Below are positions 1-64,000 of a DNA stretch of 64,000 nucleotides, one piece after another. The position numbers were made by a program, and so were the translations under genes. How positions within the stretch are numbered: the first letter of the stretch is position 1; each line of letters begins with the position of its first letter. The notes under the pieces are model-generated. The model searched no databases and was not told the DNA's origin. It worked only from the letters and a program-made list of their open reading frames with translations. The stretch covers positions 29,000 through 92,999 of the forward strand of contig CAWIMJ010000013.1 in NCBI GenBank assembly GCA_963837175.1, given 5' to 3'. The stretch is from an uncultured Nitrososphaeraceae archaeon. Its GTDB lineage: Archaea; Thermoproteota; Nitrososphaeria; Nitrososphaerales; Nitrososphaeraceae.

Positions 1-291
1 GCCCGAATTGATAGCGCGATCAAATTAAAATGTCTTTAAGAAGACGATGAGTAAACTATAATTTTTAAACCTTCTTGCTTCAGAAGTTCAGAGAGACATC
101 AGAGAAGAGCAGAATATAGGCCAAGAATAGAAGCAAGTGGAAGGATTGCTAATTCATTGTGAAAGCTAACCTTAGATTTTTATATATTACAAACGTTAGG
201 CAACTTTTACAGTTCTTACAAAATATATTTGGAAAGATGATGATAGAGGTGTGAACTAGTAAGTTAACCTATTCATGCTAGGTATGTTTGC

Positions 292-1896
292 TTAACCTAT
301 GCCAATAGATGCAAATGCCAAGTGCTTGAATTTTGACCTGTCGAGCATTCCCCGACCATCGTAAAGTGGGATTCCACCAAGATCAGCAGGTGTCAAAGTT
401 CGATACTCTGGATGATCTGCAATAAGCATTATTAAATCTGTACCTTGTATAGCTTCATTTAGATTTGATGTCAGAATAATATTATTCTGTTTTCCTGATA
501 AAGCAGGATCATTAATTACCAAAGGATCATGGACACGAATCTCTTTTACTTTCATCCGTTTCTGAAATTCATCAATGACCTTATAAGTAGGTGATGAACG
601 TGTATCTGAAACTCCCCCTCTAAAGGCAAGACCAAGTAAAGTGATAATAACTTCATCCATCCCCTTATTTACAAAACTTCTTTTTTTCAACTGTTCTCTT
701 CCATGCTTTTTGATATTGTTCTTTTCTTCTTTTCCTTCTTCTAGTAATTCTATGGCCTGTTCTACACAATAAGCAGCCATAGAATCGTTGATATTTCTGC
801 TCATGCGAGTAATACTACAATCGATCTTCATCCTATCTGCAGTATGAAGTATAAATTGGGGATAAATAGGTATACATGCACCGCCAACACCTACACCTGG
901 TTTATGGATATGGCAGAATGGTTGGGAGTTTGCCGCGTTCCTTGCTTCCCAAAAATCAACACCTACTTTTTCACAGAATTTTGCAAGTTCATTTGCAAGA
1001 GCAATATTTACATCCCGATATACTCCTTCAAGCAGCTTTTCGGTTTCAGCAGTTCTTATACTACTCATTGCTATTACACCTTTCTTAAATATTATAGAGT
1101 ATATCCTGACCCCTATATTGATACTTCTAACACCAGTTCCTGAGACTATTGCTGGATATCTCTGCTCGATATCTTCTATCGCCCTTCCTTCATAGATTCG
1201 TTCCGGATTGTATATCATGTAAAAGTCTGTTTCGGCTTTAAAACCACTTTCTTTCTCTAGAATTGGTAATACGATCTCTTCAGTTGTTCCCGGAGGAACA
1301 CTAGGATTTAGAGCTACAACATCAAACTTTTTCAATCCTTTTCCAATTGATGTTGCTACATCCTTTATCGCTGTCAAATCCGCTGATCCATTTGCAGCTA
1401 ACACTGGTACGCAAATCATTTTAAAATACGAATCTAAAGATGCTTTTACTAAGTCTTCATATATCTTGAAACGATTGTCCTCTATACCCTTTGTAAATGC
1501 CTCATTTACCCCTGGTTCTAGTTGGAGATGCGTCTTTCCTATTCTTGCATTTTTTAATACCTTTGAAGATTTATCGACTCCTATAACATGTGCTCCTCGT
1601 CGAAGCCATACAGAAGCTAGTGGAGCACCAATATGTCCTAAACCATAAACTGCTATTTTAAAGGCACCAGATTTTATTTTCTTTTCGATATCTTTTGGGC
1701 TGTATCCATATTCATAACCATAATTGTTGTTATGGTTATTGTTATTGACATCACTACTGCTTCTGGCACTATTGTTATTAACAATAATATTATTGGTATG
1801 ATCACCAGTTTTATTGATATCAGAGTTAGTAGTGGTAATATTAAAAGTAGTATTAGAAGAATATAGAGTTGGTTTCATACGACTTTTAGTTTTCAT
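292..1896 (-). CDS. Nucleotide-sugar dehydrogenase (UDP-GlcNAc/ManNAc 6-dehydrogenase, WbpA/WecC family)
   Basis: Rossmann GLGHIG, PER motif, catalytic GGACIP, C-terminal GLAFR..DTRSSP. Asn/Thr-rich N-terminal extension, so the true start is uncertain. Confidence 0.9.
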   Translation of the reverse strand: MKTKSRMKPTLYSSNTTFNITTTNSDINKTGDHTNNIIVNNNSARSSSDVNNNNHNNNYGYEYGYSPKDIEKKIKSGAFKIAVYGLGHIGAPLASVWLRRGAHVIGVDKSSKVLKNARIGKTHLQLEPGVNEAFTKGIEDNRFKIYEDLVKASLDSYFKMICVPVLAANGSADLTAIKDVATSIGKGLKKFDVVALNPSVPPGTTEEIVLPILEKESGFKAETDFYMIYNPERIYEGRAIEDIEQRYPAIVSGTGVRSINIGVRIYSIIFKKGVIAMSSIRTAETEKLLEGVYRDVNIALANELAKFCEKVGVDFWEARNAANSQPFCHIHKPGVGVGGACIPIYPQFILHTADRMKIDCSITRMSRNINDSMAAYCVEQAIELLEEGKEEKNNIKKHGREQLKKRSFVNKGMDEVIITLLGLAFRGGVSDTRSSPTYKVIDEFQKRMKVKEIRVHDPLVINDPALSGKQNNIILTSNLNEAIQGTDLIMLIADHPEYRTLTPADLGGIPLYDGRGMLDRSKFKHLAFASIGIG

Positions 1897-2420
1897 AAGA
1901 TGTATTTTATTATTATATTTATATTATATATCATGCGCTTGAACGTTGTTCTTTTATTTATTGCATGTAAATGAGATTTGAATTATCTTTATATATTATA
2001 CTCTTTCCCAATTGGAATTATATTATGCCTCAATAAGCTGAATAAGACTAATAGATAATATAATTACATTATAGCTAATGCAATCGGCAATAATTGTTCA
2101 TATTAGATATCATCTTATTATCTAGTGTTTATAGTAACGATCTTTTAAGATGTTACATTTCTTTGCAATAGGCAATAATATAGTTATTCTTTTGTAACTG
2201 AGGATAGTAATATACAAGTTTATGGTTTGTTCAGAGCAGCCTAATAAGTGAAGTTGCATAAGAAAAGGATATGTACTTTCAACCACATCATAGTTTATGG
2301 ATTAATTTTATGTGAGTAATATATATCTGTTCTAAAATTATGTTGATAAGTATTATATAATAAAATAATATATATAAATGAAGTTAAGGTTATTATACTC
2401 TTCTTACAAATTGATTTAAC

Positions 2421-2436
2421 AAAAAAGACTAAATAT
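2421..2436 (+). promoter_or_regulatory. Possible archaeal BRE/TATA promoter for the candidate RNA
   Basis: AAAAAAGACTAAATAT lies about 20-30 nt upstream of the first paired base (2456). The AT-rich background makes this weak. Confidence 0.35.
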
Positions 2437-2455
2437 CCTCCATACACATAAATAT

Positions 2456-2693
2456 TGTTCGATTAGCCGAAAGAGAAGAATGATACATCATATAGGTCTA
2501 GGTTGCAAGTAAAGGCTTGCAACTCCCACGGGAATGATGATATGTCGTCTTAGGCTAGTAGGTTAACCTGTATTCTTAAATGATGCAGGGGAGTCCAAGT
2601 CTAAGTTGATAAGAGTATACCACAGGGCTGCTTTGGAACTTATCGTAGTAGTCTTGCAGGGAAAACTACATGTCTTCGAATGCTAGTCGAACA
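2456..2693 (+). ncRNA. Candidate structured non-coding RNA of unknown family
   Basis: Closing helix TGTTCGATTAGC (2456-2467) / GCTAGTCGAACA (2682-2693), several nested hairpins with G-U pairs, visibly GC-richer than its flanks, followed by a T-rich tract. Confidence 0.55.
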
Positions 2694-2959
2694 TTACTTT
2701 TCTTATACTTATTCAATATATCATTACGCCTTAGTACAAAGGATGAGTTTTTGCTGATAGTTTATCCTTCCTCTCCTTTTGTTTTCTGGGTTGTGCCTAT
2801 AAACTATTCATTGTATTATTATTTTATTATTTTATTATTTTTCGTTAATATTGCAAAATCGTATTAATTATAATACCGAAGTAATTACATTACTGTATAT
2901 TATTACATTTTATTTCCTGTGCGTTTTCCTTTTTATCTGTAGTTGGAATGCCTGTTTTG

Positions 2960-3190
2960 TTAGGTTATTAAGGCGGCACCAAACTTGCGATACAGAGTTT
3001 TTCCTTCCCTTGTAACTAAAAAAATTCTATTCGGTGGAATAATTTCAAAATTCTCCGAAAGCTTTAAGAATTCTGGCAACGACACCTTAATGATAGAGTT
3101 AAATTCGCGATAGCTTACTGAATAGAGGCCAGCATTATCTGCATACAAAGCTTTACTAAAAATTTCTTTGAGTCGACCTTTCCGCGTCAT
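2960..3190 (-). CDS. DUF504 / MJ1316-like small protein (predicted RNA-end recognition domain)
   Basis: 76 aa with Y-x-V-x-Y-R and IPxxRI..V...G..LY.K, characteristic of DUF504. Confidence 0.7.
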   Translation of the reverse strand: MTRKGRLKEIFSKALYADNAGLYSVSYREFNSIIKVSLPEFLKLSENFEIIPPNRIFLVTREGKTLYRKFGAALIT

Positions 3191-3923
3191 GTTTTAAATT
3201 TTATTATCGTTTCTTCCATTGCGAATGTTGTCGACATTATCTTAATTATAATATTAGTATATAGGTTCATAACATGTATTGACTTGACATAATATATAAA
3301 ATTTCATAGAGGGCGCATAAAATCTTGTATATGAAGTATGATAGTATATTTAAAAACAACTTTTTTTCTACTGCTCATGCCAATACCCAATGAGATATCG
3401 AATCCAAAAACACTTATGTATTGGCAAACCTAAATGGAAGGCATATGTTAGATTTGGTATACTTACGCTTCTGATGGATAACTATCAGATATGTAAATTA
3501 TATGAAACAAAATCAATCTACTTCTTCATAGTTTTTCTCTGTATCTATAGGTAAGGTAAACTAATTACACAATAGATTAACATATGGTTATGATCTCCCC
3601 ACTGTGTAGTAGAGAAATGAAATGATTAGATATACTATTTTTCGTTTCAAAGCTTGGTAATCTGAATTGGCTACCTTGAATAACCTGGCCTATATCTTAT
3701 ATTGCCGTTGTCATTATGCTAGCATAAAACCATTTTATAGGTATGGCAGACAATCATAGACTTTATATCTGTTGGTCATTCTATCCCAGGAATTAGTATT
3801 ATATACTAGAAATGATATCATATTAATGATTTAGTAATACTTTTAGTACTGCTTAATAATAAAATATTATATATAGTATGTAGAGCTAGCTTTTTAAACT
3901 AAAATCTTCCAATAAAGAAAGGG

Positions 3924-6653
3924 ATGGCAGGAGTAACCGAGTTTAATGACTCGAAAGAGAACTTAATCATGAATATTAAAAAAAGAGACGGCAGAGTTGT
4001 TAGTTTTACGCATTCTAAGATATCAAATGCAATTTACAAAGCGCTTGTAGTGACTGGTAAGCCAGATTATCCATTAGCAGAAAGGTTGGCAAATAACGTG
4101 GTACAGAAAATGGTTCAGAGTGGTTACGGATTGAGTGGAAAAGTTGCAATCGCAAGTGTTGAAGATGTACAAGATATGGTAGAGTCTATCCTCATCGAAC
4201 AAGGATTGTCTGAAACGGCTAAGGCATACATCTTGTATAGGCATGAGAGGCGCAAAGTTAGAGATGAGAAGATGAGAGTTCTAAACAAGAAGGTGCTTGA
4301 TGAAGTTGACAAGGTATTTGATATTAATTCCCTTAGAGTTTTAGCTGCACGTTATTTGTTACGAGATAACAACGGCGAGATTATAGAAGGTCCAAAACAG
4401 ATGTTTGAAAGAGTAGCAATTCTGGTTGCACTTGCGGATATATTGCATGATTCTCAATTGTTCAATTTAGCAGGTGGACATAACCAAAATATCGAAGAAG
4501 CAGAGAAATATTATGCGAAAATGGATGACTTTGATCTAAAATTAAAGATAGGAGATTACTATCTGAACAAATATCACTTTGAATGTCTTATTCGACACTA
4601 TGTGTATCTAGCAAAGATGGGTTGTATGAAAGTTGGCTTTAAGGAACTACTTCGAATGATGGCTGAAAGCAAGTTAAGCGTATACGAAGAGAGAATCAAA
4701 GAATACTATAATTTAATGGTATCAAGAGATTTTCTACCGAATACACCAACATTGATGAATGCAGGTGCAAGGCTTGGTCAATTGTCAGCTTGTTTTGTTC
4801 TTGATATGTCAGACGACATGTATAAGATCATGCAATCATCAACTGATGCAGCCATGATTTTCAAATCAGGTGGAGGTGTTGGAATAAATTATTCTGACCT
4901 AAGACCAGAAGGAGATATCGTTGCCTCTACATCTGGCGTTGCATCAGGCCCAACCTCTTTTATGAGAATCATTGATACTATAACCGATGTAGTAAAACAA
5001 GGCGGAAAGAGGCGTGGCGCAAATATGGGTATATTAGAGGCATGGCATCCAGATATTGAAAAGTTTGTGACGGCCAAGACAAAACCTGGCGTATTCGAGA
5101 ACTTTAATGTCAGTGTTGGGGTCTGGGAAGATTTTTGGAAGTCTCTTGTAAATAAGGATAACCACAAGTATACATTACGTAATCCGAGAACTCATGAGCC
5201 TATAAAGCAGATCGATTCCTATCAATTAATGGATCTGATAGCATTTAGCGCATGGAAAAGTGCGGAACCAGGTGTTATCTTCTTTGATAATATTAACAAA
5301 TACAATCCATGTATAAATGCAAAGGGCGGACCTTTGCGTGCAACAAACCCCTGCGGTGAACAATCGTTATATCCTTATGAATCATGTAATCTAGGTTCGA
5401 TAAATCTTGCAAATTTTGTAAAGCGCAAGGCAGATGGAATGTTTGAATTTGATTGGCAGAAATATGAGCAGGCAATAAGGGTGTCATCCAGATTCTTAGA
5501 TAATATTATAGATATGAATAAGTATCCAGTGGAAGAAATTGATATCAATACAAAACTGACAAGAAGAATAGGCCTTGGTATAATGGGTATCGCTGACTTG
5601 CTATTCCTACTTAGAATTCCATATGATTCAAATGATGGCTATGAATTCATGTACAAACTGGCAGAAGCAGTATCATACTATAGTATGGAAGAAAGTGTTG
5701 CTATTGCAAAGGTAAGAGGACCATTTCCCTTATTCAAAGAGACAGATTATGTAAAGGGTAAGATACCTATCTCAGGTTATTATGAGTTACCAACAGAAAC
5801 ACATGCATACAATTGGGATTCCTTAATCAAAAAAATTCAAAAACATGGAATACGAAACTCTTGGACATCTACTATTGCTCCCACCGGTACATTATCTATG
5901 ATTGCAGATACTTCAAATGGTGTTGAACCGATGTTTGCGTTAGTTTTCGAGAAACGCGTGACAGTTGGTAGGTTCTTCTATACTAATAGGATTTTTGAAA
6001 ATGTGTTGAAGGAAAACGGCCTTTACACTGATGAAATACTTGCAAAAGTTGCGAATAATTATGGTTCAGTTCGTGGTTTGTCTGAAATTCCAGAATGGAT
6101 TCAGAAAACGTTTGTTACTGCAATAGATATACACTGGACTGATCATATAATGGCGCAGGCCGTATGGCAGAAATGGATTGGGAATGCCATTGCAAAAACA
6201 ATCAATATGCCAGGAGACGTCACTGCAGAAGATGTAAAGTATGCATATCTACTGTCACATGAACTTGGATTAAAAGGAGTTACAGTATACAGAGATGGCT
6301 CACGACATGAACAAGTTCTCCATATCACTGGTAATGAAACAAAGGAAAAGAAATTCATTACAAGGCCAAGCAAATATGCCGTAGACTATATTCGTGCAAA
6401 CGTTAAAGAATTATATGTCAGAGAACAAATAGAAAAAATCTTTGAACAAACCAAGATCGAAAATGAAGAAGAAATACCAACAGAAACAATTTCAACATCC
6501 ATACTACTGGATACGCCTACCAAGACAACACACACACCCTTGCTGGAATCAAATGAGGATAATACCTGTCCATCATGCAAAGCGAGATTAATAATCACTG
6601 AAGGTTGCAATTTGTGTATAGAATGCGGCTTTAGTAGCTGCATTTCAGGCTGA
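3924..6653 (+). CDS. nrdJ: Adenosylcobalamin-dependent (class II) ribonucleotide reductase with N-terminal ATP cone
   Basis: IKKRDG ATP cone, PNTPTLMNAG..QLSACF, TNPCGEQ..CNLGS, TIAPTGT, VYRDGS, C-terminal CPSC/CIEC. Confidence 0.95.
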   Translation: MAGVTEFNDSKENLIMNIKKRDGRVVSFTHSKISNAIYKALVVTGKPDYPLAERLANNVVQKMVQSGYGLSGKVAIASVEDVQDMVESILIEQGLSETAKAYILYRHERRKVRDEKMRVLNKKVLDEVDKVFDINSLRVLAARYLLRDNNGEIIEGPKQMFERVAILVALADILHDSQLFNLAGGHNQNIEEAEKYYAKMDDFDLKLKIGDYYLNKYHFECLIRHYVYLAKMGCMKVGFKELLRMMAESKLSVYEERIKEYYNLMVSRDFLPNTPTLMNAGARLGQLSACFVLDMSDDMYKIMQSSTDAAMIFKSGGGVGINYSDLRPEGDIVASTSGVASGPTSFMRIIDTITDVVKQGGKRRGANMGILEAWHPDIEKFVTAKTKPGVFENFNVSVGVWEDFWKSLVNKDNHKYTLRNPRTHEPIKQIDSYQLMDLIAFSAWKSAEPGVIFFDNINKYNPCINAKGGPLRATNPCGEQSLYPYESCNLGSINLANFVKRKADGMFEFDWQKYEQAIRVSSRFLDNIIDMNKYPVEEIDINTKLTRRIGLGIMGIADLLFLLRIPYDSNDGYEFMYKLAEAVSYYSMEESVAIAKVRGPFPLFKETDYVKGKIPISGYYELPTETHAYNWDSLIKKIQKHGIRNSWTSTIAPTGTLSMIADTSNGVEPMFALVFEKRVTVGRFFYTNRIFENVLKENGLYTDEILAKVANNYGSVRGLSEIPEWIQKTFVTAIDIHWTDHIMAQAVWQKWIGNAIAKTINMPGDVTAEDVKYAYLLSHELGLKGVTVYRDGSRHEQVLHITGNETKEKKFITRPSKYAVDYIRANVKELYVREQIEKIFEQTKIENEEEIPTETISTSILLDTPTKTTHTPLLESNEDNTCPSCKARLIITEGCNLCIECGFSSCISG

Positions 6654-7120
6654 CAAACAAAAACCTTAATCTTTATTGTTTATACTTATCATGTGATATC
6701 CATCAGTGATGATGTTCTATCCATGTTCTAACATCGCCAAAAAAACTTAAAGACTATGAATAAAAATTGGTGAAGGGATAAAAATTGTTTAAAGCATTGA
6801 TAGAAGATTGTGTATGATCATCAGAAGAAGATAAATTGACTAAAGTTTCTAGAAAAATAAAATATGGAAATATTTTTTTAATTCTCCAACAACTTTGACT
6901 ATTTTTTTATCAATATAAACTGATATACTGGATTTAAGATCAATATGATGTTATCTATAAAAAAATTTAATGTACCAAGTAGTATAATATTGTATGAAAA
7001 GAAAAATTAAAAAGTCTAGTATTTGAAGAATTGTTGTTGTTGATTTGTCGTTGATGTTACAGAAAACAATCCCAATGCAGGCTTTACCATATCCATGTTT
7101 TCTTTTGCTGTGCCAACTAA

Positions 7121-7399
7121 ATGCTTAACATATATTACAAGTATATAATAGTATATATATTTAATACAATAATGAATCGTCTATCAAAAGACAAAGATAC
7201 TAGCAAGAAAAATCAGCAGGAGCGGTCGGCAGACAACACGCAAGGCGAACGAATAGAAGATATGACAATAGATGAACTTCCTGATCATAAGTCTAAAGTT
7301 ATAGTTTCAAAAATTAGCAAATTTGCCCATGGGTTTAAAATTCCAGATGATAAAAAGCCAAAAATAAAAAGTAAATCAAAAGTTCATAAGAAAAATTAG
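7121..7399 (+). CDS. Hypothetical Lys-rich small protein (start possibly at 7172)
   Basis: Open frame with a hydrophilic composition; no recognisable motif. Confidence 0.4.
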   Translation: MLNIYYKYIIVYIFNTIMNRLSKDKDTSKKNQQERSADNTQGERIEDMTIDELPDHKSKVIVSKISKFAHGFKIPDDKKPKIKSKSKVHKKN

Positions 7400-7772
7400 T
7401 ACTTGTAATGTTTTTGGGGTCAATTTTAAGATATTAAAATAGTATTGTAGGACAATAATAGATCTTTAATGCTTTATGCAATTATAACCAAAATGATACC
7501 GTTGTGAATCTGGATCATTGTCATTTAGAGCTCATTATAATACATACTTGTACAAAAAAACAATTAATTCAATATCTGCAATTCATATATCGCATCTAAT
7601 GCTCGACTTTACGAATGAGAAAGTGGATGTGACTTTATATTTCTAATGATGATGGTTCAGATGGCAGTTGCCTTCGTTATGTCAGTTATAAAGACAATTA
7701 CTTTTTAGATTATTAAATGTTATAAAGAAATTATAAATAAATAATTCTTAAACTGATGCTTAAAATATCTGA

Positions 7773-9155
7773 TTGGGTATTGAAATTTATATGCAGTCAT
7801 TAGCACACCAAAACAGCAGCTCTTATTATGTTTCTTCCATGAAAAGTATACTGGAGGATAATTCACTTACGTTCGCTGAGAAGGCAATTAGCATAAAGAG
7901 CTTAACAGTAAAAAGTAAGCAGAGCCAAGTGTCCAAACCATCTGTGGCTGGCGATATTGCAATTATAGATGTAGATCTTGCTATGGCGCAAGACAGTACG
8001 GGTCCTTTGGCAATACGTTCATTAAATGAAATGCGAGTGGATAAACTCTTTAATCCTTCAAGGGTTTTGTTAGTAATAGATCATACATTTCCTGCAGCAG
8101 ATGAAAAGGTTGCAAATCTACATGCTATGATGAGAAGTTTTGCTTCGAAGCATAGCTGTATGTTGGTTGAAGGTTCTATATCGCATCAGCATATTCTTGA
8201 ATATCTTGCTGCTCCGGGTATGATGATACTCGGTGCAGATTCTCACACATGTCAAGCCGGATGTATCTCGGCATTTGCAACTGGAATTGGAAGTACTGAA
8301 CTAGCAGCTGTGTGGGCTACAGGCCAAATGTGGTTACGCGTACCTGAAACAATAAAAATTAAACTATCGGGCAATTTTAGAAAAGGGGTTTTTGCCAGAG
8401 ATCTAATACTCGATTATATTGGAAAGGTTGGTGAAGATGGAGCTAATTACAAGGCTTTGGAGTGGACATATGCAAATGACAATACTAGAAAGGAGTTTAG
8501 TATTGACTCAAGAGCATGCATAAGCAATGCTGCAATGGAATGCGGTGCCAAGATTTCCGTATTCCCTACCGATGAGCTAACTAGAACTTATTTAAATCAA
8601 AACCCAAGAATTATTAAAGACGTGCCAGAAATTGATATTCATCCTGGCAGCTCTGCTAAGTATGTAGATGAGATAGAGATAGAATGCGATAAGATAGAAC
8701 CAATGGTGGCTGGTCCAGACCATCCAGATATAGTACATTCAGTTGAAGAAATAGGCGGAATAGAAATCAATCAGGCTTTCATAGGTTCTTCTACAAATGG
8801 AAGAATAGAAGATCTTGAAATAGCAGCCCGTATTCTTAAGAATAAAAAGGTGCACAAAAATACGAGATGTGTAGTTACTCCTGCATCGGTCAAAGTATAT
8901 GAAGAGGCCATTAAACGTGGGTATGTAGAGACTTATCTTGAATCAGGAGCAGTATTTACCAATTCTACATGTGGAGCATGTGTGGGTACTCATCTTGGTG
9001 CGTTAGGAGAAAATGAAATATGCATATCATCATCTTCAAGGAATTTTGTCGGAAGAATGGGAGCTCTATCATCAAAAGTATATCTATCATCTCCTGCTAC
9101 TGTTGCCGCATCTGCAATTGAAGGAAAAATAATTGATCCAAGGAGGTTTCTCTGA
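7773..9155 (+). CDS. Aconitase-family hydratase large subunit (LeuC/HacA-like), divergent
   Basis: DH..P, GADSHTC, GSSTNGR (canonical GSCTNGR), CGACVG, SSSRNFVGRMG, YLSSPATVAASA. Confidence 0.88.
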   Translation: MGIEIYMQSLAHQNSSSYYVSSMKSILEDNSLTFAEKAISIKSLTVKSKQSQVSKPSVAGDIAIIDVDLAMAQDSTGPLAIRSLNEMRVDKLFNPSRVLLVIDHTFPAADEKVANLHAMMRSFASKHSCMLVEGSISHQHILEYLAAPGMMILGADSHTCQAGCISAFATGIGSTELAAVWATGQMWLRVPETIKIKLSGNFRKGVFARDLILDYIGKVGEDGANYKALEWTYANDNTRKEFSIDSRACISNAAMECGAKISVFPTDELTRTYLNQNPRIIKDVPEIDIHPGSSAKYVDEIEIECDKIEPMVAGPDHPDIVHSVEEIGGIEINQAFIGSSTNGRIEDLEIAARILKNKKVHKNTRCVVTPASVKVYEEAIKRGYVETYLESGAVFTNSTCGACVGTHLGALGENEICISSSSRNFVGRMGALSSKVYLSSPATVAASAIEGKIIDPRRFL

Positions 9156-9156
9156 C

Positions 9157-9765
9157 ATGAATAATAAATCAACTCCGGCGGAACCTTCGTCGTCACACTC
9201 TTCGCCATTAATACCATCTCCACCACCAGGAACAGTGCCTTCACCAGTCGCTACTACTGCCATTTTGCATGGAAAAGCTTGGGTTTTTGGAGATGACATT
9301 AATACGGACATAATTATACCGTTCAGATTCAAAAGCAGGACCAACGATCCCTATGAGATGGCAAAATATGCTATGTATGGGATTGATCCAGATTTTCCAA
9401 CAAAGATATCCAAGGGTGACTTTATAGTTGGAGGAAAAAATTTTGGAGGCGGCTCCAGTAGAGAACAGGCTCCAGTAGCATTAAAGTATGCAGGAATATC
9501 TATTGTTATAGCAGAAAGTTTTGCTCGCATATTCTATAGAAACGCATTTACCATAGGACTCCCAGCTCTAGAAATTTCAGAAATAAAAGGCAATGTAGTT
9601 CAGGGAGACGATCTTAAGGTGGACATTGGAAACTTTACTGTAGAAAATATACGAACAAAAGGAATATTTCATGCAAAGAAGGTTCCAGAATTTATGCAAC
9701 AGATGTTGTTAGAAGGCGGATTAGTTGAATATTATAAGAGAAACAAACGATTTCCATGGATGTGA
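9157..9765 (+). CDS. Aconitase-family hydratase small subunit (LeuD/HacB-like)
   Basis: [38 protein letters not shown] at 9157 follows the large-subunit stop after a 1-nt gap; Pro/Ser-rich N-terminus. Confidence 0.9.
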
Positions 9766-9965
9766 TTCAAGTATAGATTTATGTCAGAGACATTTTTATT
9801 CATGATGTCTCTTTGTAGCATGTTGTAATGTATAGAAAAATAAAGAAAGAGAGAGATAAAATATAGTGTATACTTTAACATAAATTCGAGCACGATATGA
9901 ATAATAATAATGATGTTTCTGACCGATAAAATTTAATTTCCGAGTGGACAACTCAGTTTGTTAAT

Positions 9966-10817
9966 ATGACATCTATAGTAGAAAAAAACTGGATAGGCCT
10001 ACGCCGCAGCGGATTGAGAATAGTGCTCCTTGGCGTATCCTCTCTGATTGTGGCCTTTATAATCTATGGCCGGTTGACAACTCCTTCAGGTGAGCAACCA
10101 GTTATGATTACACCTTATCTTATGAATCTTGCAAATGCTATTTTTACAATTATTTTTGTATCAATGTTATTTGTGGGCTATGGAATATACAGAATTTTCA
10201 AAGCTGAGCAACGGCTAACAGCTAATACTAATAGTTTAGTATTCTATATTACAACCGCATTTTTGGACAATAAATATTGGAAAATGATGGCAATATTTGC
10301 AATTGTATATGGCATTTTTTTTGGATTTCTGTCCCAAATATTCATTTATAGGTATGACGTTTCATTTTCTGAACAAGGAATTATTATTCCATCTGCTAAT
10401 GTGATTCCATGTTGCAATCTGCCAGGTTATGTTCCTATGCTGACTGTATTTCCTACAGATCACTTTCTAATCATGATTATACCGATCAATATTATTCTAG
10501 CAGTAGTTGTATCAGTTATGGTCGGATTCAATATTTCTTTAGCACTCTATGCATTCAATTTAGAGAAAGCACAGAATACTAAAAAGATGTCTTTTGTTGG
10601 AAGTGTAGGAGCAATCGCTGGGTTATTTGTTGGCTGTCCAACCTGTGCAGGCAGTTTGTTTTCTGTGCTCTTAGGTTATGGTGTGGGAACAACAATGGCA
10701 GTTCTTGCTCCATTACAAACCCTTTTCATTTTAATAAGTATACCATCTTTAATACTTGCTCCATTTCTTATGGGTCGCGGAATTCGAAGCAGATGTAGTT
10801 GCAAGTTAGCCCACTAA
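9966..10817 (+). CDS. Polytopic membrane protein with CC and CPTC motifs
   Basis: About 6 hydrophobic segments; PCC, GCPTCAG and terminal CSC. Confidence 0.7.
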   Translation: MTSIVEKNWIGLRRSGLRIVLLGVSSLIVAFIIYGRLTTPSGEQPVMITPYLMNLANAIFTIIFVSMLFVGYGIYRIFKAEQRLTANTNSLVFYITTAFLDNKYWKMMAIFAIVYGIFFGFLSQIFIYRYDVSFSEQGIIIPSANVIPCCNLPGYVPMLTVFPTDHFLIMIIPINIILAVVVSVMVGFNISLALYAFNLEKAQNTKKMSFVGSVGAIAGLFVGCPTCAGSLFSVLLGYGVGTTMAVLAPLQTLFILISIPSLILAPFLMGRGIRSRCSCKLAH

Positions 10818-12515
10818 TGCCCTCTCTTGTCTTTCCTTGGATTTGCTACTAAATTTTGTTCTATTGTTGGTAGTGTTTTTGAAATACTATCTAGATACAT
10901 TTGCACATGTGGTTCTGCGATCCACATTTTTTCATTTTCAAATAGATAGCCATATCTCTGTGAGCTACCTATTTTTTCGCGTGATAGAAGCGCATCAAGA
11001 TATTGTTTAGAAATAGTGGATTCATCAAATCCATGTTTTGTTGCTATTGCATCGAATACATCATGCATACCTGAGCCATGTTGTGCTGCCTTCCTTTATA
11101 CGATATGCGATATTCCTTGGAATACCAAGTTTCTGGGCAAGTTTTCTGTGTACATGTTTTCCAAAGTCATCGTTTGCACCTTTTACATTCAGTTTCATAT
11201 CGATATGCATCGAAAGTGCAATTACTTTTAAGTCAAGAAATGGCTCACGCATCTCTATGCTGTGTGCCATAGTGATTTTATCTTCTCTCTCCAAAGTTTC
11301 TCTGTAAAGTAAAAGCATATCTTCGGTCATGTGGTCACGTAATTTCTCATATCCTTCCTTTTCAACTACCTTTGTATACCAAGAATACCCTCCGAAAAGT
11401 TCGTCTGCTCGCCTGCCCTGAAAACATTACATTAATTCCATCCTCATGTGCAAGCTTTACTGCAGCATATACGGGAACTGCAACCTCTACCTGTCCAGCA
11501 TTTGTATCTTCTATTGTATTAATAACCTCTGGAATCATCTGTTCTACTTCATCCTGAGTAAGCTCATTAACTCTTAGTTTAAGATTGAGTCTCTTTGCTA
11601 TCATTCTGGCAAACGCAATATCGCTAGAACCCTGAATTCCACCAGTATAACAAATAACTTCTCGTACCATTTTCTTTGCAAGCCAAGCAATAATTACACT
11701 GTCAATACCCCCTGAAAATATTATTCCGACTCTATCAAAATCCTGTGTGCGCTTTTTCATGGATGCAAGTAATGCTTTTTCATATGCATTAACAGCCGAA
11801 TCCATTGTTTTGTAGATTATTTTCTTTGAATGTATTGGCGGGTGAGCTACTTTGAATTTTTGTATTGAACCATCCGATGTGATAATTGTTGCATGTCCAG
11901 GTAATACCCTATTTGTAGGTTCTTTTATTCCAGCTTTCCATAATGCTTTACGTTCAGATGCAAATGCGATAAAACGATCATTTTCGCCATAGTAAATTTG
12001 TCTTACACCGATTTTATCTCTGACCAATGCTATATTTTCTGTCTCTTCATCCTTGATAACTAAAGCATAAACACCATCGAGTTCAGCAACAGTCTTTCTT
12101 ATTGCATATAATAAATCATTGTTTTTGTTAAAATGATCCTCTAACAAATGGACAATAACTTCACTGTCTGTCTGTGTAACAAATTGATGATGACGTTTTA
12201 TTAGCCTTCGCCTAATTTTCTTATAGTTGTAAATTTCTCCATTGTGCTCTAGAGTAAACTTTCTATTGCAGCTATGGAAGGGTTGCTGTCCATGAGTACC
12301 ACCAACGATCGCCAGCCTCACATGACCCAAAGCATTATTACTAGAAAGTTCATGATATTCTAAATTTGCAAGAGAATCTGATTGTATAATAGAGTCAGCG
12401 AGCTGCTATTCCTGCCCCGTCAGGACCACGATTTGTCATGCAAGAAAGCATTTTTCCAACTACCGGTACATACATTTTCTCCTTTTTTACTTAATATCCC
12501 TGCTATTCCACACAT
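10814..12515 (-). pseudogene. asnB: Asparagine synthase (glutamine-hydrolysing) / amidotransferase, interrupted by ~4 frameshifts (possibly sequencing errors)
   Basis: MCGIAG start at 12515, NRGPDG, GHVRLAI, HNGEIYN, DSEV, FSGGIDS, GQ.ADELFGGY, EMREPFLD across frames. Frame breaks near 12470, 12400, 11412 and 11090. Confidence 0.85.
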
Positions 12516-12802
12516 ATATCATATTTCTCCAAATTTTAGAATCAATCAATTTTCTATCCTATGGATAGATAAATCACTTGATTTCAACTATAATATAGTT
12601 ATGTACAATGGCTTAAAAGTGTTACATTGATATATATTATTCTCATTTTCTTTGTCACTTCATATATAGGATGATGATAACAATAATAATGTATAGGTCG
12701 GGTAGCTTTTTGTATCACTTTATCCAAGATTAATTATAATAAACTGTGTACTTTGTATTTAGGAAACATTATAAGTTTTATGTATCTAAAGTAACGCAAT
12801 AG

Positions 12803-13732
12803 ATGCAAAATCTGATTTCGTGGTTCCTAAAAAACTCAGAAGGAATAACTATATTCGATAAATGCATACTGTTTGTATTAAAAATTATTTATTTAGGTTT
12901 AAGGATTGTACTTAGATTAGTTTTAGGTAAGAAAAGAAGAGATAGGCTATATGTTGGACGAGGACTTGACTTTGGAGTTTTTTGGTATAAATCTTTCAAA
13001 TTTTTGAGGCCTGGCAACTCCTCTTTGTTAAAATTCAGAGTACCAAAATACAATTATGAATTCTATTGTAGAGTTAATAAAGATGATTTCAAAATTATGA
13101 CAATTCATGAAGATGAAATAATAGAACATTTTACTCCTAAGCAAGGAGATATAGTTGTAGATATTGGTGCACATATAGGTCTTTATACAATAATAAGCTC
13201 AAAACGAGTTGGTACAAATGGAAAAGTAATTGCTATTGAGGCAGATCCCGGCAATTTTGAAATGTTAAATCGTAATATCAAACTAAATCAGTTAACTAAT
13301 GTTATAGCTTTGAATTATGCAGCATATTCTAAAGAAACAAAAATAAAACTGTATTTGCCTAGTGGAGAATCAGGTTTTACTAAATACAATACTATCGTGT
13401 CAGACTGGGCAAATAATGAAGATAAATTTGTAGAAGTAAATGCTAACACATTGGATTATCTATTACAATTAAATCAAATAAGAGAAGAAGAAGTAAATTG
13501 GATTAAAATTGATGTGGAGGGAGCAGAATTTGAAGTGTTAAAAGGGGCTACTAATGTACTATCCAAAAGTAAAGATATTGCACTTCTTATGGAATTACAT
13601 GGACCGCCGAATGTTTATAGACCAAAAGTGCAAGAATTTCTTAATTTATACAATTTCAAAATAGAACTTGAAAAGAGTTATGATGAAAATGGCTCGATGC
13701 ATATAATTGTACAAAAATCTACTGTTTCATAA
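12803..13732 (+). CDS. FkbM family methyltransferase
   Basis: VVDIGAHIG, IAIEA, IKIDVEGAE motifs. Confidence 0.9.
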   Translation: MQNLISWFLKNSEGITIFDKCILFVLKIIYLGLRIVLRLVLGKKRRDRLYVGRGLDFGVFWYKSFKFLRPGNSSLLKFRVPKYNYEFYCRVNKDDFKIMTIHEDEIIEHFTPKQGDIVVDIGAHIGLYTIISSKRVGTNGKVIAIEADPGNFEMLNRNIKLNQLTNVIALNYAAYSKETKIKLYLPSGESGFTKYNTIVSDWANNEDKFVEVNANTLDYLLQLNQIREEEVNWIKIDVEGAEFEVLKGATNVLSKSKDIALLMELHGPPNVYRPKVQEFLNLYNFKIELEKSYDENGSMHIIVQKSTVS

Positions 13733-13989
13733 TATAACAAAAATATATATATATTTTATATATAAACAAAAATGTGTACTAGATTTTACACATATTTCGC
13801 AATTGTACACACCATTTAAACAAACATATCTATTCAATAGGAACAAACAAAATTATATATTGATAATTTATGTGAGATAACTACATTATGTTATTAATTT
13901 GGTTTGGTTGGTTTACATTTTGAGTTATCTTTACTATTCCTAACTTTGGTATTATTATCAGAATAGGAGTGTGTGAGAATTGTTTTCCA

Positions 13990-14190
13990 AGAAGACGACC
14001 CTTATCTGACCATTTATATTTAAGATAGAAAATTATTTGAAAATATACTAAATGATTGTTACAAATATGCTGCTGCAATTAATGTGAAAGGCGAACCATT
14101 CCCAGCAGGACCATTACTTATGGCATTACTGTTGCTTTCATAACATAAAATGATTGACTGGTTAACAAAACAAATTTCAAAGTATGAATC
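13990..14190 (+). pseudogene. Relic of a small alpha-helical archaeal protein (resembles the family found beside PolB2-type polymerases)
   Basis: Reads DRKLFENILNDCYKYAAAINVKGEPFPAGPLLMALLL..HKMIDWL with stops and no intact start. Family assignment is from recall only. Confidence 0.4.
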
Positions 14191-14415
14191 ATTTGTTAAT
14201 AATAATAATACTAAAGAAGTTAACAAAGCCAAACAACTAGAAGAACAAGACTTAGGTATAGAAAATACGATTCTGGTAACTTTCGTAGTTTAGAGCGAAA
14301 TTGAGCTGTAGTTTCTTAATAACAACGCGCTATACTTATAGGTTAATTAAATATATAATCATCCTCTATGAATATGTCTTAGTCTAGTCTTTGCTACTAT
14401 GATGGGGTAGCATTA

Positions 14416-14607
14416 GTGACAGCGACTGTAGTTGCAGTGGTAAGTATAACACCTTCAGCAAATGCAGATAGTAGTTCTGATCAGACATTAGATAAATTCA
14501 ACAAGAAATGTAAAGCAGCAGAAAAGGGTAGTCAGAAAAAGGCAGATCAAGCAGAAGCCCAAGCTGAACGCCACGGGACTGTTTCTGCCTTCTGTGATAT
14601 ATCATAG
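14416..14607 (+). CDS. Small secreted protein (signal peptide likely begins upstream)
   Basis: Hydrophobic stretch ending in ANA, followed by a polar domain with two Cys. Confidence 0.45.
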   Translation: MTATVVAVVSITPSANADSSSDQTLDKFNKKCKAAEKGSQKKADQAEAQAERHGTVSAFCDIS

Positions 14608-15493
14608 AATATAGACTATTAGATGCAAAATGACAATCTATCTATAGATAGATGACCCCATTAGCAAAAATGAATATCTCTCTGACAGAACCTACTTTTC
14701 CTTTCATTTTCTTTTGATTTCCCTGGGTTCAAAGAGAATCTTTATGAGGCTGCTGTTGATTGTAGCAGGCAGCGTGAGTATTTGGGCCAAAACCCATTTC
14801 AGTGTTTCTATCTCTGTCAGTCCACAGGCTATCAGTATAGGACTATTATTAGACTTGTGCATTTTCTTTTCTTCTGTATGATTCTGTTATGGAGTATCTC
14901 TTGTAGTGTTCTTAATGGTAGTGTTGATGGTGATACTGATGATGGTGATTTGTTAGAGTTCAATATGTGCTATCATTTATCATGTAAAAATAAGACTTGA
15001 TGCACAAAAGAGACATCGAGTGAGAGAGGAGAAACTATAGATGCTGTAAAGTTAATTTAACTTTAGATCTAGATAATTTTGAACAGAAAATTCTACTACA
15101 AAAGCTATATCTTTTGTAGATAATAAAATATATCATTACATGTTACAACAAAGACAAATTATTAGAGGCTTAGGTAAACAAATAGGTAGAGAAATCTAGC
15201 ATTCGTGAAATATCCTATTAGAAGTTTTCAATCTATAGACTGGATACTCATATTTGTGAACGTTAGCTAGGATGTTAAGTAAAGTAAGCCGAGGATAAGA
15301 AACGCTGAAAAAAACATAAAGCAAGAGTGCGCCGTTTAAAATCTACAATTCAAAGGTGGTGAAAAGAAGCAATATAGATGCATGTACTCAGAACTTTAGT
15401 TGAAGAGTCATGGACGCAAAACTCAATATGAAAGAAGTTCTATCTACTACAAGCTTTATTATTTAGATACACAACCTTTAAGAGAATGCTATC

Positions 15494-15960
15494 TTGTCCT
15501 TTAGATTAATGTATAATGATGTTAATGATGATGATAGATCAAACTTAACGAAAGTAGTAATTATGGCTATGATCTCGGCAACATTTGTTACTAGTTTGAT
15601 AACTTTTAGCTGTAATGCAGAAGCTCAAACTTTTGGTGCTAATAACGATAATAATCATATTAATCCTACATTACTAACTGAATTATTTACAAACGATAAA
15701 CAATCAGCAGTCACAGTTAACATTGCCACTACAACAGATCCTTCTAATGCTATGATAAAAGTTGTGCCATCCCTTATTACTACAAGGTCTTATGTGCATT
15801 CATATATTGATAACACGAAAGGACTTGGCGCGACACCAGGGATTGTAGAAGGCAGCAATAGGATCACAAGAAACACGAGGTTTTCATGTAACTGATGCTA
15901 CTACCGGCGAAGGTCCTGCTGCTAAAGCACGATTAGTAGGCGGCGATTCACTTACTGACA
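15494..15960 (+). pseudogene. Fragment of a secreted protein, weakly resembling the N-terminus of HtrA-like proteases
   Basis: Signal peptide ending AEA, LTELF...SAVTV, and after a frame break ..VGGDSLTDI; no catalytic triad. Confidence 0.3.
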
Positions 15961-16036
15961 TAAAAGGAAGATATATAGAAGTATCAAGAATTATTAATAT
16001 TCCGAAAAATATTCCTAACAGTAGTAGCATACCTGA

Positions 16037-16121
16037 CAGTAGCAATCAAACAACTACTAATATTCCTAGCAGTAGCAATCAAACAACTACTAATATTCCT
16101 AGCAGTAGCAATCAAACAACT
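16037..16121 (+). repeat. 33-bp tandem repeat x2.6 (encodes SSNQTTTNIPS)
   Basis: CAGTAGCAATCAAACAACTACTAATATTCCTAG at 16037 and 16070, partial copy at 16103. Confidence 0.95.
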
Positions 16122-16127
16122 GATATA

Positions 16128-16604
16128 TTGACATATCAGAACAGTTCTTATGGTATAACAATTCAGTATCCGGCAAACTGGACAAAAGACGAACGAGATT
16201 ATAGTCCTAATAATACTGTCACTAATATTGTTGCATTCTTCTCTCCAGTTGAAAATACATCTGATACCTACCCAACAAGCCTTGCCATATATATGGAAAG
16301 ATTAACTAACCAAAATATGACTCTAGAAGAATATGCTGCCTCACAAATTACCTACTTTAATAAAACATTAACAGATTTCAATCTTATTGAATCAAATACA
16401 AATATCACTTTGGGAGGAGGTAATAATCCTGCATATGGATTAATATATACTGATAGAGAAGATGGTAATAATTATAAAACAATGGAAATTGGAACTATAA
16501 TTGGAGACAGAATATACTTCATTAAGTATAGTGCTGAAGAAAAGCAGTATTCTAATTATTTACCAACTATACAGATGATGATCAATTCACTTCAAATAAC
16601 ATAG
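16128..16604 (+). CDS. PsbP-related domain (C-terminal part of a disrupted secreted protein)
   Basis: TYQNSSYGITIQYPANW ... GNNPAY ... YSNYLPTIQMMINSL pattern; the frame is open upstream through the repeat linker. Confidence 0.8.
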   Translation: MTYQNSSYGITIQYPANWTKDERDYSPNNTVTNIVAFFSPVENTSDTYPTSLAIYMERLTNQNMTLEEYAASQITYFNKTLTDFNLIESNTNITLGGGNNPAYGLIYTDREDGNNYKTMEIGTIIGDRIYFIKYSAEEKQYSNYLPTIQMMINSLQIT

Positions 16605-16702
16605 TGGTGATGATAAAACCTCCTCCTCTTTTATATAAGAGCAACAACTTTGTCATTGAAAAGTCTCATCCTTAATTCCAAACATGGATGATAATATAAA
16701 AT

Positions 16703-17003
16703 ATGTACTTTAAAGAAAGTAATTAAATTAGTAGCTGTAATAGTTGGATTATTCTTGATTGGATTAGCATATCTTCAATATTATCAGATAGCTATCATAA
16801 ACTGGAATAGACTTCAGCAGATGTCAGAAGGTGCTATCACAACGGTTTCGAATGTAACAATACTAATTCTAGGTATTAGTGGTAGTATTAGTGTCGATAG
16901 CAGTCATGCTCCTGTATCAGCCTCATTATTGACAATGACTAACTTTGGTATCCCATTAACTGGCAGCATGTCAGCTGGATTTACTCGGATTTATTAAAGG
17001 ATG
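16703..17003 (+). pseudogene. FUN14-domain membrane protein, degraded
   Basis: KKVIKLVAVIVGLFLIGLAYLQY..I.INW ... NFGIPLTGSMSAGF; 5' end missing and frame shifted near the end. Confidence 0.65.
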
Positions 17004-17148
17004 ATAGGAGAGAGTACTAATCTAACTAGCATATTTTGGTGTATGCGCTCAATAGTGTGAATTAGATAAGACAGTAACACATTCATAGGTGATTATATCT
17101 TCCATCCAAATATACTGGACTGAGAACAGCATAGAGGTATAACCATAA

Positions 17149-17505
17149 TGCAAGCTAAAACTGTTTGTTATCAATCTTCTGATAGGAGTAATGATAGTTA
17201 GTTTAATACTTTTCAGTCAAGTATTTACAGCATTAACAGCATCATCATCATCAGACCAGACAGATAAAGAACCTAAAGAATAAAGATATCAAACAGAAAT
17301 CAAAGTCAAGTGATACAAAACCCAATGATGAGGATACTATAGGGAAACAAGAAGAAGACGCAGAGAAGCAAGAAAGCAATGATGATACCAGAGAAAGAGA
17401 ATCACAAGATAATGTTATGATAGACGATGATGATATATTAATTCATCTGAAGATGATGATGTACCTTTAGAATTACCCTTTGATAATACAATACCATTTC
17501 CTTAA
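17149..17505 (+). pseudogene. Frameshifted acidic secreted protein ending ..LELPFDNTIPFP
   Basis: Signal-like N-terminus and Asp/Glu-rich body spread over several frames. Confidence 0.4.
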
Positions 17506-17797
17506 GTGCCATATATTATTGTTAATTTATGTAATGTACATCACATATTTATGGTAGTTCCTTTCTTTGGAATGACATGTAAATTCAGATTCATATTATA
17601 AATAATAATTTGATTTGATTCTAGTCCTTGTTTCAATCCTATACTATTACCAATACTGTGGTGGAGACATTTGTTGCTTAACTTCAATTGTAATTTGTTG
17701 ATAATATGTTCTTTTTTGTAATTATGCGGCTATAAAATTAATGATATTCTTCTCTGCTGCATCTCCTCTCTACCTACTCAACCTGTTGTGGTTGTTT

Positions 17798-18403
17798 CTA
17801 TAGATATACCTGATGCATTTGCTCACTTTTTAATTCCTGATCCACACTATTCAATGCCTTCATGGCATTATCTTTATTGTTACTATCTATTGCGGTCATG
17901 GCGTCTTGTACATGGCTCATAATCATTTCCATTGAATTTTGAGGAATCATTACCATAGCACTTTGGTTGACTGCACCACCACCTTCCCCACCTGTCTGAT
18001 TAGCTGCTTCGCCGCCATCTGCTGTATCCAAAGCTGGTGGAGTAGTTGGTGATGGTGGTGAGTTCCTGATGATGGACTACCTCCTGGTGATGCCGGTGTT
18101 GGTGGTGCTTGTAATGCTGATGGTGGTGGAGTTCCTGATGATGGACTACCTCCTGGTGATGGCGGTGTTGGTGGTGCTTGTAATGCTGATGGTGGTGAAG
18201 TTCCTGATGATGGACTACCTCCTGGTGATGCCGGTGTTGGTGGTGCTTGTTGACTGTTGCACTTGACCTTGTACTTTAATTTGTAATGTGGGGACAAGAA
18301 ATATTCCGGTTATTAATATAATAGATAATCCCATAACTAATAATTTTGACATATTATGTGTTTTAAGATTATGCTGATGATTATGCATCGATATGTTATT
18401 CAA
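17798..18403 (-). pseudogene. Secreted Pro/Ser/Gly-rich repeat protein in three frames (frameshifted)
   Basis: Signal peptide (18215..18403), P/S repeat linker (17950..18297) and Met-rich helical C-terminus (17798..18031) are collinear. Confidence 0.6.
18052..18250. repeat. 69-bp tandem repeat x~2.9
   Basis: AGTTCCTGATGATGGACTACCTCCTGGTGATG... recurs at 18061, 18130 and 18199. Confidence 0.95.
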
Positions 18404-18618
18404 GGAGTAATTAATAAGATTATTGATAATTATTATTCATATAATAGTGATTATATAACATGTCAAGTTTGTAATATACAATTTTCATTTTCATAAGACA
18501 TTATTCAATGGAAGAATTTAAAATACAAATTGATTGTCTAAAGTATTATTATCATTCATAATTGTTGTCACAGAGAAATAAAATTAAAAGGAATTATAGC
18601 AATCATCCAGTTCCATTA

Positions 18619-18839
18619 TGAGGAATGTATTACGGTGCTGGGTGACCGCGATCAACTCTTCCTCCTGTTCCTGGAGTGCCATGACCTCATCCAGACCCAA
18701 ATGTAATTGTACCAGTACCTATTGTATTTTGCACTGCCACTACATCTATTCAATTGAGTTTGTTTGAAACTGACTTTCGTACTGGCTGCTGCATTTGCTT
18801 CTTGTGTAACAAGTACTAGAACTGACAGCGCTAGCGTAC
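18619..18839 (-). pseudogene. Small secreted protein (..ANA|AASTKVSFKQTQ..CSGSA..GTITFG) truncated by IS5 insertion
   Basis: The minus-strand reading has a signal-peptide end that abuts the IS5 left end, with internal frameshifts. Confidence 0.45.
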
Positions 18840-18842
18840 TTA

Positions 18843-19475
18843 GAGCCTATCCCAAAATAGATAAACATTTAGCTTGAAAATGCGCTGTTTACACATATGT
18901 GGCTTACAAGACAATCAAACATCTTCAAACTATCAGAAAAATCCCTGATGAGTTATGGGATGAGATAAGACTAATACTTCCACCAGAAAAACCAAATAAG
19001 ACTATAGGACGTCTAGTTCTACCATTTAGAAAGGTTCTTGATGGCATTCTCTATGTTTTAAGAACTGGATATCAGTGGAAGATGTTACCAAAGGAATATG
19101 GCTTTGGTTTTACTACATACATGTCATCATAGACGATTTCTTCAGGAATGGTCAACATCTATGGTATTCCAAAAATTATGGACTAGGCTACTACTACAAG
19201 TCTATGATGATCACGTAGTAGGTATTCAATGGAGATGGCAATCAATCACTTGATAGTATATGTGTGTGAAAGCTCCTTTAATAGGGGTGACTTGACTGGT
19301 CCAAATCCAACTGATAGAGGTAAACTAGGAACAAAACGTCATGTACTAACAGATCAATATGGAATTCCATTATCTGTTCTTCTTATTACTACTACTGCCA
19401 ATACACATATGACATGAAAAGTGCACCAGCAAAAACAACACTTGATAACATAGTAATCATCAAAAGAAGAAGAGA
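18843..19475 (+). mobile_element. IS5-family element, truncated and degraded
   Basis: Left TIR GAGCCTATCCCAAAA after TTA; transposase fragments IPDELWDEI..GILYVLRTG.QW and GPNPTDRGKLGTKRH; right end absent. Confidence 0.88.
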
Positions 19476-19589
19476 ATACTAGTTTGCTAGATAGTGATCT
19501 AATGTAGGTTACCTATTAAAGTCAAAATGTATTATTATTTATGATTTACTTATTAAAAATAATTATTTATTTTATCCTATGGCTAGAAA

Positions 19590-20334
19590 GGCTCTGTTAA
19601 CTTAAGTAAATAGCTATAGCTGCAGATGCTCTCTCTATTCTTCATATTGCTTGCTTTATAGAAAAGGAAATAGAACATCTGTAAAGGATATAGGCTATAG
19701 TTTATACTTACTTATACTTTTTAGGTTTATCATATACAGAAATACTGCAAAAGTACTATCAAAGAGATTTTACAAAAAGAAGTCACATATTTCTATATGA
19801 AAGTGGGTTCAGAATTACAAACCAGAAAAGAAGATATTCTACAATAGCAGGAAGAAAATTTCTGAATTTATAGTTGGTGATGAAACACAAATTAAGATAG
19901 GTAAAGACTATTTCTGGATTTGGGTTGCAATAGAAGAATTGGACAATAAGACTATTGTAGATAGGAATATAATACATCTTTATTTCTATAGAAAGAAATA
20001 TGTTAGTTAGTAGCAGAGCAGTTTCTGCTAGCAAAATATAATAAAAATAAAAAATATGGAAAACATCCAGTTTCATCAGATGGAGGTGTACATTTTACCC
20101 ACACCAGTATGTAAATTTCTGAAATTAAAGCACATCATATCAATTCATCATATGAAAGAAAAGCATCAAGAAAGGATTATTCAATATATTATCAAAGATA
20201 GAACACAGAATTTTGATAACTATTTTCCATGTAATAAGAAGAACAAATGTAAACTAGAGCATGTTGTAAACTGGTTTCAACTATTTGTTGATTAATATAA
20301 TAAGAGGAGGCGATTTGCTTAAGTTAATAGAGCC
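19590..20334 (+). mobile_element. IS6-family element, degraded, with intact 8-bp TSD
   Basis: TIRs GGCTCTGTTAACTTAAG / CTTAAGTTAATAGAGCC; GCTAGAAA on both flanks; DETQIKIG..WIWVAIE relic. Confidence 0.9.
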
Positions 20335-20606
20335 GCTAGAAATGTAGAGATATAGGTATGTATGAGTGAAGAAAATAGCAATGAGGGTCTTGTAAGTTGA
20401 GAACAAAATAATAGACGCTTTAGATAAATTCTCAAATCCCTCTGTAATAACATTGCGATAAATGTGAGAGTTTTTAGTGCATATGTATGTGTGTTTATAT
20501 ATTTATATTGTAATACTCAAATTATCGAAAATATTGAAATATGCTACCAAAATCCAATTTTCAGCATTTTTAAACTTTTGAATAGTATGCGAGTGTCACA
20601 TACAAT

Positions 20607-20909
20607 CTACACAAACATTAATGAAAGTTGATAGTTATTAACCACTGGACTGATTAGAATGCCATTACCAATCCCATTGGGTAGACTAGGATTATCATTG
20701 GGTAGACTAGGATTATCATTGGGTAGGCTACTACTACTGTTAGGCATATCTTTTGGTATGTTAATAATTCTGCTTACTTCTGAATAGCTTCCTGTTGTTT
20801 GAGCTAACGCTGGAGTGATATGAGCAGCCTCTATTATTATGGTGAATGCTAATATTGCTGATATAAAACAAATACTAACAATTGTGAATTTAGAATTATA
20901 CCTATTCAT
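20607..20909 (-). CDS. Small secreted protein with 21-bp (SLPNDNP) tandem repeats
   Basis: Signal peptide ending ALA; CATTGGGTAGACTAGGATTAT repeated at 20675, 20696 and partially at 20717. Confidence 0.55.
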   Translation of the reverse strand: MNRYNSKFTIVSICFISAILAFTIIIEAAHITPALAQTTGSYSEVSRIINIPKDMPNSSSSLPNDNPSLPNDNPSLPNGIGNGILISPVVNNYQLSLMFV

Positions 20910-21112
20910 ATTAATCTAATACTGACTTAATTTCTATATATATGTAAAGGTTAGCAAAAATTAGACTGGTTTATAATAAGCATATATTGATATATTTGGG
21001 CATATAGATATTCATTTTTCTAGAATTAAAAAACGATGGGATGCAATCAATGGTCAATAATGATATATATTAAAAACTGCAACTTTTAATAAGTATTTGA
21101 TAATGTTACTTA

Positions 21113-22009
21113 GAGCCTATCCCAAAAATAGATAGACATATAGCTTGAAGATAATCTGCTTATACATGTGACGTATAGGAAAAAGAAACATCTTCCAACC
21201 ATCAGAAAGATTCCAGATGATTTATGAGATGAGATCAAGATAATACTTCCATCAGAAAAACTAGATAAAACTATAGGACGTCCAGTTGTACCATTTAGAA
21301 AAGTATTAGATGGCATTCTCTATGTTTTAAGAACTGGATGTCAGTGGAAGATGTTGCCTGAGGAGTATGGTTCTGGTTCTACATGTCATAGACGATTTCA
21401 GGAATGGACAGTGTCTAAAGTATTTCAGAAATTGTGGGTTAGGCTGTTGGAAGTATATATGATAATCTCAGAGGTATTAGTTGGCTTTGGCAGTCCCTTG
21501 ACAGTGTGTCTATAAAGACACCTTTAGGGGGGACATGACTGGTCTAAATTCAACTGATAGAGGAGGCAAACTAGGAACAAAGCGTCACGTACTAACAGAC
21601 AAGAAAGGTATTCCATTATCTGTTCTTATCACTGCTCAAATACACATGATATGAAGGCTGCAATAAAAACAATAGATGGATGGTATTTTGATAAAAAGAA
21701 GAAGAATATCTTCACAGAAACAGAACCTGTGTCTTGACAAAGGATATGATTTTCAGGAGATAGAACATGAGTCTATCAAAAGATACTATATACCACACAT
21801 ACGTCAGAGAGGAGAAGATAGTAGCTTGATTAAGAATAATGATGGATTTCATGTGAGTAGAAGATGGGTTGTTGAAAGAACAAACTCATGGCATAACAAA
21901 TTCAGGAAACTACTTGTAAGATATGAAAAGAAAGCAGAGAATTACCTTGGATTGGTACAATTAGCTTGTTGCATTATAGTATCTAGGAGGATAATTTTGG
22001 GATAGGCTC
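21113..22009 (+). mobile_element. IS5-family element (split-ORF type), full length but inactivated
   Basis: TIRs GAGCCTATCCCAAAA / TTTTGGGATAGGCTC, TTA on both flanks, DKGYD and RWVVERTNSW..RYEK motifs; in-frame TGA near 21225 and several indels. Confidence 0.93.
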
Positions 22010-22118
22010 TTAAATATGAAATAAAGATGTATAATCTTCGCAGGAAAGGCTTTTATATTCTTATACCTTTAACCAGATAGTGATTCTACAGAATTTCACT
22101 ATATATCTAGCAGAATTC

Positions 22119-22787
22119 ATGTTATTCAAAAAGGATTACTTATAAGACAATCGATTTCTTTAGCGTTATTGTTACTACTTGTTGGAGGAGGCGGAGTAGG
22201 CGTATTATTACCAGTACCAACCGTATCAGCGCAGAAGTCAAATTTTGAAAATAATGAGGATTTTGACCATACGCAGGATACTGATAATGGAGAAAGAAAA
22301 GTTATTACTACAGGACCTAATGTAGTGACTGGCCAACACACTGCCAACAACACATGGAGATGATACAATAACAGGTAACAATGATGGTGATGAGATAAGA
22401 GGAACCGATAATGATGATACCATAATTGGTACATTTCTTAATGACATATTAGTAGGTCGTGGTGGAGACGATACCTTGAATGGTGCCTATGGTTCAGATA
22501 CAATAGAAGGTAATGATGGCGACGATACAGTACAAGGAGCAGAACTAGATGATCAAATCTATGGAGGCAAAGGAAATGATGTCCTTTCTGGTGGACTCGG
22601 AAATGACTATATCTCAGGTGGAGATGGAAAAGATGAATTGTATGGTGACTTTCTTGACGATACTCTAAGAGGAGGACCTGGTCCAGATTACTTTGACTGT
22701 GGAGATGGTTTTGATGTAATATTAGACTATGACAAAGCTGAAGGTGATGTCTATACAATGAACTGTGAAGTAATAAATAGCGTGTAA
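22119..22787 (+). pseudogene. RTX-type (GGxGxD) calcium-binding secreted protein, frameshifted copy
   Basis: Signal peptide fragment 22169..22363 plus RTX nonapeptides 22476..22787; near-identical to the 3' part of 23851..24579. Confidence 0.8.
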
Positions 22788-23850
22788 TAGTAAAGTATAG
22801 TAGTAAATATACATAAGTATATTTATACAATTTTTTTATAACATTCTACTATCTCTATATTATTGTCCAGTGTACACTTACATAAATATGAAGGCTTATT
22901 ATTTTCTTATAGAAAAATTACTGACCTTGTGCCAGTAACAAAAGAGAACGCCAGATAATCAGAAAAGAGACTATTCCTTAAATAATATTATTGATATACT
23001 TCTAACTAACTATGGTTATGTTTATTATTAATTTTATAAAAATATATATATCTGTTATGAATTCAGTATTATTTTAAGTAAATATATTATTAATACTTCA
23101 AAGGAGATATATAAACAACTCAACTTTAGTAATGGTGCAATCTTAGGTTGTAACAAACTATAGTAACACTAGTTGTGCCACCTATTGCATGCACCAAGTG
23201 CATCCTATGCGACATCAATTTCAGACAATTTTAGGAGAATGAATGCAGTAGCGTTAGGACTATGTAACTACTGGCACAATAATAATGGTTAGAAGTTAAG
23301 AATAACTGCAAGTCACAATTCTAATTTTTTTAAATAATTATCTACGATTATAGCAATGGCAGTTTTTTAAATCCTCAATACAATATTAAAATCTTATTCA
23401 ACAAGTAAGAGTTTTTAATAAACTGTGAAAACTGATATGCTAGGGATCTATATTTTTGTCCCATGTTCTGTGTAGGGTTCATAAGTAATATCAGGTTATA
23501 TCAGAAATATAATTGTTCTTTTGATAACTTCCTCAATGCTTTTCTATAAAATATCTATTCTAATAGACAATTAGACTTATTCTAATACTCTTAATCTCTT
23601 CATCTTGAATTTAAGATGTGATATCATTTTATTAAAGGAATAGATCATCCCTTCACAGGTAATCTTATTTTTTATGTTCATTATAGTGTGATTTCTTATT
23701 GAAGAAGAGGAGTGTGTTATAACTATAGACATTAAAAGTAATAAAATAATTAAACTAGTTTCGTATAATATTGTCTATCCTATTTCTCATATTTATATTT
23801 TAGGTGATATGATTCGAATCAGTTATTATCTATGAAAGATAGCTATCTCA

Positions 23851-24579
23851 ATGTCAGGAAGCTTTCCTTCAACAACAGCAATGATGATAATAATAACAAT
23901 AGTTGTTGGCTCAATATTGATACTTGTTGCATTTTCATTACCATTTGTTGTAGTTGTATCAGCTGATGATGGCTCAAATGGAATGAGTGTACCATCGGTT
24001 GTAAGTAGTGTATCATCTCTTGTTATAGACAATAATCATGAAGACTTTGATAATTTTGATCACACTCATGATACTGGTAGTACTGAGAGAAAAGTTATTA
24101 CTACAGGACCTGGTGTAGCAACTAGCAACACACTACCAACACATCCAGGCGATAATACAATAACAGGTAACAATGATGGTGATGAGATAAGAGGAACCGA
24201 TAATGATGATACCATAATTGGTACATTTCTTAATGACAGATTATTTGGTCTTGATGGAGACGATACCTTGAATGGTGCCTATGGTTCAGATACAATAGAA
24301 GGTAATGATGGTGACGATACAGTACAAGGAGCAGAACTAGATGATCAAATCTATGGAGGCAAAGGAAATGATGTCCTTTCTGGTGGATTCGGAAATGACT
24401 ATATCTCAGGTGGAGATGGAAAAGATGAATTGTATGGTGACTTTCTTGACGATACTCTAAGAGGAGGACCTGGTCCAGATTACTTTGACTGCGGAGATGG
24501 TTTTGATGTAATATTAGACTATGACAAAGCTGAAGGTGATGTCTATACAACGAATTGTGAAGTAATAAATAGTGTGTAA
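23851..24579 (+). CDS. Secreted hemolysin-type calcium-binding (RTX repeat) protein
   Basis: N-terminal hydrophobic helix; GGKGND, GGFGND, GGDGKD, GGPGPDYFDCGDG repeats. Confidence 0.88.
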   Translation: MSGSFPSTTAMMIIITIVVGSILILVAFSLPFVVVVSADDGSNGMSVPSVVSSVSSLVIDNNHEDFDNFDHTHDTGSTERKVITTGPGVATSNTLPTHPGDNTITGNNDGDEIRGTDNDDTIIGTFLNDRLFGLDGDDTLNGAYGSDTIEGNDGDDTVQGAELDDQIYGGKGNDVLSGGFGNDYISGGDGKDELYGDFLDDTLRGGPGPDYFDCGDGFDVILDYDKAEGDVYTTNCEVINSV

Positions 24580-27160
24580 TAGTAAAGTATAGTAGTAAAT
24601 ATACACAGACGTACTAATGTAAATTTTTTATATCTTATATTCCTATACATGTCTTATTTAAAAATGTGTATTATAAGACCTTCAAATATAAAAAATAGTT
24701 GATGAAAAATATTCCATATATTTTAAAGCAAAAAGGGAAGGATATTCTTAAAAGCTAGGAGTTGAGATAAAAGAAGAGAGAGTCGCAAAATAGTTAAGTT
24801 TTATTAAAGATGGATAGTTAACCTTAATGTAACCTGTTAAAGGCTTCAAGATATTGGTGATTTTGTTGTCAGTAAACCGGAATTATATTTTGTATATTCT
24901 TAATGAGCGTAAATATTATTTGCAATCTAATCTAATGCTTATATCCATCAGAGATAACTTAATTTTCTAAAAGTATTTTGTCTGTCTATAAACAAGACGG
25001 GGGATCTTGTTTTAATGTTTGCTGATAGGACTGGAACTTGTTGGTATTATGTCACATGCACTTTCAACCAAATGAAGCAGAAAGGGCTGGAGATCCAAAA
25101 AAATTCTGCTTCAAATGCAAAATGAATTGAAGTGAGTTGAAGTTAACAAAAGTAATAATAAATGATTATGTCGTAATGTCTCATTGCTGCTGAATATATA
25201 TACTAACTAACAAAAGTTCGTTTACAGATTTTTCTTAATATGTAAGGTTTACTATGCTTAAAAAATCCTTTTACTTGGTTTTAAAAGATATACGAAATTA
25301 TGTTAGGCAGTATAGCTAATGATAATCGTAGCGTCGCTACTATCACGACGGTCCCAGCCACTGTTTCCGATGGAGTAAGATTGATTTAGATAACTCTGCA
25401 GACGTTGCTAACATTTATAAAATCAGATATCCAATTTAAGCAACAAAAGAAATAGAAACAATAAATGCGAATTGGGCCGGCTTGATTATTGTTAAATGTT
25501 ATCGATACTATTTGTGGGCCCATGAGATTGTGAATCATATGTTTGAGATACTTCATATACAACAATGATAGTAGTCAAAATACATTTTCTCATGAGGCTA
25601 TGATTTCTTTATAAAAAGTAGGATTTCTGTTGCTTAATTCTTCATTTAAAAAGCTGTGTGAACGTGACTATGATACTCTCTCAGAAGTAATCAATTAGCC
25701 GTCTTTGATATCTAAATCTATTGATTATTTTCTTTACTTGTTATGTTTTTCTTGCTGCCATTATAACTGTTATGTCTAATCTATACACCGGGAGCTATAG
25801 CAGGATCCCAATCTGGATTGCAGTCTTCATCTAGGTCAGAAGTACTATCGACGCATTTATAGTCCGATTTGTCTTCTTCAGATCGTGAAGCATTTGACTT
25901 ATGTGTTCAAATCAAGAGTAGTTCTATCAACATAAACAAATTCTTTATACAGCCATTTTATGGTTTTAAGAAGTAAAAATTTTGGAGTCATATTTTTATA
26001 AAGGATCGAGTGGGATTCAAAATAAAATTGACGAATATTTTGGCCCATGATTGAGATAGATTGGAATAGTTTTAATTCAGAAGACTATATTTTTCCATTT
26101 TAATAAATAACTGGTTCATGTTCGGTGAGGGAATGCAAGACAAATTTGACTCTATTTTGCAACTCAGAACTGTATTGTAGACCCATTGCATAGGTTAAGA
26201 ACTGCTTTAATTCCTCAAAAAAATAAAAAGATAATAGAATTAAGATCTCTTAATATGGGATCTTATTTTCTGTCTTAATTCAGGGATCATCAAGTCTTCT
26301 GTCTTATATCCATATCTCTTATAGCATGTTCTTCAGTAGTTCTAATAATTTCCTCGTCTGTTTCATCCTTGTAACGTAGTCACAGTCCATTCTTACCTCG
26401 TGGGTCATGAGATAGTTAACATTATTTCTTTGTTAAGACTAGCTATAACAAATTAATATAAATAAATCTACAATGACACAAAGTAAATGCTTACTGCAAA
26501 ATTCTGCAGGTTCGATGAGATTAGTTCCCTGCATGTAAAAGAATTATGTTGATCTATTTTGCATTTATACATTGCTTTAGAAGTGAAAACATCTTCACAA
26601 AAAGCAGGAACAGAACTTAAGGTTAAAAAAGCAGATTGACTTTTATTTCTACTTCTAAATCATCTTTTTATCAATAGCTGGGTTAAAATTTTTAGGATCT
26701 AAATGTATTATCCATTAATCGTATATTCTTAATAGTCTAGATGTTATATCTTCTTATTTCTGATCTTTTTAAAAGTTTTAGATATTTCAATTCAGTGGGA
26801 TAAATAACTGCAGGAAGATTAAACCAATAATGTTTCAGGTTCATGATCCACCTGCTAGTGCAATAATAAAAGTCTTGGAATAAATACTGATCTCACATTA
26901 AGTCTAGACAAAATCTCATGAATTCTAATATAGTTGGAATATTTCAAGATTCCCCATTTATAGATATAACTATTTATTTTTCAATTACGGAAACCATCTG
27001 CGGGATATATGATTTGTTTTCTGATTTTGAATTAATCTTTGCTAACAGTGTACTTTCATTTTGGACTTTTACCTTTTTAACATGGTTGGCTATTTACGGG
27101 ATAAATAAATGCTACAACAAAATAGTTTGAATTTGATCGTTGCCTATTGTAGCGTAAAGT

Positions 27161-28081
27161 TTACCTGCTTTTAGATTCACAGCAATACCAGATGGGCCTT
27201 CTGATGGTGCTCGCGGCCAAGTTCAGCTTATCATCAAAGCCCTTTAATCCCCACTTTGTAATGAATTTACCATCACCGGTAAACTTTTGAATGCGATTAT
27301 TGTTCTGATCGACTACGTACACATTACTTAAGGAATCTACAGCAATACCGCCATCTGGATACCAGAATTCTCTGTCACCTGGACTTGGACATACTCCATA
27401 AAATGTAGGATACAATGGAGGTGAAATGCATTTAGATCCCCACTTTGTAATGAATTTACCATCACCGGTAAACTTTTGAATGCGATTATTGTTCTGATCG
27501 ACTACGTACACATTACTTAAGGAATCTACAGCAACGCCTTTTGGATTAATAAATTGACCATCATCAGAGCCATGAGAGCCCCACTTTGTAATGAATTTAC
27601 CATCACCGGTAAACTTTTGAATGCGATTATTGTTCTGATCGACTACGTACACATTACTTAAGGAATCTACAGCAACACCAGTAGGAAAGCGGAATTGACC
27701 ATCATCAAAGCCCTTTAATCCCCACTTTGTAATGAATTTACCATCACCGGTAAACTTTTGGATTCTGTTGGTAGCAACATCAGATATGTATACATTACCT
27801 GAAGAGTCGATAGCAATACCAGTAGGAAAGAGGAATTGACCATCATCAGAGCCATGAGAGCCCCACTTTGTAATGAATTTACCATCACCGGTAAGCTTTA
27901 GAATGAGATCATTCCAAGAATCAATTACATATACATTACCTGAAGAGTCGATAGCAACACCAGTAGGATAGTAGAGTAGTATGTAATCCTCTTTTGTTGA
28001 ATATACCATGGAAATACCACTTATTGTAGATCCAACCAAAACTAAAGCCAGTAAGAAGAACAATATTATTTTCTTTTTCAT
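27161..28081 (-). CDS. Secreted NHL-repeat beta-propeller protein
   Basis: Signal peptide; repeats of P.GVAVDS..NVYV.D..NNRIQKF..DGKFITKWG on a 141-bp nucleotide unit; aberrant C-terminus. Confidence 0.92.
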   Translation of the reverse strand: MKKKIILFFLLALVLVGSTISGISMVYSTKEDYILLYYPTGVAIDSSGNVYVIDSWNDLILKLTGDGKFITKWGSHGSDDGQFLFPTGIAIDSSGNVYISDVATNRIQKFTGDGKFITKWGLKGFDDGQFRFPTGVAVDSLSNVYVVDQNNNRIQKFTGDGKFITKWGSHGSDDGQFINPKGVAVDSLSNVYVVDQNNNRIQKFTGDGKFITKWGSKCISPPLYPTFYGVCPSPGDREFWYPDGGIAVDSLSNVYVVDQNNNRIQKFTGDGKFITKWGLKGFDDKLNLAASTIRRPIWYCCESKSR

Positions 28082-28467
28082 GAAATAGCACCAATTGTCA
28101 GTAGCTCTTCAACAATGGCCCTATATACTAACACTTTTAAATTAATTTCTTGTATTATGTTTGCTATTCTGTGAAAGTGAAACATAACAGACTTGGGTGT
28201 CAGAGGTGAATAGTAATCTATCTGAGCTTGATAACTATGGATTATATCAAAATCATACTTGCTAATATTATTAGATGTCAGACTTCTAAATTTCTTTAAA
28301 TTAACCTTTTCTTTATTATCCGTAGAGTTTAGATCAAAGGAAAATGGCCCAATTCCTACATTATAGCCTATTTTGTTAAGTCCATTACAAAGATTATTGA
28401 TAACAACTTCCACTCTACCTGCCCTAAAGTAATTTGAAACTATCATGAGAATGGATGCTTTATCCAT
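28078..28467 (-). pseudogene. N-terminal fragment of a GT4 glycosyltransferase
   Basis: ILM....RAG.VE.V..NL..GL...G and FDIIHS motifs; the C-terminal domain is missing. Confidence 0.6.
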
Positions 28468-28649
28468 AGACCCTAATTCTAAACTAAATATGTCCGTATT
28501 TATTAATTATTGGTTGTCATCAATTGGCAAACTATGCTAGTTATTATTTTATGAATCCGGAGTATACAATATATGCTATTTATTTATTTTATAAAATTTG
28601 ACAATTTGTTATTATCTATGTTCAGCATTCTCTAAAAGACTTTTTTTAT

Positions 28650-29788
28650 AGTAATACTCAATAAGTTAATGAATCTGTATGGTTAGATTCAAACCTTCCT
28701 CTATGCTGATAGTAGGTTTCCAATTGAATGCATTGGAAACTTTTGTTAAGTCAGCTGTCATCTTGACTAGAACATCGGATCTACATTATTATTGCTATAG
28801 CACATGTTATTTTCTTATTCAGTAATTTGGCTGTTATCTCTGGCACTTCTTTAAGAGTGTGGCTTGTTACATAACCTATATTATAGAGATTATATCTAGT
28901 TGGGAATTTACTCCACATAATTGCTATAGGGCCTATAAAATCGGCAATAAAAGTAAGTCTGTATATTTTCCACTAACTAACACCTTTAAATTTTCTTGAT
29001 TTGTTAAATAACAGCATGAATAAAAGTAATGGTTCAAATTCAGGTTCATATAAATTAGACCGAATCTGACACCATAAATCCCAAACTTTTGTGAATAATT
29101 TTGAGTTGTTCAGCGAGCTGATTTGTTGCACAAATCTAATATTAGTCAATTAAGTTCGGAAAACTTTCAAATGATAGATATCACTTCTGAGCCATTCATA
29201 GTGATCCTGAACTCACCTAACAAACAATTTTTCCGAATTATGCAACAAAGCGCAGCAGGCAATTTTCTTTTATTGTAAGGAGAATAAGGATTATCGGATG
29301 TTTTTTGTCAAGAGTATATTCTAGTTGCTCGTAGACATAAGAGCCGACGTAAATTAGTTTCTAGATATTCTCAACTTAGATTTACAATAAGTTTAACGTT
29401 CTCAATGGTTAGTATTATAAGTTACATGAGGGTTTATTCAGTGAATTCTTAATAGATGTCTCTGCAGCGAGAGTTGCTTAGGATAAGCCTTAAAGTTTAT
29501 TTCAAAAGTCTCTTCAGGGTTTATAATAGAACGATCACGTGAATTTTGCGGCAAGGTGGATTATAGTATCGAAATCGGTAGCAAATCTATGATATTCTTT
29601 ATCTGGATGAATATCGTTATGAATGAAATTAAAGTTGTTTGTATTTAAGAGAGTACGGGTATTGGGTATTGAAATGTTTCTGTTAATCAAATTATCAAGC
29701 GCGTAAACCGTGTAGCCGTCACGAACATTATCTTTGAGACAAACGACTTCCTAAGAAACCTGCAGCACCAAGTTATCAGAATTTTCAT
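28650..29788 (-). pseudogene. Heavily degraded NAD-dependent epimerase/dehydratase
   Basis: MKILIT/GAAGFLGS at 29788 with a frameshift; relic IIHLAA and downstream fragments; many stops. Confidence 0.65.
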
Positions 29789-30308
29789 AGTTTTACTTGA
29801 AACTCAGTTAAACAATATAGATACATTTCTGTATATATTATATATTCGCGTTATTACACATTTAACATCCCACAGATGGACTTTATACCTAGTCGAGAAC
29901 GATTTTTATTAACTTGCTTTATATTGGGAACGCATCATTATATGAATTAGGATCTAATTTCTCATTAAAGCATTTAAGCGATATAATTTATCAAATTTGG
30001 ATTGATCACTAGGTACTGTTTTTCTATTCATTTTTTATAGTCTAACATGGTCTATATTTTACATTTGTGCATATAGAAAATGCCTCAACAATAAAATAGC
30101 TATGAGTTTTGGAAGAGTCCAATAAAATATCAAATTCTTATGAAGTCTTAACATACATAAACTATTGTTATGATATGCTTATCTCTATAATATGCAAACC
30201 AATGCTTGTGAACATATTTTATTTTTCTTCATTCTAATTCGCCTCTATCCACTATCTCCCATTAGTTGTGTTATTAATGAATTATGGTCTTATTGTAGTT
30301 GAGTTGTC

Positions 30309-32386
30309 TTATTTTACAACTTCATAGACTGCAGATGGACCGACTTGTTTAACAACTTTTAAAAAAGGCATTCGGCTAAATATTCCGCTATATTGGAATG
30401 CATCAAATCTTTTAGGATGAAAAAGACCTTCACCTCCTATTCCTGGTATATCCAAATAATTCCATTCAGAATTTAGAACTATGTACTTTACATCATATTT
30501 ATCAATAAATTGTCTTAGAAGTTCCGGTCTGTTCCATGTAATTGTACTATCTTTAGCCCGTTCATACTCGATTGGTGAATCAGGATACCATTTAGCTGTA
30601 ACATTTTTAAAAGAAAATGAATAAATAAAGGAGCTTGTAAACGAATAATCAGTCATTAAAAGAGCACTTGAATTTATATTATGGCTGATCCATGCCAGCA
30701 AATCATAATCCATCCTAAACCAATCTGATCTTGGAAACCAACCCCAGATATTGGCTTGTTCAAGCCTTATATGTGATATAAAAGGCGATAAGAATAGTAT
30801 AGATATTAACACTAAAGATATTGCTGCCCGTGAGGTATGCAAAACATTCATACAATTAATATATTTTCTATTAATAGCCTTTAACGATATTTTGTTGGTC
30901 GACCAGCTTACAAAGTCGCCTGTATACGTTGATAACATTATTGTGTCAACGATAATTAGAAGCGGAAATAATCGCTTTGACAAGATGAACCACATATAAT
31001 CAGCGGTTATATTCCAAGTAGATAGAAGTATAGAACCAGAGAATAATAAATAGAATATACTCAAATTCCAACGATTCCTTTTGATTAATGATATACCAGC
31101 TAATAGCATAGTCAAGCATGTTAAAATAAAGCCAGTGAAATCGGAAAAGAGATCTATTGGTTTGAGATTATAACCCGAGGACAACGAGTTAACTGCCTGA
31201 ATTATCTTGGAAATTGTCCAAATTATTTCATGAAAACCTGTATTTTCAAAATGTATCACAAATGCTATAGAGAGAACTAATAATATTCCAATTATAATCA
31301 TCTGTCTAGGTTTGATGGATATATTGCTTCTAGACATGTGATGAAAATACTTGTTCATCTGTTTTTTCCTCTAGCTTATGAAAGTTAGATATATAAAAAA
31401 ATCTATGCAGCAAACGAAGTGCAGCTTTAAATCTATAACGTAAATGAAATATGTACCATGAAGATATATAGAGAAAAGGCAGGATAGCTAAGGGTGTGTA
31501 TGTTATTCCAATGCCAAGTATAGATATTAAAACTATTATTTTGAATTTGATATCTTTCCGATATCCATCGAATATTATAAACACGCAGGCCATAAAAACT
31601 AATAAGGCTAAGTAACCAAAAAGATTAGCATAAGTTCCGTTATAATAGTATCCAAGTAACCAATACTCCAAATTACTGCCGGGATAAATGTAAAAACCGG
31701 ATGTCAATGCTAATATGGAAAGTGCAGTAGATTCTGGTTAGAAAGTAGACTAGCGAGTAAATTAGTACTAAAATTAAAATAACAATTACTGTTGCAAGAA
31801 TAAAAAGACCCTCTCCTGGAAATAATCCGAAAAGCAAAGATAAGTTAGCAGACATTACATGTAACCCAAAAGGTTCAAACCACGGCTCAGAAGGGGCAAT
31901 TGGTGCCAAAGTAGTTTGTAATCTATGATTATGGACTAGAATACTTATGAGTAATCCATGGTTTGATGCGTCCCCAGCTGGAGGCCATCCCATATACCCA
32001 GCAACCAGCGAAAAATGGATAATAATAAAGACAAAGACCAATACGGAGACAGAGTATGGCACATATTCTGATGGCTTTGGCTTTATCGAGGAGAAGAATT
32101 TGAGTATATTAAAACCTGAATTTGATTTATGTAATCGAAAAATTAGTAACCCATAAGAAATAATACCATATGCAATAAACCCTGCACTTCCAATATACAC
32201 AATACCTATCATTGAAAGCACAATGGTAGTTATTATTAGACCAAAAGAGATATAGATTGGAAACTTCACAATGACTGGAAGAGACCTCATTTTGCCATTC
32301 AAAACTAAAAATCCTGAAGGAAAGTAAAGTAAAAATTGTAATAAGATATATAAAAATGCGCTATTTTGATTTAAAAGAGAGTCCAA
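30309..32386 (-). pseudogene. Large polytopic membrane protein (possible GT-C fold glycan transferase) split into three ORFs
   Basis: Overlapping ORFs 31673..32386, 31330..31707 and 30309..31358; WPPAGDASNHG loop after the first TMs; C-terminal YDVKYI soluble domain; located in the glycan cluster. Confidence 0.6.
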
Positions 32387-32859
32387 TTTTAAAATCCCTT
32401 TTATCGACTAATACAGATTATCTTCTTTTATTAATGTAACTATACTGTAACCATATCCTCACTTTCAGATTTGCCGTAGTGAAAATGCTGATTACATACT
32501 TCCTTCAGAGCTCTATTTTCTAAATTGTTTATGATAAAGAATTGAAATATTACCAGTAGAATATATTTAAACCTTGAATCCATTACAACCCATCCAGCAG
32601 ATGTAAGTTCTAACTCTTCCGAAGATCATCACATATTTGAAGCATGTATAAACTCAAACTCATCTCTAGAAATTAATGATTATTTATGATATTGCGCATG
32701 AATCGTCAAGCCTTTGTAATAGTAGCAGTTGACCACACCTCTAATCAGAGTCAAGGTACGTTAGACTAGAAAACATATGACGTTCAGTATTTTGATTAAA
32801 TCAATTTTTTTACACTTTATAGTTTGATATAAATCAAATATTATAGTTGCATCATACCT

Positions 32860-33804
32860 TTAGTCAATTAGATCATTATATTCTGAATTAAACCATTTTA
32901 TCGTTCTCCTTAATCCTTCTTTTAGGATCACAGAAGGCCTGAAGCTTAATTTTTCTTCCGCCCGCTTGGTGCTGACACAACGTCTCGGCTGACCATTTGG
33001 TTTTGAAGTATCCCAGTTTATTGTTCCTTTATAATGCATTAATTTACTAATAGTAATAATCAAATCTTTGATCGATACTTCTTGTCCTGAACCTAAGTTT
33101 ATTGGTTGTATATCATCATATTTTTCTGCTGCTAGAATGATTCCTCTGGCGGCATCCTCAACATATAGAAAATCCCTTGTTGGAGATCCATCACCCCATA
33201 GTGATATTGTTTTAAAGTTGTACTTATTCGCATTGTGAATTTTTAGAATTAATGCAGGAATGACATGAGAACTATTCGGATCGAAATTATCTTTGGGGCC
33301 ATAAAGATTGGTAGGAAAAACAACTATGGATTTGAAATTGTACTGCTGTCGATATGCTTGGGACTGCACTAGGAGCATTTTCTTGGCTAGACCGTAAGGT
33401 GCATTAGTTTCTTCAGGATATCCATCCCATATGGATTCTTCAGAGAATGGAAGTGGAGTGAATTTTGGGTAGCTACATATTGTACCTAGCGCAATAAATT
33501 TTTCAACATTAGCTTTTTTGGCTTCATTCATTAGTTGTATTCCCATTAAAAGATTATCATAAAATAACTCTGCTGGTTTTTCTCTATTTAATCCTATACC
33601 GCCGACTTTAGCAGCAAGGTGGAATACAATATCAACATCTTGCACAACCCGTTTACAATTGGATATTTTAGTCAGATCGCATTCTTTTGATGTGGGTGCA
33701 ATTATTCTTTTTGCTTTTTTTCTCTGTAAAAGGTCGACGATAAAAGATCCTAAGAATCCCTTACCACCTGTAATCAATACATTCTTTTTGCTCCACTCTA
33801 TCAT
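32860..33804 (-). CDS. fcl: GDP-L-fucose synthase
   Basis: TGGKGFLG, HLAAKVGGI, GTICSYPK, PEETNAPYGLAKK, PTNLYGP.DNF..SSHVIPAL, WGDGSPTRDFLY. Confidence 0.93.
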   Translation of the reverse strand: MIEWSKKNVLITGGKGFLGSFIVDLLQRKKAKRIIAPTSKECDLTKISNCKRVVQDVDIVFHLAAKVGGIGLNREKPAELFYDNLLMGIQLMNEAKKANVEKFIALGTICSYPKFTPLPFSEESIWDGYPEETNAPYGLAKKMLLVQSQAYRQQYNFKSIVVFPTNLYGPKDNFDPNSSHVIPALILKIHNANKYNFKTISLWGDGSPTRDFLYVEDAARGIILAAEKYDDIQPINLGSGQEVSIKDLIITISKLMHYKGTINWDTSKPNGQPRRCVSTKRAEEKLSFRPSVILKEGLRRTIKWFNSEYNDLID

Positions 33805-33819
33805 ATCTAATTCTCATTA

Positions 33820-34833
33820 TCAATTATTAAAATTTACCCTATAAGTTGCCGGCCAACCCTTAAACGCTGTCTTTAAATGAATTCCATTCTTCCTAGCCCA
33901 CTCAATCGTGAGTTCTAATCCTTCTGTCATGCTAACTGTTGGGTGCCATCCAAGTAGTCGTGATGCTTTACTATAGTCGCAAACTAAAGTTTCTACATCA
34001 CTAGGTCTTATGCGCGAAGGATCTATTGTTATTGAAAAATCCTTAGAAAGGATTCCTGCAATTAATTCTACTAATTCTTTTATTGTGACTGCCCGCTCAC
34101 TGCCTAGATTTATTGTTTCACCAGTTATCCCCTCTGCAATTAAAGACATGATTATTCCACGTGCAGTATCAGAAACAAAAGTAAAATCACGCTTACTATT
34201 GATATTACCAAGCCTTACTTCTTTATTCCCATTTAGTAGCTGGCCTGTAACCTCTGGTATTATATATGGTTGAGTTATATTTGGACCGAATGAGTTGAAT
34301 GGTCTAATTATGACTGCAGGCAAATTATGTTCCTTATAGATAGTATAAATCACTCTTTCCGCTGCGAGTTTGCTAACAGAATATGTAGATTGAGGAATTA
34401 TCGGATGATTTTCATCCATCGGAGTATAGCGCGCACTACCATATACTTCACTTGAAGAAACATAAACAAACCTCTTTATTTTTGGTATTGCCGCTGATGC
34501 CAAATTGATTGTTCCATTGACATTGACGTCAAAAAAATCCTTTGGATAATAATATGAATCTGGGATAAAAGGTAGAGCAGCCAGATGTATTATGTATTCT
34601 TTGTTTTCTACCGCCGACTTTACGATAGCATCGTCAGTTAAATCACCTTTTATTAAATTTACATCGGCTAATCCTTTTATGTATACTTCGCTTCCTGATG
34701 ATAAATTGTCAAGCACAGTAACTCTTGCGCCTAGAGATGATAATTGTTTGGTTACCTCGGATCCAATAAAACCGCAACCTCCAGTTACTAATATTTCTCT
34801 TTTTTTTAATGTGTCAGCGATATTTTTTAACAA
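33820..34833 (-). CDS. NAD-dependent nucleotide-sugar epimerase/4,6-dehydratase
   Basis: TGGCGFIG, SSSEVYG, YSVSK, RPFNSFGP, RDFTFV. Confidence 0.9.
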   Translation of the reverse strand: MLKNIADTLKKREILVTGGCGFIGSEVTKQLSSLGARVTVLDNLSSGSEVYIKGLADVNLIKGDLTDDAIVKSAVENKEYIIHLAALPFIPDSYYYPKDFFDVNVNGTINLASAAIPKIKRFVYVSSSEVYGSARYTPMDENHPIIPQSTYSVSKLAAERVIYTIYKEHNLPAVIIRPFNSFGPNITQPYIIPEVTGQLLNGNKEVRLGNINSKRDFTFVSDTARGIIMSLIAEGITGETINLGSERAVTIKELVELIAGILSKDFSITIDPSRIRPSDVETLVCDYSKASRLLGWHPTVSMTEGLELTIEWARKNGIHLKTAFKGWPATYRVNFNN

Positions 34834-35085
34834 CTCTTGCTATTAAACTATTTTAAGATTATAAATTTTTCGTCTTGAGATTACTAACTAATATATCCTT
34901 TAATTGAAAATATTGAAAATACGTATTTAAATCCTGAAGAATTTAATTCTAAATATTATTAGATTGAACAACTTATGATCAAAATATATACATATATACA
35001 CAAACACATATGAATACCACTACAGCGTATACATTAGTATTTTTGCAATTGAATTAAATAGAGAAAAATATAAAATTAGATACAA

Positions 35086-36571
35086 GTGAGCGTCGGCAAG
35101 AACATTTGGTATACTTCAATTAGCACATTAATACCTTCTACCTTTGCATATCTTTTTTGGTTTGTAACAGCAAAGATGTATGGTGCGGAGACGATTGGTG
35201 TTGCTTCTACCATAGCCTCATTAGTTATAATTATAGCGACAATTAATGTTTTGGACATGCATCTAGGGATGAAGCGTTCGTTGGGAATTGCGATCTCTTC
35301 TGGAGATATTGGAAGGTTCAAACAAATTCTCACTTCGACAGTTGTATTTGTATCTATAATAGTTATAATTAGCACGGTTCTCATAGTAATACCAAACCTG
35401 AAAATACTTGAGATGCTGAGGATTGATCGCCAATATACTTGGATATTAATTGCAATGATTCTTGCCCAGGCATTCCAGTATATCTTTATAGAAGCTCTGA
35501 TCTCGGCTCTTAGATCCAAGAACCTTGTAATGCCACTTCTGTTAGGCTCATTGAGTAGGTTTCCTATATTATTTGGTGTTGCCTACCTGTTTAATACATC
35601 CACTATGGAAACTATAATTGCTTTTTCCTCGACTGTATTCATATCAACTGCTTTCTTCGCTATCTATTCAATCAAAATCTTTCGTGGAAGCCAAGTTAGA
35701 GCAACAGAAAACCTCTGCTCAAACATTATGCATATTCTTCGTGTATCTGTATCCAGCTGGATTCCAAATATTTTATATATATTTGGATACCTGTTTGGTA
35801 TTATAACTGTATTCTCAGTTGTAGGAGGCAGCAGAGGGAGGTAAGCTTTACATAGTCATGGGGACATTCATAATTATTCTTTTTATAGTAAACAGCATCA
35901 ATAAAGTAACACATTCTTTGGTCGCAGGTTTAAATAATAACGAACAACAAACGACCTATCTTTCCTACTCTATGAAGGTTGCATTCATATTTACTATGCC
36001 ACTCGCAATGCCATTGCTGTTCTTTGCCAACAATTTTCTTGGGTTAGTGAATAAAGAATTCAGTTCTGCAGCTAGCGCTATGTCTATTTTCATGATTAGT
36101 CTACCGATTGTGATTATTTCCGAAATGGTGTATTATTTTGTATACGGAAGAGGAGATCAAAAATCTGTTTTGTTTCTCGGCCTTACGGGTAACATCCCAA
36201 GGGTTGTCCTATATTTTTTTCTTTCTCCTATTCTAGGTATTAATGGCGCCGCTCTAGCGTTCTTGGTTGGGTCGGTTACCCAATTTGTATTATCCGTTAA
36301 GGTGGGAAATAAGCACTCAATATCTATGCAATTTAGAAAATATATTATTTTAACTACAATCCCGTTAACGATAGGATTTCTTACATGGCTGGCAAATATA
36401 AATTTTGTAATATCTACAATCATTATTTTTATAGGTTCATTTCTATTATACATTAGGCTACACATGTTTACTGATACAGAATTGCATAATCTTATTTATG
36501 CAGGACTCCCAGCGAGCCAGGCCAACAAGGTCTATCCAATAGCGTCAAAGGTAATGCAGAAAATTAAGTAG
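35086..36571 (+). pseudogene. Oligosaccharide flippase (Wzx/MOP family), split by one frameshift near 35828
   Basis: Two collinear multi-TM ORFs (35086..35844 and 35858..36571); removing one G restores GAAEGGKLYIVM. Confidence 0.75.
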
Positions 36572-37427
36572 AATTCTATGATGAAGGATCAGTATAATAT
36601 AATAAAGAACCTATCCATAAAATGCAATAAAATAAACTATAGAATAACCAGAAAGTAATCGCATTTAAGAGGGATGATCATCCTCGCCGAGTTCCAATTA
36701 GTGGCAGAATATGCACATTCTGTTGTCTTTAGAGTATATTTTAATCAAAACCAACAATGTCTATTATTGTCTTTCTCCTTCCATTGTCGACCAAACTTAT
36801 AAAGTATATGTGCTTTAGGCAAAGTCAACCACTCCTGTCATATATTACATATGTGTATTTCTTTAGCAAATTGCTTCGGAGCGTATCAAAAATTTCCAAC
36901 TTGCTTTGCAGTACTTTGCAGGCTTTATTAACATTAAGGCCTTCTAGCCTTCCAACTCATTTCATGCGATTACATATTTAAAATTAGATCTTTATTTAGC
37001 CAAAGAATCTCGATACCTTTACCGCCTGTTCATATCTTGATAGTCTAGACGCTCCAGAAGTATGAAGCATACCTGTTATTTTTTATCTATAATCTCTTTT
37101 AGCATACTAGTCAGGTTCAAGGTATATGTCGGTGATGTATATTGATCCATAATAACCCTAACCCTTTCTCTATTTTTCTGTAATCGAGAGATAGACTCTT
37201 TTTCTTTTTATGACTCCCAACTACTGTGCTGACTCTTGCGATATACCAGTTCTCTTTAGAGTTTTAAGGATTATCTCATTTTCACCTTGATGCTTGTTAT
37301 TCCATACCAGTTGACTGGATTAGTCTGGCCTTCTTCCATATGGTTTTTTATTCATTTCCATTGAATATCTAGTCAGTGGATATATGAAGGAGATATGCCT
37401 TATTCCCGTAAGCATATCTTGATATCG

Positions 37428-37497
37428 CAGATAATAGATCTCGGTTAAGGCGTCTAGCGAGGTCGCGATCGAGTATAACTTCTCCCCACCCCGCGTC
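37428..37497 (+). other. tRNA-like relic lacking an anticodon arm
   Basis: AGATCTCGGTTAAGGCG (D-arm-like), GAGGTC (variable loop), GATCGA (T-loop-like), CCCCACCCCGCG (acceptor 3' side). Confidence 0.4.
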
Positions 37498-38069
37498 TTA
37501 CTATTGATTCATTATACGAAGACCAGTTAACTATGTAGTATGCATCGTCTCATTATAGGTTAGCTAATGCAGATTGGTCAACTAAACCAATATAGTAATG
37601 ATTTATGCAACAAGATATCCTTTAGCATAACAATATAAATTGTAATTTTTGAACATTGTACAAAATAACAAAAATCGGACTTTCTTGACAGTATAATCTT
37701 GTAAAAGGTTTAATATATAACTATTTCTATCAGAAAAAGAGAACAATATCAATAGGATTGCAATATATCCTAGCCGCTGTTTTATTGATCCAAGTGTCAC
37801 TTTATAGAAAAATCAATTCATTTGGATATTATTACAAAAGATTTACAGATATAAGATCGGTATGGAGGAAGTATTCTTAAATGTCATCATACGCTAAAGA
37901 TGTAAAACAAAACATCGAGGCAAGTACCGATTCAATTATAGTATTTTTGGAATTTCATAGTGCGGAGAATGTAGCCTTTTTTAAGGCAATATTACTTGTT
38001 AATTATTGTATATATATATTTTTTATATTACATACATATACTCATTGTCTTTGTTTATGTGCTAATATA

Positions 38070-39437
38070 CTAAGGATCAATAGATTTGTGAATCCGATTC
38101 ATTGTTGTTGGAAGGTGAATGGCTTCACTATTAATATCTCTGACAGCTTCTGCAAATGACTCTGGAAGAGTGGGATGAGCATGTATAGTATCGAATATGT
38201 CTTTAAGACTTAATTTCATTTTGATTGCTAGTGCTGCCTCCCCTATTATTTCACCTGCATGCGGTGCAACGATATAAGTTCCGACAAGTCTTCCTTCCTT
38301 CTCAAAGACCTTAATAAGCCCCCTTGTATCTCCCAAACAATTTGCCTTTGCGCTTGCTGCAAGTGAAAATTCTCCAGATCTTCCATTTAAGTCCCCTACG
38401 AATGCAACTTCTGGATGAGTGAATACGCATACAGGTAAGGATAGATAGTCAATGCTGTTGTTGTAATCATCATAATTATTTTTTATTCCCATTATATTTT
38501 CAGCAGCAATCTCACCTTGCTTTGAGGCAACATGTGCAAGTTCATACATGCCAGTTACATCACCAATTGCATATACATTGTGAACGTTAGTTCGCATTTT
38601 TTTATCTACGCTAATACCTTGTTGTTGGTCGAATTTTATACCAATATTATTTAGTTCATTAGGATTTATATTTGGTCTTCTCCCTATACAAATAAGTATC
38701 TTTTCTGCAAGAAGTTTTTCTCCATTAACAAAAGCTACGTTATCAATGATTTTTTCTACCCTTGATTTTGTCATTACATTGACACCATCAAGAGTCATAT
38801 ACTTCCCAACTGTATTTCCAATTTCTTGTATTTGAAAAGGCATTAGATGATCTTCAGCCTCAATCAAAGATACTTTGCATCCTAAAGCATTCAAAATAGA
38901 AGCAAATTCACATCCACTATACCCACCTCCAATAATAGTAATCGACTTGGGTAAGTCTTCTAATTCTAGAATCGAAGTAGTTGATAGTATATTTTCTCCA
39001 AATTCGTAACCTTGCAAACAAACAGGATAGCTTCCTGTAGCGATAACAATATTTTTTGTTTCTATCATGATGTCATTGAGTTCCACTTTATTTGCTGAAA
39101 CAATATGTGCTTCACCTTTCAGTAGATTCACCCCATTACTTTCTAGAAGAAGCTTTATTCCTGAAGCAAGTCTGGAAACTGTGGCCTCCATTTTGGACTT
39201 TAAAAGTTTATAATTCAATTCAATGTGGATATTTAACCCATTCTTCTTTGCACGAGTTGCTCTTTTCATTGTATCTCCTAAAGAGTGAAGATACTTAGTA
39301 GGAATACATCCCCTTTGAGTGCAAGTTCCACCTAATCCATTCTTTTCAATTAGGCAAACGTTGCCACCAAGTTGTGCTGCTCTAATAGCACAAACATAAC
39401 CGCCAGGACCTCCCCCTATGACTATTGTATCATACAA
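38070..39437 (-). CDS. lpdA: Dihydrolipoyl dehydrogenase (GCS L protein)
   Basis: VIGGGPGGY, redox CTQRGC, IIGGGYSG, AIGD, HAHPTLPE; probable TTG start at 39437. Confidence 0.92.
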   Translation of the reverse strand: MYDTIVIGGGPGGYVCAIRAAQLGGNVCLIEKNGLGGTCTQRGCIPTKYLHSLGDTMKRATRAKKNGLNIHIELNYKLLKSKMEATVSRLASGIKLLLESNGVNLLKGEAHIVSANKVELNDIMIETKNIVIATGSYPVCLQGYEFGENILSTTSILELEDLPKSITIIGGGYSGCEFASILNALGCKVSLIEAEDHLMPFQIQEIGNTVGKYMTLDGVNVMTKSRVEKIIDNVAFVNGEKLLAEKILICIGRRPNINPNELNNIGIKFDQQQGISVDKKMRTNVHNVYAIGDVTGMYELAHVASKQGEIAAENIMGIKNNYDDYNNSIDYLSLPVCVFTHPEVAFVGDLNGRSGEFSLAASAKANCLGDTRGLIKVFEKEGRLVGTYIVAPHAGEIIGEAALAIKMKLSLKDIFDTIHAHPTLPESFAEAVRDINSEAIHLPTTMNRIHKSIDP

Positions 39438-39495
39438 TATACTGTCTCTGCCGTAACTTCCAAATACTTGGCAATAAGTCTTTGAATTAATTAAT

Positions 39496-40290
39496 TTACT
39501 TTCTCCAATTCCATTGATTTGATATATATTTCTCACTGGCCAACTTCTTTGCATTTTCCTTTTCTTCTGTGGTTAGATTATCAACAATACTCTCAGCATC
39601 AAATTTTTCACAGAAAGACTCTTTTAGATTGTATGCAACCTGTTCAAATGTCTTATTCAATCCCATCACCCTTGCTTTTACGTCATTTATCATCTTGTCC
39701 TTGATTTTTTCAGATGGAACTTTCAACACAGAAAACATCTTCTCGACATTAACATCTAATAATATTGTTCCATGCTGCAGTAGTGTATTTTTCTTCCTAG
39801 TTTGAGCATTTCCAGATACTTTCTTGTTATTGATTATTATGTCATTCAGAGGAACAAATTTTGCTATAAATCCAAGCTTATTTATACACATTACTACTGG
39901 ATCACATATTAAATTATATGACTCCCTGATGCTTTTTGGATAAATCTTTGTAATGAATGAATAAGTCAATTCAGATTCATGCAATACTGCTCCTCCTCCT
40001 GTTATTCTTCTGACAATATCAATACCTATTTGCTTGCACTTTTTTACATCTACTTCTTCATCCATGCTCTGGAAGTACCCTATTGACACAGCTGCTGGTT
40101 GCCAGCCATAAAGTCTTAAAATTGGCATATCATGATTTACATAATTCATTAATATCTCGTCAAGAGCCATATTCCATGGTCCTGAATTATATCCAGTCTC
40201 TAAAATTCTGATTTTACTAAACTTGAAACTCATTGTTTCTTTTTTCTTCCTTCTTCTTCTTGTTGCTATTTTTGTTCTTGCTTTAAACAT
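39496..40290 (-). CDS. lplA: Lipoate-protein ligase, catalytic subunit (probable start at 40233)
   Basis: NMALDE, LRLYGW, SIGYFQ, VRRITGGGAV, NDI..KKVSGNAQ, LQHGT. Confidence 0.92.
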   Translation of the reverse strand: MFKARTKIATRRRRKKKETMSFKFSKIRILETGYNSGPWNMALDEILMNYVNHDMPILRLYGWQPAAVSIGYFQSMDEEVDVKKCKQIGIDIVRRITGGGAVLHESELTYSFITKIYPKSIRESYNLICDPVVMCINKLGFIAKFVPLNDIIINNKKVSGNAQTRKKNTLLQHGTILLDVNVEKMFSVLKVPSEKIKDKMINDVKARVMGLNKTFEQVAYNLKESFCEKFDAESIVDNLTTEEKENAKKLASEKYISNQWNWRK

Positions 40291-40553
40291 CCAAGAATTG
40301 CATCTGTCATAGATATTGAATCAAAACCAAATGCTTCAGAGTAATTCAAGCATTTCTCGATCTTTTGCTTAACAGAATCTTTTTCTAATTTTGTGCCAAT
40401 TAGATTGACTTCAAGTCCATCCAAACTTTCTTCTGGATAAAGAAAAAAATCTCCAGTTATCTTTATTGAATTAATTATATTACTACGCTCATCATATTCA
40501 AGAAAAATTTTGATCAATTTTTCTGATTTGTATATATTATGTAGCATTCTCAT
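40266..40553 (-). CDS. Lipoate-protein ligase accessory subunit (LplB-like, stand-alone C-terminal domain)
   Basis: KLIKI....I.SIKITGDFFLYPEE..LE..L.G pattern; directly upstream of lplA. Confidence 0.85.
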   Translation of the reverse strand: MRMLHNIYKSEKLIKIFLEYDERSNIINSIKITGDFFLYPEESLDGLEVNLIGTKLEKDSVKQKIEKCLNYSEAFGFDSISMTDAILGCLKQEQK

Positions 40554-40588
40554 TGATCATTACTGGTGTTACTATCACTCACAGATTT

Positions 40589-42079
40589 TTAATAAGTAAA
40601 TCTTCTCCGCCACCTGTCTTTTTTTTCATCTGATTGTGAAGGTATGGTCCATCTTAAATTCGGTTTTCGTGCTGCAGCAACCTCATCCAACCTGCCAACT
40701 GATTTTGTATATGGGGATCCTTTGACAATATCTGGGTTTTCTTTTATCTCTTTTGCTATACTTCTTAATGCTGACGCAAATCTATCCAAGGTTTCTTTGC
40801 TTTCTGTTTCGGTAGGCTCAATCATTAACGCTTCGCGAACAATAAGAGGAAAGTAGATGGTTGGTGGATGAAAGCCATAGTCCAAAAGTCTTTTCGCTAT
40901 ATTCAAAGCGCTCTTTTCGCCAAATTTCTTAGAAGATAAGACAAATTCATGAGCACATCTACGATTATAGGGAAGTTCGTAATCCTCCTTTAATAAACTG
41001 AGAAGGTAATTGGCATTCAATATCGCGTTCTCAGATACCTTTCTTATATTTGTACCCAATGATTTGATATAACAATAAGCTCTGACCAGCATACCGAAAT
41101 TTCCATAACAATATCTTACCCTTCCTACAGATTTTCGTTTTGTGTAATCTAGCGAGAACTTGCTGTCGTGTTTTACTATTGCTACTACTCGTGGTAATGG
41201 CAAATAATCTGACAAAAATGACTTTACTCCAAGAGTTCCTGAGCCAGGGCCTCCACCACCATGTGGAGTTGAAAAGGTCTTATGTAAGTTCAAGTGAATC
41301 ATATCAAATCCTTGATCGCTTGGCCTGGTTATCCCCAGTAATGCATTCATGTTTGCTCCATCACAATACATCAACGTCCCATTGGTATGTGCAAGATCAC
41401 TAATCTCTAGAATGTTTTCTTCAAAAAGTCCAAGAGTATTAGGATTTGTTAACATAACAAGAGCTACATCATCTTTAAGTGATTCTTTGAATTTATAAAT
41501 GTCCATATTGCCACGTGAATTGGAGGGAATAGTTATAGTTTCAAACTTACACATGGCTGCAGTTGCAGGATTTGTGCCATGAGCAGAATCAGGAATCATT
41601 ATCTTTGTTCTTTTTTCATTCTTCTGTTTATAGTACGCCTTTGTTATCATAACTCCTAAAAGTTCGCCTTGTGCTCCAGCTGCAGGTTGCAATGAAAAAG
41701 CATCCATACCTGTAATTTTCTTTAAGTCTTGCTCCAATTCCCACATCAATTGCAATGATCCTTGAATACAACTTTCATTAGAAAGAGGATGTAGATCTTT
41801 AAATCCATCCAATCTTGCAACATCTTCGTTTATCTTCGGATTATACTTCATTGTACAGGAACCTAATGGATAAAATCCAAGGTCAACACCAAAATTCATT
41901 CTTGATATGTTAGTGTAATGTCTGACAACATTGATCTCACTTACATTTGGAAGAGGAAGTTCTTTTCGAATTAGATCTTTTGGTAATCCAACTAGAACAT
42001 CTCCTACTCGTTCTTCTTTATCACTGATCTCAGGTACATGTCCTGTAGCATGTTCTTCGTATTCGAATATTAGCTTCAT
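40589..42079 (-). CDS. gcvPB: Glycine dehydrogenase (decarboxylating) subunit 2
   Basis: YPLGSCTMKYNP, LQPAAGAQGE, SAHGTNPA, PLP lysine in LNLHKTFSTPHGGGGPG, MIEPTETE. Confidence 0.96.
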   Translation of the reverse strand: MKLIFEYEEHATGHVPEISDKEERVGDVLVGLPKDLIRKELPLPNVSEINVVRHYTNISRMNFGVDLGFYPLGSCTMKYNPKINEDVARLDGFKDLHPLSNESCIQGSLQLMWELEQDLKKITGMDAFSLQPAAGAQGELLGVMITKAYYKQKNEKRTKIMIPDSAHGTNPATAAMCKFETITIPSNSRGNMDIYKFKESLKDDVALVMLTNPNTLGLFEENILEISDLAHTNGTLMYCDGANMNALLGITRPSDQGFDMIHLNLHKTFSTPHGGGGPGSGTLGVKSFLSDYLPLPRVVAIVKHDSKFSLDYTKRKSVGRVRYCYGNFGMLVRAYCYIKSLGTNIRKVSENAILNANYLLSLLKEDYELPYNRRCAHEFVLSSKKFGEKSALNIAKRLLDYGFHPPTIYFPLIVREALMIEPTETESKETLDRFASALRSIAKEIKENPDIVKGSPYTKSVGRLDEVAAARKPNLRWTIPSQSDEKKDRWRRRFTY

Positions 42080-43380
42080 TTTATTATTGTTGTCTCCTTT
42101 ATTGCCGAAACAAAAGATTCTATGTCTTGAACTGTATTCATTTCAGTACAACAAATTAACATTTTATCTTCTCCTAAATCAAGACCACCAAGAATCCCAT
42201 TTTTGAACAAGTTTGAAAAAATCTTTTTAGAAGTTCCTACAGGTGCCCTCATAATGAACTCATTGTAAAATGGTTTTTTGTTTAAAGCTTTGAAGCCAAT
42301 ACTCTCCAATTTATAGTGCAATAAGTGTGCTCTACTGTAAGAAAGTTTTGCAACATTAATTAGTCCGCTTCTACCCATAAGTGCCAAATAAATAGTCGAG
42401 GCTACGGCCATTAGTGCTACATTAGTTGTTATATTGCTTGTAGCTCTTTCTCTTCTTATATGTTGTTCGCGCGCCTGAAACGTTAGTACAAAGCCTTTAT
42501 TCCCTTTGGAATCTGTAGTCATACCACAAATTCTTCCTGGAATTTTCTTTAATAAAAAATCCTTTACTCCCATGAATCCAAGATATGGGCCTCCAAAGTT
42601 CACAGGAATACCAAAGGATTGTCCTTCGCCTACTACTATATCGGCACCATAATTTCCAGGTGGTTCTAGTATTGCAAGGGAGGTAGGCTCGACAACACAA
42701 ACAATAAAGAGCGCACCTACTTTATGTGCCTGTTCGGATAAATACTGTAAATTCTCAATGTTTCCGTAGAAATCGGGGTTCTGAGCAACTACACATGCTG
42801 TGTTCTCATCGATCTCATTTATTATCTGGAGATCTGCTCCTTCACAATACGTTTTCAAAACTTCAAAATATTGAGGATTAAGTCCTTCATTAATAAAAAT
42901 GCAATTCCTTCCATTATAAGATGAAGAGAGCAAGACTGCTTCTGCCAAGGCTGAAGAACCTTCATACATAGAAGCATTAGCTACGTCCATACCAGTAAGA
43001 AGACATATGAATGATTGGAATTCGTACATGGCATGCAGGGTTCCTTGACTCATTTCTGCTTGATAAGGTGTATATCCTGTAAGGAATTCTCCTCTCAGTA
43101 GCAAATGGTTTACTGCAGATGGGATATAATGATTGTAAGCTCCAGCCCCAATAAAGTATTTCATGATCTTATTCTTTTGAGATAAATTCTTCATATGTCT
43201 CACCAATTCAAGCTCACTCATAGACTCATACAGATCCAGTTTTTCAAGAGGAGGCTTCAAATCTGTGATTAAATCATTTATCGAGCTGACTCCAATTTGC
43301 TTTAACATTTTTTCTCTATCGTTATCAGTTATGGGTATGTAATCCATGATATAATATGCAGTTACATGTCGCCTGTTCAT
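42076..43380 (-). CDS. gcvPA: Glycine dehydrogenase (decarboxylating) subunit 1 (probable start at 43347)
   Basis: FIGAGAY, YTPYQAEMSQG, NASMYEG, FGGPYLG, REQHIRRERATSNI. Confidence 0.96.
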   Translation of the reverse strand: MNRRHVTAYYIMDYIPITDNDREKMLKQIGVSSINDLITDLKPPLEKLDLYESMSELELVRHMKNLSQKNKIMKYFIGAGAYNHYIPSAVNHLLLRGEFLTGYTPYQAEMSQGTLHAMYEFQSFICLLTGMDVANASMYEGSSALAEAVLLSSSYNGRNCIFINEGLNPQYFEVLKTYCEGADLQIINEIDENTACVVAQNPDFYGNIENLQYLSEQAHKVGALFIVCVVEPTSLAILEPPGNYGADIVVGEGQSFGIPVNFGGPYLGFMGVKDFLLKKIPGRICGMTTDSKGNKGFVLTFQAREQHIRRERATSNITTNVALMAVASTIYLALMGRSGLINVAKLSYSRAHLLHYKLESIGFKALNKKPFYNEFIMRAPVGTSKKIFSNLFKNGILGGLDLGEDKMLICCTEMNTVQDIESFVSAIKETTIIK

Positions 43381-43412
43381 ATATAATATATAATAGTTGC
43401 TACTCCTATAAC

Positions 43413-44094
43413 GGGGTTGTTAACTTAAGCAATCACCTCTGTTGTAATAACTAAACAAAAAGATTAAATCAATTTTTAACATGATTTAATTTACATTTAC
43501 TTTTAGTACATGGAAAGTAATCATCAAACATTTTATTCTGTCTTTTACGTACTGAATTGTTCGGTCAATTATACTCTTCTCATCATAAGATGAATGTAAA
43601 TGATTTTTTATGATCATTAATTTACAAACATTTGGATACCATGTACCACCATATCAGTTGAGATTTGATGTTTTTCATATTCTTTAACTAAAGAATGTAA
43701 AAACTTCTCGGCAACAAATATGTTCCTTTCTGCTGCTAAAAGATAAACATCAAGAATTAATTTGTTGACAGGTTCAATTGCAATCCAAATCCAGAAATAC
43801 TCTTTACCTACTTTAATTTGAGTTTCATCAACTATAAATCCAGAGATTTTTCTTCTTTTACAAAACATTTTTTCTGGTCTGTATTTCTGTATCCATTTCC
43901 AGATAGCAATATGACTTCTTTTTTTAAATTTGAATGATAATGCTTTTGCTGTATTACATATGAAAGACCAAGAAAATATAGATATAAACCATAACCAATA
44001 ACCTTCGCAGATGTTCTAGTTCTTTTCGTAAGTATCAATACAAGAAATAGAGAGTATCTGAAATTATAACTTTTATTCTTAAGTTAACAGAGCC
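43413..44094 (-). mobile_element. IS6-family element, degraded
   Basis: TIRs GGGGTTGTTAACTTAAG / CTTAAGTTAACAGAGCC; flanks CCTATAAC / ACTGTAAC (6 of 8 match); VDETQIKVG..WIWIAIEP fragments. Confidence 0.88.
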
Positions 44095-44283
44095 ACTGTA
44101 ACAGTTAAAGAAGAAAGATATATATTTGCATTTGATAGAAGATATGAACTACTACATTAGATCTTTCTCGTGAGTATTCTAAATTACTTAACAAGGTATC
44201 AAAGGATAATGACTTAACTATAGCGAGTTATATAATATCAATGGGAATAGAGATCAACCTATCAGATAATTACAGGAAGAATA

Positions 44284-45295
44284 TGCTTTGTTGCACAACT
44301 CATTTAGATAATCATTCATCTATCTTCCAATACTAATTGATAATTATGTAATGGCTATACTCTGAAACCAGTTATACAATGATACTTTCAGCATTATCTC
44401 TTTTATCATGTTTTCAAATCTAATAGCAGTAACATATTCTCCAAACATTCTCTTAATACAGGAAAAGATAGTTTCTACAATCCATCTCTTGCCATAGATG
44501 ACGCTATCCTTCCATTGTTGTAGATCGGTTTTCTGTGATTGTACAGGCTTGTTTCTGAGATAGTGATTTGTTTTTCTGTATATGGAATTCTTTCGTACCT
44601 TTATTGCTGGTCTGATTCCTTTAAATGATAATAGTTGGAAATTCCTGTTACTGTCATATGAACCATCAGCAATAACAGATTCTACTGTCTTATTTTGATT
44701 TATTGTTATATCATCTATCAATTCTGACAGTACTTTACCATCATGTACTTGTTCGCTGGTTACATCTAATGATATTATTTTCTTCTTTTTGATATCAACT
44801 GCTACATGTATCTTTAGGTATCCTCTCTTTACATTCCACTTATGTCTAATCCATTCACCTCTATTTGTTACCTTGATACCAGTCGAATCAACTGCAATTA
44901 CAAAATAATCATCATTGTTGTTATTGTTTTTGCTGTTTATGTTGATATCCAATCTGTTTATTCTTCTGTTAATGTTACTATAATAATCAGGAATGGATGG
45001 TAATGTACTTGAAGCGCGTTCTCGTACTACACCTTCAGTTTGTCTATAAGGTAGATGAAAGTACACCCTCATGTAGCCAAGTAATTCGATAAATGAATCT
45101 GGATAAACAAATTTTCTACCTTTCTTATCTTTGTTCATCTCATCTAATTCGATATGCCAATTATCAATAACATCAAAATCAAGTAATACCTCACCACGTT
45201 TAACAAGAGATTCGTTGTAATTTCTCCAGTTCATATAAGATGACTATTATCGGTTAGCTAAATGTGTTTATAGCAATGAGTTGTGCAACAAAGCA
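44284..45295 (-). mobile_element. IS5-family (IS903-like) insertion sequence, apparently intact
   Basis: Perfect TIRs TGCTTTGTTGCACAACTCATT / AATGAGTTGTGCAACAAAGCA; GAAGAATA duplicated on both sides. Confidence 0.95.
44344..45234 (-). CDS. IS5-family DDE transposase
   Basis: NWRNYNESLVKRGE, LPYRQTEG, AVDSTGIK, KIHVAVD, ADGSYD, Y..RWIVETIFS.IK. Confidence 0.95.
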   Translation of the reverse strand: MNWRNYNESLVKRGEVLLDFDVIDNWHIELDEMNKDKKGRKFVYPDSFIELLGYMRVYFHLPYRQTEGVVRERASSTLPSIPDYYSNINRRINRLDININSKNNNNNDDYFVIAVDSTGIKVTNRGEWIRHKWNVKRGYLKIHVAVDIKKKKIISLDVTSEQVHDGKVLSELIDDITINQNKTVESVIADGSYDSNRNFQLLSFKGIRPAIKVRKNSIYRKTNHYLRNKPVQSQKTDLQQWKDSVIYGKRWIVETIFSCIKRMFGEYVTAIRFENMIKEIMLKVSLYNWFQSIAIT

Positions 45296-45937
45296 GAAGA
45301 ATATTAAAGTATTAAGTAAATTTTCAACTTTTTATTGTTCCAGTAATAATATTAAAAATATTTGTTCAAACAAGTAACACAAGAAGATATATTAGCATTT
45401 CTGAATAGTTCCATAGACCTGAATCATCAGAATCCTCTATAAGTGGATTGGAACTTGTAACATGTAAAGGACATATATGGTGCGTCTATTCAAATATTAT
45501 ATTATCCTGATATTGAACCCGGTAAAAGGCCTAAACCAGAAGTAATTGAGAATATTCCTCAATTAAAGAGAAAAGAAACATCAATCTACAAACCAACTGA
45601 TTTATGGACTGCAGAAGATGACCTGTTATTTTTGAAACACTGTTCTTCAAAGAGGATGAAATCTTATCATGCCATATCCGGGATACAAATTGCAGACGCC
45701 GTGAACTATTGAAACTCAATAAAGATATTGTATTCAAATTTACAGGAATCCCTCAATATACAGACGTTTTATTGAACGAAATCGAATAAAAGAACTTATC
45801 CTATCGACACTAATATAGCGAGTAAAAGAAACGATGACACAGAGCATTGACAACTATCGATGATGTATTGCATAAGTGATAGCTCTAATAATTTCGATGA
45901 AGTTTAAAATACATGAGACTAAGCAACTCAAATACTG

Positions 45938-46672
45938 CTAATCATTTTGTAATATATATGTAATATGGCCCAACTCTTTCAAAAGAAAGAGTTTATATAA
46001 TTTACGCCTTTCCCAAGGCTCCTTTATTAGCAAATGAGCAGAACCATATTGACTAAGTATTTCTTTTAGTTGTTTTTCATGTAAGAAATTTACTTCCAGT
46101 CCAGGCTTTATTTCTGTCATAAAACGGCTGACATCAAGATTTAAAAGGTTAATCAGTTTTAATCCGTAAAATGCTACAAAGGATGTAAATCGTGAAATAA
46201 TATATGAATTGTAATATACCTCCTGAATTATCAAAATACCGCCGTCATCTAGTTTATCAATTAACAATCTCAGCATTTTCTCAATAAGACTTGTGCTCTT
46301 GCCTCTAGTGTGTCCAATAAGATGATGTAAAACAGAATCTATGTGAATAACATTGAATTTTATGTTGCGTTTTATAGGAATTTTAAAACCATCAGCTACG
46401 AAGAATTCCACATCACAACCAGCTAGATTCTCCCTTGCTATTTCGATCATTTTTAAAGATAAGTCGAATGCAAAATAGTTTGCCTTTATGTTAGCGTTAA
46501 TTAAGGCTTTAATAAAATTCCCATTGCCGCATCCAATATCCAAAAAGTTGGCATCACCATTTGTTGGTATAATACTTTTTATCTGTTTTATTACAGATAA
46601 GTGGAATTCTGGACTTGGTGAATAATCTTGATGGGATGCATGAATCTCAAAAAATGATTTTACATTACTCAT
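45938..46672 (-). CDS. Class I SAM-dependent methyltransferase
   Basis: FLDIGCGNG, FDLS..MI, VLHHL. Confidence 0.88.
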   Translation of the reverse strand: MSNVKSFFEIHASHQDYSPSPEFHLSVIKQIKSIIPTNGDANFLDIGCGNGNFIKALINANIKANYFAFDLSLKMIEIARENLAGCDVEFFVADGFKIPIKRNIKFNVIHIDSVLHHLIGHTRGKSTSLIEKMLRLLIDKLDDGGILIIQEVYYNSYIISRFTSFVAFYGLKLINLLNLDVSRFMTEIKPGLEVNFLHEKQLKEILSQYGSAHLLIKEPWERRKLYKLFLLKELGHITYILQND

Positions 46673-46887
46673 ATTAATTTGCTAGCTAATGAGAACTTAT
46701 TAAACGTAGAGTCATAAGTATGTTTTATTTCCCTATTTATTATATCCAAAATTAAAATGTTTGAGTAAAGTTAGCAATAGTTTTTTCTTGATATTTTTTA
46801 ACAATCGAATAATTAACACTATAATACATACATTATGAATCAATCAATCAATGTAAATACTAGCTGATTCAGTTTAAACTTATGCCT

Positions 46888-46986
46888 ATGATAAAAGCAT
46901 CAATTCTTATGGTCATTTCATATTATCTTAGGGCAGGTGGTGCCGAGTCAGTTATCAAAAATCTTGTTGCTGTACTGTATGAATAA
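46888..46986 (+). pseudogene. Short GT4 N-terminal stub, paralogous to 28078..28467
   Basis: MIKASILMVISYYLRAGGAESVIKNL versus MDKASILMIVSNYFRAGRVEVVINNL. Confidence 0.55.
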
Positions 46987-47166
46987 CATATTGCACTACT
47001 AGCAATGTATTTTTTATTATCACTGTCCACTTTTTGGTATCGCTGATGATCTTGTGATAGCAGAGAAGAAAGTATACATAAGCAGGTAGATGTGCTCATG
47101 ATATTATTGATTGCAGAAGAGAATTAGTAGCAATATTGTGTTTGGTACTGTACTATTTGACTCTTG

Positions 47167-48441
47167 CTACCCTTTTCTTCTAATAACATCCATTAGTCGC
47201 TTTCCAATCATTTCCAACGTCAAGTTATTATTTATATTATTAAAGCCATTGTTTCCTAATCTCTTTGCTAGATCCTTATCATTTAGTAATTGCATTATTA
47301 ATTGAGCCAATTCTTCAGGCTGCCTTGTTGTAGCCACTAATCCTGTTTGAGTTTTTATAATGTATCTGCCTGTTTCGCCATTGGAAATACAAACTATAGG
47401 TTTTCCTAATGCTTGGTATTCTAAGAGTTTTGTAGGTAAGCCCTGATCCGCAACGCTAGAATCCAAATTCATAGGCAATAGAAATATATCAGCACTGTTC
47501 AGAACAGAGACCAATTGCTCTTGTGATAATAAATCCGTTCTAACTTCTACATTTTTTACATCATACTCTTTTACCATTTGGCTTACTTTATCTGAAAGTA
47601 CTCCTATTCCCCTGATGATAAAATACACTGGCTGTAATTCAAGAAGTTTTGCCGATTTAATAACAGTCTCAAAATCATAACCAAGATTTAGATTACCAGA
47701 ATACATTATTGTTGTCGTTCTTGTTTTTGTTGTCGATGTTATTTTTTTATTTTTATCATTATTATTAAGATTATTATCGATGGTAGAGGAGGAAGAAGAA
47801 TAATTTGTTTTAGGTATACAGAATTTCCTAGTATCTACACCATGTTCTATAACCGTAATTTTTTCTTGTGGTATACGATACTTTGTAATTAATGTTTGAA
47901 CATATCCATGGCTTATAGGAATAATTGCTACAGGTATGCGATAAGATATGCTTGCAACAAAGTCAAGTATTCTTTTAAAGAATCTAGACTTTACAATACC
48001 AAGATCGTAGAAAGCCTCCGGCCACAAGTCATCAACATTGCGAATAATATTTTTGCGAAATAGTACCTTATATATAAGAGCAGGAAAAAAAGCAAAAAAA
48101 CTTGGATTCATTGCAAATATGACATCAACTTTTCTTATGTGTACAAGACCAAAAAGTGATGAGAGCATAAATGAGATATGTAGTAACACTCTTTTAATAA
48201 GTGGTACATGAGCAAAACTGGGAACCCAGGTCCTTACTAGTTTTATTCCATCGATCTCTTCTAAAGATAAAATCCTCATTTTATATTTATTTGAAATATG
48301 ACCGTCAGGATAATGAGGGAATGCTGCAATAACTGTTACATTGTATCCCTGAAGTTTTAAACCTAATGCAGCATTATATGCCCGCATACTACTACCGTTC
48401 CAATCTGGTGGAAAGTATTGAGAAATCATTAAAATATCCAT
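47167..48441 (-). CDS. GT4 glycosyltransferase (WbuB-like)
   Basis: ISQYFPP, FPHYP.G, DLWPE, YSGNL, LPTKLLEYQALGKPIV. Confidence 0.9.
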   Translation of the reverse strand: MDILMISQYFPPDWNGSSMRAYNAALGLKLQGYNVTVIAAFPHYPDGHISNKYKMRILSLEEIDGIKLVRTWVPSFAHVPLIKRVLLHISFMLSSLFGLVHIRKVDVIFAMNPSFFAFFPALIYKVLFRKNIIRNVDDLWPEAFYDLGIVKSRFFKRILDFVASISYRIPVAIIPISHGYVQTLITKYRIPQEKITVIEHGVDTRKFCIPKTNYSSSSSTIDNNLNNNDKNKKITSTTKTRTTTIMYSGNLNLGYDFETVIKSAKLLELQPVYFIIRGIGVLSDKVSQMVKEYDVKNVEVRTDLLSQEQLVSVLNSADIFLLPMNLDSSVADQGLPTKLLEYQALGKPIVCISNGETGRYIIKTQTGLVATTRQPEELAQLIMQLLNDKDLAKRLGNNGFNNINNNLTLEMIGKRLMDVIRRKG

Positions 48442-49078
48442 TATAATACCAATTCTTTATTTCTTGATCTTCTTTTTTTCTATCTTATATTTATTTGTGT
48501 AGATTAAAAGACTAGCAGTAGAGTAATAGGCATTCAAATAAGTATTGACATTAGTTTTCCTTCTTAAGAATGCGTTCTTGTTTTCTTTGTAGATGAACTT
48601 CTCAGTTTATTGTAAGAAAAGTAATTCTGCAGGAGATACTAACCATCATGGGTGTCTCTAAAGGCGATAGATATTGATCATTTTATAATAGTCATTTTAA
48701 ACCGACCACAGGATCAATCAGAGGATATTTCGACACGGGAATAAGGAGACTTCACAACGAAGAATGCTCAGTATTTGAAGGAAATAGACAAAAAACATAA
48801 CTAGCAAAACAGGATGTTACTTAAAAGTAATAAAAGATATAACTATAATATTAATTGTACTATTACTTAGAAGTGCAGGATATAACTACGTATTCGAATT
48901 CTATGTCATATGATGATATGTTAGAAACGTTAAGAAAATAAGTAAACTTACATGTAGAGATATGTTTGGTAAACTGGTCTGACATATACGGAGTTTTTGG
49001 TCAACCACACAATTGATAATACATGTAACTCATTATTTACGATAGAATTTAGGTGTGTAATACATAATAATCAAATAT

Positions 49079-49498
49079 CTATCTGCTTCCTTCTCCATCT
49101 TCTTCCTCTTTTTTATTTTCAATTTCTCCAATGAACTCATTATATTGCTCATTTGTAATCAAACTGTTAAATTCTTCTTTGTTCGATGGTTTCATTTTTA
49201 CAATCCAACCCAAATCATATGGAGACTGGTTTATCCACTCAGGATGCTCAAGCAAGTCTTCATTGACCTCAACAACTTCTCCACTCAAAGCACAATATAT
49301 ATCAGAAGAAGCCTTTACTGAATCAATTATAGCCATAACCTGCATCTGTCTATATATACTACCGATCTTTGGTAATTCTATCGAAACTATATCTCCAAGC
49401 TGTCTCTGAGCAAAATCTGAAATCCCCATAACAGCCAGTCCTCCTTCTTTTATTATAATCCACTCGTGTTCTTTTGTAAATCTTTTGCCTTCAATCAT
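49079..49498 (-). CDS. gcvH: Glycine cleavage system H protein
   Basis: FTKEHEW, GISDFAQ..LGDIV, lipoyl-Lys in DSVKASSD, SGEVVEVN, INQSPY..GW. Confidence 0.96.
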   Translation of the reverse strand: MIEGKRFTKEHEWIIIKEGGLAVMGISDFAQRQLGDIVSIELPKIGSIYRQMQVMAIIDSVKASSDIYCALSGEVVEVNEDLLEHPEWINQSPYDLGWIVKMKPSNKEEFNSLITNEQYNEFIGEIENKKEEEDGEGSR

Positions 49499-49528
49499 AA
49501 AGATCTTTTTTAATGCTCCATAAAAAAC

Positions 49529-50599
49529 TTACTTTCGCTTATAGAATCGTGTACTACTAATAACTTTTGCTTTATACAATTTACTGCCGATATCAATTTC
49601 AATTAATTGATTAGGCAAACAGTCTATAGGAACAAAGCAAAAGCCAATAGACTTTTTTAGAGTTGGTGAAAAACTTCCACTGGTTACAAAACCTACTTTT
49701 TGACCATTCAATAATACTTCATTTCCGTGTCTAGCTACCCTTTTTTCTAGAACCTCAAACCCCACAAGCTTTCTATTTATGTATTGGGTTGTTAACGCTT
49801 TCTTTCCAATAAACTCTTCCTTTCCAAGTTTCACTGTCCACTTAAGTGGGACTTCTAAAGGAGTAGTATTTTCATTTATGTCATTTCCATAAAGCATCAA
49901 ACCAGCCTCTAGTCTGAGTGTATCTCTGGCACCCAAGCCAGCCGGTTTAATATTAAATCTGGAGCCTAGCTGTATGATCTTATCCCAAATATCTATTTTT
50001 GAAGAATCAACGAATATCTCAAAACCATCTTCCCCTGTATAACCAGTTCTTGATACCATGCATTCTATTCCAAAAATATTTGTAATAATAAGATCAAATG
50101 GCTTTAATTGATCCAAACTTGCACCAAATATTGTTTTCTCAAGAACATTTTGAGCAAGAGGACCCTGGAGGGCCAGAAGGGCAATTTTATCACTAATATT
50201 TTCAATAACAACTGACTTTGAATGCTTAACAATCCATTGGAGATCCTTTTCCACACATGAAGCATTAACTACAATAAGAAATTTCTCTCTATTAATCATG
50301 TATATGATTAAATCATCTATTATGCCTCCATTATCATAACACATAGGAGAATATAATGCCTGATGGTCTTTTAATTTTGAGATATCATTAGTTACTAATT
50401 TTTGGAGATAATCATAGGCGTCAGGGCCTTTAACTTCAAAACGACCCATGTGTGAAACATCAAATAAACTAACATTTGTTCTAGTGTTGATATGCTCGTC
50501 AATTATTCCAGAAGAATATTGCACAGGCATTTCCCATCCATGAAAGTTCAGCATTTTTGCTCCAAAAGATTTATGTATATTATAAAAAGGCGTCTTCAT
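49529..50599 (-). CDS. gcvT: Aminomethyltransferase (GCS T protein)
   Basis: GWEMPVQY, FDVSHMG, ALQGP, SRTGYTGEDGFE, GLGARDTLRLEAG, VTSGSFSPTL. Confidence 0.96.
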   Translation of the reverse strand: MKTPFYNIHKSFGAKMLNFHGWEMPVQYSSGIIDEHINTRTNVSLFDVSHMGRFEVKGPDAYDYLQKLVTNDISKLKDHQALYSPMCYDNGGIIDDLIIYMINREKFLIVVNASCVEKDLQWIVKHSKSVVIENISDKIALLALQGPLAQNVLEKTIFGASLDQLKPFDLIITNIFGIECMVSRTGYTGEDGFEIFVDSSKIDIWDKIIQLGSRFNIKPAGLGARDTLRLEAGLMLYGNDINENTTPLEVPLKWTVKLGKEEFIGKKALTTQYINRKLVGFEVLEKRVARHGNEVLLNGQKVGFVTSGSFSPTLKKSIGFCFVPIDCLPNQLIEIDIGSKLYKAKVISSTRFYKRK

Positions 50600-50681
50600 A
50601 TATGTAGGTCAGCAAAATAATTAACAATCAATGCGTATTAACTCTTATTATTATGGATACTATCGGTAAAAGTGTGTACAA

Positions 50682-51557
50682 ATGGAACTAATAAGAAAAC
50701 CAGTGTGGCTTAGAGTAAGAGCACCATCAGGGGAAAATTATACAAAGGTTAAACAATCACTTAGATCCCTCGAACTTCATACCGTTTGTGAAGAAGCAAG
50801 ATGTCCTAACATATCAGAGTGCTGGGGAACAGGAACAGCCACAATTATGATTATGGGAGATATATGCACTAGAGGATGTAGATTTTGTGCTGTTACTAGT
50901 GGCAAACCAGTAGCTTTACTTGATGCGGGTGAGCCAGAAAGGGTGGCTAAGGCAATTAAAGAATGGGGATTAAGATACGTAGTAATTACGTCTGTTTGTA
51001 GAGATGACTTAGAGGATGGGGGAGCAGAACATATAGCTAAAACAATCAAAGCCATACAACATCTATGCCCTAAAATAATAGTAGAATCATTGATCCCAGA
51101 CTTCAGAGGAAATGTGGATTCAGTAAAAAAGGTAGTTAAATCCCAACCACAAGTTATAAGTCATAATATCGAAACTGTACTTAGACTTGTGCCTAAAGTT
51201 AGAGATGCTAGAGCTTCCTATGAACAATCACTTTGGCTTTTAAAAAAAATTAAGGATATGAATTCAATGATTTATACAAAATCTTCTATAATGCTTGGTC
51301 TTGGAGAAACGGAAGAAGAAATTATTCAGACAATAAGGGATTTGAGATCAGTTGGAGTGAATATGTTAACCATGGGTCAATACCTTCAACCAACTCCTAA
51401 GCATTTGCCAGTTGTCGTATATATTACACCAGAAAAATTTAATTGGCTTAGGGAAATTGCAGAGAGAATGGGGTTTGTTTATGTAGCCGCTGGTCCACTT
51501 GTTCGAAGTTCTTATAGAGCAGCAGAATTTTTCATAGGAAATTATAACCAGGCGTAA
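50682..51557 (+). CDS. lipA: Lipoyl synthase
   Basis: CEEARCPNISEC, radical-SAM CTRGCRFC, HNIETV, GQYLQP, VRSSY. Confidence 0.97.
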   Translation: MELIRKPVWLRVRAPSGENYTKVKQSLRSLELHTVCEEARCPNISECWGTGTATIMIMGDICTRGCRFCAVTSGKPVALLDAGEPERVAKAIKEWGLRYVVITSVCRDDLEDGGAEHIAKTIKAIQHLCPKIIVESLIPDFRGNVDSVKKVVKSQPQVISHNIETVLRLVPKVRDARASYEQSLWLLKKIKDMNSMIYTKSSIMLGLGETEEEIIQTIRDLRSVGVNMLTMGQYLQPTPKHLPVVVYITPEKFNWLREIAERMGFVYVAAGPLVRSSYRAAEFFIGNYNQA

Positions 51558-51752
51558 GGTGTAATGATGTCGCTAGATACAGCATGTGTGTGCAAAATAT
51601 CTCTCGATACAATTTATGTTATTTCTTATTTCTGTACATTCAGAACAATACTTTATGGGATTTGTTGCTACTAACGATACATCATAATATGTTGCGTGGA
51701 GATTAATTTCTTGAAATAATGTCTAATATAAAAATATATATGTATAGATTTC

Positions 51753-52448
51753 GGCACTGTTCAGTTAACGGATAGAGCTATAGCTAAAAACATCCTATTA
51801 TACCCATAATGACTATATTCAAGGAAAGAAGTAGGGCCTCTTCAAAGTATGTTTATTACGCATTACAGCTATACTCTTCAGGGCTATCACTCAGGAAAAC
51901 GTTTGAAAGATTAACTGCGGTACGTATCAAAAGAAATCATGTCTCTATCTGGAATTGGATTCAACGATACAAACCAAAGAGGATATTTCAGGCTAGAAGT
52001 ACAATATCTGAATTCATAATTGATGAGACATTGATTAAAGCCGGTAGTGATTATGTATGGATTTGGGTTGCGATTGAGCCAATGAATAAGATGATTCTAG
52101 GCATTCGTCTCTCTATAGAGAGAGAAGTATGCTAGTTGCTGAACAGTTTATAAAATCACTGATTAGAAGATATGGAAAGCACAATATTTCAACAGACGGT
52201 GGTACTTGGTACCCACAGGCATGTAGATTTCTAAACATTGAACATCACAATCATTCCTCGATTGAAAAAAGCTTCATAGAAAGGACTATACAGTACATAA
52301 AGGATAGAACTGAATGTTTTGATGATTATTTTCCTTGTACAAGAATTAACTGCAAACTGGAGCACATAGTGAAGTGGTTAATTTTATTTGTAGATATGCA
52401 TAACAGAGAGCTCATAATAAAACGAAGAATTGTTAAATGAACAGGGCC
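51753..52448 (+). mobile_element. IS6-family element, near intact (one frameshift in an AG run near 52120)
   Basis: TIRs GGCACTGTTCAGTTAAC / GTTAAATGAACAGGGCC; perfect 8-bp TSD TAGATTTC; IDETLIK, STDGGTWY, IERTIQYIKDR in ORFs 51809..52135 and 52129..52440. Confidence 0.93.
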
Positions 52449-52799
52449 TAGATTTCTATCTATCAGCACACCAAACATAGGTCTCAGCTTTATGCAGACT
52501 TTATTTGTATGTGAATTTAGCTTTGTTATTAATACAATATATTTACAATCATTAATAAATAAGTCTGAATAAATGTGTTCATATCTGTTCAAATGCTTTG
52601 TAATGAGGATGATCTAAAAATACAAAAATTTGATAAAAGATATGTTGTTACCAATAATTAGAAACAAGTCATTAAAGTTACGCAATAGGCAAAAGATTGA
52701 TGGAAAGAAGAATAGGATTAGTTTAATTTAAATATGAAAAAATAAATGGAACAATAAGGTAAAAAACTTTCCTTATTATAATCTATTCTTTATGTTCGT

Positions 52800-53183
52800 C
52801 TATTGTCCCTGAATTGTGTATGGAAGGAACTGGATTGTTTGGGTGACAGGACAGTTTGAGATGCCGCTGCAAACTTGTTGGTTTTGTTGAAGGAACTGGA
52901 AGGCTGTATTACCTAATTGGAAGCCAAGCCCATCCTTTCCGCCGCCAAGAATACCGGAGTTTTGAACTGCACTCTGGGCTAAGCCGAATTTAATTGAAAT
53001 TGAACTTTTTTTATCGTTTACTTTCTTTTTATTATCTGGCTTATATTTTTGTGCGTCTGCTACATCGTATAAATGAGCGAATGGAACGATGTAAGCTGCG
53101 AGTGCTACAACAGCTACTGTCAGCATGATGATTCGTTGGTGTTTTATTATAGTTGTGCGTAGATTAGCATGTATATTTTCCAT
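52800..53183 (-). CDS. Small secreted Gln/Asn/Gly-rich protein with CSGxxxC
   Basis: Signal peptide ending ADA, Lys-rich spacer, AQSAVQNSG..NTAFQFLQQNQQVCSGISNC. Confidence 0.7.
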   Translation of the reverse strand: MENIHANLRTTIIKHQRIIMLTVAVVALAAYIVPFAHLYDVADAQKYKPDNKKKVNDKKSSISIKFGLAQSAVQNSGILGGGKDGLGFQLGNTAFQFLQQNQQVCSGISNCPVTQTIQFLPYTIQGQ

Positions 53184-53607
53184 GTAACCATAGATAGAAA
53201 CCTAGCTATAAAAGCCTTTCTTCTGAATAATTGTATGTTAATATTCCACTTTTTGGTAACTGCTATATATGTTGATTTTCGTAGTGATATTAGTCAATAT
53301 ATAGTAATTTTGATAAAATTGCGGTCATTATACAAAAAAATCGATCCTCTTTTGATATGTGATATTAGATTAAATTCGATTTGATGCACTTCCGAATAGC
53401 AAAAGCAGCATATATAAATTTAAACTTCTTACATTTAGTATAAAATTAACTTTTATATTTAATATGCGGGGATAATTATTATTAAAACATGCTTAAAGCA
53501 TCAGATTCCATATTGCAAATAAGCTACTTTAAACAGACCTTAAAGTCTTATTTTTCTATTTGTAATATTAGGGCATAAGACGAATTATAAAATCGCTTAG
53601 ATGTAGT

Positions 53608-54135
53608 CTATATATGTAAATCCCATTCTGCTTTTTTCCTATCATACTCATCTCTGGAGTATTTTATTCTAGCAGGATGTCCCATTACAACAACATCAGA
53701 TGGGACATCTCTGGTTACTACTGCAGCCATAGCTACTACACTGTTTTTTCCAATTCTGACTCCAGGCTTCATTACTGCTCTGCTGGCAATGATGGCTCCA
53801 TCTTCCACAGTAACTCCAACCATTTTTGGGCTCATAGGATATGGATCATTAGTAAAAGTAGCCCCGGGGCCAATAAAGACATTTTTTCCTATTGACGTTA
53901 ATGGAGGAATATATACAGAACCTTCAATTCTTGTATTATCACCAATTTTTACTTTATAATCTACATGTGTCAGAGAACCAATCATTACATTATCTCCAAT
54001 TATTGTATCGTTTCCAACATATGCAAAATGCCATATCTTTACATTTTTACCTATCCTTGCAGTTTTTGATATATAGTTTGTTACTTCTGGAGGATTAGAA
54101 TAATAATAATTATTTTGTTGTTCCATGCAACACAA
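53608..54135 (-). CDS. Hexapeptide-repeat N-acetyltransferase (WbpD/WlbB-like)
   Basis: IWHFAYV, VFIGPGATFTND.YP, VVTRDVP..VVMGHPAR. Confidence 0.9.
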   Translation of the reverse strand: MCCMEQQNNYYYSNPPEVTNYISKTARIGKNVKIWHFAYVGNDTIIGDNVMIGSLTHVDYKVKIGDNTRIEGSVYIPPLTSIGKNVFIGPGATFTNDPYPMSPKMVGVTVEDGAIIASRAVMKPGVRIGKNSVVAMAAVVTRDVPSDVVVMGHPARIKYSRDEYDRKKAEWDLHI

Positions 54136-55308
54136 CTCCCTTTAAGATGTCATAGATTTTCTTGCTTTATAACTCTATTATCATACTATTTGTGTCATGA
54201 AGTAATATTAACAAAACTTATCATATTTACTAACGAAATCCTGATCTTATTATCTTAGGATTATTATAAGTATAAAACAAAAATTGTTTATGATACTGCT
54301 AAAGTAATTTTTCAATTTCTTTATCATATAGAAAGTTTGCTACTAAAACCGAATAAAATTCATTTATAGTTCTACTAAAATCTAAATGGAGGAAGTTAAG
54401 TATTTTTAATCCATAAAATATTATTGACTATGTAATGTTAGCGATTATGTATGAAATATATATAACTTCATGACTAAAACTCCATTATCAGAGAGCGCCT
54501 ATCTATCAATAGGTTAAGCATTAGATTTACAAGAGTCATATTTTGAGATCTGGTATTTTTCAATTAGATGATGTAGGACTGAATCTATATGAATAAGATG
54601 GAATTAGATCTCGGATTTTATTGGTAGTTTGAATCAGTCTGAGACAAATAATTTTATTCTCTGGTAATCAAGATTGTTTCTAGCCTCATTTATCATATTA
54701 TGGAATACGTCTGTTCCAACAAAAAGCGCATCAATTCTACTCATTATTGTACTTTTTTATGAAACTGTCATGCCGGAGCAGCCTACATCTAAAATTAATT
54801 CTGCTACATGACTCGATTTTTTGTATATGGCTTATTATTGAAATGTAGAAACTTGGATCTTTATGATATGCCTGATGATGAGCATGATTATCAAAATATG
54901 ATTTGAATTTAGACATTTAGTTACTTTAAAATCTCTAGACTGTATTTAAGAATAATGTAATATTTGACCCTTTAGAAATCATCGATTGTTATCGTCTAGT
55001 TCAACAAATCAATTGATACAAGCTTTGTCATAATATCATTCCGTCTATATGTAACGAAGATGCCAGGATACAAAATACTTTCTTTCCTCAAAGAAAAATT
55101 AGCCCTTTAATCATATTGTATATGGCAGCATATTATTCAATTGGTACTCCACTAACAAGAAGGAAAAAGTTACTGAATATTTTAAAATGCAGATGAAGCA
55201 TATTGTCTCTGGTTTTCTCAATTATTGCTAACTTCCTACAAAGTTAGATTTCACTACTACTTGTGACAAAATAAGCACTAGAGAACAGAATGTATGAGAA
55301 CCCCTAAA

Positions 55309-56322
55309 TTAATTCCTGGTCATATTTACATTATTGTTGTTGTTTATCAAAGCTAAATAACTGGCAGTAACATAACTATCTTTCTCGAATTTTTTTAATG
55401 TATGGAAAACAAATGATATAAGAAGCAGTAGTGTACCCATGAGTACGAATCCAAGCGTTAGTAACGCAAGTGGAATACTAAAATATCCTGATTCATTGAA
55501 AAGTAGTAACATTTGTGATATAGTTAAAACTGCTGCGCTGATTAGAATAATTCCAATAATACCAAAGAATAGTAACGGTCTTCTATCAACAACAATTCTA
55601 AAAATAGTCGATACAATATTCGCTCCATGCAAAATAAAATTTTTCTTTGAAGTATTTTCTAATCCATGATATCTAATAGTTACAGGTACTTCAACAACAT
55701 GAAACCCGTATGACTCTGCTGTCACTAATTGTTCTATTTCTGCACCGTAGCCTGTAGAATTATAGCCCAATATGACACACAATACATTTTTAGAATATGC
55801 GCGAAAACCACTTTGGCTATCATTGATAGTTGATTTTATTAAAGATCTATTTATATGATTGATAAACGACAATCCAAATCCTCTGACCGTGGGAATTTCG
55901 CTGGAATTCTTCTCCAACCTTGAACCAATAACAATATCTGCCTCTCCATTTTTGATTGGTTCTAGCAGTTTAGGTATCTCTGCAGGATCATGCTGTCCAT
56001 CAGCATCTAAAGTAACTATAATATCTGGATTATATTTCAAACATTCAATTAATCCTTTCTTTAGTGCCGTGCCTTTTCCCATATTGCGTCTATTACGTAC
56101 AACCTTGACATTCATGGACCTGGCTAACTCTGCAGTATTATCATGTGAACCGTCATCTATAACAATAATCGTGGTAACGTACTTGCCAGTCTGCTCAGTT
56201 ATTTTCTGAATATTTTGGGATTCGTTATATGCAGGAATAATTGCCATAACAACTGGATCGGCTTTATCCCTAATAGTGGCGTTATCGAGGGAAAAGTTAT
56301 AATTTACTCCTGAGTATGTCAT
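55309..56322 (-). CDS. GT2 glycosyltransferase (DPM-synthase-like) with two C-terminal TM helices
   Basis: IPAYNE, IDDGSHD, GKG, LDADGQH, GSR, DSQSGFRAY. Confidence 0.92.
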   Translation of the reverse strand: MTYSGVNYNFSLDNATIRDKADPVVMAIIPAYNESQNIQKITEQTGKYVTTIIVIDDGSHDNTAELARSMNVKVVRNRRNMGKGTALKKGLIECLKYNPDIIVTLDADGQHDPAEIPKLLEPIKNGEADIVIGSRLEKNSSEIPTVRGFGLSFINHINRSLIKSTINDSQSGFRAYSKNVLCVILGYNSTGYGAEIEQLVTAESYGFHVVEVPVTIRYHGLENTSKKNFILHGANIVSTIFRIVVDRRPLLFFGIIGIILISAAVLTISQMLLLFNESGYFSIPLALLTLGFVLMGTLLLLISFVFHTLKKFEKDSYVTASYLALINNNNNVNMTRN

Positions 56323-56436
56323 CTAGTGCACATTATTGTGTTATTTATTAGATATAAAGACTTTTCTTAGATAATAATAATATATTTTATTTTGTAGTGA
56401 TCTATTTCAGATGTAAAAGCACTTAGTTTGAATATA

Positions 56437-58311
56437 TTACAAACGCGAGACAAGGTAAAAATTAGTTACGGCTCTAATAGATACCGCTATAAGCCAGATA
56501 CAAATAGGCAACAATATGATATTGCCATTTGCTTGCTTCTTTAGATAGGTTAAAGTAATTGCAGCTGGTATTTGAAATGGAATCACGTAGAATACCCTGC
56601 TCTGCGTTATCCAATCACCAAAAAAAAGAGGCATAACTCCGAGTGATAGAAAGATCACCATGAGAATACTGGATGGCTGGCGAAAATTAGAGTGAATAAG
56701 CCAATAGAACCCAAGTACAAGAAGTAGAAAATTACTAAATTGGCCACCAAGATGAATTTGTGTAACATCTATCAAGTTGCTCCATCGTACCGTAAACTGC
56801 TCTAGACCTACTCCTCCACGGGCAATATTTATATCATTTACTATCCCACTAGCAGAACCTGTTATTGTCATTCTACCAATATCAATAACGACAGAAGATA
56901 AGATGACTAACAGAAGTAATATTATACTTTTTCTGTGATAATAATTGAACTTGAGCAGAACCACCAGATATATTACCATTACGGTTGTCAATACTGTCCA
57001 TGCATAGACATGACTAAGCAGTAAAAGTACAATCAATATAGAATATGAAATGAGGTTCAGTTTACTTGGTTTTTTTAAGAATCTGACAAGAAATACAAAT
57101 GACAAATACCCGATTATTAGTGCAAGCCAATTTGCATAAAAACCGGCATATATGCCGATTAGTGTTTGAAATGATATAGCTGTCAGGAAAGATGCTAGAA
57201 GTGACGTGATATCATTGGAGGTCAGTTCCCGTGTTAAAAGATAGATAACTAAAACAAGTGTCGGTCCTAGTATTAATGGAACATGTTCAATAATATAAAA
57301 GAGATCGGTATAAAAGAGATTGGCATTGGCGTTTACGATTTTCGCGATTGTAAATAAGAATATCAGAGTAAGCGGTCTATCTCCTGCAGACTGTATAACA
57401 AAGGCTTGTCGGATGAATTCTTGAATATCATTTGACTGTATCAGCCTGTTTATCCAATCAACATAGTGGTCACTGTCAACACCTACCTGCTGATTGTCTT
57501 TGTTAAAAGGTGGCTGAGTAGGAATAAGTGTTATGGTAATCGACAGGAGCATAAAAAGTAAAATATAAATGATCTTTGTTATTGATTTTAAGTGGTCATT
57601 AAAAAAAAGGGAATCAAACCTGTTATTATTTTTGATATTTAATATTCCAATCTTGAATTCATTGAACAATAACTTGACAGGAAAACATAGAATTAACAAA
57701 AGCAACAAAATAGGAGAAAAACTGGATACTAACGAGAATATCTCATATTCATAATTAGGTGTAGGTAGAGCTATATTTGAAATAGAAAATAATGGTGTCA
57801 ACGATATCGAAAGACCAACAATTCCTACAGCAATACCTATTATTGCAAGATAATTTACAGCCAAATTTGTATAAATATTTTGAAGAATCATCTTTGATGA
57901 CATCTTGTTATAGATTAAAAGCGCTATTACAAGTGGAATAGAGATTAATGCCGTAAAATCAAGAAGTATATCTAGGCTGATTAATATCCCAAGTATTGTT
58001 AAACCTCCGTATATTGGCAATGTGAAGAGTCGTATTTTCCCTCTTAGATATAATGAGAGCCACAAAATCATTCCAAATGAAATTATTACGTGATCTACAT
58101 TGCTACTAATTATATAATTATCAAATAATCTGGTGTAGATTACACGATCTTCTAAAATATATGTCCTGATCTTAAAATAAGAACCCACCGTATAGATATA
58201 GAAAAAAGAAATTAATGCAAGGACAGTAGAGGCTATGATTGATATATTAGATGTACCTTTCCCCAGAGCTCTGGTGATCTGATGAGTACGCGATATTATT
58301 CTGGCAATCAA
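56437..58311 (-). CDS. Large polytopic membrane protein (possible GT-C/polymerase-like)
   Basis: More than 12 TM segments, VGVDSDHY loop, DRPL; lies in the glycan cluster. Confidence 0.7.
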   Translation of the reverse strand: MIARIISRTHQITRALGKGTSNISIIASTVLALISFFYIYTVGSYFKIRTYILEDRVIYTRLFDNYIISSNVDHVIISFGMILWLSLYLRGKIRLFTLPIYGGLTILGILISLDILLDFTALISIPLVIALLIYNKMSSKMILQNIYTNLAVNYLAIIGIAVGIVGLSISLTPLFSISNIALPTPNYEYEIFSLVSSFSPILLLLLILCFPVKLLFNEFKIGILNIKNNNRFDSLFFNDHLKSITKIIYILLFMLLSITITLIPTQPPFNKDNQQVGVDSDHYVDWINRLIQSNDIQEFIRQAFVIQSAGDRPLTLIFLFTIAKIVNANANLFYTDLFYIIEHVPLILGPTLVLVIYLLTRELTSNDITSLLASFLTAISFQTLIGIYAGFYANWLALIIGYLSFVFLVRFLKKPSKLNLISYSILIVLLLLSHVYAWTVLTTVMVIYLVVLLKFNYYHRKSIILLLLVILSSVVIDIGRMTITGSASGIVNDINIARGGVGLEQFTVRWSNLIDVTQIHLGGQFSNFLLLVLGFYWLIHSNFRQPSSILMVIFLSLGVMPLFFGDWITQSRVFYVIPFQIPAAITLTYLKKQANGNIILLPICIWLIAVSIRAVTNFYLVSRL

Positions 58312-58589
58312 GCTTAATTTAAAAGGTCTATTATCTGGTAAAAAAGATTATCTTAAAATAGAATTTCAAGATAACAGTAGTTCAAATGTAAATAATATAA
58401 ATAAGATTTCACTGTAGAAGTAAATCGCTAGAAGGATGTGTCGAAAAGAGTTCTTGGTTGTATACCAATTTGCATAATTTCTCTAACTCAACAATCGATT
58501 TTTACCTCTGAAATTCCTAAAGTGTAGTTAGAATACTTTTGCTAACTGGTATATATTGAGTGATTTATATGATTTAAAAATTCCATTTC

Positions 58590-58870
58590 ATAATTTTGCA
58601 ATACCCACCAAAGTTTTAAAGCAATGATGCTTGGAATACCAATAATTATTGATAATGGGGTCACGTAAAGTGCTCGATAAATGCAACTCTGGCATTATAG
58701 TAGAGTATACTTATGTAGACCAAATAAAGGCAGCAATAGTTTGTCTAAGAGATAGTATGGAGTTACACAGAACGCTGGGAAATAATGATCGCAAAGCATT
58801 ACTACAAAAATAGAACTGGACTATGATAGAACAGGAATTATATAAAATTTACGAGGGTATATTAGGTCGT
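58590..58870 (+). pseudogene. GT4 C-terminal relic
   Basis: PTKV..AMMLGIPII ... GIIVEY ... NWTMIEQELYKIY with stops and shifts. Confidence 0.55.
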
Positions 58871-58989
58871 AGTGAACGGTATAAAAGTACGTGGTTTTAA
58901 ATTGAAAGCATCTATTGGCGGACGTTTAATTTTAAGTTGCCAATTTGGACAGTATATTTAACTATTTTTTGTTAAACAAACAAATTTAA

Positions 58990-59720
58990 TGTTATTGCTC
59001 CCCAGAACCTAGATACTATAATATCTATATGGGAAGTAGCAAAACTGAAGAAGATAAAAATTATTTACTATATTGCTGATTTTTATTCCGATGCATATAT
59101 TCCAAAGAGAATACTAATGCTAAAACAAATTGTCGCTATGAAATATTCTTAATCAAAAGGGTTGACGTTACTATAATAAAGGCTGGTTTCAGCAAGTTGT
59201 CATATTTTATGGAGCATGAAGCCTCAGATAGGGTTTAACTCAGTTAATGGACGAAGTAGACGGAATTCCTGATCTAAGGTTGGTAGTTGCAGGTCATGGT
59301 CCGATGCACCATGAATTAGAACACAACATTAAAGATAAAACAAACATTTTATATCTTGATAAAGTAGAACACGTTAAAATTCTTCAATTAACATATCTGA
59401 GTAATTGTATTGTAATACTTTATGATCCCAACATACCGAACTTCGTTTATACATCACCCAGTAAAATGTCTGAAGCTATAATATTTGGAAAACCAATAAT
59501 AGCTATCAAAGGAACTCGCATGGGTCAAATATTGTTAGAAGAAAATTGAGGTCTTGTTATAGATTCCAAAAATGTCGACGAGTCTCGACTTGCAATATTT
59601 AAGTTAAAGAACAATCCTAAATTGTCAATTAATCTTTGAAACAATGCTAGAAGTAAATATAAAAATAAATATAACTGGTATATTGTAGAAAATAGATTAT
59701 CAAATACTATCAAATCATTA
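58990..59720 (+). pseudogene. Degraded GT4 glycosyltransferase
   Basis: LVVAGHG, LYDP...SPSKMSEA..GKPII, YNW; internal stops. Confidence 0.65.
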
Positions 59721-60028
59721 TGGTGAACTTCATTAAAGCAGATCTATGAAAAGAAAGATATACAATTTATGAAATCTATAATAGCTTGTCTTGTTGGAAT
59801 TGGCCTTATTTTTAATGCTACTGATATTCTTTTACATAAATAATGATATTCTGGTATTTTAGAACACATAACGTGCTTTTGCCAGTTTAATATACAATGA
59901 TTCTTTCGTAAGATATGGGGTAGTACGCACACACTATTACCGAGCAGCCTTTACCAGGTATATTATAATGTCAATATGATAAGTAATGTTATTTCTAAGT
60001 CACAATAACAATCATATAGAGCAAATTC

Positions 60029-61168
60029 TTATAATATATTTTTTTCAAGACTATTTTCAATGCGCTCTATATCCATCTCTGTTATCAGCGGATGAACGGG
60101 AAGTGATAGAACATGTTCGCTAGCCCAATTTGTATTGATAAGAGGATTTGCCTCTGATAAAATCATCTTTTCATAATACGGAGTCTTGTGGACTGGAGGA
60201 TTGTAATATATAGTAGCACTAATTTTGTCTTGTATCATCTTGTCTTTGATTTTGTCTCTGTTATTCTTTTCAAAGGCTACAGTATAGAGATACCAATTAA
60301 ATTTCTTTTCTTCGTCTTCTTGAGGAAGTTTTAGTTGGACTCTGTCAGCTATGGGAAATAATGATTTTGTCAATAATTCTGCATTTTGTCTTCTTAATTC
60401 TAACATCTTCGTGAGCTTCTTCATTTGAACCTTGGCAATGGCAGCACTCAACTCTGGTAAACGTAGATTAAGGCCAAAAATTCTTGAATCATAACCTTCA
60501 ACCATACCATGATTTCTGATCATTTTTAGCTTGTCTGCAAGGTCCTCATCATTAGTTGCAATTGCTCCACCTTCTCCAGATGTCAATACTTTGCTAGCAT
60601 AAAGGCTAAAGCAACCCATTAATCCAAGGGTTCCAGTCTGTTTTTTCTTATAGGTAGAGCCAAGCGATTGGCACGCATCCTCAATTATATCTAACGAATG
60701 TTTGGCGGCGAGCTCAACAACTTCATCCATGTCAGAAACATGCCCATAAAGGTGAACTGGTATAATTGCTTTGGAGTTCTTTGTAATTTTTGTTCTTAGA
60801 TCAGAGACATCAATAGTATAATCTCTTCTGTTAATATCCACAAAAATAGGCTTTGCACCAGCTGCGACTACAGAGTTGGCAGTAGCAACAAACGTAAATG
60901 ATGGAAGCAAAACCTCGTCACCTTGCTTCACACCTGCAGCAAGTAATGCCGCATGCAATGCAGAAGTTCCTGAATTTACAGCTATGACATATTTTACGCT
61001 TAGATAATCCCTTAAACGGGATTCAAAATCTTGTATCTTCTTTCCTCCATCGTAGGCTGCAGTTGTAAGAGCATTTTCATCTAAAACGCTCATTACTTCA
61101 TGTCGCTCTTCTTCATCTAGACAAGGCCTGTTAATAGGTATCATAGTCATATTTGTTCTTGTTGACAT
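60029..61168 (-). CDS. DegT/DnrJ/EryC1/StrS sugar aminotransferase (WbpE-like)
   Basis: NSGTSAL, PSFTFVAT, PVHLYG, IEDACQS, SLYASKVLTSGEGG, LSLPVHP. Confidence 0.93.
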   Translation of the reverse strand: MSTRTNMTMIPINRPCLDEEERHEVMSVLDENALTTAAYDGGKKIQDFESRLRDYLSVKYVIAVNSGTSALHAALLAAGVKQGDEVLLPSFTFVATANSVVAAGAKPIFVDINRRDYTIDVSDLRTKITKNSKAIIPVHLYGHVSDMDEVVELAAKHSLDIIEDACQSLGSTYKKKQTGTLGLMGCFSLYASKVLTSGEGGAIATNDEDLADKLKMIRNHGMVEGYDSRIFGLNLRLPELSAAIAKVQMKKLTKMLELRRQNAELLTKSLFPIADRVQLKLPQEDEEKKFNWYLYTVAFEKNNRDKIKDKMIQDKISATIYYNPPVHKTPYYEKMILSEANPLINTNWASEHVLSLPVHPLITEMDIERIENSLEKNIL

Positions 61169-61299
61169 GGCAGTAACACACTAAGCACCTATTGTCAGAT
61201 TTTAATATGCTATAACTGTTTATAATAATAAATTGGTTCTCTCTTATACCAGTTAGCAAAAGTATTCTAACTACACTTTAGGAGTTTCAGAGGTAAAAA

Positions 61300-61720
61300 T
61301 CGATTGTTGAGTTAGAGAAATTATGCAAATTGGTATACGTTATAGCCGCCCCACAGCCGCCATCATTTATAAGATATTCTATGGTAGGCTAAATCTAATT
61401 TATGTCTGCTCTTCTTACAGCATCACTTCATATACTAATAGCATTATCTCCAATGTTCTCACTAAAAACTCAGTTTTGACTGATTATGGAAAGAATACAT
61501 TAAATCTTATATTTGGCCATTACCTAATGAATATTAAGAAATTATCTTATGATGATGCTTTCAAAATAATAAAAGACTGATTGAATAGGTGTGATGCGAT
61601 TAAGATATTAGATTCTAACTTTAACTATCGTATAAAATATGTTCTTGAAAAATTAATAAATAATGGTTATCTATCGATGCAGTTAGAAATATTAAAAAAG
61701 AATAGAGAGCATTATATTAT
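61300..61720 (+). pseudogene. PriX-like primase accessory subunit relic
   Basis: LTDYGK..LIFGHYLMNIKKLSYDDAFKIIKD*LNRC..LDSNFNYRIKY, with a TGA where a Trp is expected. Family recognised from recall. Confidence 0.55.
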
Positions 61721-61920
61721 AGCAAGTATAGTTAAACAATAAACTCAGGTATTGCCTTATACTCTAAGCCTTACCAAAATAATTAGCGCAATAATGGGTA
61801 TATTATATTTGGCAATTCATATATTTATGCCGAGAGCTAATTTCAAAAGAAATTCATAACAATATCTAGTACATATATGATAGGATTATTATAGATAATC
61901 TGACTTCAAATATTATGCAT

Positions 61921-62000
61921 TGGTAACAGTTGGTAACAGACGATAACAGAGATAACTGAGTGGTAACAATAGTACCAAAATAGGTAACAAGTGGTAACAA
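61921..62000. repeat. Array of GGTAACA-like heptamers at ~10-bp spacing
   Basis: GGTAACA at 61922, 61932, 61962, 61983 and 61993; variants at 61942, 61951 and 61971. Confidence 0.8.
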
Positions 62001-62161
62001 GAGCTTTAAGCTTCTGTTATGTATAACTAGATATAATAGTAAAGAGGATGCTCTCTTACTAAGCTTTAAAGTTATCATGAGCAAAAGTCGTAATTTCATA
62101 GGATTGAACCTCAGATTAGTAAATAACCTCGTAAGGGTGATTGTATAAACAAATCAAGGAA

Positions 62162-63259
62162 TTATAGAAAAGGTCCTTTATTCTCGTCAAGTATCTTTGT
62201 AGTTTTGCCTTGATCCGAAAAGCCTTGTCCAGTCATCATACCTGATATAATAATTGTTCCTTGCGCATCTGAGTGAACATTAGATATTACAGCTCCAGGG
62301 GCGCCTAGCTCGATGTCCCAAATATCGACGTTTATGAAGGAATTACCAAGATGTCTGATGTTTCTTACTCCGTGTAGAGTATTTGAGTCACTCTGACATT
62401 CGATATTTATGAAACGATTCCTGTGTATTCCAGTTATAGTACTATCTATGTAAGGTCCATCCATAACAAAGTCGATAAATATGTGATTTGACCCCATCTT
62501 CAAACCCTCAAACAAGTTGGCATTTACCCATCCTTGTCTCTCTCGTGGGGCTTTAGGATCGCTTGTAGCTACCAATTGTATTCCTATATTTGCATTGCGT
62601 ATTGTTGTATTCATAAATTTGTTAAATAGAACTCCCGCTCCAACACCATGAAGCAGTATTCCAGTCCACTGTCTCTGTGGGGTAGGACCCCTCTCCATAA
62701 TATATCCTCCATCAATGGTACAATCAGTAATTGTTCTGTCTGCACTAGATTCTAGTTTGAATACATGGCCCGCATATCCACTAGGAACACTAAATAGTGC
62801 TTGGGGACTTAATGTTAAAGTTGTAAAAGAGCTCAAATTAAATCCTTGAAAAGAAGGACTCAAATCATATACTCCATCTAGTATGTGAATACGTCCTGGC
62901 CCTGCCCTTACTCCCGATGGACTATCGAACGGTCCATGATCATTTAAAGCATTTTGTATTACAACTTCACTAATGGGATGATGTATTGGATTACTGCCAT
63001 CAGATTTCTGTGCAACGGTTTCCAACCCCCTTTTGTAAATAATATAAGCGAAGGCTTGTTGTTGAGAAGGAGGAAGAGTTACTACTTGACGTCCAGCAAC
63101 AGCTTTTCTATTCAACAATAATTTGTGAAGATCGCCTAGTCCTGCAATACCTAAAACAAGACCGCTAGCTATTCCAAGCATCTTGAGAAAATTTGCCCTC
63201 GATATTTTTTCTCGTGTTTTATCATTGCCATTATCGTCTTCTTTGTCAACTGTTGTCAC
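62162..63259 (-). CDS. Secreted or membrane-anchored right-handed beta-helix (pectin-lyase-like) protein with Tat-like signal
   Basis: ISRANFLK followed by a hydrophobic helix; IQNALN..G.IHI.DGVY; repeating GI.L / N.F.N strands. Confidence 0.7.
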   Translation of the reverse strand: MTTVDKEDDNGNDKTREKISRANFLKMLGIASGLVLGIAGLGDLHKLLLNRKAVAGRQVVTLPPSQQQAFAYIIYKRGLETVAQKSDGSNPIHHPISEVVIQNALNDHGPFDSPSGVRAGPGRIHILDGVYDLSPSFQGFNLSSFTTLTLSPQALFSVPSGYAGHVFKLESSADRTITDCTIDGGYIMERGPTPQRQWTGILLHGVGAGVLFNKFMNTTIRNANIGIQLVATSDPKAPRERQGWVNANLFEGLKMGSNHIFIDFVMDGPYIDSTITGIHRNRFINIECQSDSNTLHGVRNIRHLGNSFINVDIWDIELGAPGAVISNVHSDAQGTIIISGMMTGQGFSDQGKTTKILDENKGPFL

Positions 63260-63309
63260 AAATCAATACCCCATATTTTCGTTATAAAGCCCTTTTCTTA
63301 CGAGGAGCG

Positions 63310-63560
63310 CTCTAATTATTCCTCTTTAACTACTGATTTGTATATTCCACTCTGAAATATCTTCTTAGTAATTCACTCTTACTTGATTTGATCGATACTT
63401 GTAAGAGTAGATACTAATGCTTGTACCTGCGATTCCATTGCATTAAATTGGTCCTGTATATTTCTTAGTTGGTCATCTTTGTCTTGCAACCTTACTTTTA
63501 TATTTCACTATCCTTGCTCTTTTAATTCTAAAACTTGCTTCTGCAGTATTAGTTTATACA
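63310..63560 (-). pseudogene. Coiled-coil C-terminal relic typical of integrase-like genes
   Basis: LQKQVLELKE..RLQDKDDQLRNIQDQFNAMESQVQALVSTL with frameshifts. Confidence 0.35.
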
Positions 63561-63611
63561 ATACATTTATTACAAGAAAATAGCTTCAAAAAGTAACGCC
63601 GCATAGAGATT

Positions 63612-63632
63612 AATGAGTTATGCAACAATGCA
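63612..63632. mobile_element. Orphan terminal inverted repeat of the IS903-like element
   Basis: AATGAGTTATGCAACAATGCA matches AATGAGTTGTGCAACAAAGCA (45275-45295) at 19 of 21 positions. Confidence 0.7.
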
Positions 63633-63689
63633 GATAATTACTATATTTCATAATGCTTAAATGAAAATAATATTTACTATAGTAATATA

Positions 63690-64000
63690 ATGAAACGCAG
63701 TTACGTTATCCTGATTGCCGGTGCTATCATTTTCATTGCTGGAATAGCTATTTTTCTAGTATATTCTCATTCGTCCATAAATCCATTTCTGAGTGAAAAC
63801 ACAATAGTGAGCAACAGTCCAATTCTACCAGGTCAGTCCATCAATATATCCAGAGAGGCAGTTGAAGCAGGACGCGGCTTGTCTCTTGTTATATCATCTG
63901 AACCATTCGATGTTAGTTTGAGAGCTGAAACCAAAGATCCTAAGGGAATAATTCTATCTAGCAATGAATTCAGCGAACGATTACTTACTACAATCAAACC
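63690..64000 (+). CDS. Membrane-anchored hypothetical protein, runs off the window end
   Basis: MKRSYVILIAGAIIFIAGIAIF... open to the end of the window. Confidence 0.65.
   Translation, partial: MKRSYVILIAGAIIFIAGIAIFLVYSHSSINPFLSENTIVSNSPILPGQSINISREAVEAGRGLSLVISSEPFDVSLRAETKDPKGIILSSNEFSERLLTTIK

Follow-up and report, generated by a model that had tools for sequence, protein, structure and literature searches.

The rearranged SRP RNA gene of Thermoproteus gives rise to a transcript that is processed and circularised (PMC4731332). Archaeal pre-rRNAs carry bulge-helix-bulge (BHB) processing stems and yield circular pre-rRNA and circular 23S rRNA, and the latter has also been reported for Nitrososphaeria (PMC12918454 and PMC7038931). 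Circular-RNA sequencing revealed circles of tRNA and rRNA introns and of a BHB intron in the 5' UTR of HVO_1309, and the BHB circles of the same study were cut in vitro by recombinant enzyme (PMC7714728). In Sulfolobus, PMC3326292 describes abundant circular non-coding RNAs (ncRNAs), which comprise C/D box RNAs, RNase P RNA and circles of unknown function.

The element described here occupies positions 2456-2693 on the + strand of a 64,000-nt window, a term that denotes the whole stretch of DNA that was analysed. Ammonia-oxidising archaea drive a large share of nitrification in soil and ocean, and to our knowledge almost nothing is known about their ncRNAs. We found that 2456-2693 is a real element and a gene for an ncRNA, and that it belongs to a conserved, undescribed RNA family of soil ammonia-oxidising archaea, encoded as a stand-alone gene. 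As a whole, the locus is in all likelihood explained as an independently transcribed gene for a circular ncRNA, whose product most likely forms a ribonucleoprotein (RNP) with a protein here called X.

Fold, conservation and setting of the RNA gene

The minimum free energy of 2456-2693 was -80.4 kcal/mol, compared with -57.9 ± 4.2 kcal/mol in 200 dinucleotide shuffles (z -5.35), none of which folded as well. The minus strand of the same segment gave a z of -2.73, and the + strand is thus favoured. For the covariation analysis, 93 distinct homologues were aligned and five measures were compared with 500 shuffles, with slid controls added. Paired cells amounted to 84.2%, as opposed to 72.0 ± 0.3% in the shuffles and 33-45% in the slid controls, and none of the 500 shuffles reached any of the five measures. 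Compensatory changes were present at 70 of the 78 base pairs, including those of a loop-to-internal-loop pseudoknot.

All helices of the fold lie on the + strand. The 5' strand of P2 (2486-2491) pairs with 2534-2539; these pairs were 74-83% paired, and five of the six showed compensatory changes. The hairpin P3 (2501-2510/2515-2524), whose loop region GUAAAGGC is conserved, was 91.5% paired with compensatory changes in 8 of 10 pairs. P4 is a 15-bp helix between 2542-2556 and 2598-2612, the 12 innermost pairs of which were 90.4% paired and showed compensatory changes in 12 of 12. The hairpin P5 (2567-2573/2583-2589) is seen in the present copy and is variable; its aligned pair counts were poor (24-60%) because its length and sequence vary among the homologues. 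The 3' arm (2613-2669) consists of P7, an AAA/AAA internal loop, P7b and P6. In P7 (2613-2616/2665-2669, 91.9% paired), A2668 is bulged, and the present copy carries two compensated changes, with A-U and U-A where most copies have G-C and C-G. P7b (2620-2621/2660-2661) was 85.5% paired, while P6 (2625-2631/2648-2654), which closes a 16-nt loop, was 92.1% paired with compensatory changes in six of seven pairs. This loop takes part in the pseudoknot. Its strand ACUUAU (2638-2643) pairs with GUAGGU (2558-2563), which lies in the P4-arm internal loop; this pairing, PK1, was first found by a covariation scan, and was 94.7% paired with compensatory changes in all six pairs. PK2, between UCC (2594-2596) and GGA (2635-2637), extends PK1 on the P6 loop and was 90.3% paired, with the pair types CG 50/AU 19 and CG 57/UA 14. 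Both PK1 and PK2 were absent from the model that built the alignment. Inspection by eye found no K-turn at the P2/P4 junction.

Much of the pairing scheme of the initial annotation agrees with this fold. The 12-bp pairing of the two ends (2456-2467/2682-2693, one G-U), its CGAA/UUCG extension and the hairpin at 2501-2524 with its AAAG loop were borne out by sequence and comparison; so were the CUUAGGCU/AGUCUAAG pairing, which proved to be part of P4, and the hairpin enclosed by it, here P5. The proposed helix 2476-2491/2534-2551 was upheld in its core only (2486-2491/2534-2539). Three further pairings, GATAAG/CTTATC, GTAGT/ACTAC and ATTAGCC/GGCTAGT, were not retained: across the 93 homologues they were 60.8% paired, compared with 61.4% in the shuffles, 437 of 500 of which did at least as well, and their bases belong to P4, the pseudoknot and P6/P7, all of which covary. 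The suggestion of two alternative folds, which relied on the ATTAGCC/GGCTAGT pairing, loses its support as well. The preference for the + strand and the central proposal of a stand-alone structured ncRNA, possibly undescribed, fared well, the latter in each of the checks that had been suggested: no Rfam family matches, the homologues carry abundant compensatory changes, the folding is far better than that of shuffles, and the RNA is present in metatranscriptomes.

Rfam 15 gave no match at the gathering score in the whole window, and with lax filters and E ≤ 10 only two snoRNA models matched within 2300-2850, at the chance-level E values of 6.6 and 9.2; Rfam gave no match on six distant homologues. 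A likeness to group II intron domain III had also been put forward but is unsupported: no group II model in Rfam matches the element. RNase P RNA was rejected, as the canonical gene is located at C50:267429-267708 (174 bits) and Rfam matches the element nowhere; inspection by eye also did not reveal CR-I to CR-V, the conserved regions of that RNA. SRP RNA was likewise rejected, since a canonical gene (110 bits) is present elsewhere in the genome. C/D box sRNAs contain C (RUGAUGA) and D (CUGA) boxes with a K-turn near their ends; the element contains a C-box-like AAUGAUGA at 2533-2540 (AUGAUGA at 2534-2540), but this lies inside P2 and no CUGA is near, and this class was rejected too. A search of the open literature found no description of the RNA, nor did passages of PMC12918454, PMC5069720 and the preprint 10.64898/2026.10.21.760802 contain one.

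The genome under study contains five copies of the RNA, and homologues number 1-12 per genome where present; the copies are 67-90% identical, with compensated helices. The model R1 matched 65 of 151 genomes and 14 of the 18 genera of the organism's own family (f1). A wider model, R2, matched 46 of 151 genomes of the order, in families f1, f4, f6, f7, f9, f10, f12 and f18, and overall, homologues were found in at least eight families beyond f1. One match lay outside the order (G302, 76.7 bits). The covariance model can be used for annotating these archaeal genomes.

Upstream of the element is a BRE/TATA-like promoter (2421-2436, + strand), composed of an A-rich run (2421-2427) followed by TAAATAT (2430-2436), whose centre precedes the start of the terminal stem by about 23-26 nt. 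Family members contributed 86 unique upstream flanks, in which positions -35 to -30 were 47-64% A and positions -29 to -26 were 40-62% T, and TTTATAT-type boxes were located at the same distance in other families. Downstream, the T-rich tail TTACTTTTCTT (2694-2704, + strand) is likely an oligo-T terminator. Positions +2 to +13 after P1 were 40-71% T in the 86 flanks, and a run of at least four T within 30 nt was found in 40 of 86, as against 18 of 86 when a control window upstream was scored; runs of four or more A occurred in 5 of 86. The initial annotation had pointed to both the TATA-like element and the T-rich tract, and both were confirmed. The next + strand gene, encoding ribonucleotide reductase, is 1.2 kb away, and neighbours and their orientations vary among the copies of the RNA gene; the neighbourhoods of the f1 copies revealed no common ORF beyond the synteny of close relatives. 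A riboswitch or other cis-regulatory leader was rejected on account of the distant + strand gene, the variable neighbours and the element's own T-rich tail.

The bulge-helix-bulge motif and the circular joint

The terminal stem is a processing signal that forms a canonical archaeal BHB and lies outside the mature RNA. Its outer helix, P1, is formed by 2456-2467 and 2682-2693, both removed from the mature RNA; 88.4% of its cells were paired, and all 11 counted pairs showed compensatory changes. The 5' half of the motif (2468-2474) contains CGAA (2468-2471), one strand of the central helix, followed by the 3-nt bulge AGA (2472-2474), with the cut at 2473/2474, and the 3' half (2675-2681) contains UUCG (2675-2678) and the 3-nt bulge AAU (2679-2681), with the cut at 2680/2681. 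The central helix was 92.6% paired, and its pair G14-C222 occurred as GC (65 sequences) or AU (16). The helix covaries from one family to another as well, and CGAA/UUCG, CAGG/CCUG, CGGG/CCCG and CGAG/CUCG were observed.

In the aligned register, a 4-bp central helix with 3/3-nt bulges was present in 73 of the 93 distinct sequences. A strict de novo definition, hBHBh', with an outer helix of at least 3 bp and an inner helix of at least 2 bp, was passed by 37 of 93 f1 sequences and by 23 of 27 sequences from other families, compared with 11 of 93 reverse complements and 5 of 95 sequences with shuffled ends; in the present copy, the BHB finder gave an outer helix of 12 bp and an inner helix of 2 bp. 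That only 37 of the f1 sequences passed indicates that many copies have a relaxed BHB. The relaxed version of the finder lacked specificity, the controls reaching the level of the family, and only the aligned-register count and the strict finder were therefore used. Some low-scoring copies look decayed.

The RNA data were soil and rhizosphere metatranscriptome contigs from runs X1-X4 of four studies, contigs that carry no information on RNA ends, strand or level. Runs X5-X24 contained small shares of the stretch and were left out of account. Two contigs from X1 and one or more from X2 contain a joint of 2680 to 2474, without positional ambiguity. X1 record 1, for example, is a 236-nt sequence that runs through 2502-2680 and then 2474-2530 with 0 mismatches. 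The joint falls after the second base of each 3-nt bulge, and the archaeal splicing endonuclease is known to cut after the second base of the bulge. Its location exactly within both bulges points to a circular product of 207 nt, in which A2680 is joined to A2474 (mature RNA 2474-2680, + strand). The same joint register was found for the C9/C34-type paralogue in X1, X3 and X4, and the genome contains no tandem copy of the element. Word depth for this paralogue reached 324 in X1, a value that is no measure of expression.

Contigs from X1-X3, representing three studies, span 2474-2680 and none of 2380-2463 or 2688-2780; the uncovered flanks are a weak hint only. One X4 contig extends into the downstream flank (2529-2780) and could be precursor, read-through or DNA. 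Rolling translation of the circle was also considered and given little weight: 207 nt is divisible by three, but the circle of the paralogue (197) is not.

Within the circle, GAAGA (2475-2479) pairs with UCUUC (2673-2677) as a junction hairpin, Jh, on the + strand. Its GAAA loop is composed of G2678, A2679, A2680 and A2474, and is created by the ligation. The counts for its pairs were GC 72/GU 14 (20-222), AU 63/GU 21 (22-220), GC 77 (23-219) and AU 49/GC 16/GU 12 (24-218). Among the 85 sequences with 3/3 bulges, the loop was GAGA in 46 and GAAA in 28 (74 of 85), and a ligation-made GNRA loop was found in 22 of 23 sequences from other families. The genome encodes two EndA-domain genes (PF01974; C41:35700-35930, 94.9 bits, and C50:224579-224833, 76.1 bits) and RtcB (PF01139; C37:15341-16651, 578.8 bits).

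In the proposed pathway, the primary transcript would begin near 2456 and terminate within the T-rich tract downstream of 2693. The 5' and 3' ends would pair as the 12-bp helix and, together with CGAA/UUCG and the bulges on opposite strands, form the BHB, at which the tRNA-splicing endonuclease would cut between 2473 and 2474 and between 2680 and 2681. RtcB would then ligate the ends of the excised piece into the 207-nt circle, so that a newly formed 5-bp hairpin is capped by a GAAA tetraloop. This circle is predicted to fold into a four-way junction of the junction hairpin and the P2-P3, P4-P5 and P7-P6 arms, locked by a pseudoknot in which the P6 loop forms 9 bp with the P4-arm internal loop. 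The biogenesis of the RNA as a BHB-excised circle is well supported, and we are highly confident that it is a functional BHB-processed circular ncRNA.

Protein X and rival readings of the locus

Protein X is 220 aa long and belongs to a family of about 4,000 database members; the copy in the present genome lies at G000:C50:269898-270563 on the minus strand. X was the sole ORF common to the neighbourhoods of the RNA in five groups, at 15 of 15 loci and in three different arrangements. It lay within 1.5 kb of the RNA in all 26 non-f1 loci fetched, and in 30 of the 39 RNA-positive genomes outside f1 the two shared a contig and were no more than 1 kb apart. Within f1, X was present in 13 of 14 RNA-positive genera, and the four genera lacking the RNA also lacked X (0/21, 0/21, 0/21 and 0/2 for both), though these may be one clade and would then represent one loss. 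The counts were both 10, RNA only 2 and neither 12 in f10, and both 2, X only 1 and neither 10 in f7. A functional link between the RNA and X appears probable from these distributions.

The strongest rival accepts a real and circular RNA, and takes its link with X as inherited gene order, with the RNA working alone as, for example, a ribozyme, a decoy for protein or RNA, or a subunit of another complex. Other genes in the neighbourhood are indeed common to two or three families, so that old synteny explains part of the RNA-X linkage. X is not adjacent to the RNA in f12 (0 of 5), in most of f1 or in the present genome, where no RNA copy was found beside X even with filters off. X also occurred without detected RNA in 34 of 151 genomes, mainly of f13, f15, f19 and f12; no RNA was found beside X at 14 loci of f13, f15 and f19, and a whole-genome scan of five X-bearing, RNA-less genomes gave a single 25-bit match, in G276. 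Against inherited order, X alone is kept beside the RNA in all five groups despite the three arrangements, the two are present or missing together in f1, f7 and f10 with few exceptions, and just 3 of 46 genomes yielded the RNA but not X, these three being 88-91% complete. We regard a lone RNA as rather unlikely. An RNA-protein complex with X remains our most likely guess at the function of the circle, which may serve as a stable RNA subunit or scaffold of such an RNP, and the uncharacterised X family now has a testable candidate partner.

Even with an E-value limit of 10, X matched no Pfam or NCBIfam family and no PDB sequence, and Foldseek gave no match at E ≤ 0.001; the weaker Foldseek matches were nearly all PD-(D/E)xK nucleases. 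One of five AF2 models was confident (pLDDT 87.1; the other four, 46-53). Weak fold matches (VIA Z 6.0-8.2) were found to 3dnx, 2okf, 1y88, YaeQ and NucS, and the ESM Atlas yielded nothing beyond 'hypothetical protein' clusters and a lead to PDDEXK_14 (0.87). Residues 40-201 resembled the XisH-like, AF1548-like and YaeQ-like PD-(D/E)xK proteins (2okf, 1y88, 3dnx and 2ot9; Z 6.7-8.2 over 101-134 residues). The PD-(D/E)xK core has the order alpha-beta-beta-beta-alpha-beta, with acidic residues on strands 2 and 3, and the order helix(E)-strand-strand(D)-strand(ExE) of X would be compatible with it; the invariant residues of X are E53, D80, E93 and E95. Unlike the XisH-, AF1548- and YaeQ-like proteins, X has an extra N-terminal three-helix bundle, and unlike the usual PD-(D/E)xK proteins it has a glutamate instead of the (D/E)xK lysine. 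The model thus suggests, as a weak fold assignment, that X may be a PD-(D/E)xK-like protein. Tentatively, the circle and X might even constitute an unknown RNP enzyme of ammonia-oxidising archaea and their relatives, either a PD-(D/E)xK nuclease dependent on a dedicated, covalently closed and pseudoknotted RNA subunit or a catalytic RNA with X as cofactor. In that case, assembly of the enzyme would require circularisation, which supplies the GNRA hairpin by which the four-way junction is closed.

It is improbable that the element is an orphan or mobile intron-like BHB element, that is, a selfish excised intron whose circle is a functionless by-product. Such an origin would fit the copy number of 0-12 per genome, the frequent location at contig ends and the decayed copies, and archaeal rRNA and tRNA introns leave BHB motifs as stable circles (PMC7714728 and PMC3326292). 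However, the flanks, which would be the exons, are unconserved and part of no gene, every copy has its own promoter-like and T-rich signals, and neither a homing endonuclease nor any other ORF lies inside. Outside f1, moreover, the RNA is single-copy in 36 of 39 genomes and its neighbourhood by X is kept in 30 of 39. Paralogues from one genome share about 73% identity and have compensated helices, a sign of long purifying selection on the fold.

Still less probable is a circularly permuted or rearranged known RNA, or a circle that is an intermediate reopened elsewhere. Precedents are the permuted SRP RNA of Thermoproteus (PMC4731332) and permuted 23S rRNA (PMC7758197), and contigs cannot separate a circle from mixed permuted linear forms. 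Against permutation, lax filters at E ≤ 10 gave not even partial Rfam matches, and the canonical RNase P RNA (174 bits) and SRP RNA (110 bits) are both present elsewhere; against reopening, the contigs bridge every position, so that a fixed break is not seen. A MITE whose terminal inverted repeats only mimic a stem is very improbable: the 12-bp ends are inverted repeats and the element is multi-copy and breaks some assemblies, but the internal multi-helix structure and pseudoknot covary, the 67-90% identical copies have compensated helices, the RNA spans several archaeal families at 25-250 bits, the + strand is favoured and an RNA product is excised and joined, the present copy has no direct repeat at its borders, and no transposase accompanied the copies in the neighbourhoods examined.

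Comparison with known circular RNAs

Like the SRP RNA gene of Thermoproteus, the circular ncRNA gene described here stands alone and gives a transcript that is circularised through processing and joining. A BHB is reportedly involved in circularising that SRP RNA. The two differ in that circularisation in Thermoproteus restores a known rearranged RNA, whereas the present RNA belongs to no known family, shows no detectable permutation and comes from a genome that also has a canonical SRP RNA. As with the processing stems of pre-rRNA, the ends pair in a long helix that carries a BHB, the splicing endonuclease would release the enclosed RNA, and this is ligated into a circle; in contrast to pre-rRNA, the product is a 207-nt RNA with its own promoter, and the ligation builds a conserved GNRA hairpin. 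The introns of PMC7714728 are likewise BHB-defined circles, but there the flanks are the functional product, while here conservation and structure reside in the excised circle and the flanks are unconserved.

The Sulfolobus circles are similar in being circular ncRNAs, and come from a related archaeal phylum. Most of them are said not to be BHB-defined, and we know of none that forms a conserved family, about 200 nt in length, in which a four-way junction is combined with a pseudoknot. In outline, with its terminal helix, multi-helix junction and long-range pseudoknot, the RNA also resembles RNase P/MRP RNA, from which it differs in having no Rfam match and in occurring together with the genome's own, separate RNase P RNA. 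As a stand-alone circular RNA family with a junction, a pseudoknot, a ligation-made tetraloop and a candidate nuclease-like partner, it offers a system for probing the roles of circular RNAs in archaea. The BHB circles known to us are introns, rRNA intermediates or rearranged known RNAs; the present locus, with a defined maturation pathway, appears to be a gene dedicated to a BHB-excised circle, the one product of it that is conserved.

A structured RNA gene in an AT-rich spacer

Positions 2456-2693 (plus strand) are a stand-alone gene for a 207-nt circular, pseudoknotted RNA, which is processed at a motif of the bulge-helix-bulge (BHB) type and represents a new family widespread in an archaeal order. 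The gene was found in a very AT-rich spacer of 2 kb, flanked by the genes for UDP-glucose dehydrogenase (292-1896, minus strand) and ribonucleotide reductase (3924-6653, plus strand). Besides the RNA, the spacer (1897-3923) contained nothing but short ORFs without family matches (76 aa at 2960-3190, minus; 65 aa at 2670-2867, plus), and its G+C content was 21-29% outside the RNA and about 42% inside. The initial annotation had read the element as a stand-alone structured noncoding RNA, possibly undescribed, and our results uphold this reading. The plus strand folded at -80.4 kcal/mol, compared with -57.9 ± 4.2 for 200 dinucleotide shuffles, none of which was as good (z -5.35); the minus strand gave a z of -2.73. 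None of the Rfam 15 families reached its gathering score across the window, and lax filters applied to 2300-2850 revealed two snoRNA models alone (E 6.6 and 9.2). The source of the weak snoU31b match was AAUGAUGA at 2533-2540, which resembles a C box and is the 3' strand of helix P2; a D box or K-turn partner was sought, and none was seen. Identity with RNase P RNA or SRP RNA was rejected, as the genome's own copies of these RNAs were located elsewhere (C50:267429-267708, 174 bits; C37:30136-30451, 110 bits).

A covariance model of the family (R1) was built on 23 sequences, and 95 matches, 93 of them distinct, were aligned to it and scanned for covariation over all column pairs. The initial annotation was largely right in what it observed, and its helices stood in part: some were confirmed by the scan, but GATAAG/CTTATC, GTAGT/ACTAC and ATTAGCC/GGCTAGT were not, as these were 60.8% paired versus 61.4% in shuffles. 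The scan also revealed a pseudoknot absent from R1, in which GUAGGU (2558-2563) pairs with ACUUAU (2638-2643) and, as a second part, UCC (2594-2596) pairs with GGA (2635-2637). In the full structure, 84.2% of the cells of the 93 distinct sequences were paired versus 72.0 ± 0.3% in shuffles, and compensatory changes were present in 70 of 78 pairs; none of 500 shuffles attained any of the measures, and slid controls were 33-45% paired. Pairing was high in P1 (88.4%), P3 (91.5%), P4 (90.4%, with 12/12 pairs covarying), P6 (92.1%) and P7 (91.9%), as well as in PK1 (94.7%, with 6/6 pairs covarying) and PK2 (90.3%) of the pseudoknot, while P5 varied in length among homologues and aligned poorly. Hardly any variation was seen in the strands of the junction or in an AAA/AAA internal loop of P7.

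Putative transcription signals were recognized in the flanking sequences. The 86 unique upstream flanks contained an A-rich block at -35 to -30 (47-64% A) followed by a T-rich block at -29 to -26 (40-62% T), corresponding to AAAAAAG (2421-2427) and TAAATAT (2430-2436) in the window copy, and TTTATAT-type boxes were present at an equal distance in families f4, f6, f9, f10 and f21. The 12 nt located 3' of P1 were 40-71% T, and a run of at least four T residues occurred within 30 nt in 40/86 flanks, compared with 18/86 in a control window.

The BHB motif and the circular joint

The textbook substrate of the archaeal splicing endonuclease is the hBHBh' structure, which is cut after the second base of the bulge. 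The ends of 2456-2693 are such a substrate: a 4-bp helix (C2468-A2471/U2675-G2678) carries 3-nt bulges on opposite strands and is flanked by the 12-bp P1 on one side and by G2475-C2674 and A2476-U2673 on the other. The cuts fall after base 2 of both bulges, i.e., after A2472 G2473 and before A2474, and after A2679 A2680 and before U2681. Four base pairs with 3/3 bulges were present in the aligned register in 73 of the 93 distinct members, and the central helix was 92.6% paired, with one pair being GC in 65 and AU in 16 sequences. Between families, the helix showed compensated changes (CGAA/UUCG, CAGG/CCUG, CGGG/CCCG and CGAG/CUCG). A strict de novo BHB finder passed 37/93 sequences of the RNA's own family (f1) and 23/27 from other families, versus 11/93 reverse complements and 5/95 shuffled ends; the inner helix is therefore relaxed in many f1 copies. 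The C9-type paralogue has such a helix and was nevertheless found joined in RNA. A relaxed version of the finder was unspecific and was set aside. Genes for two EndA-domain proteins and for RtcB are present in the source genome.

The RNA was present in metatranscriptome assemblies. Part of 2380-2780 was contained in 22 RNA-labelled runs, of which the best four (X1-X4, from four studies) were analyzed as contigs rather than reads. Contigs in X1-X3 covered 2474-2680 only, and the joint from 2680 to 2474 was found at an unambiguous position in X1 (two contigs) and X2. The first X1 record (236 nt, no mismatch) runs through 2502-2680 and then 2474-2530, which amounts to one 207-nt circle with an overlap left by the assembler. 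The paralogue of the C9/C34 type was joined in the identical register in X1, X3 and X4. One X4 contig continues to 2780 and could be a precursor, read-through or DNA. Sequence, comparison and RNA contigs together give good support to the biogenesis of the 207-nt circle.

Joining A2680 to A2474 builds the hairpin UCUUC-GAAA-GAAGA, whose loop straddles the joint between its third and fourth bases. The loop at the joint was GAGA or GAAA in 74/85 f1 sequences with 3/3 bulges and in 22/23 from other families, and the stem covaried (pair 24-218: AU 49, GC 16, GU 12). With this ligation-made hairpin, the circle is thus a four-way junction with the junction hairpin, P2-P3, P4-P5 and P7-P6 as its arms, and the pseudoknot connects the loop of P6 with the P4 arm.

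Copies and distribution

The source genome (3.8 Mb, 58 contigs) contained five copies, on C13 (the window copy), C9, C34, C23 and C35, the others being about 73% identical to the C13 copy or less. The C23 and C35 copies have flanking genes in common; both score low (about 145 bits) and are located at the ends of their contigs, within a duplicated stretch (C35:1-2200 and C23:8800-9545). Their aligned central helix has 3/4 pairs, and their bulges, UUC and ACA, would give UACC, which is not a GNRA loop. The C35 copy adjoins two short ORFs at 39-365 and 476-922 (minus), which by eye resemble transposase fragments.

R1 matched 65/151 genomes and 14/18 genera of the own family, with 1-12 copies per genome; these tallies take in the unpublished genomes G063 (g9) and G101 (g12), which the alignments leave out. 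The R1 search gave no match in genera g2, g5 and g13 (0/21 each) and g6 (0/2). Homologues of the neighbouring protein carry source names that assign the family to Nitrososphaeraceae. We found no neighbour gene common to the f1 copies beyond the synteny of close relatives. Copies of 41-98 bits at loci L094-L108 (genomes G108, G079, G081, G021, G064, G084, G093 and G146) show a degenerate BHB, an insertion or a truncation; they are apparently paralogues in decay, and the same genomes also carry good copies. A repeat of ~490 nt (72-85% identity) recurs near several copies in a genus that has 4-12 of them per genome; at L133 and L139 it is found ~30-530 nt downstream from the RNA, at L129 upstream, and it encodes an ORF of ~185-190 aa antisense to the RNA.

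A wider model (R2) revealed full-length homologues in 46/151 genomes of the order: f1 6/23 (source genome not counted), f4 7/9, f6 2/2, f7 2/13, f9 10/11, f10 12/24, f12 5/10 and f18 1/2, with none in f13 (0/23), f15 (0/15), f14 (0/4) and f19 (0/6). Outside f1, the gene was mostly single-copy. Beyond the order, one match was found among 150 genomes of the phylum (G302, 76.7 bits). The sole match in the large family f13 (G276:C1:613970-614193, 25 bits), which is distant from that genome's gene for protein X (see below), suggests that the current models may miss a strongly diverged form of the RNA.

Protein X and comparison with known circular RNAs

An ORF of 219-244 aa, termed X, recurs beside the RNA in distant homologues, and we consider this nuclease-like protein a likely partner of the circular RNA. 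X lay at most 1.5 kb from the RNA at 26/26 non-f1 loci fetched, and shared a contig with it, no more than 1 kb away, in 30/39 RNA-positive genomes outside f1 (f4 7/7, f6 2/2, f7 2/2, f9 9/10, f10 10/12, f12 0/5, f18 0/1). Three arrangements were observed: X was located upstream and on the strand of the RNA, the two genes were convergent, or X was located downstream, separated from the RNA by a phosphoribosyltransferase gene. X was the sole ORF common to the neighbourhoods of five groups (15/15 loci), whereas other ORFs were common to two or three groups only. Among the same 151 genomes of the order, with adjacency and co-occurrence both read from result tables, X was found in 43 genomes with the RNA and not found in 3, and was found in 34 without detected RNA and not found in 71, counts that rest on related, non-independent genomes. 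In f10, 10 genomes had both, 12 had neither and 2 had only the RNA; in f7, 2 genomes had both, 1 had only X and 10 had neither. In f1, X occurred in 13/14 RNA-positive genera and in none of four genera without the RNA, a tally that takes in the unpublished genomes G063, G101 and G122. Some observations speak against the link: in f13, f15 and f19, as well as in part of f12, X occurs without detected or adjoining RNA, and in the source genome X is located away from the RNA, at C50:269898-270563.

This X copy (minus strand; locus L155:3396-4064) is separated from the RNase P RNA gene by about 2.2 kb, and its contig also carries a second EndA-domain gene (C50:224579-224833), which is probably a coincidence. 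In f10 and one f1 genus, the gene after the RNA has a PF00156 phosphoribosyltransferase domain (L152:1741-2418, L158:2561-3220 and relatives), and a 3-hydroxyacyl-CoA-dehydrogenase-like ORF is common to f4 and this f1 genus; both appear to be left from an older block of genes surrounding the RNA and X. The X gene at G023:C46:2431-3084 has an in-frame TAG, and that at G222:C20:719509-721042 is in two pieces with a TGA and is perhaps broken. R2 detected no RNA in two f4 genomes, G222 among them.

X had no match in Pfam, NCBIfam or PDB sequences. The best AF2 model (pLDDT 87.1, against 46-53 for the remaining four) consisted of an N-terminal three-helix bundle and an α/β core, which was weakly similar to XisH-like, AF1548-like, YaeQ and NucS nucleases (VIA Z 6.0-8.2; Foldseek E at least 0.002). 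Residues E53, D80, E93 and E95 were invariant.

No description of this RNA was found in searches of full-text articles outside subscription journals and supplementary files. Published reports describe BHB-dependent circles formed by tRNA introns, rRNA introns and an intron in a 5' UTR (PMC7714728), by pre-rRNAs and by 23S rRNA, with the last of these known from Nitrososphaeria as well (PMC12918454), and by the rearranged SRP RNA of Thermoproteus (PMC4731332). In Sulfolobus, circular forms of C/D box RNAs and of RNase P RNA have been observed, as have circles of unknown function (PMC3326292). The present RNA probably has its machinery in common with the known BHB circles but differs from them in being a dedicated gene with a new conserved fold.

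Follow-up and report, generated by a model that had tools for sequence, protein, structure and literature searches.

A glycine cleavage cassette with its own lipoylation genes in an ammonia-oxidising Nitrososphaeraceae archaeon

The presence of a glycine cleavage system (GCS) together with lipoylation genes in an ammonia-oxidising archaeon (AOA) raises the question of what such a cassette does there and where it came from. The window considered here is a stretch of 64,000 nucleotides (contig CAWIMJ010000013.1) from an uncultured Nitrososphaeraceae archaeon whose assembly, GCA_963837175.1, is 91% complete. Its host, originally predicted to be a probable ammonia oxidiser, is indeed an ammonia-oxidising member of the Nitrososphaeraceae, on the basis of both amoA and family-level kinship: archaeal amoA lies on contig C56 of the same genome (profile search, E 2.7e-118), amoA was detected in 32/34 genomes of this family (f1), and close GcvPB homologues (87–89%) carry the label "Nitrososphaeraceae archaeon".

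The GCS is a textbook system and has already been noted in AOA, so that the bare finding is ordinary. The guess that it might already be reported proved right: GCS and lipoylation genes, with the idea that glycine yields ammonia and energy, have been published for hadal and sponge Nitrosopumilaceae (PMC7265257, PMC7848895), and a GCS for Ca. Nitrosopolaris (PMC13006922). In the sponge and hadal genomes gcvHPT, E3, LplA and LipA occur together, as in the window, and the uses proposed for them, namely C1 units, energy and ammonia, are those considered here for the window cassette (PMC7848895, PMC7265257). The relevant passages of these three papers give neither a common origin nor a family-wide count. 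A GCS in AOA is therefore not new; what is added here is the scale and the history of the cassette.

All components of the system, T, H, PA/PB and L, exceed their curated NCBIfam cut-offs in the window, as does LipA (Table 1). LplA and LplB have the bipartite archaeal ligase as their top models but fall under the cut-offs (NF053750, the best NCBIfam model for LplA, 179 bits against 480; NF053749 for LplB, 50 against 65). Pattern searches found catalytic motifs: the lipoyl Lys62 of GcvH in DSVKASS, with Asp at position -3; the PLP-lysine motif HLNLHK in GcvPB; IIDDL and GARDTLRLEA in GcvT; CX4CX5C, CX3CX2C and RSSY in LipA; CX4C and HPTxxE in LpdA; and KVSGNAQ in LplA. Across 48 gene-pair comparisons dN/dS ranges from 0.06 to 0.49, mostly 0.1–0.3. 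The eight genes are thus intact with their motifs and with ends as first given, although the likely starts of lpdA (TTG 39437, read from the sequence; longest open reading frame from 39554) and gcvPA (ATG 43347; reading frame from 43380) lie inside longer frames, the latter start being kept in aligned congeners. The divergent lipA and gcvT are separated by 82 bp.

Table 1. Cassette genes and neighbouring features in the window (positions are those of the whole stretch)
Feature	Position	Strand	Basis
lpdA, dihydrolipoamide dehydrogenase (L protein)	38070..39437	-	TIGR01350, 428 bits vs cut-off 409
lplA, catalytic subunit of bipartite lipoate/octanoate-protein ligase	39496..40233	-	PF21948, E 9e-47; likely start ATG 40233
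lplB, small ligase subunit	40266..40553	-	NF053749, E 3e-13; PF10437 over cut-off
gcvPB, glycine decarboxylase subunit 2	40589..42079	-	NF003346, 688 bits vs 441
gcvPA, glycine decarboxylase subunit 1	42076..43347	-	NF001696, 530 bits vs 364
AT-rich, TATA-like stretch immediately 5' of gcvPA	43381..43395	-	alignment with G030 and G041
IS6-family remnant	43413..44094	-	NF033587 fragment; terminal inverted repeats
IS5-family element	44284..45295	-	transposase 44344–45234; NF033579, 272 bits vs 140
class I SAM methyltransferase, gap passenger	45938..46672	-	PF13649/PF13847
GT4 glycosyltransferase, gap passenger	47167..48441	-	PF00534, PF13439
gcvH, lipoyl carrier	49079..49498	-	TIGR00527, 128 bits vs 116
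gcvT, aminomethyltransferase	49529..50599	-	TIGR00528, 385 bits vs 236
lipA, lipoyl synthase	50682..51557	+	TIGR00510, 400 bits vs 310; three motifs
IS6-family transposase beside lipA, split over two ORFs	51809..52440	+	NF033587 on both pieces

The cassette is not, however, the single cluster that it was first taken to be. A gap of 5,731 bp, from the end of gcvH to the likely start of gcvPA, splits it in two; besides an IS6 remnant and an IS5 element bounded by 31-nt inverted repeats, it contains genes for a SAM methyltransferase and a GT4 glycosyltransferase. Of 48 loci, 42 show both gcvH and gcvPA, in every case no more than 186 bp apart. This insertion, with the IS6 remnant (12-nt perfect inverted repeat, 43418–43429/44078–44089) some 65 nt ahead of the probable start of gcvPA, might suggest that the five downstream genes have been cut off from expression and that the copy is a relic; frameshifted lplA and lpdA in a relative from outside the genus (G015) would fit this view. 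Yet the split recurs in two congeners, G030 and G041 (37 kb apart in the latter), and is therefore old; dN/dS against the closest congener is 0.10–0.23 and alike for both halves, in keeping with equal purifying selection; and a TATA-like stretch, conserved in G030 and G041, is retained beside gcvPA. The IS6 remnant sits upstream of this stretch and is missing from the corresponding site in both congeners. Hence a relic is most improbable. The TATA-like stretch is a candidate promoter for the downstream half, and the cassette would then form two transcription units. A sigma-70 scan and a 50%-cluster search added nothing. As to the decay of many neighbouring genes, only part of that description stands: coding density is 0.58 in the window and 0.59 in the whole genome, and single-base frameshifts in 3/26 orthologous genes checked elsewhere, FBPase and thyX included, point to assembly indels, which part of the "decay" around the cassette resembles.

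That the GCS does not belong to the AOA core genome was confirmed by a survey of its distribution. The cassette is present in 36/201 Nitrososphaeraceae genomes, that is, in at least 10/18 genera and about one in six species, but in none of the six closed, single-contig genomes of the family; another count gives 22/139 for f1 and 9/139 for f12. Cassettes holding the same genes occur in two other AOA families, f3 and f12. The one apparent case in f8 (1/10) was dropped as likely contamination, since its 1,173-bp contig has 63% GC against 41% at the rpoB locus and its product is only 45% identical to GcvPA. All 13/13 copies in f3 and f12 have a type III PKS-like ketosynthase/F420-reductase (LLM) pair attached, giving a ten-gene form; the pair is absent from the window and its genome and was not found, with one query, in 27 GCS-positive f1 genomes. 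Distant ketosynthase homologues occur in 6/301 other Thermoproteota genomes, one of them 1.2 kb from gcvPB, one 7 kb from gcvH and four unlinked. The Nitrosopumilaceae copies fall in the same clade as that of the window, which differs from them as an eight-gene soil form that lacks the pair and is split in two.

AOA GcvPA plus GcvPB form a single clade (support 100) separate from all other Thermoproteota, and grouping AOA GcvP with non-AOA Nitrososphaerales is rejected (p-AU 6e-5). The ancestral Thermoproteota GCS, found in non-AOA Nitrososphaerales (f9, 58/58; f6, 8/8), catalyses the same reaction and likewise has a split P protein, but it belongs to a separate clade, is about 50% (PB) and 38% (PA) identical to the cassette, and is encoded by scattered genes. 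Loss of this ancestral system has been reported for the last ancestor of AOA (PMC7554672). The best non-AOA GcvPB matches (56–62%) are to the split-P systems of Bacillota and DPANN, and in contigs of Woesearchaeota and Iainarchaeum gcvT-H-PA-PB is accompanied by lipA, lplB, lplA and lpdA; the AOA form differs in its divergent lipA and in a GcvH with Asp rather than Glu at -3, in 38/38 of the listed true AOA GcvH with the motif. The trees are quick trees, one of them built after thinning 24 outgroup rows and removing 3, and the outgroups for LipA, LpdA and LplB comprise 5, 4 and 1 sequences. The stem leading to the AOA sequences is long (0.39–0.6), and the sister groups vary by gene and are weakly supported (AOA+DPANN, 25). 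Family monophyly is not rejected (f1, p 0.40; f12, p 0.66), whereas monophyly of genus g1, supported at 99 by RpoB, is rejected in the cassette tree (p 8e-14).

These trees point to a single entry into AOA from outside Thermoproteota, which would have displaced the ancestral GCS and been followed by loss in most lineages and some movement among soil genera. One old import of all AOA copies forms part of the explanation that we favour and would share its probability, given below; early spread by transfer, in place of ancestral presence within the AOA clade, may also be considered. The module was thus acquired, as originally predicted, in the sense that its origin lies outside; it is nevertheless old, common to three AOA families and largely inherited or lost, rather than a recent gain.

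The cassette contains separate lplA and lplB genes and a LipA with both Fe-S motifs. Synthesis and ligation genes are therefore both present, as had been proposed, but they need not be two redundant routes, because Lpl/LipA is a recognised single route starting at free octanoate (PMC10332631); they are most simply regarded as one pathway. The archaeal bipartite LplAB and LipA route likewise has a two-gene ligase and a lipoyl synthase, lacks LipB/LipM, and can in principle begin with free octanoate; Lpl-N/Lpl-C of T. kodakarensis, as cited in the same paper, is also a two-gene ligase (PMC10332631). The cassette differs from such systems in having a canonical LipA, not LipS1/S2, and in ligase subunits scoring below the curated archaeal models. 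LplAB would load octanoate or lipoate onto Lys62 of GcvH, and LipA would then insert the sulfurs. No FabH or type III PKS-like protein was found in the 91% complete genome, where a thiolase adjoins an F420 reductase on contig C47; the lack of the ketosynthase/F420-reductase pair in soil copies serves as a control, in that the pair, if it makes the C8 chain of lipoate, cannot be universally required. No 2-oxoacid dehydrogenase E2 (PF00198) was detected in this genome, compared with 10/14 controls, which leaves GcvH as the evident lipoyl acceptor. A GcvH-TusA fusion beside a rhodanese on contig C9, which has a second GcvH-like domain in which the motif reads ESIK, could be imagined as the main client of the lipoylation genes. 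Among 50 genomes surveyed, however, this fusion (26/50) is equally present in GCS-negative genomes (e.g. G001, G032, G002, G012 and G207) and was not found in the cassette-carrying f3, f12 and g15, which makes the idea barely credible.

With a probability of roughly 0.6, then, the window encodes a working GCS with its own lipoylation kit, used in the cleavage direction as an accessory, mixotrophy-type route. The P, H, T and L proteins would cleave scavenged or recycled glycine to CO2, NH3, NADH and methylene-THF. C1 units would go to ThyX and PurN, and to SHMT in genomes that have it, and any surplus would exit as formate via FolD and PurU; NADH would spare reverse electron transport, and NH3 would be available to AMO. 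This reading draws on genes, motifs, selection, distribution, trees and the presence of folD, purN, purU-like, thyX and ilvA, from which we infer activity, direction, substrate source, C8 source and promoters. A THF-type C1 carrier pathway was indeed found in the genome, comprising folD, purN, 5-formyl-THF cyclo-ligase, a purU-like gene over the NF004684 cut-off and a frameshifted thyX. Motif patterns (ThyX, urease, cyanase, thiolase and others) came up blank even where thyX and thiolase are present and are uninformative.

Since FolD and the PurU-like protein provide a sink for the C1 unit and close a catalytic loop, this organism could convert glycine into CO2, NH3, NAD(P)H and formate, and a urease-like role becomes plausible. 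Like the urease and cyanase known from AOA, the GCS would liberate NH3 from an organic nitrogen compound; unlike them, it requires lipoate, THF, NAD+ and a methylene-THF sink and has no dedicated linked transporter. Urea use has been seen in AOA (PMC7848895, PMC12625717), and the idea of the cassette as an energy module has been published for AOA of sponges (PMC7848895). In its strong form, imported glycine would be cleaved in bulk, mainly for NH3 and reductant, with C1 discarded as formate; two APC permeases, one intact and fused to Usp, the other frameshifted, would fit. But a glycine transporter, for which such a role would lead one to look, is found neither in nor beside the cassette; PF13458 branched-chain amino-acid binding proteins show no link to the GCS (21/27 GCS-positive against 13/19 GCS-negative family genomes); and loss from most AOA, in both f1 and f12, is unlike a generally useful energy trait. 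Bulk cleavage is possible, though we lean against it. The opposite direction, making glycine from CO2, NH3 and methylene-THF as a reductive glycine pathway, glycine supply or osmolyte, finds encouragement in the reversibility of the GCS (PMC7848895), in a formate-THF ligase (FTHFS) gene within the cassette of one f3 genome (L160), and in the osmoregulation by glycine accumulation proposed for hadal AOA (PMC7265257). However, FTHFS occurs in only 1/70 AOA and not in the 91% complete genome studied here, so that an independent C1 source is lacking and the reductive glycine pathway was rejected; SHMT, present in 107/114 good family genomes, already makes glycine. Reductive use is unlikely, and its odds are slim.

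A further reading concerns glyA, which, like PPDK, was not found in this assembly, so that a serine-pyruvate-PEP branch is only conjectural in this genome. SHMT is present in 6/6 congeners and 169/201 family genomes, including most GCS-positive ones, and the GCS was therefore rejected as a general SHMT replacement. Among the listed SHMT-lacking good genomes (7/114 lack it), only that of the window is GCS-positive. Next to polD DP2, where glyA is normally found, this genome has a different gene, at a point 8.2 kb into contig C43. It is doubtful, but conceivable, that uncultured soil AOA with the cassette feed nitrification directly from glycine via GCS, FolD and PurU, with a yield of two NAD(P)H, and that glyA is truly deleted here, leaving the GCS as sole methylene-THF source and the organism glycine-dependent; such dependence, if true, would help explain resistance to culture in mineral media. 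The missing glyA is probably an assembly gap. Threonine aldolase was discarded as a glycine source, as PF01212 gave weak matches only to GcvPB and to proteins named by eye as SufS-like and BioF-like.

Amino-acid nitrogen use by soil AOA is an old question that can now be tested with AOA-type gcvP as a marker, and the cassette suggests that adding glycine or lipoate/octanoate would help to enrich lineages not yet cultured. RNA-library contigs X1 and X2, from two soil studies, cover cassette genes at 87–98% identity, but contigs are no proof of transcription, and DNA may be present in these libraries.

The glycine cleavage system (GCS) of the window is a real, intact and known system in a group of ammonia-oxidizing archaea (AOA) already reported to have one. 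Earlier papers describe a GCS with lipoylation genes for hadal AOA (PMC7265257), gcvHPT, E3, LplA and LipA for sponge AOA, with energy via ammonia oxidation proposed (PMC7848895), and a GCS for Ca. Nitrosopolaris (PMC13006922); PMC11463064, PMC3904984, PMC10753782, PMC12625717 and bioRxiv 10.64898/2026.10.01.755906 were also considered. A literature search excluding subscription journals and most supplements returned no single-origin claim for the AOA cassette, no paper giving the pair of cassette-linked ketosynthase and reductase, and no glycine-to-nitrite test in GCS-positive AOA. Worth keeping are the family-wide reach of the cassette, its apparent single foreign origin and a possible loss of glyA.

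Profile searches of the window confirmed that the eight genes originally claimed to be intact are real and undamaged, and the claimed catalytic motifs were found by pattern search. The starts of lpdA, lplA and gcvPA are our own reading.

Coordinates of the cassette genes in the window and of two reductase–ketosynthase examples from other genomes
Feature	Position	Strand	Remark
lpdA	38070-39437	minus	start read from sequence
lplA	39496-40233	minus	start read from sequence
lplB	40266-40553	minus	
gcvPB	40589-42079	minus	
gcvPA	42076-43347	minus	start read from sequence
gcvH	49079-49498	minus	
gcvT	49529-50599	minus	
lipA	50682-51557	plus	
LLM reductase + ketosynthase (genome G217)	L160:3426-5477		attached to GCS/lipoate cassette
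LLM reductase + ketosynthase (genome G386)	L149:4581-6626		attached to GCS/lipoate cassette

The 5.7-kb gap between gcvH and gcvPA, unmentioned in the original prediction, holds an IS6 remnant, an IS5 element, a methyltransferase and a glycosyltransferase. Because dN/dS is low (0.06-0.49 in 48 comparisons) and similar in both halves, the split cassette is being maintained. This split is common to the source genome (G000) and its congeners G030 and G041, with the halves 37 kb apart in G041; the DNA is homologous in all three, and a TATA-like stretch precedes gcvPA in each. The cassettes of genomes G017 and G052 are contiguous. Surface-polysaccharide genes, including sugar epimerases, a flippase-like gene in two ORFs, an acetyltransferase, a GT2 and a DegT aminotransferase, surround the cassette (window 27161-36571 and 53608-63259).

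The window corresponds to C13:29000-92999 of the host genome G000 (3.81 Mb, 91.5% completeness), which contains archaeal amoA, in agreement with the ammonia oxidizer originally suspected. Family f1 is read as Nitrososphaeraceae because near GcvPB homologues carry that name and contigs of Nitrososphaera sp. bear the same cassette. Judging from a homologue named Cenarchaeum and from tree position, f12 is probably Nitrosopumilaceae; f8, which is basal, we take to be Nitrosocaldaceae, and f3 is an additional family bearing amoA. The gene was found in 32/34 f1, 7/7 f3, 5/5 f8 and 12/12 f12 genomes, and in 0/22 of the remainder.

Of 201 family genomes, 36 have a GcvPB above the cut-off; they come from 10 of the 18 genera and include no single-contig genome, of which the family has six. 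This tally counts the unpublished G098 (positive), G077, G160 and G168. The belief that GCS lies outside the AOA core is right. In the order sample, GcvPB occurs in 22/139 f1, 9/139 f12, 4/8 f3 and 1/10 f8 genomes, the lone f8 positive being likely a contaminant, and in almost every genome of several non-AOA families (58/58, 8/8). The eight-gene content is constant among AOA copies, and gcvH and gcvPA lie at most 186 bp apart in all 42 loci showing both, from 48 AOA loci examined. In five high-GC f12 genomes lipA-gcvT has relocated to the opposite cassette end (L154-L157, from G444, G362, G405 and G232, and L153); each genome of this set also has 8-25 PF13458 domains.

In the GcvPA+PB trees the 45 AOA rows all group together with support 100, apart from a clade that unites every other member of the Thermoproteota, non-AOA Nitrososphaerales included, and a forced union with the latter was rejected (p-AU 6e-5). 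GcvT, GcvH, LipA, LpdA and LplA each form one AOA clade too, with thin outgroups for some. The top non-AOA matches are from Bacillota and DPANN archaea, at 56-62%, versus at most 55% for other Thermoproteota; Iainarchaeum and Woesearchaeota (DPANN) contigs L034 and L036 carry gcvT-H-PA-PB, lipA, lplB, lplA and lpdA in a single cluster. Loss of the ancestral GCS in AOA is reported in PMC7554672. We read the AOA cassette as a single old import after that loss, followed by numerous losses and some later transfer.

Alternatively, the cassette may have spread early by transfer. Family monophyly inside the AOA cassette tree is not rejected, while that of genus g1, which RpoB keeps together, is rejected (p 8e-14), and for some genus pairs the cassette distance is smaller than the RpoB distance. 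G232 and genus g69 differ far less in their cassettes than in RpoB (ratio 0.40), a hint of transfer from one to the other. In f3 and genus g15 the cassette occupies the same site, flanked by PPDK and TIM-FBPase, but faces opposite ways; the site is empty in 7/30 TIM loci, all seven from GCS-negative genomes.

The cassettes of f3 and f12 add a type III PKS/FabH-like protein (ketosynthase) and an F420-type LLM reductase. The former has an invariant Cys-His-Asn (14/14), and its model (pLDDT 84) resembles 2-pyrone synthase (TM about 0.79). Among f3/f12 genomes it turned up in 13/13 with GCS and 0/21 without, counts in which kin are not independent, and the f3/f12-type query had no match in 27 GCS-positive f1 genomes. 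Among 77 metagenome loci, gcv/lip genes adjoin it in 40; seven with at least 2 kb upstream show none, and the remaining loci are short. By analogy with BioZ (PMC8024396), this ketosynthase is a candidate C8 source. Since the soil-form cassette lacks it, G000 would have to take up lipoate or octanoate or rely on a different route, such as a thiolase-based supply (bioRxiv 2024.07.05.601840). An LLM F420 reductase, 28-33% identical to the cassette-linked reductases, lies directly beside a thiolase in G000 (C47 133571-134503 and adjoining; L482:3395-5483), with bioA/bioB/bioF-like genes nearby.

Coding density is 0.58 in the window and 0.59 in the genome, so that the original contrast between an intact cassette and decayed neighbours is weak. 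Of 26 orthologous genes compared (27 rows with one duplicate; another four rows, differing at start or tail alone, left uncounted), three carry a single-base frameshift; FBPase and thyX are among them, with a one-base break in each (G000:C47:5964-7117 and C46:109678-111327). Such frameshifts more probably stem from assembly than from biology, which suggests residual indel errors throughout the assembly and caution on other pseudogene calls there. glyA is missing from the G000 assembly, with no remnant detected; its conserved, contig-internal site (G000:C43:7132-8501; L454:4133-5502), where five congeners carry glyA, is occupied by a 314-aa gene without an NCBIfam match at 1e-20. A true loss is nevertheless unlikely, as PPDK is missing too and 7/114 good genomes lack glyA.

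The GCS converts glycine, THF and NAD+ to methylene-THF, CO2, NH3 and NADH. G000 has C1 sinks in folD, purN, thyX, cyclo-ligase and a purU-like gene, and it has ilvA. No transporter is linked to the cassette, and the occurrence of PF13458 is unrelated to that of GCS. FolD and PurU would permit GCS turnover without SHMT, formate being released, and this outlet keeps the energy reading alive; the rarity of FTHFS (1/70 AOA) counts against a reductive role. "Both lipoate synthesis and ligation" proves to be one pathway, Lpl plus LipA being an accepted way of starting from free octanoate that 8% of archaeal genomes possess (PMC10332631). With no E2 in G000, GcvH is the evident lipoyl acceptor. AOA GcvH has Asp three residues ahead of the lipoyl lysine, where all outgroup GcvH displayed have the usual Glu; GcvH and the ligase of the cassette may thereby be adapted to each other. 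A GcvH-TusA fusion adjoining a rhodanese (G000:C9:108107-108877; L452:6105-6878), perhaps a sulfur relay, occurs in 26/50 genomes tested, independently of the cassette. The lone FTHFS is encoded within the cassette of a single f3 genome (L160:12996-14717) and might tie the system there to a reductive glycine route or to formate.
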